This document shows, piece after piece, positions 1 to 20,039 of a DNA stretch of 20,039 nucleotides; the stretch's first letter is position 1, and every line of letters starts with the position of its first letter. The translations under genes and the position numbers were made by a program. Below the pieces are notes generated by a model. It made no database searches, had not been told where the DNA came from, and saw only the letters and a program-made list of their open reading frames with translations. The DNA is from an uncultured Victivallales bacterium (GTDB lineage: Bacteria; Verrucomicrobiota; Lentisphaeria; Oligosphaerales; CAZSBQ01). The stretch lies in contig CAZSBQ010000048.1 in NCBI GenBank assembly GCA_964604795.1, positions 1 to 20,039 of the forward strand, in the 5' to 3' direction.

Positions 1-55
1 GAAAACCACTGAGCACGCAAGTGCTCCCAGGGTTCGAATCCCTGCCTCTCCGCCA
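1..55 (+). tRNA. partial tRNA (3' half), class II, most consistent with tRNA-Ser (NGA anticodon); the window opens inside the anticodon loop
   Basis: Variable-arm helix GAGCAC-GCAA-GTGCTC (11-26); T-arm CAGGG-TTCGAAT-CCCTG (28-44); acceptor 3' strand CCTCTCC (45-51), discriminator G52, encoded CCA 53-55. Bases 1-7 (GAAAACC) resemble the 3' side of a Ser anticodon loop. A tyrosine integrase follows immediately, the classic tRNA-island arrangement. Confidence 0.75.
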
Positions 56-203
56 GTCTTTATTTGTTCCCGTTGAACGACTTGCGACTTCGCTAGGATG
101 GCTCTTTCTTTTCGCATTTTTTGCCTATAGTTGATGGTTGTGGTTTTGTTGTGTCTTTGTTGTGTTATATTTGCAGCAGTTCGAGACAACAAGGAGGCCA
201 GTA

Positions 204-1436
204 ATGAAGCCCGAAGCAAAAATCACGCAAACCACATCTTCGACGCGGGGGAAGAGATATACGGTCTTTGTTGTCACTTACTATGACGACAACGACAAGC
301 GCAGACGCAAGGTCTTCACAGACGAGGCCAAAGCGGCGCGATTCAAGAAGGATTGCGACCACGACCGGGCAATTCAAAATGAACGGCGGGCGACACTGCG
401 CAACCGCATCGGGGAAGATGCGATGAAACTGCCCACTTTGCAATTGCGGCAGGCAGCGGATGCCGTCACCATTCTGGAGGGGAAAATCTCCCTGTCGGAT
501 GCAGCTCGTTTTGCCCGGCAGGTAGTGGACCTGCAGGAACAGTACGACAGCGGCGACGACCACGCCAGCACTTTGGATGGGGTCGTTTCGTGGTACGAAA
601 ACGCTCTCAAACACGCACAGAAAGAAATGCAGACGGTCTCGCAGTACGTCCAGGTTTATCTGGCGGCAAGTGAGGGCGCACTCCGAGTGGCGTCCATATA
701 TGAACTGAACGTCAGGCTTAAGCGTTTCTGCGATGCATTCGGGGAGCGGCGCTTGGACGAGGTCGAGCGTACCGAAATCAGCGAGTGGCTTGATGCAATG
801 CGCACGAAGCAGGGTGAACCACTTTCTGTAAACAGCAAAAAACATTATCGATATGCTGTTGCCGGATTATTCGCACACGCGATTGAACATACCAATCTGG
901 TCTCAGAAAATCCCGCTGTGCGGCAGACGAAATCACGGCGTACACAGCACCTTGAAAAAGTGCGGTATAAAGTGGAAATTTTCACCCCGGATCAGGCGCG
1001 TGCGCTGATTACAGCGGCGCGCAAACATTTTCCTTCGATGGTGGCGCCCGTTGCCCTTGGTTTGTTTGCTGGACTTCGCACAAACGAGATTATGAGGTTG
1101 ACTTGGGAGGAGCATATCTCCCTTAACAAGGGCATTGTAATGATCACAGACAAGGTGGCAAAAACCGGTCAAATTCGTAATGTGGAGATAACGTCGACCC
1201 TGCATGAGTGGTTGGCTGCATGTCCGTCCCAGGCCGGCAAAGTGGCACCCGAAGGCGCAAAATGGACATATCGGCGGCGGAAGCTACTTGAGAAGGCCGG
1301 ACTTGAAGAATGGCCGCGGAATGGAATGCGGCACAGCTATGGGTCCTACCACCTTGCGCAGTTTGGGGACGCGAAGAACACGATATCCAACCTTGGACAT
1401 GGTTCGGACGTATTTTTAAACATTATCGTCAATTGA
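204..1436 (+). CDS. tyrosine recombinase / phage-type integrase, C-terminus frameshifted (continues in the -1 frame 1403..1531)
   Basis: ATG at 204 preceded by AAGGAGG (191-197); the 138 TTG start in the ORF track is less likely. Catalytic-domain motifs are present: GLRTNEI (Arg), MRHSYGSYHL (HxxR), NLGHGSDV. The frame ends GSDVFLNIIVN* at 1436, but the expected catalytic-Tyr segment FKHYRQLMDKEQAAAYW is encoded in the other frame (ORF 1310..1531). Restoring one T in the T5 run at 1413-1417 gives ...LGHGSDVFFKHYRQLMD..., a canonical integrase C-terminus. Confidence 0.85.
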   Translation: MKPEAKITQTTSSTRGKRYTVFVVTYYDDNDKRRRKVFTDEAKAARFKKDCDHDRAIQNERRATLRNRIGEDAMKLPTLQLRQAADAVTILEGKISLSDAARFARQVVDLQEQYDSGDDHASTLDGVVSWYENALKHAQKEMQTVSQYVQVYLAASEGALRVASIYELNVRLKRFCDAFGERRLDEVERTEISEWLDAMRTKQGEPLSVNSKKHYRYAVAGLFAHAIEHTNLVSENPAVRQTKSRRTQHLEKVRYKVEIFTPDQARALITAARKHFPSMVAPVALGLFAGLRTNEIMRLTWEEHISLNKGIVMITDKVAKTGQIRNVEITSTLHEWLAACPSQAGKVAPEGAKWTYRRRKLLEKAGLEEWPRNGMRHSYGSYHLAQFGDAKNTISNLGHGSDVFLNIIVN

Positions 1437-1664
1437 TGGACAAGGAGCAAGCAGCCGCGTACTGGGCGATCCTGCCATCCGATAGTGATGAAGCAGCAAG
1501 CCCAGAACCACAGAGTGTGAAGACCACGTAGTCGGCTGCTGATTTTTGCCTCCCCATGAATGCCCGATCGACGCCGGCGCTGGCAGTGGACCCCCCGAAC
1601 CGGTGATTGGATTTTCCCTGTTTCTCGCTATAGTCTTGCCGAAAAGGGACTCTTTTTGCATCCC

Positions 1665-1693
1665 TTGACAGCACGCTGGTCGGTCTGTATTCT
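1665..1693 (+). promoter_or_regulatory. candidate sigma70-type promoter (TTGACA-N17-TATTCT) upstream of the cargo ORF
   Basis: TTGACA at 1665-1670, 17-nt spacer, TATTCT at 1688-1693. It faces the 1855 ORF, ~160 nt upstream of the GGAG(1843-1846)-ATG(1855). Confidence 0.4.
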
Positions 1694-1854
1694 TGCAACA
1701 GGAAACGGTCTGCTGTAAGGGTATTCCGCTCCAAGTCTGAAAAACAGTCTCAGGAACCCCTCCGCATATTAGTGGTCGCGCACAATTTTAAGGACAGTCA
1801 GTCCAAAGACAGAACGCGGGCGGTCGTGAGCTGGTTGCCGGCGGAGCATAGGCA

Positions 1855-3618
1855 ATGAAAATCTGCATCCTGGGTCAATCGAGCGAAATAGCATTCAAGA
1901 AGAATGAAGCCAGCAAGAAAGACAACTCCCTGAAGCGGATCAACGGCTGCGAGCTGCTTCTTCCGCCTGTCATCGGCGTTCATTGCATTGAAGAGCTGTA
2001 CGCAGATACCGAGGTGCCCCTCGACCCTCTACCTGCTTCTCCCCCTCCACGGCAGTTCCCTCCCACCGGGATTATGACACCCGGAGACCCCCTATACTCC
2101 GCGAACGATGTCGCCGAATGGTGCGAGCGCGAGTTCGGTGATCCGGCTCCCTCACAGGACTCGCCCGAAGCAGCAACCGCATTCTGGAGGCGGTTCACGG
2201 AGGCGAGGTTGAGTGGCCATCACGCCGAGCGCGCCCGGATTCTGCAGGCATACCTGGAAAGCACCTCTTGGCATGGTTTCATCGGCGACTGGGACTGGCT
2301 CATAGTAGACTGTGCGGCCATCGTGCGGGACATCGACCTCTTTCTGCATGGTGCCGACCGTGACGAACTCGATGCCGACAGCATTGTGAATGTCATCGAA
2401 GGTGATGGACCGTTCGTCCTTCGAACACTGTACCAGTGGGCGGAAAAGATCGAGGACCGGATGCGCCGCGGGCAGTGTATTCTGCTCCTGAACGACCGGG
2501 AAACGGCCCGCCTGTCCGAGATTCTGGTTTCGCATCTCTACAGCTGCAAGGATTCTGCCTACGAACGCTCGTCCAACCTCCAAGACTACCTTGACCCGAA
2601 ACGGTATGTTCCAAGCGCAGATTCCAAGTCGTGTGCGGTTGAGACGGAACAAGCTGAGGAATATCCCGACCCGCCTCCGTCTCTCACGGATGAGAAGTCC
2701 TGGGGTTGCCGCATCCGCTGCATCAGGGAAGTTCCGGATGCATCACCTGCCAGCCACAAATCGCCGAAAACCGTTCCCTCGTTTCATAAGCCCGCGTTTG
2801 CCCTGGACGGGTTCGATCCGGATGCCGGCTGGTCCGACGACCCGGAAGTGGACCGGACGCTGGAAAGACGAACCCCGGTTGACCGCTTCTGCTCCAATTC
2901 AAACGGGTTGTCGGTCCTGGCTACGGATGCCCACGGGTATCCCGTCAGCTTCATGCTCGCCCGTGGCCAGGGCGCCCTGGTCGTCCTGCCGCGTCCACTG
3001 CTCGGGGACACTTTCATGAAGAAGCTGGACGCCGAAAGAAGAGTCTTTGGATTGCGGGAGCTGAACAGTATCCTGGCCAAGACAGGAGAGAAGGATAAGG
3101 AATCTCAGGGGACCACGGACAGAGGAATATCCAATAAGGAACAGGAGAAGGAGAGCCTTGAGCACTGGCGGTGGCTGGAGTTCGTTCTTTACGAAAGGGA
3201 TGGTGACGGGAGCCCGATACCGAGCAAAGTCATTGTCCGATACACAGGGGAGAAGGGCGGATGCCAGTATTTTAGTTTTCGCCGTACAAAGCTTGAAAAA
3301 GGCTTTATCAAGGACAACTCCGGAAAGGCGAACGACAACTGGGGTATGCTTCGTCAAGTTGCGCGGCAGAAGGATCATCGTTCGTTGTCCCCTCTACCCC
3401 GTGAAGGGGAGAGTGAGAGCGCTCGCCGAACGCGAGTAGGCTCTCTGAGGAAGGACCTTGCCGAGCTTCTCGCCCAAGGACCGGACGATTGCAAAGACTG
3501 GCCGAGGGTTGACTGGTCGGCAGGCAAGGCGAAAGCCATCAGCAAGGAGAGGGGGGCGGGCGTGTGGAAGTGCGCCTTCAAGGTCCGCATGGCGGAGGAC
3601 TCCAAACATGACGCATAG
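1855..3618 (+). CDS. hypothetical protein (587 aa), orphan cargo gene of the integrative element; no family recognised
   Basis: Long uninterrupted ORF. ATG at 1855 with GGAG 9 nt upstream. The first ~60 codons are AT-richer than the rest, so the true start could be internal (e.g. the Met in ...GIMTPGD). No Walker, HTH, nuclease or other motif that I can recognise by eye. Confidence 0.55.
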   Translation: MKICILGQSSEIAFKKNEASKKDNSLKRINGCELLLPPVIGVHCIEELYADTEVPLDPLPASPPPRQFPPTGIMTPGDPLYSANDVAEWCEREFGDPAPSQDSPEAATAFWRRFTEARLSGHHAERARILQAYLESTSWHGFIGDWDWLIVDCAAIVRDIDLFLHGADRDELDADSIVNVIEGDGPFVLRTLYQWAEKIEDRMRRGQCILLLNDRETARLSEILVSHLYSCKDSAYERSSNLQDYLDPKRYVPSADSKSCAVETEQAEEYPDPPPSLTDEKSWGCRIRCIREVPDASPASHKSPKTVPSFHKPAFALDGFDPDAGWSDDPEVDRTLERRTPVDRFCSNSNGLSVLATDAHGYPVSFMLARGQGALVVLPRPLLGDTFMKKLDAERRVFGLRELNSILAKTGEKDKESQGTTDRGISNKEQEKESLEHWRWLEFVLYERDGDGSPIPSKVIVRYTGEKGGCQYFSFRRTKLEKGFIKDNSGKANDNWGMLRQVARQKDHRSLSPLPREGESESARRTRVGSLRKDLAELLAQGPDDCKDWPRVDWSAGKAKAISKERGAGVWKCAFKVRMAEDSKHDA

Positions 3619-3685
3619 GCCTTGCTGAGGCCCGTTCAGCAGGCAGTCGGCGGCCGCGCGCAGTGCAGCAGAATCCGGTTCCGGT

Positions 3686-3970
3686 CACAGTGTCACTGTC
3701 ATAGGGGTCTGTGTATGCTCAAACCCCTGATTTTTTGATAAAATCCCTGCTTTTTAGAGGTGAGAGGGGGTGGGTGTGACACTGTGACAGTATGGGTATA
3801 TATATATGTATATTCTATATATTTGAGGCTATATAGTCGTAAAAACAGTGTCACAGAAACCTCGTGACAGTGAGTGACACTGCACCTCTTTTTCAACAAT
3901 AGTGTCACGCAGTGTCACGGCGGACTCAAACAGCGAATCAGCCTCAAAACAAGAACAGTGTCATAGGGGC
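3686..3970. repeat. iteron-like array of CAGTGTCAC / GTGACAG motifs (about 9 copies, both orientations) flanking an AT-rich core at 3796-3835
   Basis: Copies include CACAGTGTCACTGTCATAGGGG (3686-3707), GTGACACTGTGACAG (3777-3791), AACAGTGTCACAG (3844-3856), GTGACAGTGAGTGACACTG (3865-3883), AGTGTCACGCAGTGTCACGG (3901-3920) and CAGTGTCATAGGGGC (3956-3970). The AT-rich tract is TATATATATGTATATTCTATATATTTGAGGCTATATAG. Confidence 0.6.
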
Positions 3971-4735
3971 GAATCCTGACTGCGCGACGGCATTTTGCCC
4001 TCCTGCTGGCGGAGCACAAGCAAAATCTCATGGCTGATCCCGAAGACCTGCCTTAGCTCGTTTCGGCCCTGATGCCGAATTCGGCATCAACTGCATAGCA
4101 CGGATTGGAAACCCTACCTCAAAAAAAATCGCGGAAAAATGATCCCCGACCACAGATCGCGAGCGAAGCGAGTGAGCTGTGGGACCGATAGGTCAAGGGG
4201 ATTCATTTTTTCGAATCCGGCCTAAACTCAAGCCGAATTTTGGATGCATTAGGGCGTATGGGCTGATCTTCAGGTATTTCGATCTTGTGTCAAATCATAT
4301 ATAGCCCTCTCCACTGCAGGGCCTGCAGTTGCTATGCTGCTCTTTGGCGAAGTGTGATGAGCAGCGCCTGGAGATGCCAGAAATAGGCTTTTTCAAACTG
4401 TGTGTAGTAGCGCAGCAATGAAGCACAGCGGGCCTTCTTATGCCTTCGCTCTCCCGTTTTCAGAGGTCAGAAAGGGTCTCGTCTGTACTGGTCTGCACAA
4501 GGGAACTGAAACCCAACCTCAGATCGATCCCCAGCACCGCAATCTCATCGACCCCGGAGTCTGTCCTGCAAATGCTCTCCGCCGCCTTTGTCAGGAGTCC
4601 ACAGAGCTTATCAAAGGGCAGGTGGGTGTTGCTCTCTGGATGTCGCCAGTAGTTCTTACTTCTCCCCTGATACACCAGAAGAAAAACGCCGCATCGGGAG
4701 CGGTTATCGCGCATGTATTGGCCGCGCAGCTGATT

Positions 4736-5595
4736 TTAAGCCGTTCGATGAGTTGACATGTTGACAATTTGTGAGCTATTTTTAATTCGATGAGCACAGG
4801 TGCGTCCACGCGCGCGGAATGGAGACGAATGTCGGGACGCTTTCCGTCGGCATAACTCTTCCTCCTGGGCCACGCTGTAGATGCTGCAACTGCGCTGCCT
4901 CAGCCAGTAGGCGAAATCATTGCGCAGTTGGACTTCTCGTTTGATGGCCTGCAATATGGATGCCCGGCTGTCCTCTGCTTCCTCGAGTTCGTGCTTCAAG
5001 TCGAGGAGTCGGCCGACGGTCAGATCGTAGAGTTCGGCGTGATTTCCGGGCTGCTTCACCCCCTTGTCGGCGAACTCGCGAACGGCGGCGAAAATGCCGC
5101 ATCGGTCAAGCGCTCCGTGAAGCTCCCGTCCAAGTCTCTTTATTGTCATCTCGAAGCGTTTGGGACCGACAAGGCGAGCCTCGTCAACCGAGTCGAGGAA
5201 GAAGAATGCTCGCGCCGAACCCCATTTTCGCCATTCCTCGAACTCCTCATGCGTTCCGGCCTCCTCGAACGCACTCTCGAAGCAGTCGCCGACAAACTCC
5301 AGGCGCACAAAGAAGGCTGCCTCACCCGAGGCCTTAAGTTTACAGGCGCAGTGCTTGAGTTCAGATGTCTTCCCCGACCCCGCTTCGCCCAGAATGACGA
5401 CACGGGGCAGTACCAGAAGATCGCCCCATCCCCTGGAGTCCAGTACGCCATGATGCCGAGAGTGTCGTAGTCATCGGATTGGTGCGGGTCTGGCGACAGC
5501 GGGATGAACTGCCGGTTCAAATGCAGGAAGTCAGTAGACATGGGGTAGCGATACGCTCTCGGTTTTTCCGGGCAGAAAGAGCCTTGCCAGTTCAA
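4736..5595 (-). pseudogene. P-loop NTPase (STAND/AAA-like), disrupted: N-terminal piece in one frame (5437..5541/5595), Walker A/B piece in another (4736..5470), followed by an in-frame TAA
   Basis: The minus frame that is open from 5470 encodes VVILGEAGSGKTSEL (Walker A) and FFFLDSVDEA (Walker B), but has no ATG/GTG/TTG before the GTG at 5308. The upstream ORF (ATG 5541, MSTDFLHLNRQF...AYWTPGDG) runs into it and is out of frame at the C/G-run 5425-5436. After the TAA at 4736-4738, the same frame reopens at 4714..4460. Confidence 0.55.
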
Positions 5596-5770
5596 TGCCT
5601 ACAATATCGCACCGACTGCAACACGCAATCCATTGTTCCCCTGCAGTTTCTCGTCCATTCAGAGAAACGCTTTCTGACGAAGCATTCACAAATCTGACGG
5701 TGAAGCAGGCAGGACACACGCTTTTCTGACGGTATAGCGTCAGTTTTATACGTCTGTATGTCAATGGGTT

Positions 5771-5800
5771 ATGACTTTTTAGTGGTTCATTTGGTATATA
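5771..5800 (+). promoter_or_regulatory. candidate promoter for the alpA-like gene (ATGACT-N18-TATATA)
   Basis: -35-like ATGACT at 5771-5776 and -10 TATATA at 5795-5800, in the divergent gap between the NTPase relic and the HTH gene. Weak -35. Confidence 0.25.
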
Positions 5801-5879
5801 TTACCTGCATTCGACCCGGACTGCTGGGGATGGTCCGCAGTGGCCGACGGGTCGCCAAACAGACAAGGAGAAGATGAGA

Positions 5880-6134
5880 ATGAGTGACAATTCAAGCAGG
5901 ACGCGGGAAAGAGGCGCAGGAGGCGATTTGATGACGCCCGAGCAAGCGGCGAAATTTCTAGGGGTAAAAAAAAGCTCGCTTGCTGCGGATCGATGTCGGC
6001 GAAGCTGGGACATTCCCTATTTTAAATTAGGTAGTGCCGTCAAGTACGCCCGCCGAGATTTGGAGAATTATTTGCAGAAATGTCGAGTTGACCACGGCAA
6101 GGAGGAGTGCGGAATTCCAATAAGAGCAGAGTAG
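5880..6134 (+). CDS. alpA: AlpA/Xis-family helix-turn-helix DNA-binding protein (excisionase/regulator, HTH_17-like)
   Basis: LMTPEQAAKFLGVKKSSL...IPYFKLGSAVKYARRDLENYL is the typical AlpA/Xis/MerR-like HTH followed by the wing. Alternative starts: ATG 5874 (poor spacing to AAGGAG) and ATG 5929 (GGAGG 8 nt upstream; gives 68 aa). Confidence 0.65.
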   Translation: MSDNSSRTRERGAGGDLMTPEQAAKFLGVKKSSLAADRCRRSWDIPYFKLGSAVKYARRDLENYLQKCRVDHGKEECGIPIRAE

Positions 6135-6155
6135 AAGGACCCACACAAGGGGGGG

Positions 6156-6180
6156 GGCACCGGACTTCAAGCCCGGTGCC
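6156..6180 (+). terminator. stem-loop GGCACCGG-N9-CCGGTGCC after the alpA stop, preceded by a G9 homopolymer (6149-6157); weak intrinsic terminator or RNA structure
   Basis: Perfect 8-bp inverted repeat at 6156-6163 and 6173-6180. It is followed by CCTCCACCCTTTAG, which is not a strong U-tract. Confidence 0.3.
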
Positions 6181-6206
6181 GCCTCCACCCTTTAGAACGA
6201 ACATTA

Positions 6207-7199
6207 ATGGAGAAGAATAATAACTTGAAGTCGAACACCGAAAAATTTGATCTGATGATGACGCCGATGATGCGGCTGCGGGCGAAATTGAAAGAGTTGC
6301 CCCCGCCGGGCTACGGCCAGGGATGCCATCCGGGGCTCCTGGGGTGCGCGAACCTGGCCAGACGCGCAGGACTGGACCGGACTTCCGCATTTTGCAGGCT
6401 CAAGAATGCGATCAAGCCCGGCCCACGCGAGGTTCCGGATACGGAGATAAAAGATGCCATCAATCTCGCATACGACGGCAATCAAGAGAGTAGACCTCGC
6501 CCGGCAGCGGTCCGGAGAGCCGAAGAGTCGGGAGTTCCGAGCTTCGATAGCGATGCCGAGCGAAATCGCATAATTCAGGCAGGTGCCGGATGGGATGAAG
6601 CCACTTGGATGGCTGCCTCCCCGACACCAATTCCCGAAGCCCCCGCCGAGCAGACGCAACTGGTGCTTCGCGAGCTGTTCAGCGTCAACGAGTTCGTTTT
6701 CGTGGGCGAGCGGTGGGGGACGTCGGACAGCGTCTTGAGAGTCGAACAGTGGGCTGGCATCCTGGCTGAATTTGCAGGAACCCTGAACCCGCCACACGTG
6801 ATCCCGAATCCGCTGACGGGAGACTGGGCTGCGAAGAGCTCAGGAGGTGGCAGTAAACGCTGCGACGAAGCCGTGGCCAAGTATCGAATTGCGGTCGCCG
6901 AATTCGACGGTCTCTCCCGAGAGGAGCAGTTGGCTTTTTGGGCGGGATTTGGTCGCCCGCTTGTGGCGCTGGTTGACTCCGGCGGAAAATCCGTTCACGC
7001 CTGGCTAAAAGTAGACTGCGCCGATGCCCAAGATTGGGGCGAGCAGGTGGGCAAAAAGCTTTACGGGGACCGATTAATCCCCCTTGGCGTCGATCCCGCA
7101 TGCCGGAATCCAAGCAGACTCTCCCGCCTACCGGGCATCACGCGAGACAATGGAAATATTCAGAACTTACTTTATCTGAAGAGTATGGAGAATCGATAA
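6207..7199 (+). CDS. primase-polymerase (archaeo-eukaryotic primase, PrimPol-like) replication protein
   Basis: AEP-like motifs: IAVAEFDG (acidic motif I), VDSGGKSVHAWLKV (motif II, sGxGxH), RLPGITRDNGN (motif III). Immediately followed by the DUF3987-like gene with overlapping TAAATG. Confidence 0.5.
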   Translation: MEKNNNLKSNTEKFDLMMTPMMRLRAKLKELPPPGYGQGCHPGLLGCANLARRAGLDRTSAFCRLKNAIKPGPREVPDTEIKDAINLAYDGNQESRPRPAAVRRAEESGVPSFDSDAERNRIIQAGAGWDEATWMAASPTPIPEAPAEQTQLVLRELFSVNEFVFVGERWGTSDSVLRVEQWAGILAEFAGTLNPPHVIPNPLTGDWAAKSSGGGSKRCDEAVAKYRIAVAEFDGLSREEQLAFWAGFGRPLVALVDSGGKSVHAWLKVDCADAQDWGEQVGKKLYGDRLIPLGVDPACRNPSRLSRLPGITRDNGNIQNLLYLKSMENR

Positions 7200-8495
7200 A
7201 TGCATAACCGAACATCTAGCCCAGATCCCGAGCGCGAATTGGAGCATATCATCGCAAATATGCCAGAGCGCAATCAGCCTATCCCAGATAGAATCCAAAG
7301 AATCATAGGCGACAGAGGGTTCTTACGGTCCTATCTTGACTTGCTCGGAGGAAGAAACGAAACTTCCTCGCTTTTTCACCTGGCCACCGCTCTAACCGTC
7401 CTCGGCGGCGGCCTGGCACGCAAAGTCTACGTCCGGCACGGCGAGCGTCGGGTTTACCCCAATTGTTTCACTTTAGTCGTAGGCAACAGCGGGATCTCGC
7501 GCAAATCCTCAGCGTTATCACCGGGGAAGCGGGTTTTTAGCAACTCCGGAACAGGTGATACAATGCCGGATAATTTCAGCGAAGAGGCGCTCGCTGAAAT
7601 TTTGAAGGAAGCTCCAGTCCTGGGAATCATCAGCGAGTTCAAAACCCTTGTAATGAATGCCGGAAAAAACTATGCGGGCGGCCTAATCTCGAGGCTCACC
7701 GACCTGTTCGACATGCCCGCGGAACTTTCTTTCGCCTTCAAAAAAAATGCGAAAAGGAAAGGAGAGGGCTGCAAAGTCGTCGTCCCGGATCCCACTCTGA
7801 GCCTAATCGCGGCGACCACTGAAGATTATTTCGCAGTCGACGACGCGGACGTTGCCGGTGGATTCGTGGGACGTTTTCTCGTGTTCGCGCACCAAGAGGA
7901 GACGCCCGTCATCCCGTGGCCGGCACCGATTCCGAAGGAAGCGTTTGTGCACCTGGGCGCAATGCTGCGCGAGCGTGCGGAAAACGGTTGCGGCGAGCTG
8001 GAACTGACCGCCGAGGCGAAAGATGCCTTCAGTGACATCTACCGGCGCTTCCGCAAAGAGGCCAGCGAGGCTCCCGATCGAAGTGCCGCGATGGACAGCT
8101 TCAGGTCCCGGGCTGGACTTTTCGTACTGAAGCTATCCCTAATTTTTGCAGTGAGCGAAAACCCGCACGCCAAGGTTATTGAAAAAACACACATTACGCG
8201 AGCAGAGCTGCTAGTCAAACAGTGCACTGAGGGACATGCCCGGTTGATCAGCCGCATATGCACCTCGAAATGGGAAAAAGACCGAAAAAAGGCTCAGGAT
8301 TTCATCGCCGCCCGCAGCGAAACCAGCATGCGAGACATTTATCGCCATCTCGGGGTTGATGTCCAAACCGCGGGTCGCATCGTCGACACGCTGGAGGCCA
8401 GCGGTTTGGTGCATTCTCGAATGGAGAAGGCCGCGAACGGCAAAGAAGTCGTTCGCATTGTTAATGGCCCCGATCCAGAAGAATCGGCAGCCTAA
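7200..8495 (+). CDS. DUF3987-like protein with degenerate P-loop (helicase-like partner of PrimPol in integrative-element replication modules)
   Basis: YPNCFTLVVGNSGISRKSSAL resembles the degenerate Walker-A region of DUF3987/primase-C-terminal proteins. The ATG at 7200 overlaps the PrimPol stop (TAA 7197-7199), indicating coupling, with GGAG 9 nt upstream. Confidence 0.4.
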   Translation: MHNRTSSPDPERELEHIIANMPERNQPIPDRIQRIIGDRGFLRSYLDLLGGRNETSSLFHLATALTVLGGGLARKVYVRHGERRVYPNCFTLVVGNSGISRKSSALSPGKRVFSNSGTGDTMPDNFSEEALAEILKEAPVLGIISEFKTLVMNAGKNYAGGLISRLTDLFDMPAELSFAFKKNAKRKGEGCKVVVPDPTLSLIAATTEDYFAVDDADVAGGFVGRFLVFAHQEETPVIPWPAPIPKEAFVHLGAMLRERAENGCGELELTAEAKDAFSDIYRRFRKEASEAPDRSAAMDSFRSRAGLFVLKLSLIFAVSENPHAKVIEKTHITRAELLVKQCTEGHARLISRICTSKWEKDRKKAQDFIAARSETSMRDIYRHLGVDVQTAGRIVDTLEASGLVHSRMEKAANGKEVVRIVNGPDPEESAA

Positions 8496-8505
8496 AATCA
8501 CACCC

Positions 8506-8533
8506 GGCGGGGAGGCCATCGTGCCTCTCCGCC
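8506..8533 (+). terminator. 11-bp stem hairpin GGCGGGGAGGC-CATCGT-GCCTCTCCGCC just after the 7200-8495 gene; possible terminator/RNA structure
   Basis: The inverted repeat has one G-U wobble. It is followed by TAAACGCGGAATTTCTATAAATTT, which is AT-rich but not a clean U-run. Confidence 0.3.
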
Positions 8534-8578
8534 TAAACGCGGAATTTCTATAAATTTATGAAAATACGAGGTTTACCT

Positions 8579-9088
8579 ATGTCGTCACGCGAAGATACCG
8601 TTCGCAAACATGTTTCATCCGCATTGGACGAGAGCAGCCGCGCTAACTTTGAAGCGGCGCTCAAAAGTCATAGCCTGACTTTTTACCAGAAGGGCCGGAG
8701 TCCCGCCGTCAATTTGAAAACCAACTCTGGGGGGCAACGCTTCAGGCTCCAGCGCCTGGGCCTGCTCGACAGATGGAACGCGGCGCTGGCCGCCTGGGGA
8801 GAAGATGCCAATTATCCCAGTCGGGGCACCGTGAGGACCAGGGGAAAAGGCGTGGACGAAATCGCCGCGCTCTGGCACGAATTCAGCAACAACAGCTCCA
8901 AGCTGTCCCCGAACGAGCGCTTGTCCGTGCGAGATTTCCTGGAAGAACTGTCTTACGATGATGTCTGCAAGGCGTTGGAAATTACAGCTTCGAGACTTTC
9001 AGGAAAACCAGACGAAGACCGATTTAGGTACTTCTGCGGAATTTGCTGGAATAAGATAAAGGAGCTCAAAAGCAGTAGGGCGGACTGA
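8579..9088 (+). CDS. hypothetical protein (approx 170 aa)
   Basis: ORF 8558..9088. The ATG at 8579 has GAGG 9 nt upstream, while 8558 has no RBS. No recognisable motif. Confidence 0.45.
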   Translation: MSSREDTVRKHVSSALDESSRANFEAALKSHSLTFYQKGRSPAVNLKTNSGGQRFRLQRLGLLDRWNAALAAWGEDANYPSRGTVRTRGKGVDEIAALWHEFSNNSSKLSPNERLSVRDFLEELSYDDVCKALEITASRLSGKPDEDRFRYFCGICWNKIKELKSSRAD

Positions 9089-9098
9089 CCTAAAGGGT

Positions 9099-9122
9099 GC
9101 GGGGAGTTCTCAAGCTCCCCGC
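9099..9122 (+). terminator. hairpin GCGGGGAG-N8-CTCCCCGC immediately after the 9088 stop
   Basis: 8-bp perfect stem, extendable with a bulge to GTGC...GCAC. There is no U-tract, so it is a weak terminator or a structural element. Confidence 0.3.
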
Positions 9123-9641
9123 GCACTTCCGCGGTCGAAAACCTGGGCGTTTATGGTGCACATCACGAATGGGTCCTCCCTTCGGGAGGAGCGATCTCGG
9201 TTGTGCAGCATGCACAAAACATCTGCCAGCTTTCTTTTGCCGGCGTGCTCCCGCTAGACCTGAAGCGAAAATGCGGAGGACTTCAGAAAACTTCGGGTGG
9301 CGGATAAAATCGTTTCAGCGGGGGGGCAGTTTGCAGCGGTGGCAAGGCATCCGGAACAAGAGACGATCCGCAGAACGGCATGGGTGCAGTACCTGCAGTA
9401 AACTAACTGTACATCAACTAGATACGGCCAGTATTGAAAGAGATTGATGGCGGATGTTTTTGGGGCTCCTGAGTTGGGCCGATCAACGGCTTTTTATGCG
9501 TACTCGAAAGCACCGGCAATGACGTTCGGGCGGCTGTCCGCCATCACAGTCTAAAGATGGCGCCTGGTAAACGCCGAAGGCCTGCAATCTGTTCATAGTA
9601 TTGTTCCACCCTGCCGTCCCCGACTGGTCATGAACTGATAC

Positions 9642-11571
9642 CTATTCCAGGACTGACGGCGCCAGACAGACGCGGAAGCCCAGGCTGTTGCCCGTGTTCT
9701 CCGGGCTGCTCCTGTTGCGGTAGGCCGACCGCACGATTCCGGACGAACCGACCCAGCAGCCGCCGCGACTGACGCGGTCCGAGGCCGCCTTAGTGTTCAC
9801 CGGGTTCGTCCCGGGCGACCGCCCGTAGAAATCGTCATCGTACCAATCATAGCACCACTCCCAGACGTTGCCCGACATGTCGTGCAAGCCGAGTTCGTTG
9901 GCTTTCAATTGCCCGACTTCGTGCGTTTCTCCCCCGCTGTTGTCTCGGTACCACGCCACCTCATCCGCGTTGTTCGAGCCGGAATACGTGTACCCCCGGC
10001 TCCTGTTACCGCCGCGCGCGGCGTACTCCCACTCCGCCTCCGTCGGCAGACGGTACACGTACCCGTCCGGCAGACGTCCGGCACGGCGCTCCCGCCCCGC
10101 CAACGCCTTGCAGAATTTGTCCGCATTGTTCCAGGATACGCCTTCCGCCGGAAAGCGGGGATGAGTGATACGTCTGACCTCCCGTCCGATGCCCAGAAAA
10201 CCGGACTTCACAACGTCCTCGTCTTGAAAATGACTTGGATTTCTGCCCGTCAGCTTCTCGTACTCTCCCTGCGTCACCGGATACTTACCCATCCAGAAGG
10301 GATGCGTTAGCGTCACCTCGTGGACCGGCTTTTCGTCTTTGTATGCGTCGGCCTGATCGCTGCCCATCTGGAAGGTCCCCGGTTCCACTCGGACGAACTC
10401 CATGCCCAGCTCGTTGCCGGCGGTCGGGTCGTCTGCAGGTGAAGCGGCATCGGATGCTGTTGGTGTGTCGGCTCGAATCGGTTCAGGTCGGGCCGGTTGC
10501 GGCTTATGCTGCACGGATGATGCTTCCGATGCAGTCGATGGTTCGCCCGGCAAACGTTCGCGCATGGCTGCGGCATCCGCAAAACGGCCGGAGGCATCCT
10601 CCTCCAACGCCGTAAGGATAAGCTCATCCCAGGCGAGATCGAGGCTTTTTACGTAGTACGATGGTGGCCGGGGACCGACCTGCTTGCCGGTGAGCAGCCG
10701 ATACATCATCAGGCCGACGCTGTAGACATCGCTTGCGGGCGTGGCGTCCTCGCCGCGCTTTTGCTCCGGGGACATGTACTCAAAGGTTCCCAGCATGGAC
10801 TTTGTGCTGGCTCCCGCACCCTCGGGAAGCTCAGTCTGCATCCCGCCGATGCTCATCGACATCTTCACGGACAGCTCGGCCTGACTGCGCACCCACTCCT
10901 CGCCGATCATGCGGACCAGTCCAAAGTCGGCGATCTTGAAGGTGGCGTAGCCGTCGCCGTCGGTGCAAATCAGGATGTTGGCGGGTTTTAGATCGCGGTG
11001 AATCACGCCATGTTGGTGCGCGTGAGCCAGGCCGTCCAATACCTGAGCGAACACCGCAGCCGCCTCATCTGAATCGAGCCGCCCACCCTGCGCCTCGGCA
11101 TACTCCCCCAACGTCCTGACCTCTGCCCTCTGATCTCCGCCCTCTGCCCTCCGACCTCCGACTTCTGCCCTCCGATCTCCGGCATCCAGCTCGTGGGGAC
11201 ACTCGCCCTCCAGGTTCAAGGACAAAGCCACTCGCCAGTTCCATTCGCAGCCAGTACCGCCCGTCGGTCTCGCCGAAGTCATCGACCTGAACGATATTGG
11301 GATGCTCGATATTCGCCATGGCGCGCGCCTCGCGCCGGAACCGCTCGAGCGCATCCGCCCGGTTTGCGAAGTCCGCAGGTAAAAGCTTGAGAGCGTACCT
11401 TCGAAGCAGGGTCGTATGCTCAACCTCATACACTTCCCCCATCCCGCCGCGCCCCAGCAGCCGAACGACTCGATACTGCCCAAGCACGTTACCGGGCTTC
11501 AAAGACGAACCTCCCGGGTCTTTGCCCCCAGGCGGCATCGTCTCATCGAAGTTGATGGTGTTGTCGTTCAT
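9642..11571 (-). CDS. Ser/Thr protein kinase fused to a C-terminal FGE-sulfatase (formylglycine-generating-enzyme-like) domain; frameshifted between kinase N-lobe and C-lobe
   Basis: N-lobe (ORF 11065..11637): [18 protein letters not shown] (Gly loop), YALKLL (beta3 Lys). C-lobe (ORF 9642..11483): [20 protein letters not shown]-sulfatase-like region: [16 protein letters not shown]...[16 protein letters not shown]...NVWEWC...RGGCW. The two frames swap between 11211 and 11238. ATG at 11571 (MNDNTINF); the GTG 11637 extension lies inside the upstream repeat. Confidence 0.8.
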
Positions 11572-11574
11572 GTC

Positions 11575-12195
11575 GTTCGCTTGTTTCTTGGGGCGCTGCC
11601 CCAAACCCCGCCAGGGGAAACGTGGTTCCCCCTGCACCCCCCCAAGGTAGTCAGGACCGGGGGCAATGGGCCGGGAACTTGAACGGTTTTGATAAACCGC
11701 TCAACTTCCCGACCCGGTTCCGCATTTTTTTTTTGGGCCTTCCAATCGTTATACCCTAAAATCGTCATACCTTCTCCGGCTCTTGTCTTCTCTCCGCGCC
11801 TCTGCGCCTCCGCGCGAGAATCATGCCTTTCCAATCGTCATACCATCTCTCTGCCTTTTGTGCTGGGACTGGGGGACCATGGGTGTGTGGGGTTGTGAGT
11901 ATGTGGGTGTCACTGGCAACTGGCAACTCGCGTTTCGCGCCTCACGTTTTATGAACAGGCAGGGATGCCTATTCTACTTTGCCCTTTGACTTTGCCCTAC
12001 CAATCGTCATACCTCTCTCTTTGCCTTTGCCCCATGATTCTGCCGCCAATGATTCTGCCAAATCTGCTCTTGCCTTACTTGCGTAAAACGTGTGTGGGTG
12101 GGTCTGTGGGTGTCAGGTTTCGTTTCACGCATCACGTTTTATGAACAGGCAGGGATGCCTATTCTACTTTGCCCTTGCCTTCCGCTTGTCATACT
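11575..12195 (+). repeat. modular intergenic repeat, copy A
   Basis: hp1 TTGGGGCGCTGCCCCAA 11588-11604; hp2 11611-11634; 41-bp palindrome CCGGGAACTTGAACGGTTTTGATAAACCGCTCAACTTCCCG 11671-11711, then T10 11725-11734; AATCGTyATACC at 11744, 11760, 11833, 12002; CGCG-rich unit 11790-11845; GT-rich 11881-11910; ACTGGCAACTGGCAACT 11912-11928; hairpin AACAGGCAGGGATGCCTATT 11954-11973 and again 12134-12153; ATGATTCTGCC x2 12034-12059. Confidence 0.8.
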
Positions 12196-13895
12196 TACCG
12201 CACGATGGTTTGGTTGTCGCTGGAGCGCTTGGCGGCTTCGGTGGCGGGTTCGACGGTGGTTTTTAGGTTGCGTTCCTGGCGGTCGCCGGTGTCCTTGTAG
12301 AGCGAGCGCATTTCTTCGAGCAGCTCGCGGTACTTGTCTTCTTCGCCCTGCTTCATGCGTGCGAGCGCTTCGGCGGCTGCGGGACTGTCGGCGGCCGCCG
12401 CGGCGAGGATTTGCTCGGGGGTTTTGCCGTCCTGCGATTTGAGTCGCATGGCGTCGAGGATGGATTTGCGCGCGTCGGGGTCCTGGATGTCGGCGAGCAT
12501 CTCCAGTTCGGACATGCCGGAGCGGCGCTTGGCATCCAATTCGGCCATCTCGGCCTTGTGCTCCTCCTTCTGCTTGCGCAGGCCCATGGCCCATTCGGTC
12601 TCCTCGCGTTCGCGCTGGTCGGCCCACTCCTTCTCCTTTTTCTCCTGCTCGAACTGGATATCGCGGACCTGGGTTGCGGTTTCCGTATCCTTTACCTGCT
12701 TGTCGCGCTCGTAGCCGTCGCGCTTGACGGATACGCCGAGGTCGTGCTCGAGTTTTTCGGATTCGACCTGGAAGGTATGGCGCAGGTCGTCGAGTTCGTC
12801 CCGCTTCTCCCAGGCGCGGTGCAGCTCGGTGCGTTCGCGGTCGCGCTTGTCCTCGGCGATGCCGTACTCGTGGGCGATGGCGGCCTGGTAGTCGGCCAGT
12901 TCCTGCTCCGAGTGGAACTGGTCCATTTGGTCCTTGGAAAGCAGCGAGCGCATCTGCTGATCGTACTCGATCTCGCGCCGCTTCTGCTCGACTTGGCCCA
13001 TCTTCTCGGCGAGGTCTTCGTACTCTTCGCCGGTGAATTCGGCGGAGGAGACGCGGACCAGCTCGATGCCCTGACGGACAAGCGCCTCGCGCAGGTAGCG
13101 GTCGAGGTCGTCCTGCAGGCGCAGGCGCCGCTCGGGATCTCGGACGAGGTCTTCGACGGTGCTCTTTACGCACATGGCGTCCACGGCGTGCCGGATATCC
13201 GATTCGAAGGGCGAGGTCATGTCTTGGTAGGATATCTGCTCGGCGTCCTTGAAGCGGTTTTCGAGGAAGGCGATGGCGCTCTTCTTGTCGTTGCCGAAGC
13301 GAACGATGACCTCGCCGTAGAATTCGATGGGCAGGCCCTCGGAGGTGCGCAGGCTCTCCAGGCGTACTGGGAGGATGACGTCGCCGGCGTCGACGAGCAC
13401 GACGGAGCGCGGCGGCGGGTTGCCGAAGCGGTTGATGGCGCGCGCCAGGCTGTCGGGGTTGTGCCGTCCCGCTTCCAGGATGCCGCGGAACTGTCCGCCG
13501 TCCATGAGCAAGGCGACGGTGCCGGCTTGGACGAGCAGGTCGTTTTTGAGCAGGCGCTTGATGTCGCCGATCTCAAAGCGCTGGGCGAAGACGCCGGGCT
13601 GCTTGCTCCAGACGCCGCCCGCAATGTCCGCGCGGCTCTCGGGATGCAGCGGCTGGTTGCAGTGGGGGCAGAAGTGGGAGTCGTTGCCGATCCATTTGCG
13701 GCAGGAGGGGCATTTCCACCAGCCGCCGGGGGCGGGACGGCCGCATTTGTTGCAGAATCGGGCAGCCTTGCGGACCTTGTTGTCGCAGACGGGCCAGTCA
13801 GGGTCCTGCCGCGCCTGCTCCAACGCTTTGCCGCTCAACGCGCGACCGCTGTTCGGATCGATCAAAGCCTGACATGTGTCACTGAAAATACCCAT
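12195..13895 (-). CDS. zinc-ribbon + SPFH/band-7 domain protein with long charged coiled-coil C-terminal region
   Basis: N-terminal CxxC...CxxC...CxxC (CNKCG...CPSCR...CPHCN). Central region VVLVDAGDVILPVRLESLRTSEGLPIEFYGEVIVRF...DIRHAVDAMCVKSTVEDLVRD...LREALVRQGIELVRV fits the SPFH fold pattern. E/K/R-rich C-terminus. ATG 13895 (MGIFSD) with GAGGTG RBS; the TTG 13964 extension (MGQRPKKQ...) lies in the repeat. Confidence 0.5.
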   Translation of the reverse strand: MGIFSDTCQALIDPNSGRALSGKALEQARQDPDWPVCDNKVRKAARFCNKCGRPAPGGWWKCPSCRKWIGNDSHFCPHCNQPLHPESRADIAGGVWSKQPGVFAQRFEIGDIKRLLKNDLLVQAGTVALLMDGGQFRGILEAGRHNPDSLARAINRFGNPPPRSVVLVDAGDVILPVRLESLRTSEGLPIEFYGEVIVRFGNDKKSAIAFLENRFKDAEQISYQDMTSPFESDIRHAVDAMCVKSTVEDLVRDPERRLRLQDDLDRYLREALVRQGIELVRVSSAEFTGEEYEDLAEKMGQVEQKRREIEYDQQMRSLLSKDQMDQFHSEQELADYQAAIAHEYGIAEDKRDRERTELHRAWEKRDELDDLRHTFQVESEKLEHDLGVSVKRDGYERDKQVKDTETATQVRDIQFEQEKKEKEWADQREREETEWAMGLRKQKEEHKAEMAELDAKRRSGMSELEMLADIQDPDARKSILDAMRLKSQDGKTPEQILAAAAADSPAAAEALARMKQGEEDKYRELLEEMRSLYKDTGDRQERNLKTTVEPATEAAKRSSDNQTIVR

Positions 13896-13924
13896 CGCTG
13901 CACCTCGTCTTTCGCTTTGCTTGG

Positions 13925-14430
13925 TGGTTTGTTTGCTTGCTTGTTTCTTGGGGCGCTGCCCCAACCCCCGCCAGGGGAAATGATTTCCCCTGGACCCCTC
14001 GGGCTGTTTTACCGCGAATCTCGTAAATCCGCGCGGCAGGGGACAGAGGGCATGGGTCGGGAACGTGAGCGGTTTTTGGCAAACCGTTCAAGTTCCCGCC
14101 CCGGCTCCAGTTTTTGATTTTCCTGTCGCTACTTCCGGACCATGGGGGGTGTGGGTTTGTGTGTGTGGGTGTGTGGGTGTGTGGGGTTGTGTTACTGATT
14201 ACTGGTCACTGGTCACTCCCGCTTTACGCTTGACGAACAGGCAGGGATGCCTGTTTTACGTTATCCTCTGCCTTTGCCCCATGATTTTGCTGTCAATGAT
14301 TTTGCCAACCTGCCCTTGCCCTTCTAATCGTCATACCCCAATAATCGTCATACCTTCTCTCTGCCTTTGCCTTCTCCCTCACGCCTCACGCCTCACGCCT
14401 CACTCATCACTCATCACCTGTCTTGCAGAG
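13925..14430 (+). repeat. modular intergenic repeat, copy B
   Basis: hp1 13948-13964; hp2 CCAGGGGAAATGATTTCCCCTGG 13971-13993 (11-bp perfect stem); palindrome CGGGAACGTGAGCGGTTTTTGGCAAACCGTTCAAGTTCCCG 14058-14098 plus T-runs 14111-14122; GT microsatellite 14147-14192; ACTGATTACTGGTCACTGGTCACT 14193-14216; terminator-like hairpin 14236-14258; ATGATTTTGC x2 14281-14304; AATCGTCATACC x2 14326-14354; CCTCACG x4 then CACTCAT x2 14369-14418. Confidence 0.8.
14236..14258 (+). terminator. terminator-like hairpin AACAGGCA-GGGA-TGCCTGTT + TTTT (module of the repeat family; perfect copy)
   Basis: 8-bp perfect stem, GGGA loop, U4 tract, in the + orientation only (antisense to all neighbouring genes). 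Equivalent copies lie at 20016-20037 (perfect) and 11954-11973, 12134-12153, 18209-18228 (one stem mismatch, TGCCTATT). Confidence 0.35.
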
Positions 14431-14502
14431 CAGTATACTCGATATTCCCGGGATTTTCAACTCCTCTATTTATCTCTGTTTACGGGAGCGGTGCTGCGTT
14501 GG

Positions 14503-15363
14503 TCAGGTTTCTCGCTTGGCCAGGGTTTCGCAGGCGCAGTAGTTGTAGGTACCCAGCACGGCGACGCTGACGGCCAGGGCTGCGGGCAGCCACGGCCCGG
14601 TGACGGTGTAGAGTCCGAGCAGGGCCAGCGCGGCCATTCCGATGGCCGTGTACCCCAGCAGCAGGAGAGCCCCGGCTGCATTGGTGCGTTGGCGACGCGC
14701 ATGGAAACTCAGGGGAGCGGTGATCCAGGGCAGAGCGGCAATCCCGGCGATGCCCAGCAGCCAGACCAGAATGCGACTGCCGCCGCCGTGGTTCTCGTCC
14801 TCCCGCGCCGCGGCGACGGTGGAACTGCCGGTCACGGCTTCGTTGAGCAGCCGCCGCTTCTGCCCCGGCGCGAAGGCGCGCAGTTGAACGGTGGCAAGCG
14901 CGTCGGCTTCGGTGGATGTGATGTCCCGCACGCTGCCCGCAATCACCACATCCAGGTCGACGCGACGCCCGGCGTTGAGTATCTGCTCCAGGGTGGTTGC
15001 GCCTTCGAGCTGGCTGGTGACGTCCTTCAGGAAGCGCTTGATCACCGACCGGTCGTCCACCTCGAAGCGGGGATGCCCGGCGACGGCCCGGCGCAGAGTC
15101 GTCGTCACCTCGTCGGTGGGATCGGAGAGCAGATGAGCCACGCCCACGCGCAGGGGCGTTTCATCCTCGGCAGGCGCCAGTTTGGCCGCCATGCGCTCGA
15201 CAAACTCCCGGCACAGCTGCTCGACCGCATGCCGCTCCTGCTCGGTCAGCTCCGGCGGACGCGGACGGCTGAAGACAAACACCTGCCAGCCGAGAAACGC
15301 CAGAACGACCAGGGCCAGTCCCTTCAGAGAAACCATAAACCACAAAAACCGCATTACGCTCAT
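14503..15363 (-). CDS. hypothetical membrane protein (N-terminal TM helix, 3-4 C-terminal TM helices)
   Basis: ATG 15363. Hydrophobic N-terminus FLWFMVSLKGLALVVLAFLGWQVFVF and C-terminus ILVWLLGIAGIAALPWI...ALLLLGYTAIGMAALALLGLYTV...ALAVSVAVLGTY. No family recognised. Confidence 0.5.
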   Translation of the reverse strand: MSVMRFLWFMVSLKGLALVVLAFLGWQVFVFSRPRPPELTEQERHAVEQLCREFVERMAAKLAPAEDETPLRVGVAHLLSDPTDEVTTTLRRAVAGHPRFEVDDRSVIKRFLKDVTSQLEGATTLEQILNAGRRVDLDVVIAGSVRDITSTEADALATVQLRAFAPGQKRRLLNEAVTGSSTVAAAREDENHGGGSRILVWLLGIAGIAALPWITAPLSFHARRQRTNAAGALLLLGYTAIGMAALALLGLYTVTGPWLPAALAVSVAVLGTYNYCACETLAKRET

Positions 15364-15384
15364 GAGAACACCTTTGATTGAAAG

Positions 15385-15445
15385 TACGACGAGTAGGAGG
15401 TATGACGATTGATTGGTATGACGATTAGAGGGGGTGACAATTGTT
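15385..15445 (-). repeat. minimal copy of the AATCGTCATACC direct-repeat module (two units 16-17 bp apart), here inverted relative to the other copies
   Basis: GGTATGACGATT at 15399-15410 and 15415-15426, then GGTGACAATTG 15433-15443 (compare CCAATTGTCAACC at 18292). It lies 35-60 nt upstream of the 15363 ATG on the gene-sense strand. Confidence 0.6.
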
Positions 15446-15448
15446 TGT

Positions 15449-16269
15449 TTAGGTTGTTGATTGGTTGCATTGCAGGGTCATGACTGTGATGGTTGGACCG
15501 GCAAAATTGATCCAGTCGAGTGCAGTAAAGGCAGATGAATCGAGGCGGCGCTGAAGATGGCGGCGCACCGTGTCGAGGTGCCTGGACTCCGTATGGCCCG
15601 TGACCTCGAATGCGGCCTGCTTATCCAAGCGGTGAAAGCGGCTGTATCCGGCGAATGCGCCGTCGTAGAACACAGGGGATTGCACCAGGACATTCTGCTC
15701 GCCGCCGAGCAAATGCACCAATGCATCGCGATAAAGATCGATGGAGAGGAATGCCCCCCAATCCGAAAGAACACTGCGCAGGAAATCCACGAGCAAGCGA
15801 CTTCTGTCTCCGCGCGGCTGCCAGTTGCCGACATCAAGGTCGAATCGATATCTGTCCTCGGTCGCACATTGAGTAGTAACGTATTCGCTTTCCACCGAGG
15901 ACGTCCCGAGATTGACCAATTTTCCGGTTCCCAGCCCCAGCATCAGGAGGTAGTTCAGAAGCTGTCCCCGATGCCTGTCGTCCAAACCGCGCATTGCCTT
16001 CAATTCATACACCACTGCATTCTCGGCAAGCGCATCGATAGAGTAGCACTTTTCGAAGGAACCATGCCGACATAGGATCGGGACTTCCGTGTGGACACTG
16101 AGGCCATCCTGCGAGCATGCATTCCGCAGAGCATTCTGATATACCCGCTCGTCCTGCATTGACCCGAGCGTGCGGTGGACGGCAAAAGCATGTCCCATGA
16201 CTCTGTAGTCCAGTTCATGGTATTCGTCCCGCGACACACGCCGCACCTCGCAATCAAACTCAATCGGCA
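15449..16269 (-). CDS. hypothetical protein with PD-(D/E)xK nuclease-like motif
   Basis: ATG 16269 (MPIEFD) with GGAG 8 nt upstream. The ORF-track start at 16294 is a TTG inside the repeat. Motif SIDALAENAVVYELKAM fits D-x(n)-E-x-K of restriction-endonuclease-fold proteins. The assignment is tentative. Confidence 0.35.
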
Positions 16270-16284
16270 TATCAATCTCCAACC

Positions 16285-16536
16285 TGCCTTCCAATCGTCA
16301 CATCCTACTCTCGGCCTTTTGGACCGTGGGACTGGGGGACTGATGGACCGGGGTGCCCACCCTCCCTGCCTGCCTTGTCATTCTGCCAAACCGCATTTGC
16401 CCTAGCAATCGTCACACCCAAAAAATCGTCATACCCGCTCTCTGCCCTTGCCCTTGCCCTTGCCTTTGCCTTCCAATCGTCAACCCCATAATCGTCAACC
16501 CAACGCCTTTCTGCCCTTGCCCTTTGATTGTCATCC
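16285..16536 (+). repeat. modular intergenic repeat, copy E (AATCGTCAyACC-rich variant)
   Basis: CAATCGTCACATCC 16291; GGGACTGGGGGAC 16328-16340 (as in copies A and C); AATCGTCACACC 16405 and AATCGTCATACC 16422; (TGCCCTTGCC)n 16442-16470; AATCGTCAACC x2 16473-16499; TTGATTGTCATCCC 16523-16536. Confidence 0.7.
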
Positions 16537-17667
16537 CTACTCCTCCTCCGTTTTTTTGCGTCTGTCCGGCTCGGGCTCATCGAAGTCGTCCAGATCGCTT
16601 GTCGCCGGGGCGATCGTTGCCGGCGCGCGCTCGGCCGTATCCTCCTCCGCCTCCGGTTCCTCATCAAACCCGGCAAGCAGCTCGTCCAGGTCCTCTTCCC
16701 CCTCCTCCTCCCGCCGGCGTCCGGCGCGGTCCAGGTCCCTCATCGCATCCATCACCGCATCGGCTTCGCCCGCCTTTTCATCCAGGTCCTCCACCAGACT
16801 GTCCACCTGGTCCTCATCGATTCCGCGCAGATCATAGGCGAGCATTTCCAGAAAGCGTCCGCGCACCCGCGAGACCACGCGCTCATTTTCCAGCAGCACG
16901 CCCAGCTCGCGCTCCGCATCCTTGTATCCCGACAGCAGATTCTTCAGCTCCATGTCGAGCACCCGCCGACGCGCGCTGCCCGCCTTTTCCCGCTCCTTCT
17001 TCTTGGCGACAATATCCTTGTGCAGCGACTCAAGCCGCCCCGACACGCCCTCGCGACGCTCCCTGTTCTGCGATATCTGGCCGTCGAAGGTTGCCAGCAT
17101 CGTCTCCGGAGACGTATCCTTGCGCAGCTTGCCGAGCAGGCCCGCCGCCTGTCCGCCCGCCTTGCGGAGCATATCCAGCGTGTTCCTCATCGCGCTCTTC
17201 GCCACCGGTTTCGGGGCGTTCCTGGCCAGTTCGCGGTCTTTCTCGGTGCTCATTGCCGGTTCCTCCGACTCCGTCGCGGCCGCTGCGGACTCCGCAGACC
17301 CCGACGAAGGTTCGCTGTTGGATTGTTCCTCGTTTCGATTCCACATCCGCTTCCACCAGGGACGCGTTGAATTCTCACTCTCCGTCCCCGATGCCGCCGC
17401 GGACTCCGCAGTCTGCCCGGAGTGCTCCGGGGTCGCTTCCCGGTTCGACTCGGTCTCGGACGCCGACTGACGCGAAACCGCCGCCTGCCCGCCACCGCTC
17501 TCGTCCGGTTTCCACCCGTGCGCGGGACAACGCCGGTTGCCGCGGCGCCAATGCAGGTCGCAGAATGCCGCGCCGCAGCCCTCGGCATCGCACGTTCCCG
17601 CCACAGCATACCGATTCGGCAACGCCCGCCCGCAAATGCAGCACTGTGTCTTGCTCTCGGTCATCAT
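16537..17667 (-). CDS. hypothetical Cys/His-rich (zinc-finger-like) protein with low-complexity S/E-rich middle and highly acidic C-terminus
   Basis: Double ATG at 17662-17667 with GGGTGA upstream. N-terminus CCICG...C..C...C..H....C..H. C-terminus EEEGEEDLDELLAGFDEEPEAEED. No family recognised. Confidence 0.5.
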   Translation of the reverse strand: MMTESKTQCCICGRALPNRYAVAGTCDAEGCGAAFCDLHWRRGNRRCPAHGWKPDESGGGQAAVSRQSASETESNREATPEHSGQTAESAAASGTESENSTRPWWKRMWNRNEEQSNSEPSSGSAESAAAATESEEPAMSTEKDRELARNAPKPVAKSAMRNTLDMLRKAGGQAAGLLGKLRKDTSPETMLATFDGQISQNRERREGVSGRLESLHKDIVAKKKEREKAGSARRRVLDMELKNLLSGYKDAERELGVLLENERVVSRVRGRFLEMLAYDLRGIDEDQVDSLVEDLDEKAGEADAVMDAMRDLDRAGRRREEEGEEDLDELLAGFDEEPEAEEDTAERAPATIAPATSDLDDFDEPEPDRRKKTEEE

Positions 17668-17789
17668 TCACCCAAGGTCATGGTTGCGTCCGTCAATGCT
17701 CGAGTCGTCCGTGCCGGCGTAAACGTATCGCGGGTTATCTCTTTTTACAAACGCACAAACACAAACACAAACGAAAACCCGAATCGAAC

Positions 17790-18403
17790 CGAGTCGAGTC
17801 TTGGGGCGCTGCCCCAAACCCCGCCAGGGGAAATGATTTCCCCTGGACCCCTCAGGCAGTTTTACCGCGAATCTGGCAAATCCACGCGAATGGGGGCAAG
17901 GCACGGACAGGGGCACGGGCAAGGGCAGGGGCCGGGAACTTGAGCGGTTTTTGGCAAACCGATCAAGTTCCCGACCCAGTTCCGCATTTTGGTTCTCCAA
18001 TCGTTATACCCTAAAATCGTCATACCTTCTCCTGCTCTTGTCTTCTCTCCGCGCCTCTGCGCCTCCGCGCGAGAATCATGCCTTTCCAATCGTCATACCA
18101 TCTCTCTGCCTTTTGTGCTGGGACTGGGGGACCGTGGGTGTGTGGGGTTGTGAGTATGTGGGTGTCACTGGTAACTGGTAACTCGCGTTTCGCGCCTCAC
18201 GTTTTATGAACAGGCAGGGATGCCTATTCTACTCTGCCTTTGCCTTATGATTCTGCCATCGATGATTCTGTCAAAACTGCCTTTGCCTTTCCAATTGTCA
18301 ACCCCATAATCGTCAACCCAATGCCTTTTCCTTCTCTCCGCGCCTCTGCGTCTCTGCGCGAGAATCATGCCTTTCCAATCGTCCACCGGGGGCGTTGCCC
18401 CGG
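17790..18403 (+). repeat. modular intergenic repeat, copy C (near-identical to copy A over ~330 bp)
   Basis: CAAACA tract 17745-17775; hp1 17801-17817; hp2 CCAGGGGAAATGATTTCCCCTGG 17824-17846; palindrome 17935-17975; AATCGTTATACC / AATCGTCATACC 18003-18030 and 18088; CGCG-rich unit 18037-18095 and again 18333-18390; GT-rich 18125-18160; ACTGGTAACTGGTAACT; hairpin 18209-18228; ATGATTCTG x2 18246-18275; AATTGTCAACC / AATCGTCAACC 18292-18320; hairpin CCGGGGC-GTT-GCCCCGG 18387-18403. Confidence 0.8.
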
Positions 18404-18494
18404 CCTGGTATGCGGCGCGCCGTTGGCGCAGATGCGGTGGACGCGTTTGTTCCAGCGGATCGTTGTTTGCGGCTCTGCGCAAAGAACGATCCAT

Positions 18495-18565
18495 GGGGGG
18501 TGCAGGGGGAACCACGTTTCCCCTGCCGAGGGTCTGGGGCGAGCAGCCCCTGGGTCTTGGCGTTC
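18495..18565 (-). repeat. inverted partial copy of the hp2/hp1 module of the repeat family
   Basis: GGGGGGTGCAGGGGGAACCACGTTTCCCCTG is the reverse complement of copy A 11611-11640. It is followed by GGGGCGAGCAGCCCCTGG, an hp1-like GGGGC...GCCCC hairpin. It abuts the 3' end of the AAA+/DUF4143 gene. Confidence 0.55.
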
Positions 18566-18601
18566 AAATGTCAACCCAACTCCCCGCAGGCGCCGAGGCT
18601 C

Positions 18602-19864
18602 TCAGCGCAGCAGCCAGTGGGCGGGGACATGCCAGATTCGGTCGTTGATCTTCTCGATAGTCCCGCCCGCGGTCACAAGCAGTCCGATACCGTCGGCATC
18701 CTGCTCGACGAACTTCTTCAGGTGCCGCGTATCGGCGGGATGGTACGTGTTCGACGCCTTGCACTCGCAGTACGCCGTAGTGTCGGGATTCGCCAGGGGG
18801 AAGACCGCGTCGACCTCCACCCCGGTCGAGGTGCGGATGAAGAAAAGGTCCTCGCGCAGGCTGGACAGATATAACTGCTTGCGAATATCGGTCAGCACCG
18901 TGTTTTCGAAAAGCTCCCCGGCATCCTGCCGGTAGTTGTTCAGCAGACAGCGCGCGAGCCCCGTGTCCGAGAAATACCACTTCGGGCTCTTCATCACCCG
19001 CTTGCCCAGGTTGCGGAAAAAGGGAGTCAGTCGCCACGCGATGAACAACTGCCGGTAGTAGTGGACGAAGCGACGCACCGTGTCCGCAGTCACCCCGCAG
19101 TCCCGGGCCAGCTCGCTCACATTCAGAAGCGAGCCCAGGCGAAGGGCAAACAGGGACTCGAAGCGCTCGAAAACATCCGCCGACTTCAGATTCACCAACT
19201 CGCGCAGGTCGGTTTCCAGGTACGTCTGCCGATAACTGTTCAGCCAGTTCCGACGGTCCTGGCCGTCGCGACGGGTGAGGAACTCCGGATAGCCGCCGTA
19301 CAGATTGAAATCCCGGAACCGGTCCAGCAGCTCCGCGGACTCCTGCACGGGGAGGTAGAACTCCGCAAGAATCCGCTCGGCCGCGCCGACCGATTCGGCC
19401 TCCAGCAGCGTGCTTAGCAGACCGGGGCCGTCGAGACCGCACAGCTCACGAAACGACAGCGGATCGAGCCGATAGAGCGCCACCCGCCCGGCCAGCGACT
19501 CCTTCACCTGCCGATGCAGCAGCAGGTGATTGGAGCCCAAAAGCAGAAACCGCCCCTTCACATTCGGGCGCTCGTCCACATCCAACTGGACCCGCTCCAC
19601 CAGCTCGGGCAGGCGCTGCACCTCGTCGAGAATGATCAACCGCTCCGCGTAGTGGGCGAACTCCCGTCGCGCGCCGTCCCCCTGCAATGCGGCGCGCACA
19701 CTGGGATCCTTGAGATTGTAGTACTGCACCGGCCGGTCGGTCTTCAGCAACTGGCGGACCAGCGTCGTCTTGCCCGTTTGACGCGCGCCCATGACCGCAA
19801 TCACCCGCTCGACATCAAGCGCGCGGGTAATATGCGGCGTCAATTGTCGCGCAAGAAAGTTCAT
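18602..19864 (-). CDS. AAA+ ATPase with C-terminal DUF4143 domain (AAA_14/DUF4143 family ATP-binding protein)
   Basis: ATG 19864 with GGTGAG RBS. Walker A VMGARQTGKTTLV; Walker B LIILDEVQ. The C-terminal half is typical of DUF4143 proteins (LRLGSLLNVSELARDCGV...YFSDTGL). Confidence 0.75.
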   Translation of the reverse strand: MNFLARQLTPHITRALDVERVIAVMGARQTGKTTLVRQLLKTDRPVQYYNLKDPSVRAALQGDGARREFAHYAERLIILDEVQRLPELVERVQLDVDERPNVKGRFLLLGSNHLLLHRQVKESLAGRVALYRLDPLSFRELCGLDGPGLLSTLLEAESVGAAERILAEFYLPVQESAELLDRFRDFNLYGGYPEFLTRRDGQDRRNWLNSYRQTYLETDLRELVNLKSADVFERFESLFALRLGSLLNVSELARDCGVTADTVRRFVHYYRQLFIAWRLTPFFRNLGKRVMKSPKWYFSDTGLARCLLNNYRQDAGELFENTVLTDIRKQLYLSSLREDLFFIRTSTGVEVDAVFPLANPDTTAYCECKASNTYHPADTRHLKKFVEQDADGIGLLVTAGGTIEKINDRIWHVPAHWLLR

Positions 19865-19974
19865 AGCTCACCAAATGCTGCATCAATGGGCGGAATCGTC
19901 AATTTACAGTGTATATCGCCATATGCCAGCGCCAGTTCACGGTGGAGAGTGTTTGGTGGTTCAATTGTCTGAGC

Positions 19975-20039
19975 GGTCTTGTTCACGCCTCACGTTTCAC
20001 GCTTCAAGTTTTATGAACAGGCAGGGATGCCTGTTTTAC
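19975..20039 (+). repeat. partial copy of the repeat family (hairpin-terminator module) running off the window end
   Basis: CACGCCTCACGTTTCACGCTTCAAGTTTTATGAACAGGCAGGGATGCCTGTTTTAC. The perfect AACAGGCA/TGCCTGTT hairpin at 20016-20035 plus TTTT. It sits upstream (gene-sense) of the 19864 ATG. Confidence 0.7.

Follow-up and report, generated by a model that had tools for sequence, protein, structure and literature searches.

Gene content of the island

The window, i.e., the entire 20,039-nt stretch of DNA analyzed here, opens with the 3′ part of a tRNA-Ser(NGA)-like gene (positions 1 to 55, + strand), which is cut by the contig start and represents the attL side of a small island. This segment closes with a T-arm, acceptor stem, discriminator G, and CCA (GGTTCGAATCCCTGCCTCTCCGCCA). 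Its assignment to tRNA-Ser relies on that G, on a long variable arm, and on a “GAAAA” remnant of the anticodon loop. ARAGORN is silent on it because the tRNA gene is truncated, and Rfam returns a weak tRNA-like match to the 3′ end. Next comes the gene for a tyrosine integrase (204 to 1531, +; Pfam Phage_integrase). As assembled, its reading frame ends at 1436 because a run of 5 T residues (1413 to 1417) shifts the frame just before the catalytic Tyr. With one T restored, the protein aligns over its full length with the integrases of two related loci, L002 and L004 (36 to 40% identity), and the R, HxxR, H, and Y residues are all present. The Logan assembly of the same sequencing run has the identical sequence at this site, and the window integrase appears to be frameshifted.

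Downstream of the integrase lies a cargo slot, whose right border is formed by a gene for an AlpA-like HTH_17 protein (5874 to 6134, +; Pfam HTH_17, E 1e-8), a candidate excisionase or regulator that also matches PHROG excisionase/regulator families. It is followed by the replication module (6207 to 8495), which encodes a 330-aa primase-like protein (6207 to 7199, +) and a DUF3987 helicase-like protein with a winged-helix tail (7200 to 8495, +; Pfam DUF3987 and MarR_2) and matches PHROG DNA primase families (E 4.9e-18 and 3.2e-24). As a right-hand boundary, a 12-nt repeat of the tRNA end at 8522 to 8533 was the only candidate found, and the GC content does not rise until ~9500. This architecture is satellite-like in that the integrase gene, starting at 204, adjoins the att site in the tRNA-Ser end (1 to 55) and that AlpA and primase/helicase genes are present. 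Accordingly, the “satellite-like” label used in an earlier sequence-only reading of this DNA holds for the gene set (int, alpA, primase, and the DUF3987 helicase part); however, no packaging, cos/pac, or capsid-redirecting genes were recognized in the island, IMG/VR yielded no relatives, and the integrase gene appears to be frameshifted.

The cargo slot contains an open reading frame (ORF) of 587 aa (1855 to 3618, +) and a convergently oriented pseudogene (4517 to 5541, −). The latter had previously been described as a decayed STAND-like NTPase gene; it is real, and it now proves to be a HyoA-type NACHT anti-phage pseudogene (NCBIfam NF058534.1), in which the N-terminal P-loop part is fused straight to the C-terminal end, with ~1,090 residues deleted internally, at least one frameshift, and an in-frame stop at 4736 to 4738. 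One search with NF058534.1 gave a match with an E value of 8.8e-62 at profile positions 32 to 144, and a second one gave E 1.1e-84 with a stretch over positions 1239 to 1428 of 1430; owing to the deletion, the score of 285 bits is far below the cut-off of 1200 bits. The two pieces align to both ends of a full-length 1451-aa protein encoded on a Rhizobium plasmid, the Walker A motif GEAGSGKT is still visible, and Pfam shows weak nSTAND/NACHT matches. Since this neighbor is a wrecked anti-phage gene, the slot did hold a defense gene.

A repeat cluster (3680 to 3970, both orientations) lies between the 587-aa gene and the pseudogene. It comprises at least 9 copies of (A)CAGTGTCAC around an AT-rich tract (3795 to 3845), with AGTGTCAC occurring 6 times versus 0.38 expected, and looks like a set of iterons with an origin or like an operator region. 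There is no such cluster beside the L002 homologue, so a link between the repeats and the 587-aa gene is improbable.

Coding status and expression signals of the 587-aa gene

The 587-aa ORF consists of 588 stop-free codons. When the 9.6-kb island part was shuffled 300 times, the longest stop-free run was 180 codons on average and 277 codons at most; the ORF is thus about twice as long as the longest run in shuffled sequence. Its GC contents at the three codon positions (0.61/0.46/0.67) are coding-like in the + frame and resemble those of the other island genes. The ATG at 1855 is confirmed by the same Met starting three homologues, and a Shine-Dalgarno sequence, GGAG (1843 to 1846), is located 8 nt 5′ of it. 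Locus L002 encodes an intact colinear homologue of 566 aa, P0003, with 33 to 39% identity. These data confirm that the ORF, proposed from the sequence alone, is a genuine gene.

The visible decay of the island, namely, the integrase frameshift and the HyoA pseudogene, along with the fact that a full-length HyoA gene read leftward from 5541 would have spanned this region, could be taken to mean that the ORF is nonfunctional: a shadow on the strand opposite the decayed NACHT gene, an ORF open by chance, or a relic drifting into decay in a dead island. We regard this as highly improbable. The antisense frames of 1855 to 3618 show no similarity to HyoA, which rules out the shadow; codon-position GC and length relative to the shuffle maximum are those of a coding sequence; the homologue has stayed intact in a second island, one lacking any NACHT gene; and the start codon, the Shine-Dalgarno sequence, and the promoter are all conserved. 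With such comparative data, a nonfunctional ORF is unlikely.

The gene is preceded by a sigma-70-type promoter, TTGACA-N17-TATTCT (1665 to 1693, +), which agrees with the consensus at 10 of 12 positions, as in its earlier description as near-consensus. Such a match alone means little, because a scan for near-consensus promoters found 6 such sites versus 3.3 expected. A related pattern, TTGAC[AT]-N17-TAnnnT (background rate, 0.007 per 200 nt), has a sole match, counting both strands, in each of the window, L002 (1083 to 1111), and the related locus L003 (622 to 650), where it sits 85 to 161 nt upstream of the homologous start. Being common to homologues in two independent loci besides the window, the promoter is, by this comparison, conserved. 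The 5′ leader, correctly noted as long, spans 161 nt (1694 to 1854, +) and includes the GGAG; its length varies (L002, 106 nt; L003, 85 nt). No significant RNA fold (z = 0.32) and no Rfam family were found in positions 1694 to 1854, and a structured leader or riboswitch was rejected on these grounds. Given its own conserved sigma-70-type promoter, the 587-aa gene is predicted to be active in the integrated state of the island without depending on the integrase or replication genes.

A rare, modular family encoded next to integrases

An exhaustive HMMER scan of 1.84 billion (1.84e9) representative sequences detected only two relatives of the 587-aa protein, P0003 (E 4e-47) and P0004 (E 7e-15). 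Word-indexed homologue searches recovered nothing beyond the protein itself, plasmid and phage records contained no tblastn match to it, and a search with the family alignment found no locus in GTDB genomes, JGI metagenomes, or IMG/VR. One more locus, L025, came from a degenerate DNA pattern for the peptide NGCELLLPP, which matched 24 metagenome loci; L025 is the one genuine member among them and the only one with an integrase, and the single match of this pattern in IMG/VR is due to chance.

The gene order in these loci is int followed by P0003 in L002, int followed by P0004, a stand-alone 68-aa mini-domain ORF, in L003/L004, and int followed by the mini-domain in L025. Hence, in all four known loci, three of which are short contigs, a tyrosine integrase gene is followed first by the full gene or its ~55-aa mini-domain in the same orientation; tRNA att remnants are visible in three of the four, and the family is thus island-associated. 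The linkage spans two integrase subfamilies, as the L025 integrase belongs to the other subfamily, carries Arm-DNA-bind_3, and shows 26% identity in the catalytic domain only. We conclude from these gene orders that the 587-aa protein founds a very rare family whose genes always come directly behind the integrase gene in small islands integrated at tRNA genes.

What follows the integrase differs between related loci, in keeping with the earlier description of the slot as a hot spot for accessory genes. In L003, the gene body is replaced by an unrelated ORF of >461 aa: the mini-domain, which is fused to the body in the window and L002, is here separate and ends in TAA, and the ATG of the replacement ORF comes 3 nt later, suggesting translational coupling. 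L002 and L004 have integrases with 70% identity and nevertheless differ in their slots. The L003 mini-domain is 70% identical to that of the window and 44% identical to that of L002, while the L003 integrase is closer to the one in L002, and the integrase and mini-domain phylogenies disagree. Six more distant integrase relatives (29 to 35% identity) in Verrucomicrobiota metagenome-assembled genomes come without the 587-aa gene. Between the window and L002, the integrases (38% identity) and the 587-aa protein and P0003 (33 to 39%) have diverged to a similar extent; the replication modules differ, consisting of alpA, primase, and DUF3987 genes in the window and a P4-family primase gene on the opposite strand in L002. 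Only four loci, including three short contigs, underlie the statistics on linkage and turnover, which are accordingly thin, and since the loci were found via the gene itself, the frequency of other cargo in the slot cannot be read from them. The differing slots, phylogenies, and replication modules and the integrase relatives without the gene support an integrase-proximal slot that is variable and turning over, and a 587-aa gene that is accessory rather than core.

The protein itself consists of several parts. The N-terminal mini-domain (codons 1 to 57; 1855 to 2025, +) has the conserved pattern MKxxhhGxSSxI ... NGCELLLPPvI ... ExLYxDTxV and is 68 to 70% identical between the window and L003/L004, 55% in L002, and 36% in L025, where the first Ser of the G-x-S-S motif is Glu. 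L025 keeps NGCELLLPP although 6 of the 9 codons differ; the constraint therefore acts on the peptide. Across codons 27 to 54, the window, L002, and L003 share identical codons more often than expected (11/18 versus 6.5 expected and 16/24 versus 9.6). An underlying RNA or DNA element was rejected, as this segment has no stable fold (z = 0.1) and the peptide survives the codon changes in L025, and the excess is better explained by recent exchange than by a DNA element. A proline-rich linker follows (codons 58 to 80; 2026 to 2094, +; 39% Pro), with Pro- or Gln-rich stretches at the same position in P0003 and L025.

The next part, codons 81 to 250 (2095 to 2604, +), is a conserved acidic domain, predicted to be α/β from the secondary structure in low-confidence AlphaFold2 models. 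It contains the motifs SPEAAxxFWRR, RARILxxYLE, WHGxxGDWDxxxVDC, and SExxxxHL and aligns with P0003 with a Smith-Waterman z of 55. The weakly conserved middle (codons 251 to 381; 2605 to 2997, +) has z = 3.8, equaled by 1 of 300 shuffles, and ends in the shared strand motif GYPVSFMLARGQGALVVLP; the BLASTP alignment to P0003 likewise reaches residue 381. The remainder (codons 382 to 587 plus the stop; 2998 to 3618, +) is a basic variable C-terminal region (pI 9.5 for residues 441 to 587) with no detectable homology to P0003 (Smith-Waterman z = −0.7). On the strength of these alignments, the protein is modular, with residues 1 to 250 conserved and the last ~200 aa not detectably homologous between members.

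Its description as an orphan also stands. Searches of Pfam, NCBIfam, PHROGs, PADLOC, and PDB (the last by sequence and by profile) with the protein and its homologue gave no match, the sole Pfam line being DUF2017 with E 0.16. The protein belongs to no housekeeping family, and no catalytic or sensor motif could be assigned. PADLOC-DB v2.0.0 contains zero families matching the 587-aa protein, P0003, or the L003 replacement ORF at E ≤ 1. Structure comparison yielded no fold: the AlphaFold2 models were unusable (pLDDT 36 for the single sequence and 35 with a 3-sequence alignment), and Foldseek against PDB with the pLDDT-35 model gave nothing significant (best E 0.46), an outcome that we take as uninformative.

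Several specific assignments were considered and gained no support. Membership in the HyoA/NACHT-STAND group is contradicted by the lack of a P-loop and of any NCBIfam or Pfam match on either strand. For a Xis/HTH_17/MerR-like directionality factor, neither Pfam nor PHROGs provided a fitting match to the 587-aa protein, P0003, or P0004. An AbrB/MazE/SpoVT fold of the mini-domain was rejected, since hhalign against a set of AbrB-like sequences gave a probability of 0.13% over 5 aligned columns. As for SGNH/GDSL or other α/β hydrolases, there is no Pfam match, and the lipases and esterases found by Foldseek with the pLDDT-35 model have E ≥ 0.46 and probability ≤ 0.15. Finally, a partnership with HyoA was discarded, given that nothing encoded beside the full-length HyoA-like gene on the Rhizobium plasmid is similar to the 587-aa protein.

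Possible roles of the 587-aa protein

Anti-phage gene hotspots are known in P4-like satellites, PICIs, and PICMIs (PMC10803314). The window resembles the P4-like int-psu and PICI hotspots in being a small integrase-bearing island with a variable integrase-adjacent slot and self-promoted accessory genes (PMC10803314), and the remnant of a named anti-phage gene, HyoA, in the same slot as the 587-aa gene also matches the hotspot pattern and shows that defense genes enter it. However, the island lacks the hallmark genes psu, delta, and sid, as well as cos and capsid-redirecting genes, its host is probably a member of Verrucomicrobiota, judging solely by the integrase relatives, its cargo protein has no relative among known defense systems, and HyoA, itself a pseudogene here, is unrelated to that protein. 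With PICMIs, the island has in common a minimal set of int, alpA, a primase gene (with the DUF3987 part), and a few accessory genes. PICMIs differ in integrating at fis, with the hotspot located between prim and fis (PMC10803314), whereas the window island sits at a tRNA-Ser gene and its slot is between int and alpA. The PICMI orphan accessory gene up2, cloned with its native promoter, protects against phages (PMC10803314); likened by description rather than by sequence, it is the best precedent for a possible role of the 587-aa gene.

We favor the view, with a probability of roughly 40%, that the 587-aa protein is independently transcribed accessory cargo, most likely a single-protein anti-phage or anti-mobile-element factor; its defense role is possible. 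In this scheme, the conserved sigma-70-type promoter would drive the gene in the integrated island, apart from the integrase and replication genes, the conserved N-terminal half would be the working core, and the variable C-terminal part would provide specificity, a split of roles that we infer from the conservation pattern. The slot turns over, as seen in the body swapped for an unrelated ORF in one related island and in the HyoA wreck in the window island. The sequence-only reading held that the slot once held, or still holds, a defense function. The former part stands with the HyoA wreck; with regard to the latter, none of the PADLOC, NCBIfam, Pfam, and PHROG models matches the 587-aa protein, its structure models are unusable, and it is not similar to any known defense protein or effector domain. 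Adjacency to a defense pseudogene is circumstantial, the L002 homologue has no HyoA neighbor, and in an island that looks decayed, with a frameshifted integrase and a pseudogene, the gene could be a still-intact relic. On balance, it is a reasonable candidate for a new defense or accessory function.

The persistence of the mini-domain as a 68-aa ORF would suit a function tied to the integrase at least equally well, and the strict linkage to integrases allows such a reading. In this main rival explanation, which is possible but on the unlikely side, the 587-aa protein, or at least its mini-domain, would be coupled to the integrase or the island life cycle, acting in excision/integration control or in sensing of an inducing signal. 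By analogy with satellite master repressors, the mini-domain would make contact with att DNA or the integrase, with a lineage-specific trigger being sensed by the variable C-terminal part. This agrees with the placement directly behind a co-oriented integrase gene in every locus, including L025 with its unrelated subfamily, with the retention of the mini-domain where the body is replaced, with the invariance of NGCELLLPP despite the codon changes, and with the like divergence of the integrase and the 587-aa protein. However, no DNA-binding or Xis/HTH domain was found in the 587-aa protein, hhalign does not support the AbrB/MazE-like idea, the island already has an AlpA-type excisionase/regulator, the integrase relatives at 29 to 35% identity lack the gene, the two phylogenies are in conflict, and the 68-aa ORF of L003 may be a mere leftover of a cargo swap.

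In SaPIs, the Stl proteins bear an HTH at the N terminus, and their genes point away from the lytic operon of the island. Like the 587-aa protein, these master repressors are integrase-proximal, highly divergent between islands, and modular, with a conserved and a variable partner-sensing part; in contrast to them, the 587-aa protein has no detectable HTH, is twice as long, and is co-oriented with int.

The integrase-linked mini-domain also admits a more radical interpretation, which we consider quite improbable: the promoter and the ~55-codon mini-ORF might constitute a portable constant “leader” module, behind which exchangeable cargo bodies would be expressed, i.e., a cargo-capture platform for tyrosine-recombinase islands, with the promoter/attI end of integrons as a loose analogue. 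Alternatively, the mini-domain could be a new integrase-interacting unit.

Cargo unrelated to defense is an unlikely alternative that draws on the same cargo position, own promoter, and lack of a defense family. The 587-aa protein would then be an addiction/stabilization factor, an anti-defense or helper-exploitation factor, or a host-benefit enzyme, and a hydrolase or transferase function is conceivable for its predicted α/β domain, in view of the Gly-x-Ser-Ser, Asp-rich, and Ser-Glu...His motifs there. The predicted strand-helix alternation, the conserved polar residues at strand ends, and the identity of the sole Foldseek matches, all insignificant, as α/β hydrolases are in line with an enzyme. 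Against it, there is not even a weak match to a Pfam or NCBIfam enzyme family, the motif reading is based on two full-length sequences and low-confidence models, and a nonhomologous C-terminal third would be odd for a metabolic enzyme.

Integrase-proximal slots of satellite-like islands are a productive source of new immune genes, and the window adds a case from a poorly sampled lineage, probably Verrucomicrobiota, in which an intact protein without relatives in annotated families lies beside a dead NACHT anti-phage gene. If the favored reading as a defense factor is true, the protein would represent a new defense system of a single gene, in which a conserved core is combined with an exchangeable C-terminal part. 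A mini-domain tied to integrases would, on the other hand, point to an unrecognized accessory component or a cargo-exchange mechanism of tyrosine-recombinase islands. The family is extremely rare, yet its motifs, promoter, and four loci define it well enough for direct testing.

The 587-residue protein and its promoter

The intact ORF picked out by the sequence-only reading (1855-3618, plus strand; product P0001, 587 aa) is genuine, as indicated by its length (588 codons free of stops, where 300 shuffled versions of the island part reached no more than 277), codon-position GC contents (0.61/0.46/0.67) similar to those of the adjoining genes, a Shine-Dalgarno motif (GGAG, 8 nt upstream of the ATG), and a colinear 566-aa homologue, P0003, that begins at the same Met. 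None of the three antisense frames resembles the antiphage protein HyoA, so the possibility that P0001 merely shadows the adjoining NACHT gene in antisense is rejected.

The promoter predicted for this gene, TTGACA-N17-TATTCT (1665-1693), matches 10 of 12 consensus positions; because the scan yields 6 sites of that quality versus 3.3 expected, this match by itself is weak evidence. The pattern TTGAC[AT]-N17-TAnnnT, whose background is 0.007 per 200 nt over 440 kb, has a single match, both strands counted, in each of the window, L002 (the P0003 locus), and L003 (one of two loci encoding a 68-aa relative, P0004); in all three, this site precedes the homologous start codon by 85 to 161 nt. A single site at a like place in three loci, against so low a background, marks the promoter as a conserved feature, in line with the claim that the gene has one of its own. 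The pattern is absent from L025, a fourth locus that encodes the N-terminal part of P0001. The 161-nt leader shows no significant fold and no Rfam match.

As anticipated, P0001 has no recognizable motif: sequence and profile searches of Pfam, NCBIfam, PHROGs, PADLOC, and PDB gave zero matches, which also places it outside known housekeeping families, and tblastn searches of plasmids and phages gave none either. Membership tests did not assign it to any known defence, NTPase, excisionase, AbrB-like, or hydrolase family. AlphaFold2 runs with one or three sequences produced no usable model (pLDDT 36 and 35), and Foldseek with the low-pLDDT model found no significant match (best E value 0.46). An exhaustive HMMER search of 1.84 billion cluster representatives recovered two relatives only, P0003 (E value 4e-47, 39% identity to residues 1-249) and P0004 (67% identity to residues 1-57), both being singleton clusters that stem from Logan assemblies. 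Members of this family are very rare.

Aligned to P0003 by Smith-Waterman and scored against shuffles, P0001 gives z values of 30 for residues 1-60, 55 for 61-250, 3.8 for 251-381, and -0.7 for 382-587; the family therefore combines a conserved N-terminal half with a C-terminal part of ~200 aa without detectable homology. A mini-domain spans residues 1-57 and leads into a linker with 39% proline. P0001 as a whole is acidic (pI 5.6), its tail is basic, and neither a signal peptide nor a membrane segment is present. In L025, all nine residues of the peptide NGCELLLPP are retained with 6 of 9 codons changed, so the constraint acts on the peptide. Across codons 27-54, the window, L002, and L003 share more identical codons than expected, which recent exchange explains best. 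The N-terminal module is an unusual constant unit, and the gene as a whole is real, modular, and conserved across a long divergence; that it is a non-functional relic is very improbable.

Integrase-proximal relatives

P0003 starts 190 nt downstream of an integrase and is convergent with a P4-family primase; P0004 starts 177 nt downstream of an integrase in L003 (736-948) and, in identical form, in L004 (1553-1765), which opens with a tRNA 3' end ~145 nt upstream of the integrase. A degenerate DNA pattern for NGCELLLPP identified 24 metagenome loci, only one of which, L025, contains an integrase; it encodes MSVAIFGSESDI...NGCELLLPPVV from ~96 nt downstream of that gene and has a reversed tRNA fragment upstream of it. 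The L025 integrase belongs to another subfamily, with an Arm-DNA-bind_3 N terminus and 26% identity restricted to the catalytic domain. Thus, in all four loci, the first coding item downstream of the integrase is P0001 or its N-terminal part, encoded on the integrase strand, which answers the proposed check on whether homologues share this slot.

This strict linkage across two integrase subfamilies, together with the persistence of the mini-domain as an ORF of its own, speaks for the main rival explanation, in which P0001, or at minimum its mini-domain, works for the integrase or for the life cycle of the island. It is doubtful, however, as no DNA-binding domain was detected in P0001, the island already has an AlpA, and the phylogenies are incongruent: the mini-ORF of L003/L004 is 70% identical to that of the window and 44% to that of L002, the opposite of the integrase order. 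Sequence comparisons favor P0001 being cargo rather than core. The L002 and L004 integrases are 70% identical and their slot contents are unlike, with full-length P0003 in one and the mini-ORF without the body of the protein in L003/L004. There, a 3-nt spacer (AGG) separates the mini-ORF TAA from the ATG that opens an unrelated ORF (>461 aa) without matches in Pfam, NCBIfam, PHROG, or PADLOC, an arrangement suggestive of cargo exchange or of translational coupling between the two. The window and L002 have dissimilar replication modules, and six integrase relatives (29-35% identity), all from Verrucomicrobiota MAGs, lack P0001. One Spartobacteria MAG locus, L005 (integrase 35% identical), carries other cargo in the comparable integrase-proximal position: on the opposite strand (8017-9456, minus strand) lie genes for a GHKL-type ATPase (HATPase_c_3) and for a 410-aa protein that matches nothing in Pfam.

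The island and its HyoA-type remnant

The window, which is the entire 20,039-bp contig, is identical across 28-10050 to the Logan assembly of run SRR15425353. It opens with the 3' part of a tRNA-Ser-like gene (1-55), followed by a plus-strand tyrosine integrase gene from 204. A 5-T run at 1413-1417 shifts the integrase frame (204-1436/1531) just upstream of the catalytic Tyr codon; with one T inserted, the product regains ...GHGSDVFFKHYRQL... and aligns with related integrases over its full length. The Logan assembly shows the same integrase sequence, and the frameshift means either that the integrase is dead or that the homopolymer was misassembled. The island, this frameshift included, appears to be decaying.

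Downstream of the P0001 gene, a repeat-rich, AT-rich stretch (3680-3970) contains at least 9 (A)CAGTGTCAC repeats in both orientations around an AT-rich tract (3795-3845), with 6 copies of AGTGTCAC versus 0.38 expected; it resembles an origin with its iterons or else an operator region, and no such cluster lies beside the homologue in L002. Beyond the P-loop NTPase remnant (~4517-5541, minus strand) come an AlpA-like HTH_17 gene (5874-6134), a primase-like gene (6207-7199), and a DUF3987 helicase-like gene with a winged-helix tail (7200-8495). The sole candidate attR is found just downstream (8522-8533), where 12 nt of the tRNA 3' end (TGCCTCTCCGCC) recur, and an ORF at 8558-9088 has an HNH-endonuclease-like C terminus (PHROG E value 2.5e-7). 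The right end of the island may not lie there, as GC content stays island-like up to ~9500; past ~9.6 kb it rises and genes look chromosomal. One gene encodes a Ser/Thr protein kinase fused to an FGE-sulfatase domain (9642-11483, minus strand); taken with the integrase relatives, which all come from Verrucomicrobiota MAGs, this fusion hints at a PVC-group host. Farther along lie a PDDEXK_3 nuclease-like gene (15449-16294, minus strand) and a gene for an AAA_14-DUF4143 ATPase (18602-19864, minus strand) matching PADLOC candidate system PDC-S01 (E value 1.3e-90). Families of multicopy intergenic repeats at 11500-20039, including a 255-nt unit (11732-11986 and 17987-18241, 96% identical), a 51-nt unit in five copies, one at the contig end (19989-20039), and GT-rich and 'AATCGTCATACC' modules, are probably lineage-specific dispersed repeats.

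The NTPase remnant, described from sequence as a decayed STAND-like neighbor, is real and can now be named a HyoA-type NACHT anti-phage pseudogene, as judged from the NCBIfam description of NF058534.1, “NACHT domain-containing antiphage protein HyoA.” The minus-strand match covers profile positions 32-144 (E value 8.8e-62); read through stops (E value 1.1e-84), it adds positions 1239-1428 of 1430. The two pieces align to both ends of a full-length 1451-aa Rhizobium plasmid protein and thus represent a gene with an internal deletion of ~1,090 residues, at least one frameshift (near 5420-5440), and an in-frame stop (4736-4738). An antisense 118-aa ORF (4400-4756, plus strand) is probably spurious. 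P0001 was rejected as a HyoA partner: L002 has the homologue without HyoA, and the neighbors of the Rhizobium gene are unrelated to P0001.

A new family in a known kind of place

The slot between int and alpA exchanges its contents and did once house a defence gene, the HyoA-type remnant being the former anti-phage occupant. The suggestion that it once held, or still holds, a defence function stands for the past; P0001 itself has no PADLOC match, and an accessory role outside defence is unlikely. In PICMIs, an orphan defence gene is functional under its native promoter, and in P4-like satellites, a defence hotspot lies on the integrase side (PMC10803314). The island shares with PICMIs a minimalist gene set (int, alpA, a primase with a DUF3987 part, and few accessory genes), which agrees with its being satellite-like; it differs in its tRNA-Ser site, the slot between int and alpA, and the lack of helper or packaging signs. 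Its proteins have no relatives in IMG/VR.

P0001 defines a new protein family at a site of a known kind. With a probability of roughly 0.4, it would be expressed from the integrated island and act on its own as an accessory factor whose most likely targets are phages or other mobile elements; the conserved N-terminal half may form the active core of the protein, with specificity coming from the variable C-terminal part.

Follow-up and report, generated by a model that had tools for sequence, protein, structure and literature searches.

The window analyzed here, a contig of 20,039 nucleotides from an uncultured Victivallales bacterium, contains six array genes that are all on the minus strand and co-oriented, as the first-pass annotation had stated. 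They encode, in order of coordinates, an STK-FGE-sulfatase kinase in two frames (9642-11571; Pkinase and FGE-sulfatase, with Pfam hits on both ORFs), a Zn-ribbon SPFH/Band_7 protein of 566 aa from MGIFSD (12195-13895; Band_7 and zinc ribbons in Pfam), a predicted membrane protein (14503-15363), a long-form GxxExxY/PDDEXK_3 nuclease of 273 aa (15449-16270; PDDEXK_3), a protein with a Zn-finger and an acidic coiled coil (16537-17667; weak zf-CRD and an acidic tail) and an AAA_14-DUF4143 ATPase (18602-19864). The domains guessed earlier match the Pfam results, except that the membrane protein has no Pfam hit and zf-CRD is weak, and only one P-loop/AAA ATPase is present in the array where two had been counted. 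The array had also been described as a defence-like island. The AAA_14-DUF4143 protein does match the PADLOC candidate PDC-S01 (1.3e-90), but it is the single protein behind that description; the PADLOC matches of the kinase are generic kinase-domain matches.

The kinase gene had been read as one ORF but is actually split into two (11065-11637 and 9642-11483). A 70-nt array of ten imperfect heptamers (11111-11180, minus strand; TRF periods 7, 14 and 21) lies within its coding sequence and shifts the frame. Deletion of exactly these 70 nt yields a single kinase ORF of 619 aa, whereas deletion of 63, 66, 69, 71 or 77 nt does not. The kinases of the related locus L028, with which the window kinase shares 36-47% identity, are also 619 aa long. 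The window kinase is a homologue of kinases that are DGR targets in a relative; no DGR template repeat was found in the window.

It is evident that the spacers between the six genes contain common modules, as had been claimed. A colinear composite of about 0.45 kb is found in three spacers, IG1 (11572-12194), IG2 (13896-14502) and IG5 (17668-18601), all read on the minus strand, with its end 16-133 nt ahead of a start codon. The full composite in IG1 comprises two REP hairpins, a GGCAGAATCAT pair, four AATCGTCATACC motifs, a GCGGAG module, a long hairpin and hp2'/hp1. IG2 is without the M1-GCGGAG-M1 block, and IG5, the longest mosaic, has the full composite and additional GCGGAG, GGGTTGACGATT and GCAAC-hairpin modules; its distal boundary is an inverted hp1/hp2 copy just past the stop codon of the AAA gene. 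The three spacers are colinear from the GGCAGAATCAT pair through hp1, their divergence begins past 'CCCCAAGA', and the composite copies differ by indels sized as whole modules. Many direct-repeat families are found in the window, including a 255-nt pair of 96% identity, and the mosaics are 0.24-0.93 kb long. A further spacer, IG6 (19865-20039, minus strand), is cut by the contig end and holds a REP hairpin, heptamers and one TGACGATT core. No module occurs in the integrase island that makes up the contig's left 9.6 kb, despite its long non-coding stretches, and an Rfam search of the mosaics gave no match.

Among the modules, AATCGTCATACC with at most one mismatch has 13 matches in contrast to 0.05 expected, a number reached in 0 of 100 shuffles. 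The GTAG-tagged REP hairpin GTAGAAYAGGCATCCCTGCCTGTTC is located at 11953-11977, 12143-12167, 14235-14259, 18208-18232 and 20015-20039, and its exact 25-mer was found at 24 loci (Cyanobacteria, Verrucomicrobiota, Acidobacteriota, Chloroflexota, Desulfobacteraceae and Leptospiraceae), 17 of which place it outside all ORFs of at least 110 aa. Tandem GGCAGAATCAT pairs (12034-12059, 14281-14308 and 18247-18274) are all solo and in gene orientation. The GCGGAG 8-mer module TTCTCGCGCGGAGGCGCAGAGGCGCGGAGAGAAG (11787-11820, 18042-18075 and ~18335-18370) is of the same class as the inverted repeats flanking short-form GxxExxY genes. The hp2 and hp1 hairpin pair is found at 13947-13993 and 17800-17846, as a variant at 11587-11650 and inverted at ~18500-18560, and a long hairpin of ~17-18 bp at 14054-14102, ~11680-11730 and 17929-17977 (z -5 to -8.6). 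Unless said to be inverted, these modules are on the minus strand.

The distance of modules from start codons, earlier given as ~20-140 nt, is 16-137 nt before five start codons. The end of hp1 is 16 nt before the kinase ATG (11571), and the last module ends 52 nt before the SPFH ATG (13895) and 133 nt before that of the Zn-finger protein (17667). The membrane protein starts 36 nt past a AATCGTCATACC pair, which is present as noted earlier but in the opposite orientation, and for PDDEXK_3 the distances are 21 nt from a degenerate copy and 137 nt from a proper pair. In the 175 nt upstream of the AAA_14-DUF4143 gene, up to the contig end, there is no motif pair. Modules are equally near the preceding stop codons and the following start codons.

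The nuclease gene lies in a repeat-bounded unit (15399-16503). The protein has two tandem PD-(D/E)xK-like domains, with D79 and E89-x-K91 present. The right terminal repeat consists of three tandem copies, with period 16, of a GGTATGACGATT-type motif on the plus strand (15399-15443), inverted relative to every other copy; the left arrays on the minus strand (16291-16503) are GGATGTGACGATT (16291-16305), a GGGTATGACGATT/GGGTGTGACGATT pair (16405-16437) and a GGGTTGACGATT pair (16475-16503). The segments 15399-15416 and 16418-16435 form an inverted repeat of 18 nt with 89% complementarity. Within 110 nt, the flanking repeat of the window gene is weak (score 9, reached by 41 of 500 shuffles) and relies on the arrays 137-230 nt upstream. 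Inverted tandem-motif repeats surround GxxExxY/PDDEXK_3 genes at seven of the eight independent loci (the window, L036, L037, L038, L049, L055 and L056), and are unclear at the eighth, L057. The flanking-repeat scores of GxxExxY units are 22, 14, 26, 22.5 and 10.5, whereas 38 other genes average 7.0 and reach 16 at most; at L037, L038 and L049 none of 500 shuffles scored as high. The GGCAGAATCAT motif is the terminal repeat of the L038 unit and of MITE-like copies at L048, and one 13.6-kb viral contig holds three complete ORF-less copies, MITE-like, and one solo pair of the GGCAGAATCAT class. ORF-carrying units (~0.45-1.0 kb) and ORF-less copies (~80-105 nt) have inverted ends that are identical in kind. 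Units are located between radA and the gene of a FAD-dependent protein, fabD and fabG, a 183-aa FtsK-operon gene and an amidohydrolase gene, and a FAD oxidoreductase gene and a sialidase gene. In many samples P0170 and P0183 are each confined to a single fixed locus, and we found neither a target-site duplication nor an empty site, nor any GxxExxY unit with a second identical copy. The association of nuclease and repeats, which we did not find in the literature searched, is the interesting lead of this analysis.

Four of the six genes (SPFH, Zn-finger/acidic protein, membrane protein and STK-FGE kinase) are linked in relatives, in one case beside a DGR. The SPFH/Band_7 protein has 328 homologues and belongs to a conserved family of PVC MAGs labelled Kiritimatiellae/Lentisphaerae. 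By tblastn, the membrane protein shares 27-33% identity (E ~4e-8 to 4e-9) with a 221-aa protein of the conserved L028 cluster, and the Zn-finger/acidic protein shares 55-61% with a 303-aa protein of that cluster and 39% with the gene divergent from HTH_17-SPFH in L032. The genes are tightly packed in L028, with gaps of 10-40 nt; gene order varies among relatives, and in the window each junction holds a mosaic. According to the first-pass annotation, orthologous loci with ordinary promoters and no repeats would speak against its reading, and the SPFH loci are of this kind. The loci at 61-65% identity (L028/L029, L030, L032 and L034) are without the window modules, with the sole exception of a GCGGAG-class pair in L032, and in L032 and L034 an ordinary TTGACA-N17-TATATT promoter precedes the HTH_17-SPFH pair. 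In L031, the 84% relative, a different hairpin module replaces hp1/hp2 and the neighbours differ; GGTATGACGATT, heptamer and GGCAAAGGCAG modules follow stop codons there and adjoin different genes. In L036, from another sample, a REP, heptamers, a CA-rich stretch and GGTATGATGATT are found ahead of a GxxExxY homologue of 49% identity.

These results suggest that the mosaics are probably miniature repeats colonising the gaps of a broken-up gene cluster, with tandem motifs bracketing nuclease genes and no dedicated shared leader; most likely they are selfish or structural repeats. The four linked genes would be fragments of a cluster that is conserved but reshuffled in related PVC bacteria. In a narrow lineage, the spacers between the fragments may have been filled by several families: the GTAG-tagged REP; tandem motifs (AATCGTCATACC pairs, GGCAGAATCAT pairs and GCGGAG 8-mers); hp1/hp2, long and GCAAC hairpins; and 7-8-nt tandem repeats. 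Nesting of modules would have produced the ~0.45-kb composite, which recombination, or copying as a unit, may then have carried from one spacer to the next; this could explain both the colinearity and the 255-nt block of 96% identity. The same spreading process may also have placed the 70 nt of heptamers inside the kinase gene and broken its frame. The tandem motifs would be inverted terminal repeats of GxxExxY/PDDEXK_3 units, of which the window array appears to hold one complete example. The two-domain nuclease might bind tandem motif pairs and mobilise or home its own unit, and the ORF-less and solo copies might be its non-autonomous derivatives, as REPs relate to RAYTs. From the relatives, we infer that the modules are spread genome-wide in the source organism.

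One of the two readings of the first-pass annotation, a shared leader with common regulation, is rather unlikely to be right. The composite would then combine a promoter and a long, highly placed 5'-UTR structure, might be of mobile origin, as promoter-carrying Correia elements are, and would drive and co-regulate broken-operon fragments via a factor acting on direct-repeat pairs or via RNA hairpins. This reading could account for the shared direction of the genes, of each of the three full composites and of almost all oriented modules, and for the colinear order ending shortly before three start codons. Each composite has at its upstream edge a GGCAGAATCAT pair that scores as a sigma-70-like site (TTGRCA-N16-AATCAT), 8 promoter-like sites were found where 2.4 +/- 1.5 are expected, and a GGCAGAATCAT-class pair lies at a promoter-like position in GxxExxY units, 17-45 nt ahead of the start codon. 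In addition, the REP variant AAUAGGCA/UGCCUGUU retains pairing via G-U wobble on the gene strand only. However, the orthologous genes of relatives, SPFH among them, do without the composite, and the 84% relative carries different modules in this position. As a '-10' box AATCAT is weak, and a better promoter match, a good sigma-70-like site (10/12), lies at 14460-14432, upstream of the entire IG2 mosaic. Modules also occur inverted and within coding sequence, the sequence differences among long-hairpin copies disrupt pairs and are not compensatory, and Rfam, as noted, has no counterpart. Judged from sequence, the mosaics may have a regulatory side-effect on transcription; such effects, through the promoter-like GGCAGAATCAT pair or RNA hairpins, would be secondary.

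A join of the MAG contig at repeats, which would make gene order and array partly chimeric, seems improbable. Run-level Logan assemblies of the same organism do break in repeats (L026 and L027 correspond to 14336-16495 and 14336-16058), the contigs that hold the identical membrane protein gene among them, contig L035 carries SPFH only, and the 255-nt repeat is longer than short reads. L026 nevertheless independently supports the adjacency of the membrane protein and PDDEXK_3 genes across IG3, and since the repeats are found at Logan contig ends and in relatives, the modules are real irrespective of order. Cassette-wise acquisition, in which each gene came separately with its own repeat by integron-like or repeat-mediated capture, is highly improbable despite the varying gene order and a mosaic at every junction, because in relatives four genes are linked in the absence of repeats and so are not independently acquired cassettes, module content differs between spacers, and neither IntI nor an attC-like site at 3' ends is present, the sole integrase lying in a separate tRNA-adjacent island; what stands of it is the PD-(D/E)xK gene, the only repeat-bounded cassette, which is bracketed by inverted AATCGTCATACC motif arrays, as homologues elsewhere are bracketed by inverted arrays.

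Miniature repeats with these features resemble several known systems. The window hairpin GTAG-AACAGGCA-TCCC-TGCCTGTT has the tag, 8-bp stem and 4-nt loop of GTAG-tagged REPs, which are described together with RAYT transposases and REPINs (Di Nocera et al. 2013, PMC3733652; Bertels & Rainey 2011, PMC3116915); it is likewise intergenic and clustered, and occurs in distant phyla, among them the PVC group and Cyanobacteria. The logic proposed here for the nuclease is also similar, with a gene flanked by inverted repeat copies and the repeat dispersed without it. However, the window has no RAYT (HUH Y1) gene, the flanked gene encodes a PD-(D/E)xK protein, and it has repeats made of tandem 8-16-nt motifs instead of palindromic hairpins. 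A CGTC with AT after it, as in CGTC-tagged REPs (PMC3733652), is part of AATCGTCATACC, and a textbook CGTC REP (CGTC-ATACCCGC-GAAA-GCGGGTAT-CCA) in metagenome contig L025 has the same 15 nt as its left arm, which is duplicated with a 16-nt period. The window copies are without the right arm, thus form no palindrome, and behave like pairs of direct repeats.

BIMEs of E. coli, BOX of pneumococcus and Correia elements of Neisseria are also modular intergenic mosaics of few, variably combined short modules, and some affect transcription or RNA processing; their module sequences are unrelated, and the window mosaics are much longer and include 7-8-nt tandem repeats. As in MITEs and autonomous TIR transposons, ORF-carrying and ORF-less copies share inverted ends and several copies occur in one viral contig, but each end is a tandem motif pair, no clear target-site duplication is seen, and the PD-(D/E)xK nuclease stands in place of a recognised transposase (DDE, HUH or serine). 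Intervening sequences of 23S rRNA carry four-helix-bundle (PF05635) ORFs and have flanking inverted repeats that are cut by RNase III. They resemble GxxExxY units as small, selfish-looking ORFs between inverted repeats in transcribed units, in host-gene orientation; the protein family is different and GxxExxY units lie between protein-coding genes. By this analogy, the flanking inverted repeats could act in RNA, as a processing stem, rather than in DNA. Cyanobacteria reportedly have STRR heptamer repeats and small dispersed repeats, and the heptamer tandem arrays and very small nested repeats in intergenic DNA of the window are similar to these. The phylum is different and one window array lies within coding sequence, but Calothrix genomes contain the exact REP 25-mer.

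The repeat modules that the first-pass annotation placed before the six minus-strand genes are real: AATCGTCATACC occurs 13 times in the window at no more than one mismatch, against 0.05 expected, and numerous other direct-repeat families are present, one of them with a 255-nt pair of 96% identity. By reading the spacers on the gene strand and mapping the modules with fuzzy patterns, we find a common order: GGCAGAATCAT pair, GTAG hairpin, heptamers, CA-rich run, GGTCCCCCAGTCCCA, GGTATGACGATT, GCGGAG module, GGTATGACGATT pair, long hairpin, spacer, hp2, hp1, and then the gene. When aligned, the three large spacers are colinear from the first module up to CCCCAAGA and divergent beyond it, and the indels among them have the size of whole modules. 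This composite measures about 0.45 kb, and the distance from its end to the gene start is 16 nt for the kinase, 52 nt for the SPFH gene and 133 nt for the Zn-finger gene. There are exceptions to the layout: the pair before the membrane-protein gene is in inverted orientation, an inverted hp1/hp2 copy follows the stop codon of the AAA gene, degenerate GGTATGACGATT copies lie immediately 3′ of three stop codons, and the contig ends within the sixth spacer. The composite appears to have spread among the spacers, as a unit or through recombination. In run-level assemblies of the same organism the contigs are interrupted within the repeats, so the gene order across the three large spacers is that of the MAG assembly alone. 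Repeat-rich spacers of this kind are readily mistaken for regulatory leaders or cassette boundaries and break metagenome assemblies; knowing what they are made of averts both errors.

The repeat types of which the mosaics consist are not tied to these genes and are found elsewhere as well. The GTAGAAYAGGCATCCCTGCCTGTTC hairpin is a GTAG-tagged REP in the sense of Di Nocera et al. (PMC3733652), a class of palindromes 20-40 nt long whose stem measures 6-13 bp and whose loop is short, with an unpaired GTAG or its degenerate form at one end. The window hairpin has a stem of 8-9 bp and a loop of 4 nt (−12.8 kcal/mol, z −4.7), and its five copies, all intergenic and within 8.1 kb of this single contig of the source genome, carry the tag GTAG (three copies) or GTAA (two copies). 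The exact 25-mer was found at 24 loci in species-representative genomes, one to three per genome, in taxa that include Calothrix, Verrucomicrobiota, Acidobacteriota, Chloroflexota, Desulfobacteraceae and Leptospiraceae. Most of these copies are intergenic; they occur in either orientation and often beside variants with other stems (GACGGGCATCTTGCCCGTC, GGACAGGCAGGAATGCCTGTCC), and the tag is GTAG/CTAC at 17 of the 24 loci and GTAA/TTAC at 7. None of the other window modules was found at these 24 loci, and the window holds no RAYT gene. A single 25-nt GTAG-REP is common to at least six phyla (L001-L024).

We also compared AATCGTCATACC with the CGTC REPs, in which a CGTC tag precedes a stem of 8-9 bp that begins with AT, the loop is 4-5 nt long and the tail reads CCA. 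The tag and the AT are present in the window, and a complementary right arm is found in no copy; AATCGTCATACC in the window is not a member of this class because it never occurs with the right arm. The AATCGTCATACC pair was recovered from one unrelated metagenome contig (L025) and from no viral contig. At 3750-3800, L025 carries a textbook CGTC-type REP that agrees with the definition, CGTC-ATACCCGC-GAAA-GCGGGTAT-CCA; its left arm AATCGTCATACCCGC is tandemly duplicated with a 16-nt period, and the window pairs share the 12-mer and the period. Translated repeats have no match in the protein database at E≤10. No Rfam family matches the spacers at E≤1, the one sRNA match inside a spacer being at chance level (21 bits, where the gathering score is 100); Rfam otherwise gives a possible 3′ end of a tmRNA where the contig begins and weak matches outside the array. 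No IntI was found for the array and no attC-like unit recurs after each gene, the spacers being mosaics of 85-930 nt with differing contents; the only integrase in the window lies beside the tRNA/tmRNA 3′ end, in a separate island.

The defence-like island proposed in the first-pass annotation finds little backing, since only the AAA_14-DUF4143 protein has a match (to the candidate single-gene system PDC-S01), the kinase gives generic matches and no match was obtained for the remaining four proteins; an exact-protein look-up of the AAA protein returned no record. The proposal that each gene was acquired separately as a cassette is contradicted by the relatives of the SPFH gene. The SPFH protein has 328 homologues, with Kiritimatiellae, Lentisphaerae and “Planctomycetota” among their MAG labels, from which the source would be a PVC bacterium, probably of the Kiritimatiellia. 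At the orthologous locus of L028/L029, the SPFH gene (61% identity) is part of a tightly packed operon with its genes 10-40 nt apart, in the order HRDC, reverse transcriptase, two STK-FGE kinases, HTH_17, SPFH, 524 aa, 207 aa, AAA, 303 aa, 274 aa, LpoB-like, 221 aa, bPH_2 and kinase. The window Zn-finger/acidic protein shares 55-61% identity with the product of the 303-aa gene and also matches a gene divergent from HTH_17 at a second locus (L032), and the window membrane protein shares 27-33% identity with that of the 221-aa gene. Four of the six genes are therefore linked, and reshuffled, in relatives and are not independent cassettes. Of the cluster genes missing from the window (HTH_17, 524-aa, 207-aa, AAA, LpoB-like and bPH_2), no remnants were found inside the window spacers. 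In the relatives, the HTH_17 gene that precedes SPFH (L028, 7236-7571; L032, 1149-1475) encodes a C-terminal Cys-rich zinc ribbon, and the window Zn-finger/acidic protein begins with a Cys pattern resembling it (17518-17634; tblastn E 0.011). This neighbourhood of SPFH, coiled-coil, membrane-protein and DGR-diversified kinase genes is conserved in PVC bacteria and may be worth study as a signalling module.

The reading of the modules as shared leaders also fails at the SPFH loci of relatives, where the modules are absent or different. At three such loci (L030, L032 and L034; SPFH 63-65%) we found no window module save a GCGGAG-type inverted pair in L032, and the HTH_17-SPFH pair in L032 and L034 has plain TTGACA-N17-TATATT promoters in front. 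In L031, the nearest relative recovered (84%), the stop codons of the SPFH gene and of a TumE-family gene are followed by GGTATGACGATTGG, heptamers and GGCAAAGGCAG; upstream of SPFH, a different hairpin module, which is that of window 18381-18440, replaces hp1/hp2, and conservation extends over the final ~35 nt ahead of the start codon. The first-pass annotation had named such an outcome in advance as the refutation of a leader. The gene cluster is older than the mosaics, which are lineage-specific additions to it. The SPFH gene of L034 has copies of a palindromic hairpin (TTTTCCGCGCAATTTCGCGCC…) on both sides, at about 1075-1105 and downstream of 2795, and gives the top inverted-repeat score (16) among the genes scored as controls.

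Several specific forms of regulation were considered and set aside. A sigma-54 reading of TGGCAGAATCATTGGC was dropped on visual inspection, the −12 GC not being conserved. As intrinsic terminators on the gene strand the hairpins lack T-tails, and the count of predicted terminators (9 versus 10.4 in shuffles) shows no excess. Selection at the RNA level is not indicated either, folding being about equal on both strands and the differences between copies not compensatory. The GGCAGAATCAT pair is sigma-70-like by score in all three composites, and the mosaics may have a regulatory side-effect. The best sigma-70-like site of the region (TTGAAA-N17-TATACT, 10/12; window 14432-14460, minus strand) lies just past the stop codon of the membrane-protein gene, upstream of the whole mosaic of the large spacer IG2; this predicted site, if used, would give the SPFH mRNA a repeat-made 5′-UTR of ~530 nt.

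One of the six genes, the GxxExxY/PDDEXK_3 gene (15449-16270), is a repeat-bounded unit; the cassette proposal stands for this gene only, in the narrow sense of its being bracketed by repeats. Inverted arrays of the AATCGTCATACC motif lie on both sides of the gene, with three copies at 15399-15443 and further copies at 16291-16305, 16405-16437 and 16475-16503. Other loci with homologous proteins are built alike around motifs of their own. In L037 (45% to the window protein), two copies of GGGGATGACGATT lie upstream and four inverted copies downstream. In L036 (49%), GGTATGATGATT is upstream and GGGTTGACTATT is found three times, inverted, downstream; this unit is preceded by the same mosaic of REP, heptamers and CA-rich sequence as in the window. 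L038 (38%) has a GRCAGAATCAT pair upstream, which is the GGCAGAATCAT module of the window, and an inverted pair at the stop codon, and L049 (39%) has GGTAAAAARAT pairs. The L038 unit stands between the 183-aa gene of the FtsK operon and an amidohydrolase gene, and the L049 unit between an FAD oxidoreductase gene and a sialidase gene. Short-form genes on plasmid records have a comparable layout: in Bacteroides finegoldii the ORF stands between TTCACCACAGAGGACGCAGAGGACACGGAG and its inverted copy (30 nt, 90%), flanked by radA and the gene of an FAD-dependent protein, and in Sphingomonas between TTCACGCGAAGGCGCGAGGACGCGA and its inverted copy (25 nt, 92%), flanked by fabD and fabG. A Prevotella short-form gene has no clear flanking arrangement. 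The 8-nt tandem repeats at the short-form genes are of the class of the window GCGGAG module. The short-form genes of L055 and L056 are wedged in and co-oriented with their neighbours, one starting 1 nt past the radA stop and ending 5 nt before the next ATG, the other separating fabD from fabG. The downstream repeat arm of the Sphingomonas unit falls within the annotated end of the ORF.

Terminal inverted repeats bound the unit in seven of the eight GxxExxY loci of this small, non-random sample. Under one scoring scheme, five GxxExxY genes score 10.5-26 versus a mean of 7.0 and a maximum of 16 for 38 other genes, and shuffles never attain the observed score in L037, L038 and L049. The short length of most contigs with GxxExxY homologues was not counted as evidence of repeats because contigs of the collection are generally short. 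Plasmids yielded no long-form GxxExxY gene at E≤1e-8, and the search for further GxxExxY loci in viral contigs yielded pattern matches only, with no relatives.

Copies of such ends are also found without the gene. In L048, a 13.6-kb IMG/VR contig with phage structural genes, there are four of them, all of the GGCAGAATCAT class: three complete copies lacking an ORF, and a solo pair. These MITE-like elements (3437-3541, 3789-3814, 7968-8071 and 8852-8933) are intergenic and have inverted ends GGCAGAATCATT-N3-4-RGCAGAATCATT; each complete copy consists of a pair, a core of 28-50 nt and an inverted pair. Their flanks read GTT/GTT, TTT/TTA and GAG/GAA, which is no clear target-site duplication, and nothing of the sort is evident in L038. 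The hp2 hairpin CCAGGGGAAATCATTTCCCCTGG of the window (13971-13993 and 17824-17846) can be read as two head-to-head GGGGAAATCATT half-sites, 9/12 identical to the GGCAGAATCATT motif, and may have arisen through collapse of an inverted pair belonging to the GGCAGAATCATT class; the hp2/hp1 pattern was found in no viral contig. Two GxxExxY units, those of proteins P0170 (23 contigs) and P0183 (8 contigs), recur in many samples in a single context each, and among these contigs neither presence/absence polymorphism nor identical copies at different loci were seen for them.

The window GxxExxY protein has a PD-(D/E)xK fold with D79 and E89-x-K91, and by fold and motif it is a predicted nuclease. A profile search recovered 12,732 clusters (50% identity) at E≤1e-3, of which the 509 at E≤1e-30 are long-form. 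The function of the family is listed as “Unknown” in the one survey that covers it (PMC3424549), and in the literature searched no paper ties a GxxExxY/PDDEXK_3 nuclease to repeats. These results suggest that the tandem motifs are putative binding sites of the GxxExxY nucleases and that the solo and ORF-less copies are derivatives. Tentatively, and with our doubts outweighing our confidence, we propose that the GxxExxY/PDDEXK_3 proteins serve as nucleases in a superfamily of miniature mobile or homing elements that is widespread and so far undescribed. A unit would be one nuclease gene with inverted arrays on both sides, the arrays being built from a tandem motif of 8-16 nt that varies in step with the protein; it would slip between co-oriented operon genes and spawn ORF-less MITE-like copies and solo ends. 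Such derivatives would account for several enigmatic short intergenic repeats in many phyla and even in phage genomes, and the two-domain (pseudo-dimeric) long form would read both motif copies at each end. Of wider importance is the link of short tandem-motif repeats with GxxExxY nuclease genes. If a broad survey upholds it, a role would be found for the very large family whose only annotation is “GxxExxY protein”, the REP/RAYT system would have a PD-(D/E)xK-based counterpart, and the origin of several ubiquitous intergenic repeat types, viral-genome copies included, would be explained.

Pfam agrees with the first-pass domain calls for the six genes, with two corrections: there is one AAA protein only, and the kinase is split over two frames. 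Ten imperfect heptamers (TRF) break the kinase frame. Deleting exactly 70 nt (11111-11180) gives one ORF of 619 aa, the same length as the L028 kinases, and deletions of 63, 66, 69, 71 or 77 nt in the array restore no single ORF. The heptamer array in the kinase gene shows that the repeat-forming process also hits coding DNA. The C-terminal part of the kinase is an FGE-sulfatase scaffold (Pfam 3.9e-53), and its C-terminus, including ...LGFRV, aligns with the variable regions of L028. L028 has a textbook, complete DGR at 1-7300, directly upstream of HTH_17-SPFH, with an HRDC protein, a reverse transcriptase and a 146-nt template repeat after the reverse transcriptase gene (2610-2755). Its variable regions, three in number (845-990, 4712-4857 and 6729-6874), each close an STK-FGE kinase gene at the 3′ side; every difference between template and variable regions is at a template adenine. 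No DGR template was found in the window, where the best non-self match is 34/60, and the contig holds no reverse transcriptase gene.

No repeat module was found in the left 9.6 kb of the window despite its long non-coding stretches. The first bases of the contig belong to the 3′ end of a tRNA gene (Ser-like, with a long variable arm) or a tmRNA gene (…GGGTTCGAATCCCTGCCTCTCCGCCA), and window 1-9600 goes on with a tyrosine integrase (138-1436), unknown ORFs and a DUF3987 protein (7200-8495). From the tRNA/tmRNA end, the integrase, the DUF3987 protein and the unknown ORFs together, we conclude that this part is an integrative island. A 12-nt repeat of the tRNA end, TGCCTCTCCGCC, is present at 43-54 and again at 8522-8533, where it may mark the right end of the island.

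Follow-up and report, generated by a model that had tools for sequence, protein, structure and literature searches.

The window analysed here, a stretch of 20,039 nt that represents a whole contig of an uncultured Victivallales bacterium, raises the question of why the gaps between the six minus-strand genes in its right part are filled with related repeats, i.e. whether these repeats constitute a system of this particular locus, as a preliminary description implied, or belong to the general intergenic DNA of the organism. The repeats occupy these gaps far beyond chance: a 12-nt direct repeat, GGTATGACGATT, occurs 18 times with up to two mismatches, compared to 0.9 copies expected, all within 11744-18319. 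The modules listed in that description are likewise present, i.e. a CGCG-rich unit, GT-rich runs, an ACTGGyAACTGG repeat and ATGATTyTGCC pairs, as well as GGGGC-N3-GCCCC, a CCAGGGGAAA-N3-TTTCCCCTGG hairpin, a 48-nt GGGAAC/GTTCCC palindrome and GAACAGGCAGGGATGCCT. Three blocks of 0.5-0.6 kb share one set of modules in a constant order, and shorter pieces are found in four further gaps:

11579-12194, minus strand: composite block A, from the stop codon of the SPFH/zinc-ribbon gene (12195) to the start codon of the kinase-FGE gene (11573); in gene direction a REP hairpin, an AC-rich run, D10 (tandem CAGAATCAT, promoter-like), GGTATGACGATT, a second REP hairpin, AGTTGCC twice, an AC-rich run, CAGTCCC, GGTATGACGATT with a CGCG-rich unit, GGTATGACGATT twice, an A-run, the 48-nt palindrome, hairpin hp2 and hairpin hp1
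13939-14416, minus strand: composite block B, 5' of the SPFH gene (start 13895)
17799-18383, minus strand: composite block C, 5' of the coiled-coil/zinc-finger gene (start 17667)
16286-16530, minus strand: partial copy 5' of a PDDEXK_3 gene, with five GGTATGACGATT-type units, (GGCAAR)n and CAGTCCC, without hairpins
15392-15443, plus strand: short copy between the PDDEXK_3 and membrane-protein genes (gap of 85 nt), with GGTATGACGATT twice and a GGTGACAATTG variant
19966-20039, minus strand: partial copy 5' of the AAA_14/DUF4143 gene, with CACGCCTCACG repeats and a REP hairpin
11953-11977, minus strand: GTAG-tagged REP hairpin, reading GTAGAATAGGCATCCCTGCCTGTTC on the minus strand, with a 9-bp stem and a 4-nt loop; other copies, all co-oriented, at 12143-12167, 14235-14259 (GTAA), 18208-18232 and 20015-20039 (GTAA)
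11588-11642, minus strand: hairpin pair hp1 (TTGGGGC-N3-GCCCCAA) and hp2 (CAGGGG..CCCCTG); other copies at 13948-13993 and 17801-17846, inverted copy at 18495-18560
18384-18440, minus strand: variant hairpin pair GCGCCAACGGCGC ... CCGGGGCAACGCCCCGG
11668-11715: 48-nt GGGAAC/GTTCCC palindrome with 22-nt arms; also at 14053-14102 and 17929-17978
12034-12061, minus strand: D10 module, tandem GGCAGAATCAT; also at 14281-14308 and 18247-18274

Blocks A and C are 92.5% identical over 333 nt in a gapped alignment, in agreement with the near-identity over ~330 bp described before. This identity is uneven, reaching 96% over 255 nt (11732-11986 in A, 17987-18241 in C) and dropping to about 80%. Block B keeps the module order of A and C with 69-85% identity in collinear pieces, i.e. 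the architecture is shared and the sequence has diverged, as had been noted; it is devoid of the CGCG unit and has TGAGGCG heptamer repeats, and block C exhibits a second CGCG unit and a GGGTTGACGATT variant pair. Three points of the preliminary description can be made more precise. Co-orientation with the genes is restricted, as that description had it, to the long blocks; the hairpin pair at 18495-18560 is inverted, and so is the short copy at 15392-15443. The palindrome is present in all three blocks, but a long T-run accompanies it in copy A only. Finally, these modules are strictly intergenic, but the kinase gene harbours a tandem repeat of its own (3 x 21 bp, 11120-11182).

The small units of the mosaic are the GTAG-tagged REP hairpin, two or three other G+C-rich stem-loops, GGTATGACGATT and 7-8-nt microsatellites. 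The REP hairpin has the structure GAAyAGGCA-TCCC-TGCCTGTTC, and its five copies (tag GTAG in three, GTAA in two) are all located in gaps between minus-strand genes, one of them 28 nt past the SPFH stop codon; the two in block A share their orientation and are separated by 190 nt. An 18-nt core of this hairpin is found at more than 98 loci in species-representative genomes, the taxa including Calothrix, Verrucomicrobia, Zixibacteria and Chloroflexi. The complete stem is present in 80 of 99 core matches, 75 of these 80 carry a GTAG or GTGG tag, and most matches are outside long ORFs. Judged by its sequence, the REP module thus belongs to a class already described, the GTAG-tagged REPs, which are known from Cyanobacteria, Chloroflexi and the PVC superphylum, lie chiefly between co-directional or convergent genes, and include families common to distant species (PMC3733652). 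Elements of this type are imperfect palindromes of 20-40 bp, with stems of 6-13 bp, a short loop and a conserved terminal GTAG (GTRG) tetranucleotide, and are dispersed over their genomes in high copy number. The window hairpins share with this class (Di Nocera et al. 2013, PMC3733652; Nunvar et al. 2010, PMC2817692) the 22-25-nt palindrome of the D2 core, the 9-bp stem with 4-nt loop and G-T pairs, the GTAG tag at one end, the intergenic location between co-directional genes, and the occurrence of the GTAG/GTGG hairpin in Cyanobacteria, Verrucomicrobia, Chloroflexi and others. In contrast, the window copies are co-oriented without an inverted dimer, two are GTAA-tagged, and the hairpin is just one among about ten modules per block.

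The blocks as a whole resemble the BIMEs of E. coli (PMC3333891, PMC2817692), which are intergenic mosaics of stem-loops and short motifs in recurring order that are co-transcribed with the flanking genes, as the window blocks probably are. However, in BIMEs the REPs alternate in orientation at regular spacing, and most BIMEs are <200 bp long, whereas the window blocks span 0.5-0.6 kb, and their hairpins are of several unrelated types, co-oriented and combined with direct repeats and microsatellites. GGTATGACGATT finds its closest parallel in the STAR elements of Staphylococcus (PMC3532100), i.e. 12-14-nt direct repeats, several per intergenic region, with variable spacers and a copy number that varies between loci and species; yet its sequence is unrelated to theirs, and it is mostly paired at a distance of 16-18 nt and lies amid hairpins.

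The implied specificity for this locus is contradicted by the cross-phylum occurrence of the REP class, by a related contig and by assembly breaks. The related contig, L106, encodes an SPFH protein 84% identical to that of the window and contains modules in other gene contexts: GGTATGACGATTGG follows the SPFH stop codon and recurs at the contig end, past a TumE-family gene, and CAGTCCCC repeats are present as well. Directly 5' of its SPFH gene L106 has a module equivalent to window 18380-18450, which neighbours a GGGGC-N3-GCCCC hairpin at the orthologous site. Judged by SPFH homologues, which are labelled Planctomycetota, Lentisphaerae and Kiritimatiellae, the host belongs to the PVC superphylum. 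Moreover, Logan contigs from different runs end at shared module positions (14336 and 16495, two runs each), and the window contig itself ends exactly with a REP hairpin (20039). Since the assemblies break within modules and the terminal 30-mers of the Logan contigs occur only once in the window, further copies probably exist outside this contig, and the repeats would explain why genomes of this clade are assembled into 2-6 kb pieces. Searches of JGI metagenomes, IMG/VR, plasmids and phages returned only chance matches or none.

Within the window the left 9.4 kb are repeat-free, as the preliminary description had observed for the left 9 kb, and no module is present in 1-11500. This part is an integrative element with genes for an integrase, an excisionase-like HTH protein, a primase and an HNH nuclease, and as these genes adjoin a tRNA-like 3' end it is foreign DNA, which accounts for the contrast between the left and right parts and likewise speaks against specificity for this locus.

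Taken together, the repeats are probably a dispersed mosaic family native to the intergenic DNA of the organism, similar to REPs and BIMEs, rather than a locus-specific system, and the best reading is that REP-like hairpins, a 12-nt direct repeat and 7-8-nt microsatellites form one mosaic across the lineage. Among the three explanations proposed earlier, non-autonomous mobile elements come closest, but as elements of REP/BIME type and not as MITEs, given that A and B are devoid of terminal inverted repeats (TIRs) and target-site duplications (TSDs). Small units would build up in the intergenic DNA of the native chromosome, and segmental duplication or gene conversion may then carry a block of ~0.5 kb from gap to gap, the copying or homogenisation being recent for A and C, with B older. 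Since they are situated between co-directional genes, the long blocks are probably co-transcribed with them, and their hairpins, as local stem-loops in RNA or DNA, may shield 3' and 5' ends, attenuate read-through and insulate neighbours. End protection, read-through attenuation and gene insulation are roles proposed for REP/BIME elements. What counts against this assignment is that all five REP hairpins are co-oriented, with no inverted dimer of the REPIN/BIME type among them, and that two of the five are tagged GTAA. Within the window there is no gene for a RAYT (Y1 HUH transposase), an enzyme gene that is often flanked by REPs.

The strongest alternative, albeit an unlikely one, is that the blocks are portable promoters (D10) followed by a ~400-nt 5' leader whose end, next to the start codon, forms two hairpins. 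This would place the kinase-FGE, SPFH and coiled-coil genes under shared transcriptional or post-transcriptional control, with GGTATGACGATT pairs as putative binding sites of one regulator. A sigma-70-like sequence, TTGGCA/TTGACA-16-AATCAT, is located on the gene strand of all three long blocks (TTGGCA-16-AATCAT in D10, 9-10 of 12 matches), but since the D10 sites of these blocks are homologous to each other, they amount to one observation. The pair of hp1 and hp2 lies 15, 50 and 130 nt 5' of three start codons, and hp1 is kept 5' of the SPFH gene in L106, where two closing pairs have changed in a compensatory manner (TT/AA to CC/GG). This combination of conserved promoter-like site and start-proximal hairpins would suit a role as leader or promoter at least as well as one as trailer, and to that extent counts against the REP/BIME assignment. 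The adjacency of the SPFH and kinase-FGE genes, which extends to more distant relatives, also agrees with joint control, but partial copies precede unrelated genes, and the genes flanking the repeats are, overall, functionally unrelated, which in turn favours the REP/BIME reading. GGTATGACGATT keeps no fixed distance to starts or stops, is inverted at 15399-15426 and is found directly 3' of stop codons in L106, which counts against this alternative. Whole-block RNA folds are no better than those of shuffled sequences on a consistent strand (z-scores -0.6 to -2.8), only local hairpins being robust, and no repeat block matched an Rfam family at gathering score, the best hits (13-33 bits, thresholds 41-120) being generic hairpin matches. 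Thus, the suggestion of leader or trailer RNAs shared by a regulon is weakly supported at best.

We give less credence to a bolder reading, in which the ~0.5-kb block is a mobile or convertible promoter-and-leader cassette and, separately, the hairpin found across phyla marks a single, exchanged family of hairpin-recognising enzymes. The cassette could comprise the D10 promoter, GGTATGACGATT operator pairs and the terminal hairpins by the start codon, and, if real, would put unrelated genes of this PVC lineage under one control circuit. The near-identical GTAG/GTGG hairpin occurs in Cyanobacteria, PVC, Zixibacteria, Chloroflexi and Acidobacteria. Several of the genes that the cassette would control are of defence type, i.e. 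a PD-T4-6-like kinase, a PDC-S01 ATPase, a PD-(D/E)XK nuclease and the SPFH protein.

More doubtful than either is a MITE-like non-autonomous transposon of ~0.6-0.76 kb that was moved as a whole by a transposase encoded elsewhere. Size range, non-coding nature, intergenic location and likely co-transcription with the neighbours are reminiscent of MITEs such as Nezha, ERIC and NEMIS/Correia, and A and C are >92% identical. Inverted hairpin pairs bracket block C (17801-17846 and 18495-18560), but in A and B the pair is confined to one end, the other end leading into unrelated sequence or a stop codon, and no TSD is found at any of the homology boundaries (11579, 13939, 17799, 12194, 14416, 18560). 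The patchy A/C identity is expected of conversion between mosaics and not of transposition as a unit, and the modules occur separately and reordered in the gaps at 15392-15443 and 16286-16530 and in L106.

Very improbable is an integron-like or other site-specific recombination cassette array in which recombination would occur at the repeats, although co-oriented unrelated genes with related repeats in every gap and a tyrosine recombinase gene on the same contig could evoke one. Pairs of the attC-like core motifs RYYYAAC...GTTRRRY at a spacing of 35-140 nt, of which an integron array has one per cassette, number zero on either strand of the window compared to ~2 expected from shuffles, and the repeats are mosaics of 0.25-0.6 kb instead of single sites of 60-140 nt. 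The recombinase (138-1436), the sole integrase, matches generic and phage integrases (phrog_1) and none of the NCBIfam integron-integrase models, i.e. it is not IntI; it is encoded 8 kb from the array, beside the tRNA-like 3' end and the excisionase-like, primase and HNH genes. These results contradict such an array, and the earlier proposal of cassette boundary elements is not supported. The idea of small proteins or upstream ORFs within the blocks, with translation coupled to that of the genes 3' of them, carries almost no weight: minus-strand frames at 11568-11834 and 17668-18000 end at or overlap the kinase and coiled-coil start codons, but indels change the frame through homologous modules so that none is conserved across the block copies, 0 of 10 candidates occur in a collection of 15 billion proteins, and the translated repeats match no protein.

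What appeared to be a locus-specific system is therefore most likely the load of native repeats in the intergenic DNA of an uncultured PVC bacterium, i.e. a rich and previously undescribed mosaic repeat family from a poorly studied lineage. That one REP hairpin is common to several phyla bears on the spread of REPs and their transposases. For the organism itself, blocks A and C, as direct repeats 6.2 kb apart, may serve as recombination substrates and could drive deletion or rearrangement of the intervening 6-kb segment.

The window is one complete contig of 20,039 nt, for which exact-protein look-ups return only Logan contigs (assembled sequencing runs) of the same locus, 1.7-2.2 kb in length. 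It carries the following features:

1-55, contig start: 3' part of a tRNA-like gene (T-arm and acceptor stem, CCTCTCC-G-CCA)
138-1436, left element: tyrosine integrase
5874-6134, left element: excisionase-like HTH protein
6207-8495, left element: primase in two ORFs (DUF3987)
8558-9088, left element: HNH nuclease
9642-19864, minus strand: six genes, encoding a fusion of a Ser/Thr kinase with an FGE-sulfatase domain (kinase-FGE), an SPFH/double-zinc-ribbon protein (SPFH), a membrane protein, a PD-(D/E)XK_3 (GxxExxY) protein, a coiled-coil zinc-finger protein and an AAA_14/DUF4143 ATPase
18602-19864, minus strand: the AAA_14/DUF4143 ATPase gene, matching PADLOC candidate PDC-S01
11579-12194, from repeat finding: repeat block A
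13939-14416, from repeat finding: repeat block B
17799-18383, from repeat finding: repeat block C
repeat gaps: hairpin hp1, TTGGGGC-N3-GCCCCAA
repeat gaps: hairpin hp2, CCAGGGGAAA-N3-TTTCCCCTGG

The left part (proteins at 138-9447; 1-9447 with the tRNA-like end) is an integrative mobile element. By eye, the tRNA-like 3' end resembles tRNA-Ser; for 1-55 Rfam yields only a weak match to a tmRNA 3' end and ARAGORN calls no gene. An attR copy of this 3' end, sought to delimit the island, is absent from the window. The preliminary description was right that the left 9 kb lacks the repeats, but the contrast to the repeat-rich right part is no sign of a special locus, as it arises because the left half is foreign DNA. 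The six minus-strand genes, whose functional relation was to be checked, have functions unrelated to one another, and SPFH and kinase-FGE are adjacent also in more distant relatives. The kinase-FGE gene lies in two frames (N-terminal part 11573-11185, remainder from ~11084), and the split region 11084-11224 contains ~100 nt that homologues lack, with a 21-bp tandem repeat in three copies (11120-11182); the split marks either a pseudogene, a repeat inserted into the gene or a fault of the assembly. At 18448-18490, ~110 nt past the stop codon of AAA_14, there is a strong 15-bp stem-loop, GGATCGTTGTTTGCG-GCTCTG-CGCAAAGAACGATCC, which is outside the repeat family, has no U-tract and may be the terminator of this gene.

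Repeat finding recovers nearly every module of the shared set that had been listed for the intergenic gaps. Blocks A, B and C are collinear mosaics: A and C, described as near-identical over ~330 bp, share 92.5% identity across 333 nt, with a 255-nt core at 96%, and B, said to have the same architecture in a different sequence, is piecewise 69-85% identical. The window has 18 copies (0.9 expected) of the direct repeat GGTATGACGATT, which is the gene-strand reading of the previously noted AATCGTCATACC; all of them lie within 11.7-18.3 kb. Perfect hairpins of 7 bp or more cluster in the repeat gaps; they comprise hp1, hp2 and a hairpin of the repetitive extragenic palindrome (REP) type. Two elements run opposite to the genes, namely a short copy at 15392-15443 and a hairpin pair at 18495-18560. 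Several other identities considered for GGTATGACGATT disagree, on inspection, with its spacing or orientation: a LexA/Cheo box, a parS half-site, the -35 box of a promoter and a mini-ORF with SD+ATG.

The strongest rival to a reading as intergenic repeats is that the blocks are promoter/leader units. D10, a tandem module of A, B and C, contains a sigma-70-like TTGGCA/TTGACA-16-AATCAT on the gene strand, and the hp1/hp2 pair is located 15-130 nt before start codons; however, the three D10 sites are mutually homologous copies, and GGTATGACGATT keeps neither a constant distance nor a constant orientation to the genes. Of the structured RNA suggested earlier only local hairpins stand, whereas a large whole-block structure is rejected because the fold z-scores of the two strands are weak and inconsistent in strand (A, -2.6/-0.6; B, -1.1/-2.8), and Rfam has no match near threshold in the whole window or in blocks A and C. 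A MITE, also proposed, would fit the inverted hairpin pairs that bracket C, but these do not bracket A or B, and no target-site duplications are visible at the repeat ends. Frames through homologous modules are not conserved between copies, and the coding reading is thus rejected; the translated repeats found no protein in protein searches, and none of 10 repeat ORFs is on record by exact look-up. A recombination-driven cassette array of the integron type is dismissed, with neither attC-like core pairs nor IntI present in the window.

The REP hairpin is the most conserved module (gene strand, GTAGAAyAGGCATCCCTGCCTGTTC), having a 9-bp stem, a 4-nt loop and a tag that reads GTAG or, in two copies, GTAA. 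In a scan of one genome per species, at least 98 loci carry its 18-nt core. Among the matches listed, the stem is complete in 80 of 99, 75 of these 80 carry a GTAG or GTGG tag, and the majority are located outside long ORFs; the hosts listed include many Calothrix genomes, Verrucomicrobia/Opitutales, Zixibacteria, Chloroflexi and Acidobacteria as well as one Leptospiraceae and one Desulfobacteraceae MAG. The window module matches a described class, the GTAG-tagged REPs, which is on record for Cyanobacteria, Chloroflexi and the PVC superphylum; its members mostly separate co-directional or convergent genes, and some families are common to distant species (PMC3733652). The hairpin GAACAGGCAGGGATGCCTGTTC with its GTAG or GTGG tag (loci L001-L098, e.g. 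L003, L008, L035, L044, L078 and L094) is essentially identical in Calothrix, where it reaches dozens of copies, and in the Verrucomicrobia, Zixibacteria, Chloroflexi, Acidobacteria, Leptospiraceae and Desulfobacteraceae genomes; it often adjoins variants in inverted orientation whose loop is ATCC(Y)T. Such cross-phylum identity is unusual for a REP and suggests that a hairpin-specific enzyme was exchanged or that convergence was strong. None of the other modules of the window accompanies the hairpin in the hairpin-bearing genomes; they are therefore lineage-specific. Literature searches on the hairpin sequence and on Kiritimatiellota repeats found nothing specific.

Within the lineage, the modules are widespread. 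The closest SPFH homologue (84% identity) is on L106, a Logan contig of 2.7 kb that comes from a different study. On L106, GGTATGACGATTGG stands 20 nt past the SPFH stop and a second time at the contig end, behind a TumE-family gene, and there are CAGTCCCC octamer repeats. A GGGGC-N3-GCCCC hairpin occupies the orthologous place upstream of SPFH, two closing pairs being changed from TT/AA to CC/GG, and its neighbour is not hp2 but a variant pair of window 18380-18450. Hence, the lineage has these modules in common, with other genes as neighbours and with exchange from site to site. Furthermore, Logan contigs of different runs stop inside GGTATGACGATT pairs, at 14336 and at 16495 (two runs each), and as their terminal 30-mers occur only once each in the window, the de Bruijn branch must come from copies elsewhere. 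The window itself ends exactly at a REP hairpin. Among nine relatives (SPFH 58-84% identical), eight SPFH contigs measure 2-6 kb and the ninth 18.7 kb; those of more distant homologues reach 87 kb. Relatives with 63-65% SPFH identity have different repeated intergenic motifs, namely CTACGAAA...TTTCGTAG inverted repeats in L107 and L115 and, in L113, CTCCGCG units resembling the CGCG unit of the window. These four indirect lines, i.e. L106, the assembly breaks, contigs ending in repeats and the relatives' own repeats, argue against the locus-specific system implied earlier.

At 63-64% SPFH identity, an inverted pair follows SPFH, AACTACGAAAnACGC...GCGAAAAAGG and TTTCGCG...TTTCGTAGTTA with the core GTTTATGAAC (L107 1762-1930 and 5700-5790; L115 2796-2964), which is conserved in two contigs of separate origin and is found again behind another gene. 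In relatives (L108 3009-9287; L109; L107; L113; L115) an HTH_17 gene and one or two kinase-FGE genes precede SPFH, and a conserved cluster follows it (FHA or 524-aa protein, AAA ATPase, LpoB-like protein, bPH_2 and another kinase). This suggests a conserved module for signalling or conflict, from which only SPFH and kinase-FGE remain in the window. An AAA_14/DUF4143 copy more than 90% identical to the window gene (18602-19864) has another gene context in L099, from a run of the same accession series, with only ~25 nt (ATATACAnTGTAAATTGACGA) common upstream, and 90-aa remnants adjoin DEAD-helicase/RNase_H_2 genes in other samples (L110-L112), suggesting that this gene moves on its own. A scan of JGI metagenomes for tandem AATCGTCATACC gave only three chance matches (42-44% G+C, with no other module), IMG/VR gave one, within a coding region, and plasmid and phage BLASTN gave no match.

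The analysis shows the anatomy of the blocks, the place of one module in the GTAG-REP class and the occurrence of the modules across the lineage. Beyond this, we propose that small units of stem-loops and direct repeats colonise native intergenic DNA, and that a composite of such units may have been duplicated or homogenised between gaps, for A and C recently. The blocks would be transcribed together with the co-directional genes, and their hairpins might serve locally for stability, attenuation or insulation, by analogy with proposals for REPs and BIMEs, the mosaic REP elements of E. coli. The 333-nt direct repeats, 6.2 kb apart, could mediate rearrangement. We consider this mechanism as a whole to be fairly probable. 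Most likely, the repeats do not form a locus-specific system but belong to a type of element already known, as a new family from a lineage so far unstudied.

Follow-up and report, generated by a model that had tools for sequence, protein, structure and literature searches.

Two groups of hairpin-forming intergenic repeats described in bacteria come closest to the locus reported here. REP sequences and their mosaic assemblies, the BIMEs, are extragenic hairpins in which short motifs occur in varying order and orientation; they lie between co-oriented genes, and short-read assemblies break at them (PMC3333891; PMC3184786). BOX, RUP and SPRITE of Streptococcus pneumoniae, together with ERIC and Correia elements, are modular or long imperfect palindromes of approximately 60–150 nt, which are intergenic, co-transcribed with their neighbours, lineage-specific, and patchily distributed among relatives (PMC3049150, PMC3184786). 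Upstream sequences are also shared by putative mobile promoters, which are delimited by at least 80% identity over 50–100 nt upstream of non-homologous genes of a single genome (PMC3488235).

The locus analyzed here, in which a large imperfect palindrome recurs in three intergenic regions, resembles both groups of repeats in the respects listed above. Mosaic extragenic palindromes are present as in REP/BIME, whereas the 20–40 nt unit with a GTAG-like tetranucleotide is missing: the palindrome measures 41–60 nt, its arms are not REP units, it lacks a GTAG-type 5′ tetranucleotide, and no RAYT was seen. Another module of the same intergenic regions, GTAG-AAT-AGGCATCCCTGCCT-GTTC, is more REP-like than the palindrome, and GTAG occurs near AGGCATCCCTGCCT only. 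Compared with BOX, RUP, SPRITE, ERIC, and Correia elements, the palindrome exhibits no sequence similarity, and no terminal inverted repeats accompanied by a target-site duplication were definable here. By analogy, the palindromes seem to represent a new family within a familiar class of repeats, akin to BIME, BOX, ERIC, Correia, and MITE-type elements.

Results

Palindrome copies and their T-runs

A pattern search (CGGGAAC-N-TGA-N-CGGTTT, a loop of 4–5 nt, and AAACCG-N-TCAA-N-TTCCCG) of the window, i.e., the whole 20,039-nt stretch of DNA that was analyzed and that makes up one complete contig of an NCBI MAG, revealed exactly three matches, compared with none in 100 dinucleotide-preserving shuffles (none expected by chance). 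Together with direct reading of the sequence, this substantiated the original prediction that three copies of the palindrome, each trailed by a T-run, are real. The position that had been given was exact for copy 2 and 2 nt off for copy 3 (17935–17975), and copy 1 is 40 nt long, not 41 nt (Table 1). The differing loops described for the copies were likewise recovered (TGAT vs TTGGC). In the minus-strand direction, the distance from the palindrome to the downstream ATG is 100 nt for gene A, 163 nt for gene B, and 266 nt for gene E, and each palindrome is located approximately 400–600 nt past the stop codon of the preceding gene. On the plus strand, copies 1, 2, and 3 are followed by T10, T5-GA-T4 (TTTTTGATTTT), and T4, respectively; seen in the direction of the genes, each T-run is an A-run upstream of the palindrome.

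The conserved unit around the palindrome spans at least 85 nt (repeat family D6): the palindrome is flanked by G-rich sequence on the left and by a GTTCC flank on the right, the latter leading into the T-run. The 18-nt arms contain one or two non-Watson–Crick positions in each copy, and pairing of the stem resumes outward past a 1-nt mismatch via GGG/CCC. On the plus strand, G·U pairs lengthen the stem to 2–3 nt before the T-run, giving a hairpin of approximately 26 pairs, and the stem-to-U-run junctions read GCA-U10, AG-U5GAU4, and GCA-U4GGUUCU in copies 1, 2, and 3, respectively. In describing a long hairpin with a U-run behind it on the plus strand, the original prediction was correct. Folding energies of the hairpins ranged from −33 to −39 kcal/mol on the plus strand and from −35 to −43 kcal/mol on the minus strand; across the two strands, z-scores lay between −3.3 and −6.3. 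The minus-strand fold was the better one for copies 1 and 3 and the plus-strand fold for copy 2, revealing no consistent strand preference.

Genes around the palindromes

In the region between 9.6 and 19.9 kb, every gene supported by Pfam and homologue evidence lies on the minus strand (Table 1). Genes A, B, and E, which are situated downstream of the palindromes, are co-oriented and mutually unrelated. Homologues of gene B number more than 300, their source MAGs being labelled as Kiritimatiellae, Lentisphaerae or ‘Planctomycetota’, and the reading frame of gene A is interrupted by a 109-nt heptamer-repeat insert. At the other end of the window, a tRNA or tmRNA 3′ end occupies positions 1–55; next come an integrase and then replication-type genes including one for a DUF3987 protein, an arrangement that looks like an integrated island. 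The integrase showed weak, generic matches to tyrosine recombinases and no fit to integron-integrase models. Gene and domain annotation of the 20-kb contig revealed no regulator gene near the palindromes and no transposase (RAYT or IS200/IS605 TnpA).

Table 1 Positions of genes, intergenic blocks, hairpin modules, and palindromes in the window.
Feature	Position	Strand	Description
Gene A	9642–11571	−	Ser/Thr kinase with FGE-sulfatase domain
Gene B	12195–13895	−	Zinc ribbon plus SPFH/Band-7
Gene C	14503–15363	−	No family match
Gene D	15449–~16273	−	GxxExxY / PD-(D/E)XK
Gene E	16537–17667	−	Cys-rich, coiled-coil; orthologues in two related organisms
Gene F	18602–19864	−	No Pfam or NCBIfam match obtained
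B–A intergenic block	11572–12194	−	97% identical to E-upstream block over distal 250 nt
C–B intergenic block	13896–14502	−	Collinear with the other two, without ~130 nt of GGTATGACGATT modules
F–E intergenic block	17668–18601	−	Chimera: distal part A-like, proximal part B-like, switch at palindrome
Double-hairpin module upstream of gene A	11579–11642	−	CAGGGGGAAC..GTTTCCCCTG plus GGGGCAGCGCCCC; ends 18 nt before gene A ATG
Double-hairpin module upstream of gene B	13939–14003	−	
Double-hairpin module upstream of gene E	17792–17850	−	
Inverted double-hairpin copy	18495–18550	+	Just past gene F stop; 89% complementary
Palindrome copy 1	11672–11711	none	40 nt; arms 18 nt, 4-nt loop TGAT
Palindrome copy 2	14058–14098	none	41 nt; arms 18 nt, 5-nt loop TTGGC
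Palindrome copy 3	17933–17973	none	
85-nt module 1	11660–11744	+	G-rich left flank, palindrome, GACCCGGTTCCGCA, T10 at 11725–11734
85-nt module 2	14047–14131	+	Palindrome copy 2, TTTTTGATTTT at 14111–14121
85-nt module 3	17922–18006	+	Palindrome copy 3, TTTT at 17987–17990

Intergenic blocks

The intergenic regions upstream of genes A, B, and E align collinearly over approximately 500 nt, forming blocks of 0.5–0.9 kb. On the minus strand, the modules of these blocks are arranged in the order of a tandem GGCAGAATCAT pair, a 9-bp REP-like hairpin (GAATAGGCA-TCCC-TGCCTGTTC), heptamer and CA-rich tandem repeats (CA/GT-rich), GGTATGACGATT motifs, an A-run, the palindrome, a C-rich spacer, and finally a double hairpin (CCAGGGGAAA..TTTCCCCTGG plus GGGGCAGCGCCCC), which reaches within 18 nt of the gene A ATG. 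The GGTATGACGATT motifs are often paired at a distance of 16–18 nt, and their modules are present in both orientations. A putative, conserved sigma-70-like element (TTGGCA/TTGACA-N16-AATCAT) was found in all three blocks approximately 300–350 nt upstream of the palindrome; the match is weak and is a by-product of the tandem GGCAGAATCAT repeat.

Comparison of the blocks revealed that similarity shifts along their length. In the distal 250 nt, the A block shared 97% identity with the E block, whereas identity was 58–69% for B vs E and 54–67% for A vs B. The corresponding values for A vs E, B vs E, and A vs B were 88%, 95%, and 85% in the palindrome core, 47%, 79%, and 50% in the proximal flank, and 88%, 93%, and 92% in the double hairpin, respectively. 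The contig was assembled across repeats, and some block placements may be partly chimeric. Independent Logan contigs confirmed gene B with its flanking modules (run SRR15425353 carries gene B too) and broke at the repeat modules.

The double hairpin upstream of gene E and the inverted copy just past gene F bracket the F–E block over approximately 0.75 kb, in the manner of terminal inverted repeats. This arrangement, as well as the compact spacer without the element in one related organism (organism Y, see below), recalls MITEs, but neither a target-site duplication nor clear, exact element ends were definable for the blocks.

Substitutions in the arms and half-sites

The original prediction had proposed that substitutions preserving base pairing would indicate an RNA hairpin and substitutions preserving half-site identity a protein site, and that the lack of compensatory changes and of half-site enrichment would count against it. 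In the alignment of the three copies, 20 of the 26 pairs were invariant, five were only broken, and one varied one-sidedly; none exhibited a compensatory change. Arm position 12 was non-Watson–Crick throughout, with A·C, G·U, and G·A in the three copies. The lack of compensatory changes in the arms leaves the RNA-hairpin reading unsupported, not disproved. As for half-sites, CGGGAAC was counted seven times in the window compared with 4.3 expected, five of the seven being within the palindromes; no isolated half-sites were detected in the window outside the three palindromes, and looser half-site searches of the window added matches at chance level only. By the criterion of the original prediction, these two tests lend no support to an RNA-pairing or an operator reading, and three copies give them little power.

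The combination of conserved arms and a variable centre, which had been said to fit either a protein operator or an RNA hairpin, turned out not to be diagnostic. The palindrome core was 85–95% identical between copies, compared with 88–97% for the neighbouring non-palindromic modules, and was thus no better conserved. Because these non-palindromic neighbours are equally or better conserved, the conservation of the palindrome points to duplication of the blocks, not to selection on half-sites.

Related organisms

Organism X, represented by Logan run SRR17886269, shares 84% protein identity with the window in gene B and 72–73% in gene E. Its contig carrying gene E begins partway through the palindrome, in the loop (AAAACCGCTCAAGTTCCCGACCCATGCCCTCTG), and the half copy so retained is located 470 nt upstream of the ATG of this gene. 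This half copy is nearly identical to the palindromes of the window and confirms them independently in a second organism. The palindrome of X is followed by four inverted GGTATGACGATT motif pairs in place of the double hairpin; upstream of gene B of X, another hairpin module, GCGCCAACGGCGC followed by CCGGGGCAACGCCCCGG, replaces the A-run, the palindrome, and the first hairpin.

In organism Y (SRR13694707), genes F and E are adjacent as in the window, with identities of 91% and 82%, respectively. The F–E spacer of Y is only approximately 138 nt long and lacks the palindrome, compared with 935 nt in the window, and contains one GGGGCGCTGCCCC hairpin and the element TTGCATTTGTAAAAAGAGA only. TTGCATTTGTAAAAAGAGA is conserved upstream of gene E in the window, X, and Y, and is located downstream of the palindrome. 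Since the window and Y share 82% identity in gene E, compared with 72% for the window and X and 73% for the pair X and Y, X was regarded as the outgroup and Y as the sister. On these sequences, the window and the outgroup carry the palindrome and the sister does not; this distribution is patchy and requires either deletion or independent gains. None of the modules was present in relatives at approximately 60–65% identity.

Searches of other collections

Relaxed palindrome patterns gave no match in IMG/VR, JGI metagenomes, or the GTDB species genomes (596 Gb), and neither did a second, looser palindrome scan of the same metagenomes. The whole intergenic block had no blastn match in plasmids or phages, and Rfam covariance models gave no match at the palindromes even at E ≤ 1. 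Six-frame peptides of the palindrome matched none of 5.8 billion predicted proteins, and no ORFs called over other copies were found there. A covariance model built from the three copies (R1), run unfiltered on 13 sources and fetched loci, recovered those three copies only; a weak match of this model at 6124–6203 proved to be an unrelated hairpin. Scanning of GTDB for tandem GGTATGACGATT returned two proteobacterial MAG contigs only, which carry a different repeat family. Literature searches for the motif and for repeats of Kiritimatiellae yielded nothing, and the exact proteins of genes F and E of the window had no existing record. As far as can be seen, the repeat family is restricted to this lineage, whose genomes are outside the DNA collections searched; the known copies are three full ones and one half, from a genome covered by one 20-kb contig, and from organism X.

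Discussion

We consider the chances about even that the palindrome is the hairpin core of an approximately 85-nt module belonging to a lineage-specific, mosaic family of intergenic repeats. It always lies inside the collinear blocks of 0.5–0.9 kb that take up the intergenic space ahead of genes A, B, and E. These blocks may have been spread and homogenised by recombination or insertion between intergenic regions, as BIME, BOX, ERIC, and Correia-type repeats are, and would not be held in place as a gene-specific operator. The palindrome itself would act at the level of the nucleic acid. In the sense (minus-strand) RNA, it is predicted to form a stem of 22–25 bp in the leader or intercistronic region; structures of this type block exonucleases or serve as substrates for RNase III. 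In the opposite direction, the hairpin together with its U-run would halt antisense transcription.

The main rival to the repeat reading is a working Rho-independent terminator on the plus strand, which would stop antisense transcription that leaves genes A, B, and E at their 5′ ends or arises in the block itself, and would insulate the upstream spacer. We regard this as unlikely, though it retains some weight. Like intrinsic terminators, the palindrome is a GC-rich stem-loop with a U-run within 2–3 nt on the plus strand, a distance that is reached via the G·U pairs. All three copies retain the T-run, also where the flanks become dissimilar directly behind it, and a U-run after the hairpin is absent on the minus strand. 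Unlike intrinsic terminators, however, the palindrome is antisense to all of its neighbours, and no transcription unit ends there. No plus-strand gene or conserved plus-strand promoter lies upstream; what lies there is the starts of three different genes. The terminator of the original prediction thus holds in its anatomy but not in its setting, since it points antisense from the 5′ ends of three genes and has no plus-strand unit to end. The usual hairpins of intrinsic terminators are much shorter than the stem of approximately 26 pairs observed here (−33 to −39 kcal/mol), which is two to three times the usual length. In addition, the minus strand gives the better fold in two of the three copies, the substitution pattern, devoid of compensatory changes, gives the plus strand no preference, and T4-5 alone is common to all copies, T10 being an expansion in copy 1. 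A terminator consensus scan found no excess in the region (9 found vs 10.2 expected). If the plus-strand terminator anatomy were functional, the palindromes would provide an example of repeats insulating genes from antisense transcription.

Rather improbable is a propagated cassette, or putative mobile promoter, in which the repeated block would provide genes A, B, and E with promoter and 5′-UTR and the palindrome would be the leader hairpin controlling mRNA stability or translation. Homologous sequence does precede three non-homologous genes, up to 18 nt from the gene A ATG, and a sigma-70-like element is predicted in all three blocks. Repeat families D6, D9, and D10 fall within the descriptive definition of putative mobile promoters, a class that is purely descriptive and that the blocks match by sequence only (PMC3488235). 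Gene E, however, has its own TTGCATTTGTAAAAAGAGA, which is conserved in three organisms and which Y possesses without the block. In X, 470 nt containing other modules separate the palindrome from the ATG. The occurrence of GGTATGACGATT modules in both orientations also speaks against such a cassette, as does the predicted promoter, weak and derived from the tandem GGCAGAATCAT repeat.

Integron attC sites are 55–141 nt long, abut the 3′ ends of cassette genes, and are characterized by the boxes R′′ (RYYYAAC) and R′ (GTTRRRY), extrahelical bases, and an unpaired central spacer. The palindrome shares with them the imperfect symmetry, the outer AAC…GTT, the boxes of 7-5-6 nt, and the location between co-oriented unrelated genes; its layout of 7 nt ending in AAC, 5, 6, loop, 6, 5, and 7 nt starting with GTT recalls R′′-spacer-L′′…L′-spacer-R′. 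That it is a hairpin recombination site for the exchange of intergenic modules, whether an attC or another recombinase-bound hairpin, would suit the chimeric junction of the E-upstream block at the palindrome as well as the tyrosine recombinase on the contig, but we consider it highly unlikely. The boxes CGGGAAC and GTTCCCG deviate from RYYYAAC and GTTRRRY, with the AAC and GTT triplets alone fitting, and the arms are of equal length, which leaves no extrahelical bases, while the spacers pair at four of five positions. The site comprises 40–41 nt, below the attC range, and lies hundreds of nucleotides from the stop of the upstream gene. The integrase is found by the tRNA end, in a separate island 10 kb off, and does not match integron-integrase models; a single junction falling within approximately 10% of the block length is weak evidence. 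By analogy, there is a similarly slight chance that an undescribed system shuffles intergenic modules in this Kiritimatiellae-like lineage and uses the palindrome as its crossover or recognition hairpin. If this were true, a recombinase would act on the folded AAC…GTT hairpin, as integron integrases do on attC, and would exchange promoter-proximal and distal blocks between genes, which would account for the junction of the E block at the palindrome and for the near-identity across species despite 72–84% protein identity.

Least credible is the reading, offered in the original prediction, as the operator of a dimeric protein that recognises GGGAAC-type half-sites; such a protein would co-regulate genes A, B, and E. 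Although the dyad is near-perfect with a variable centre and its three copies are upstream of same-orientation genes, the arms span 18 bp (22–26 bp with the extension), far above a helix-turn-helix half-site and unlike the short dyad of ~14–22 bp in all, with half-sites recurring in the regulon, that defines dimeric operators; single half-sites are not found elsewhere in the window, the asymmetric flanks are equally conserved, the site is absent upstream of the orthologues of gene E in Y and gene B in X, and no regulator gene is nearby.

Several further candidates were rejected. An ECF sigma promoter is excluded by GGAAC lying 20–26 nt from any CGTT, in agreement with the earlier judgement that the −35/−10 spacing is non-canonical, and a sigma-70 or sigma-54 promoter within the palindrome by poor hexamers. 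A DGR target hairpin would lie on the 3′ side of a gene, not on the 5′ side like the palindromes, and the spacing of the copies (2387 and 3875 nt) is irregular, unlike CRISPR. The frames of a small ORF in the palindrome are not conserved between copies, and no repeat of the tRNA end was found that would make the palindrome the attR of a tRNA-linked island.

The palindromic repeats open no long-standing question. To our knowledge, hairpin-forming intergenic repeats have hardly been described in the PVC group (Planctomycetes–Verrucomicrobia–Chlamydiae), of which the host is an uncultured member, and the repeat reading would add new, lineage-restricted ones to this group. Repeat modules bear on annotation, as they reach start codons and give spurious ORFs, and on assembly, as contigs break at them; they also bear on intergenic expansion, the 138-nt spacer of the sister corresponding to 935 nt in the window.

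Several observations count against the repeat reading. Few copies are known, and no target-site duplication, clear element ends, or transposase was found. Relative to the gene that follows it, each of the four copies points the same way, and every full copy retains its T-run; both features would also suit a selected function. The half copy of X is nearly identical to those of the window while the proteins are 72–84% identical, which could reflect purifying selection, not recent spread.

Tandem heptamers are a further feature of the blocks, with ACTGGTC, CCTCACG, and CCCCAGT-like units. Heptamer repeats of the STRR type are found in heterocystous cyanobacteria; the tandem heptamers of the blocks resemble these, in a different phylum, and the likeness concerns the surrounding modules, not the palindrome.

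Repeat modules of the intergenic regions

Analysis of the window and the loci of related organisms revealed at least 13 occurrences of the motif GG(G)T(A)TGACGATT(GG), often arranged in direct pairs with a spacing of 16-18 nt; with respect to the genes, copies face either way. This motif was common to the window and two related organisms, whose contigs break within it. The same tandem 12-mer was present in two proteobacterial MAG contigs, where it was fused to the hairpin ATACCCGC-TTTC-GCGGGTAT.

A small hairpin, GAATAGGCA-TCCC-TGCCTGTTC, was nearly invariant among its five copies in the window. Since GTAG precedes four of the five, this is the most REP-like module of the repeated intergenic blocks, the closest to REP elements in kind. 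Four copies contain a U.G pair on the minus strand, versus C.A on the plus strand.

The (TGTGGG)n / GGGTGTGT tracts carry four or more G-runs and could form G-quadruplexes on the plus strand. Perfect heptamer repeats (ACTGGTC, ACTGGCA, CCTCACG and TCACTCA) flank these tracts, recalling the STRR repeats of cyanobacteria.

The double-hairpin module (GGGGC..GCCCC plus CAGGGGAAA..TTTCCCCTG) also occurs as a single inverted copy directly after the stop codon of gene F; together with the copy at 17792-17850, it gives the ~0.75-kb block between genes F and E a pair of ~50-nt inverted repeats as brackets. The corresponding place in the sister organism contains only one hairpin, GGGGCGCTGCCCC.

Positions of repeat modules and promoter-like elements
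Feature	Locus	Coordinates	Strand
GG(G)T(A)TGACGATT(GG)	window	11744-11771, 11833-11844, 12002-12013, 14326-14354, 16407-16435, 16475-16501, 17999-18026, 18088-18099, 18293-18319	
GG(G)T(A)TGACGATT(GG)	window	15399-15426	+
GG(G)T(A)TGACGATT(GG)	L002	1830, 2712	
GG(G)T(A)TGACGATT(GG)	L010		
GG(G)T(A)TGACGATT(GG)	L011, L012	contig ends	
Tandem 12-mer, proteobacterial	L008	2207-2234	
Tandem 12-mer, proteobacterial	L009	5267-5296	
Small hairpin	window	11957-11970, 12147-12160, 14239-14252, 18212-18225, 20019-20032	-
(TGTGGG)n / GGGTGTGT tracts	window	11880-11910, 14143-14192, 18134-18165	+
Double-hairpin module	window	11579-11642, 13939-14003, 17792-17850	
Double-hairpin module, inverted	window	18495-18550	
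Tandem GGCAGAATCAT pair with sigma-70-like site	window	12034-12061, 14281-14308, 18247-18274	-
TTGC(A/G)TTTGTAAAAAGAGA(T/C)AA	window	17738-17756	-
TTGC(A/G)TTTGTAAAAAGAGA(T/C)AA	L010	397-420	
TTGC(A/G)TTTGTAAAAAGAGA(T/C)AA	L011	1338-1362	

Promoter-like elements

The only promoter-like site common to the three blocks lies in a tandem GGCAGAATCAT pair, which yields a sigma-70-like TTGGCA/TTGACA-N16-AATCAT conserved in all of them (9-10 of 12 matches). A separate element, TTGC(A/G)TTTGTAAAAAGAGA(T/C)AA, is located 70-100 nt upstream of gene E and downstream of the repeated block; it is conserved in three organisms and is probably gene E's own promoter or operator.

Putative tRNA-linked island and gene A

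Positions 1-55 comprise a tRNA or tmRNA 3' end (...GGTTCGAATCCCTGCCTCTCCGCCA). The segment that follows, 138-9100, encodes a tyrosine integrase and also contains a 330-aa gene without a family match and a DUF3987/MarR-like gene. This arrangement resembles an integrated island; the repeat modules of the intergenic blocks are absent from it, and no attR repeat was detected within the window. A long hairpin, GGGGGGGGCACCGGACTTCAAGCCCGGTGCCGCCTCCACCC, at 6150-6192, just upstream of the gene starting at 6207, is unrelated to the 41-nt palindrome and was matched weakly (E=0.055) by the covariance model built from the three palindrome copies.

In the kinase-FGE-sulfatase gene A, the MELASG and RTLGEY kinase motifs are separated by a 109-nt insert (11118-11226) rich in 7-nt repeats, which shifts the two halves of the gene out of frame (109 = 3n+1). 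Tandem Repeats Finder detected eight CTGACCT units at 11116-11181. One heptamer fewer would restore the frame; thus gene A may be either a pseudogene or switched on and off by strand slippage. In a relative (~61% identical; L004, 1006-6885), genes for an HRDC protein and an RVT_1 reverse transcriptase adjoin two kinase-FGE-sulfatase genes of the gene A type, the arrangement seen in diversity-generating retroelements whose targets have a C-type-lectin fold.
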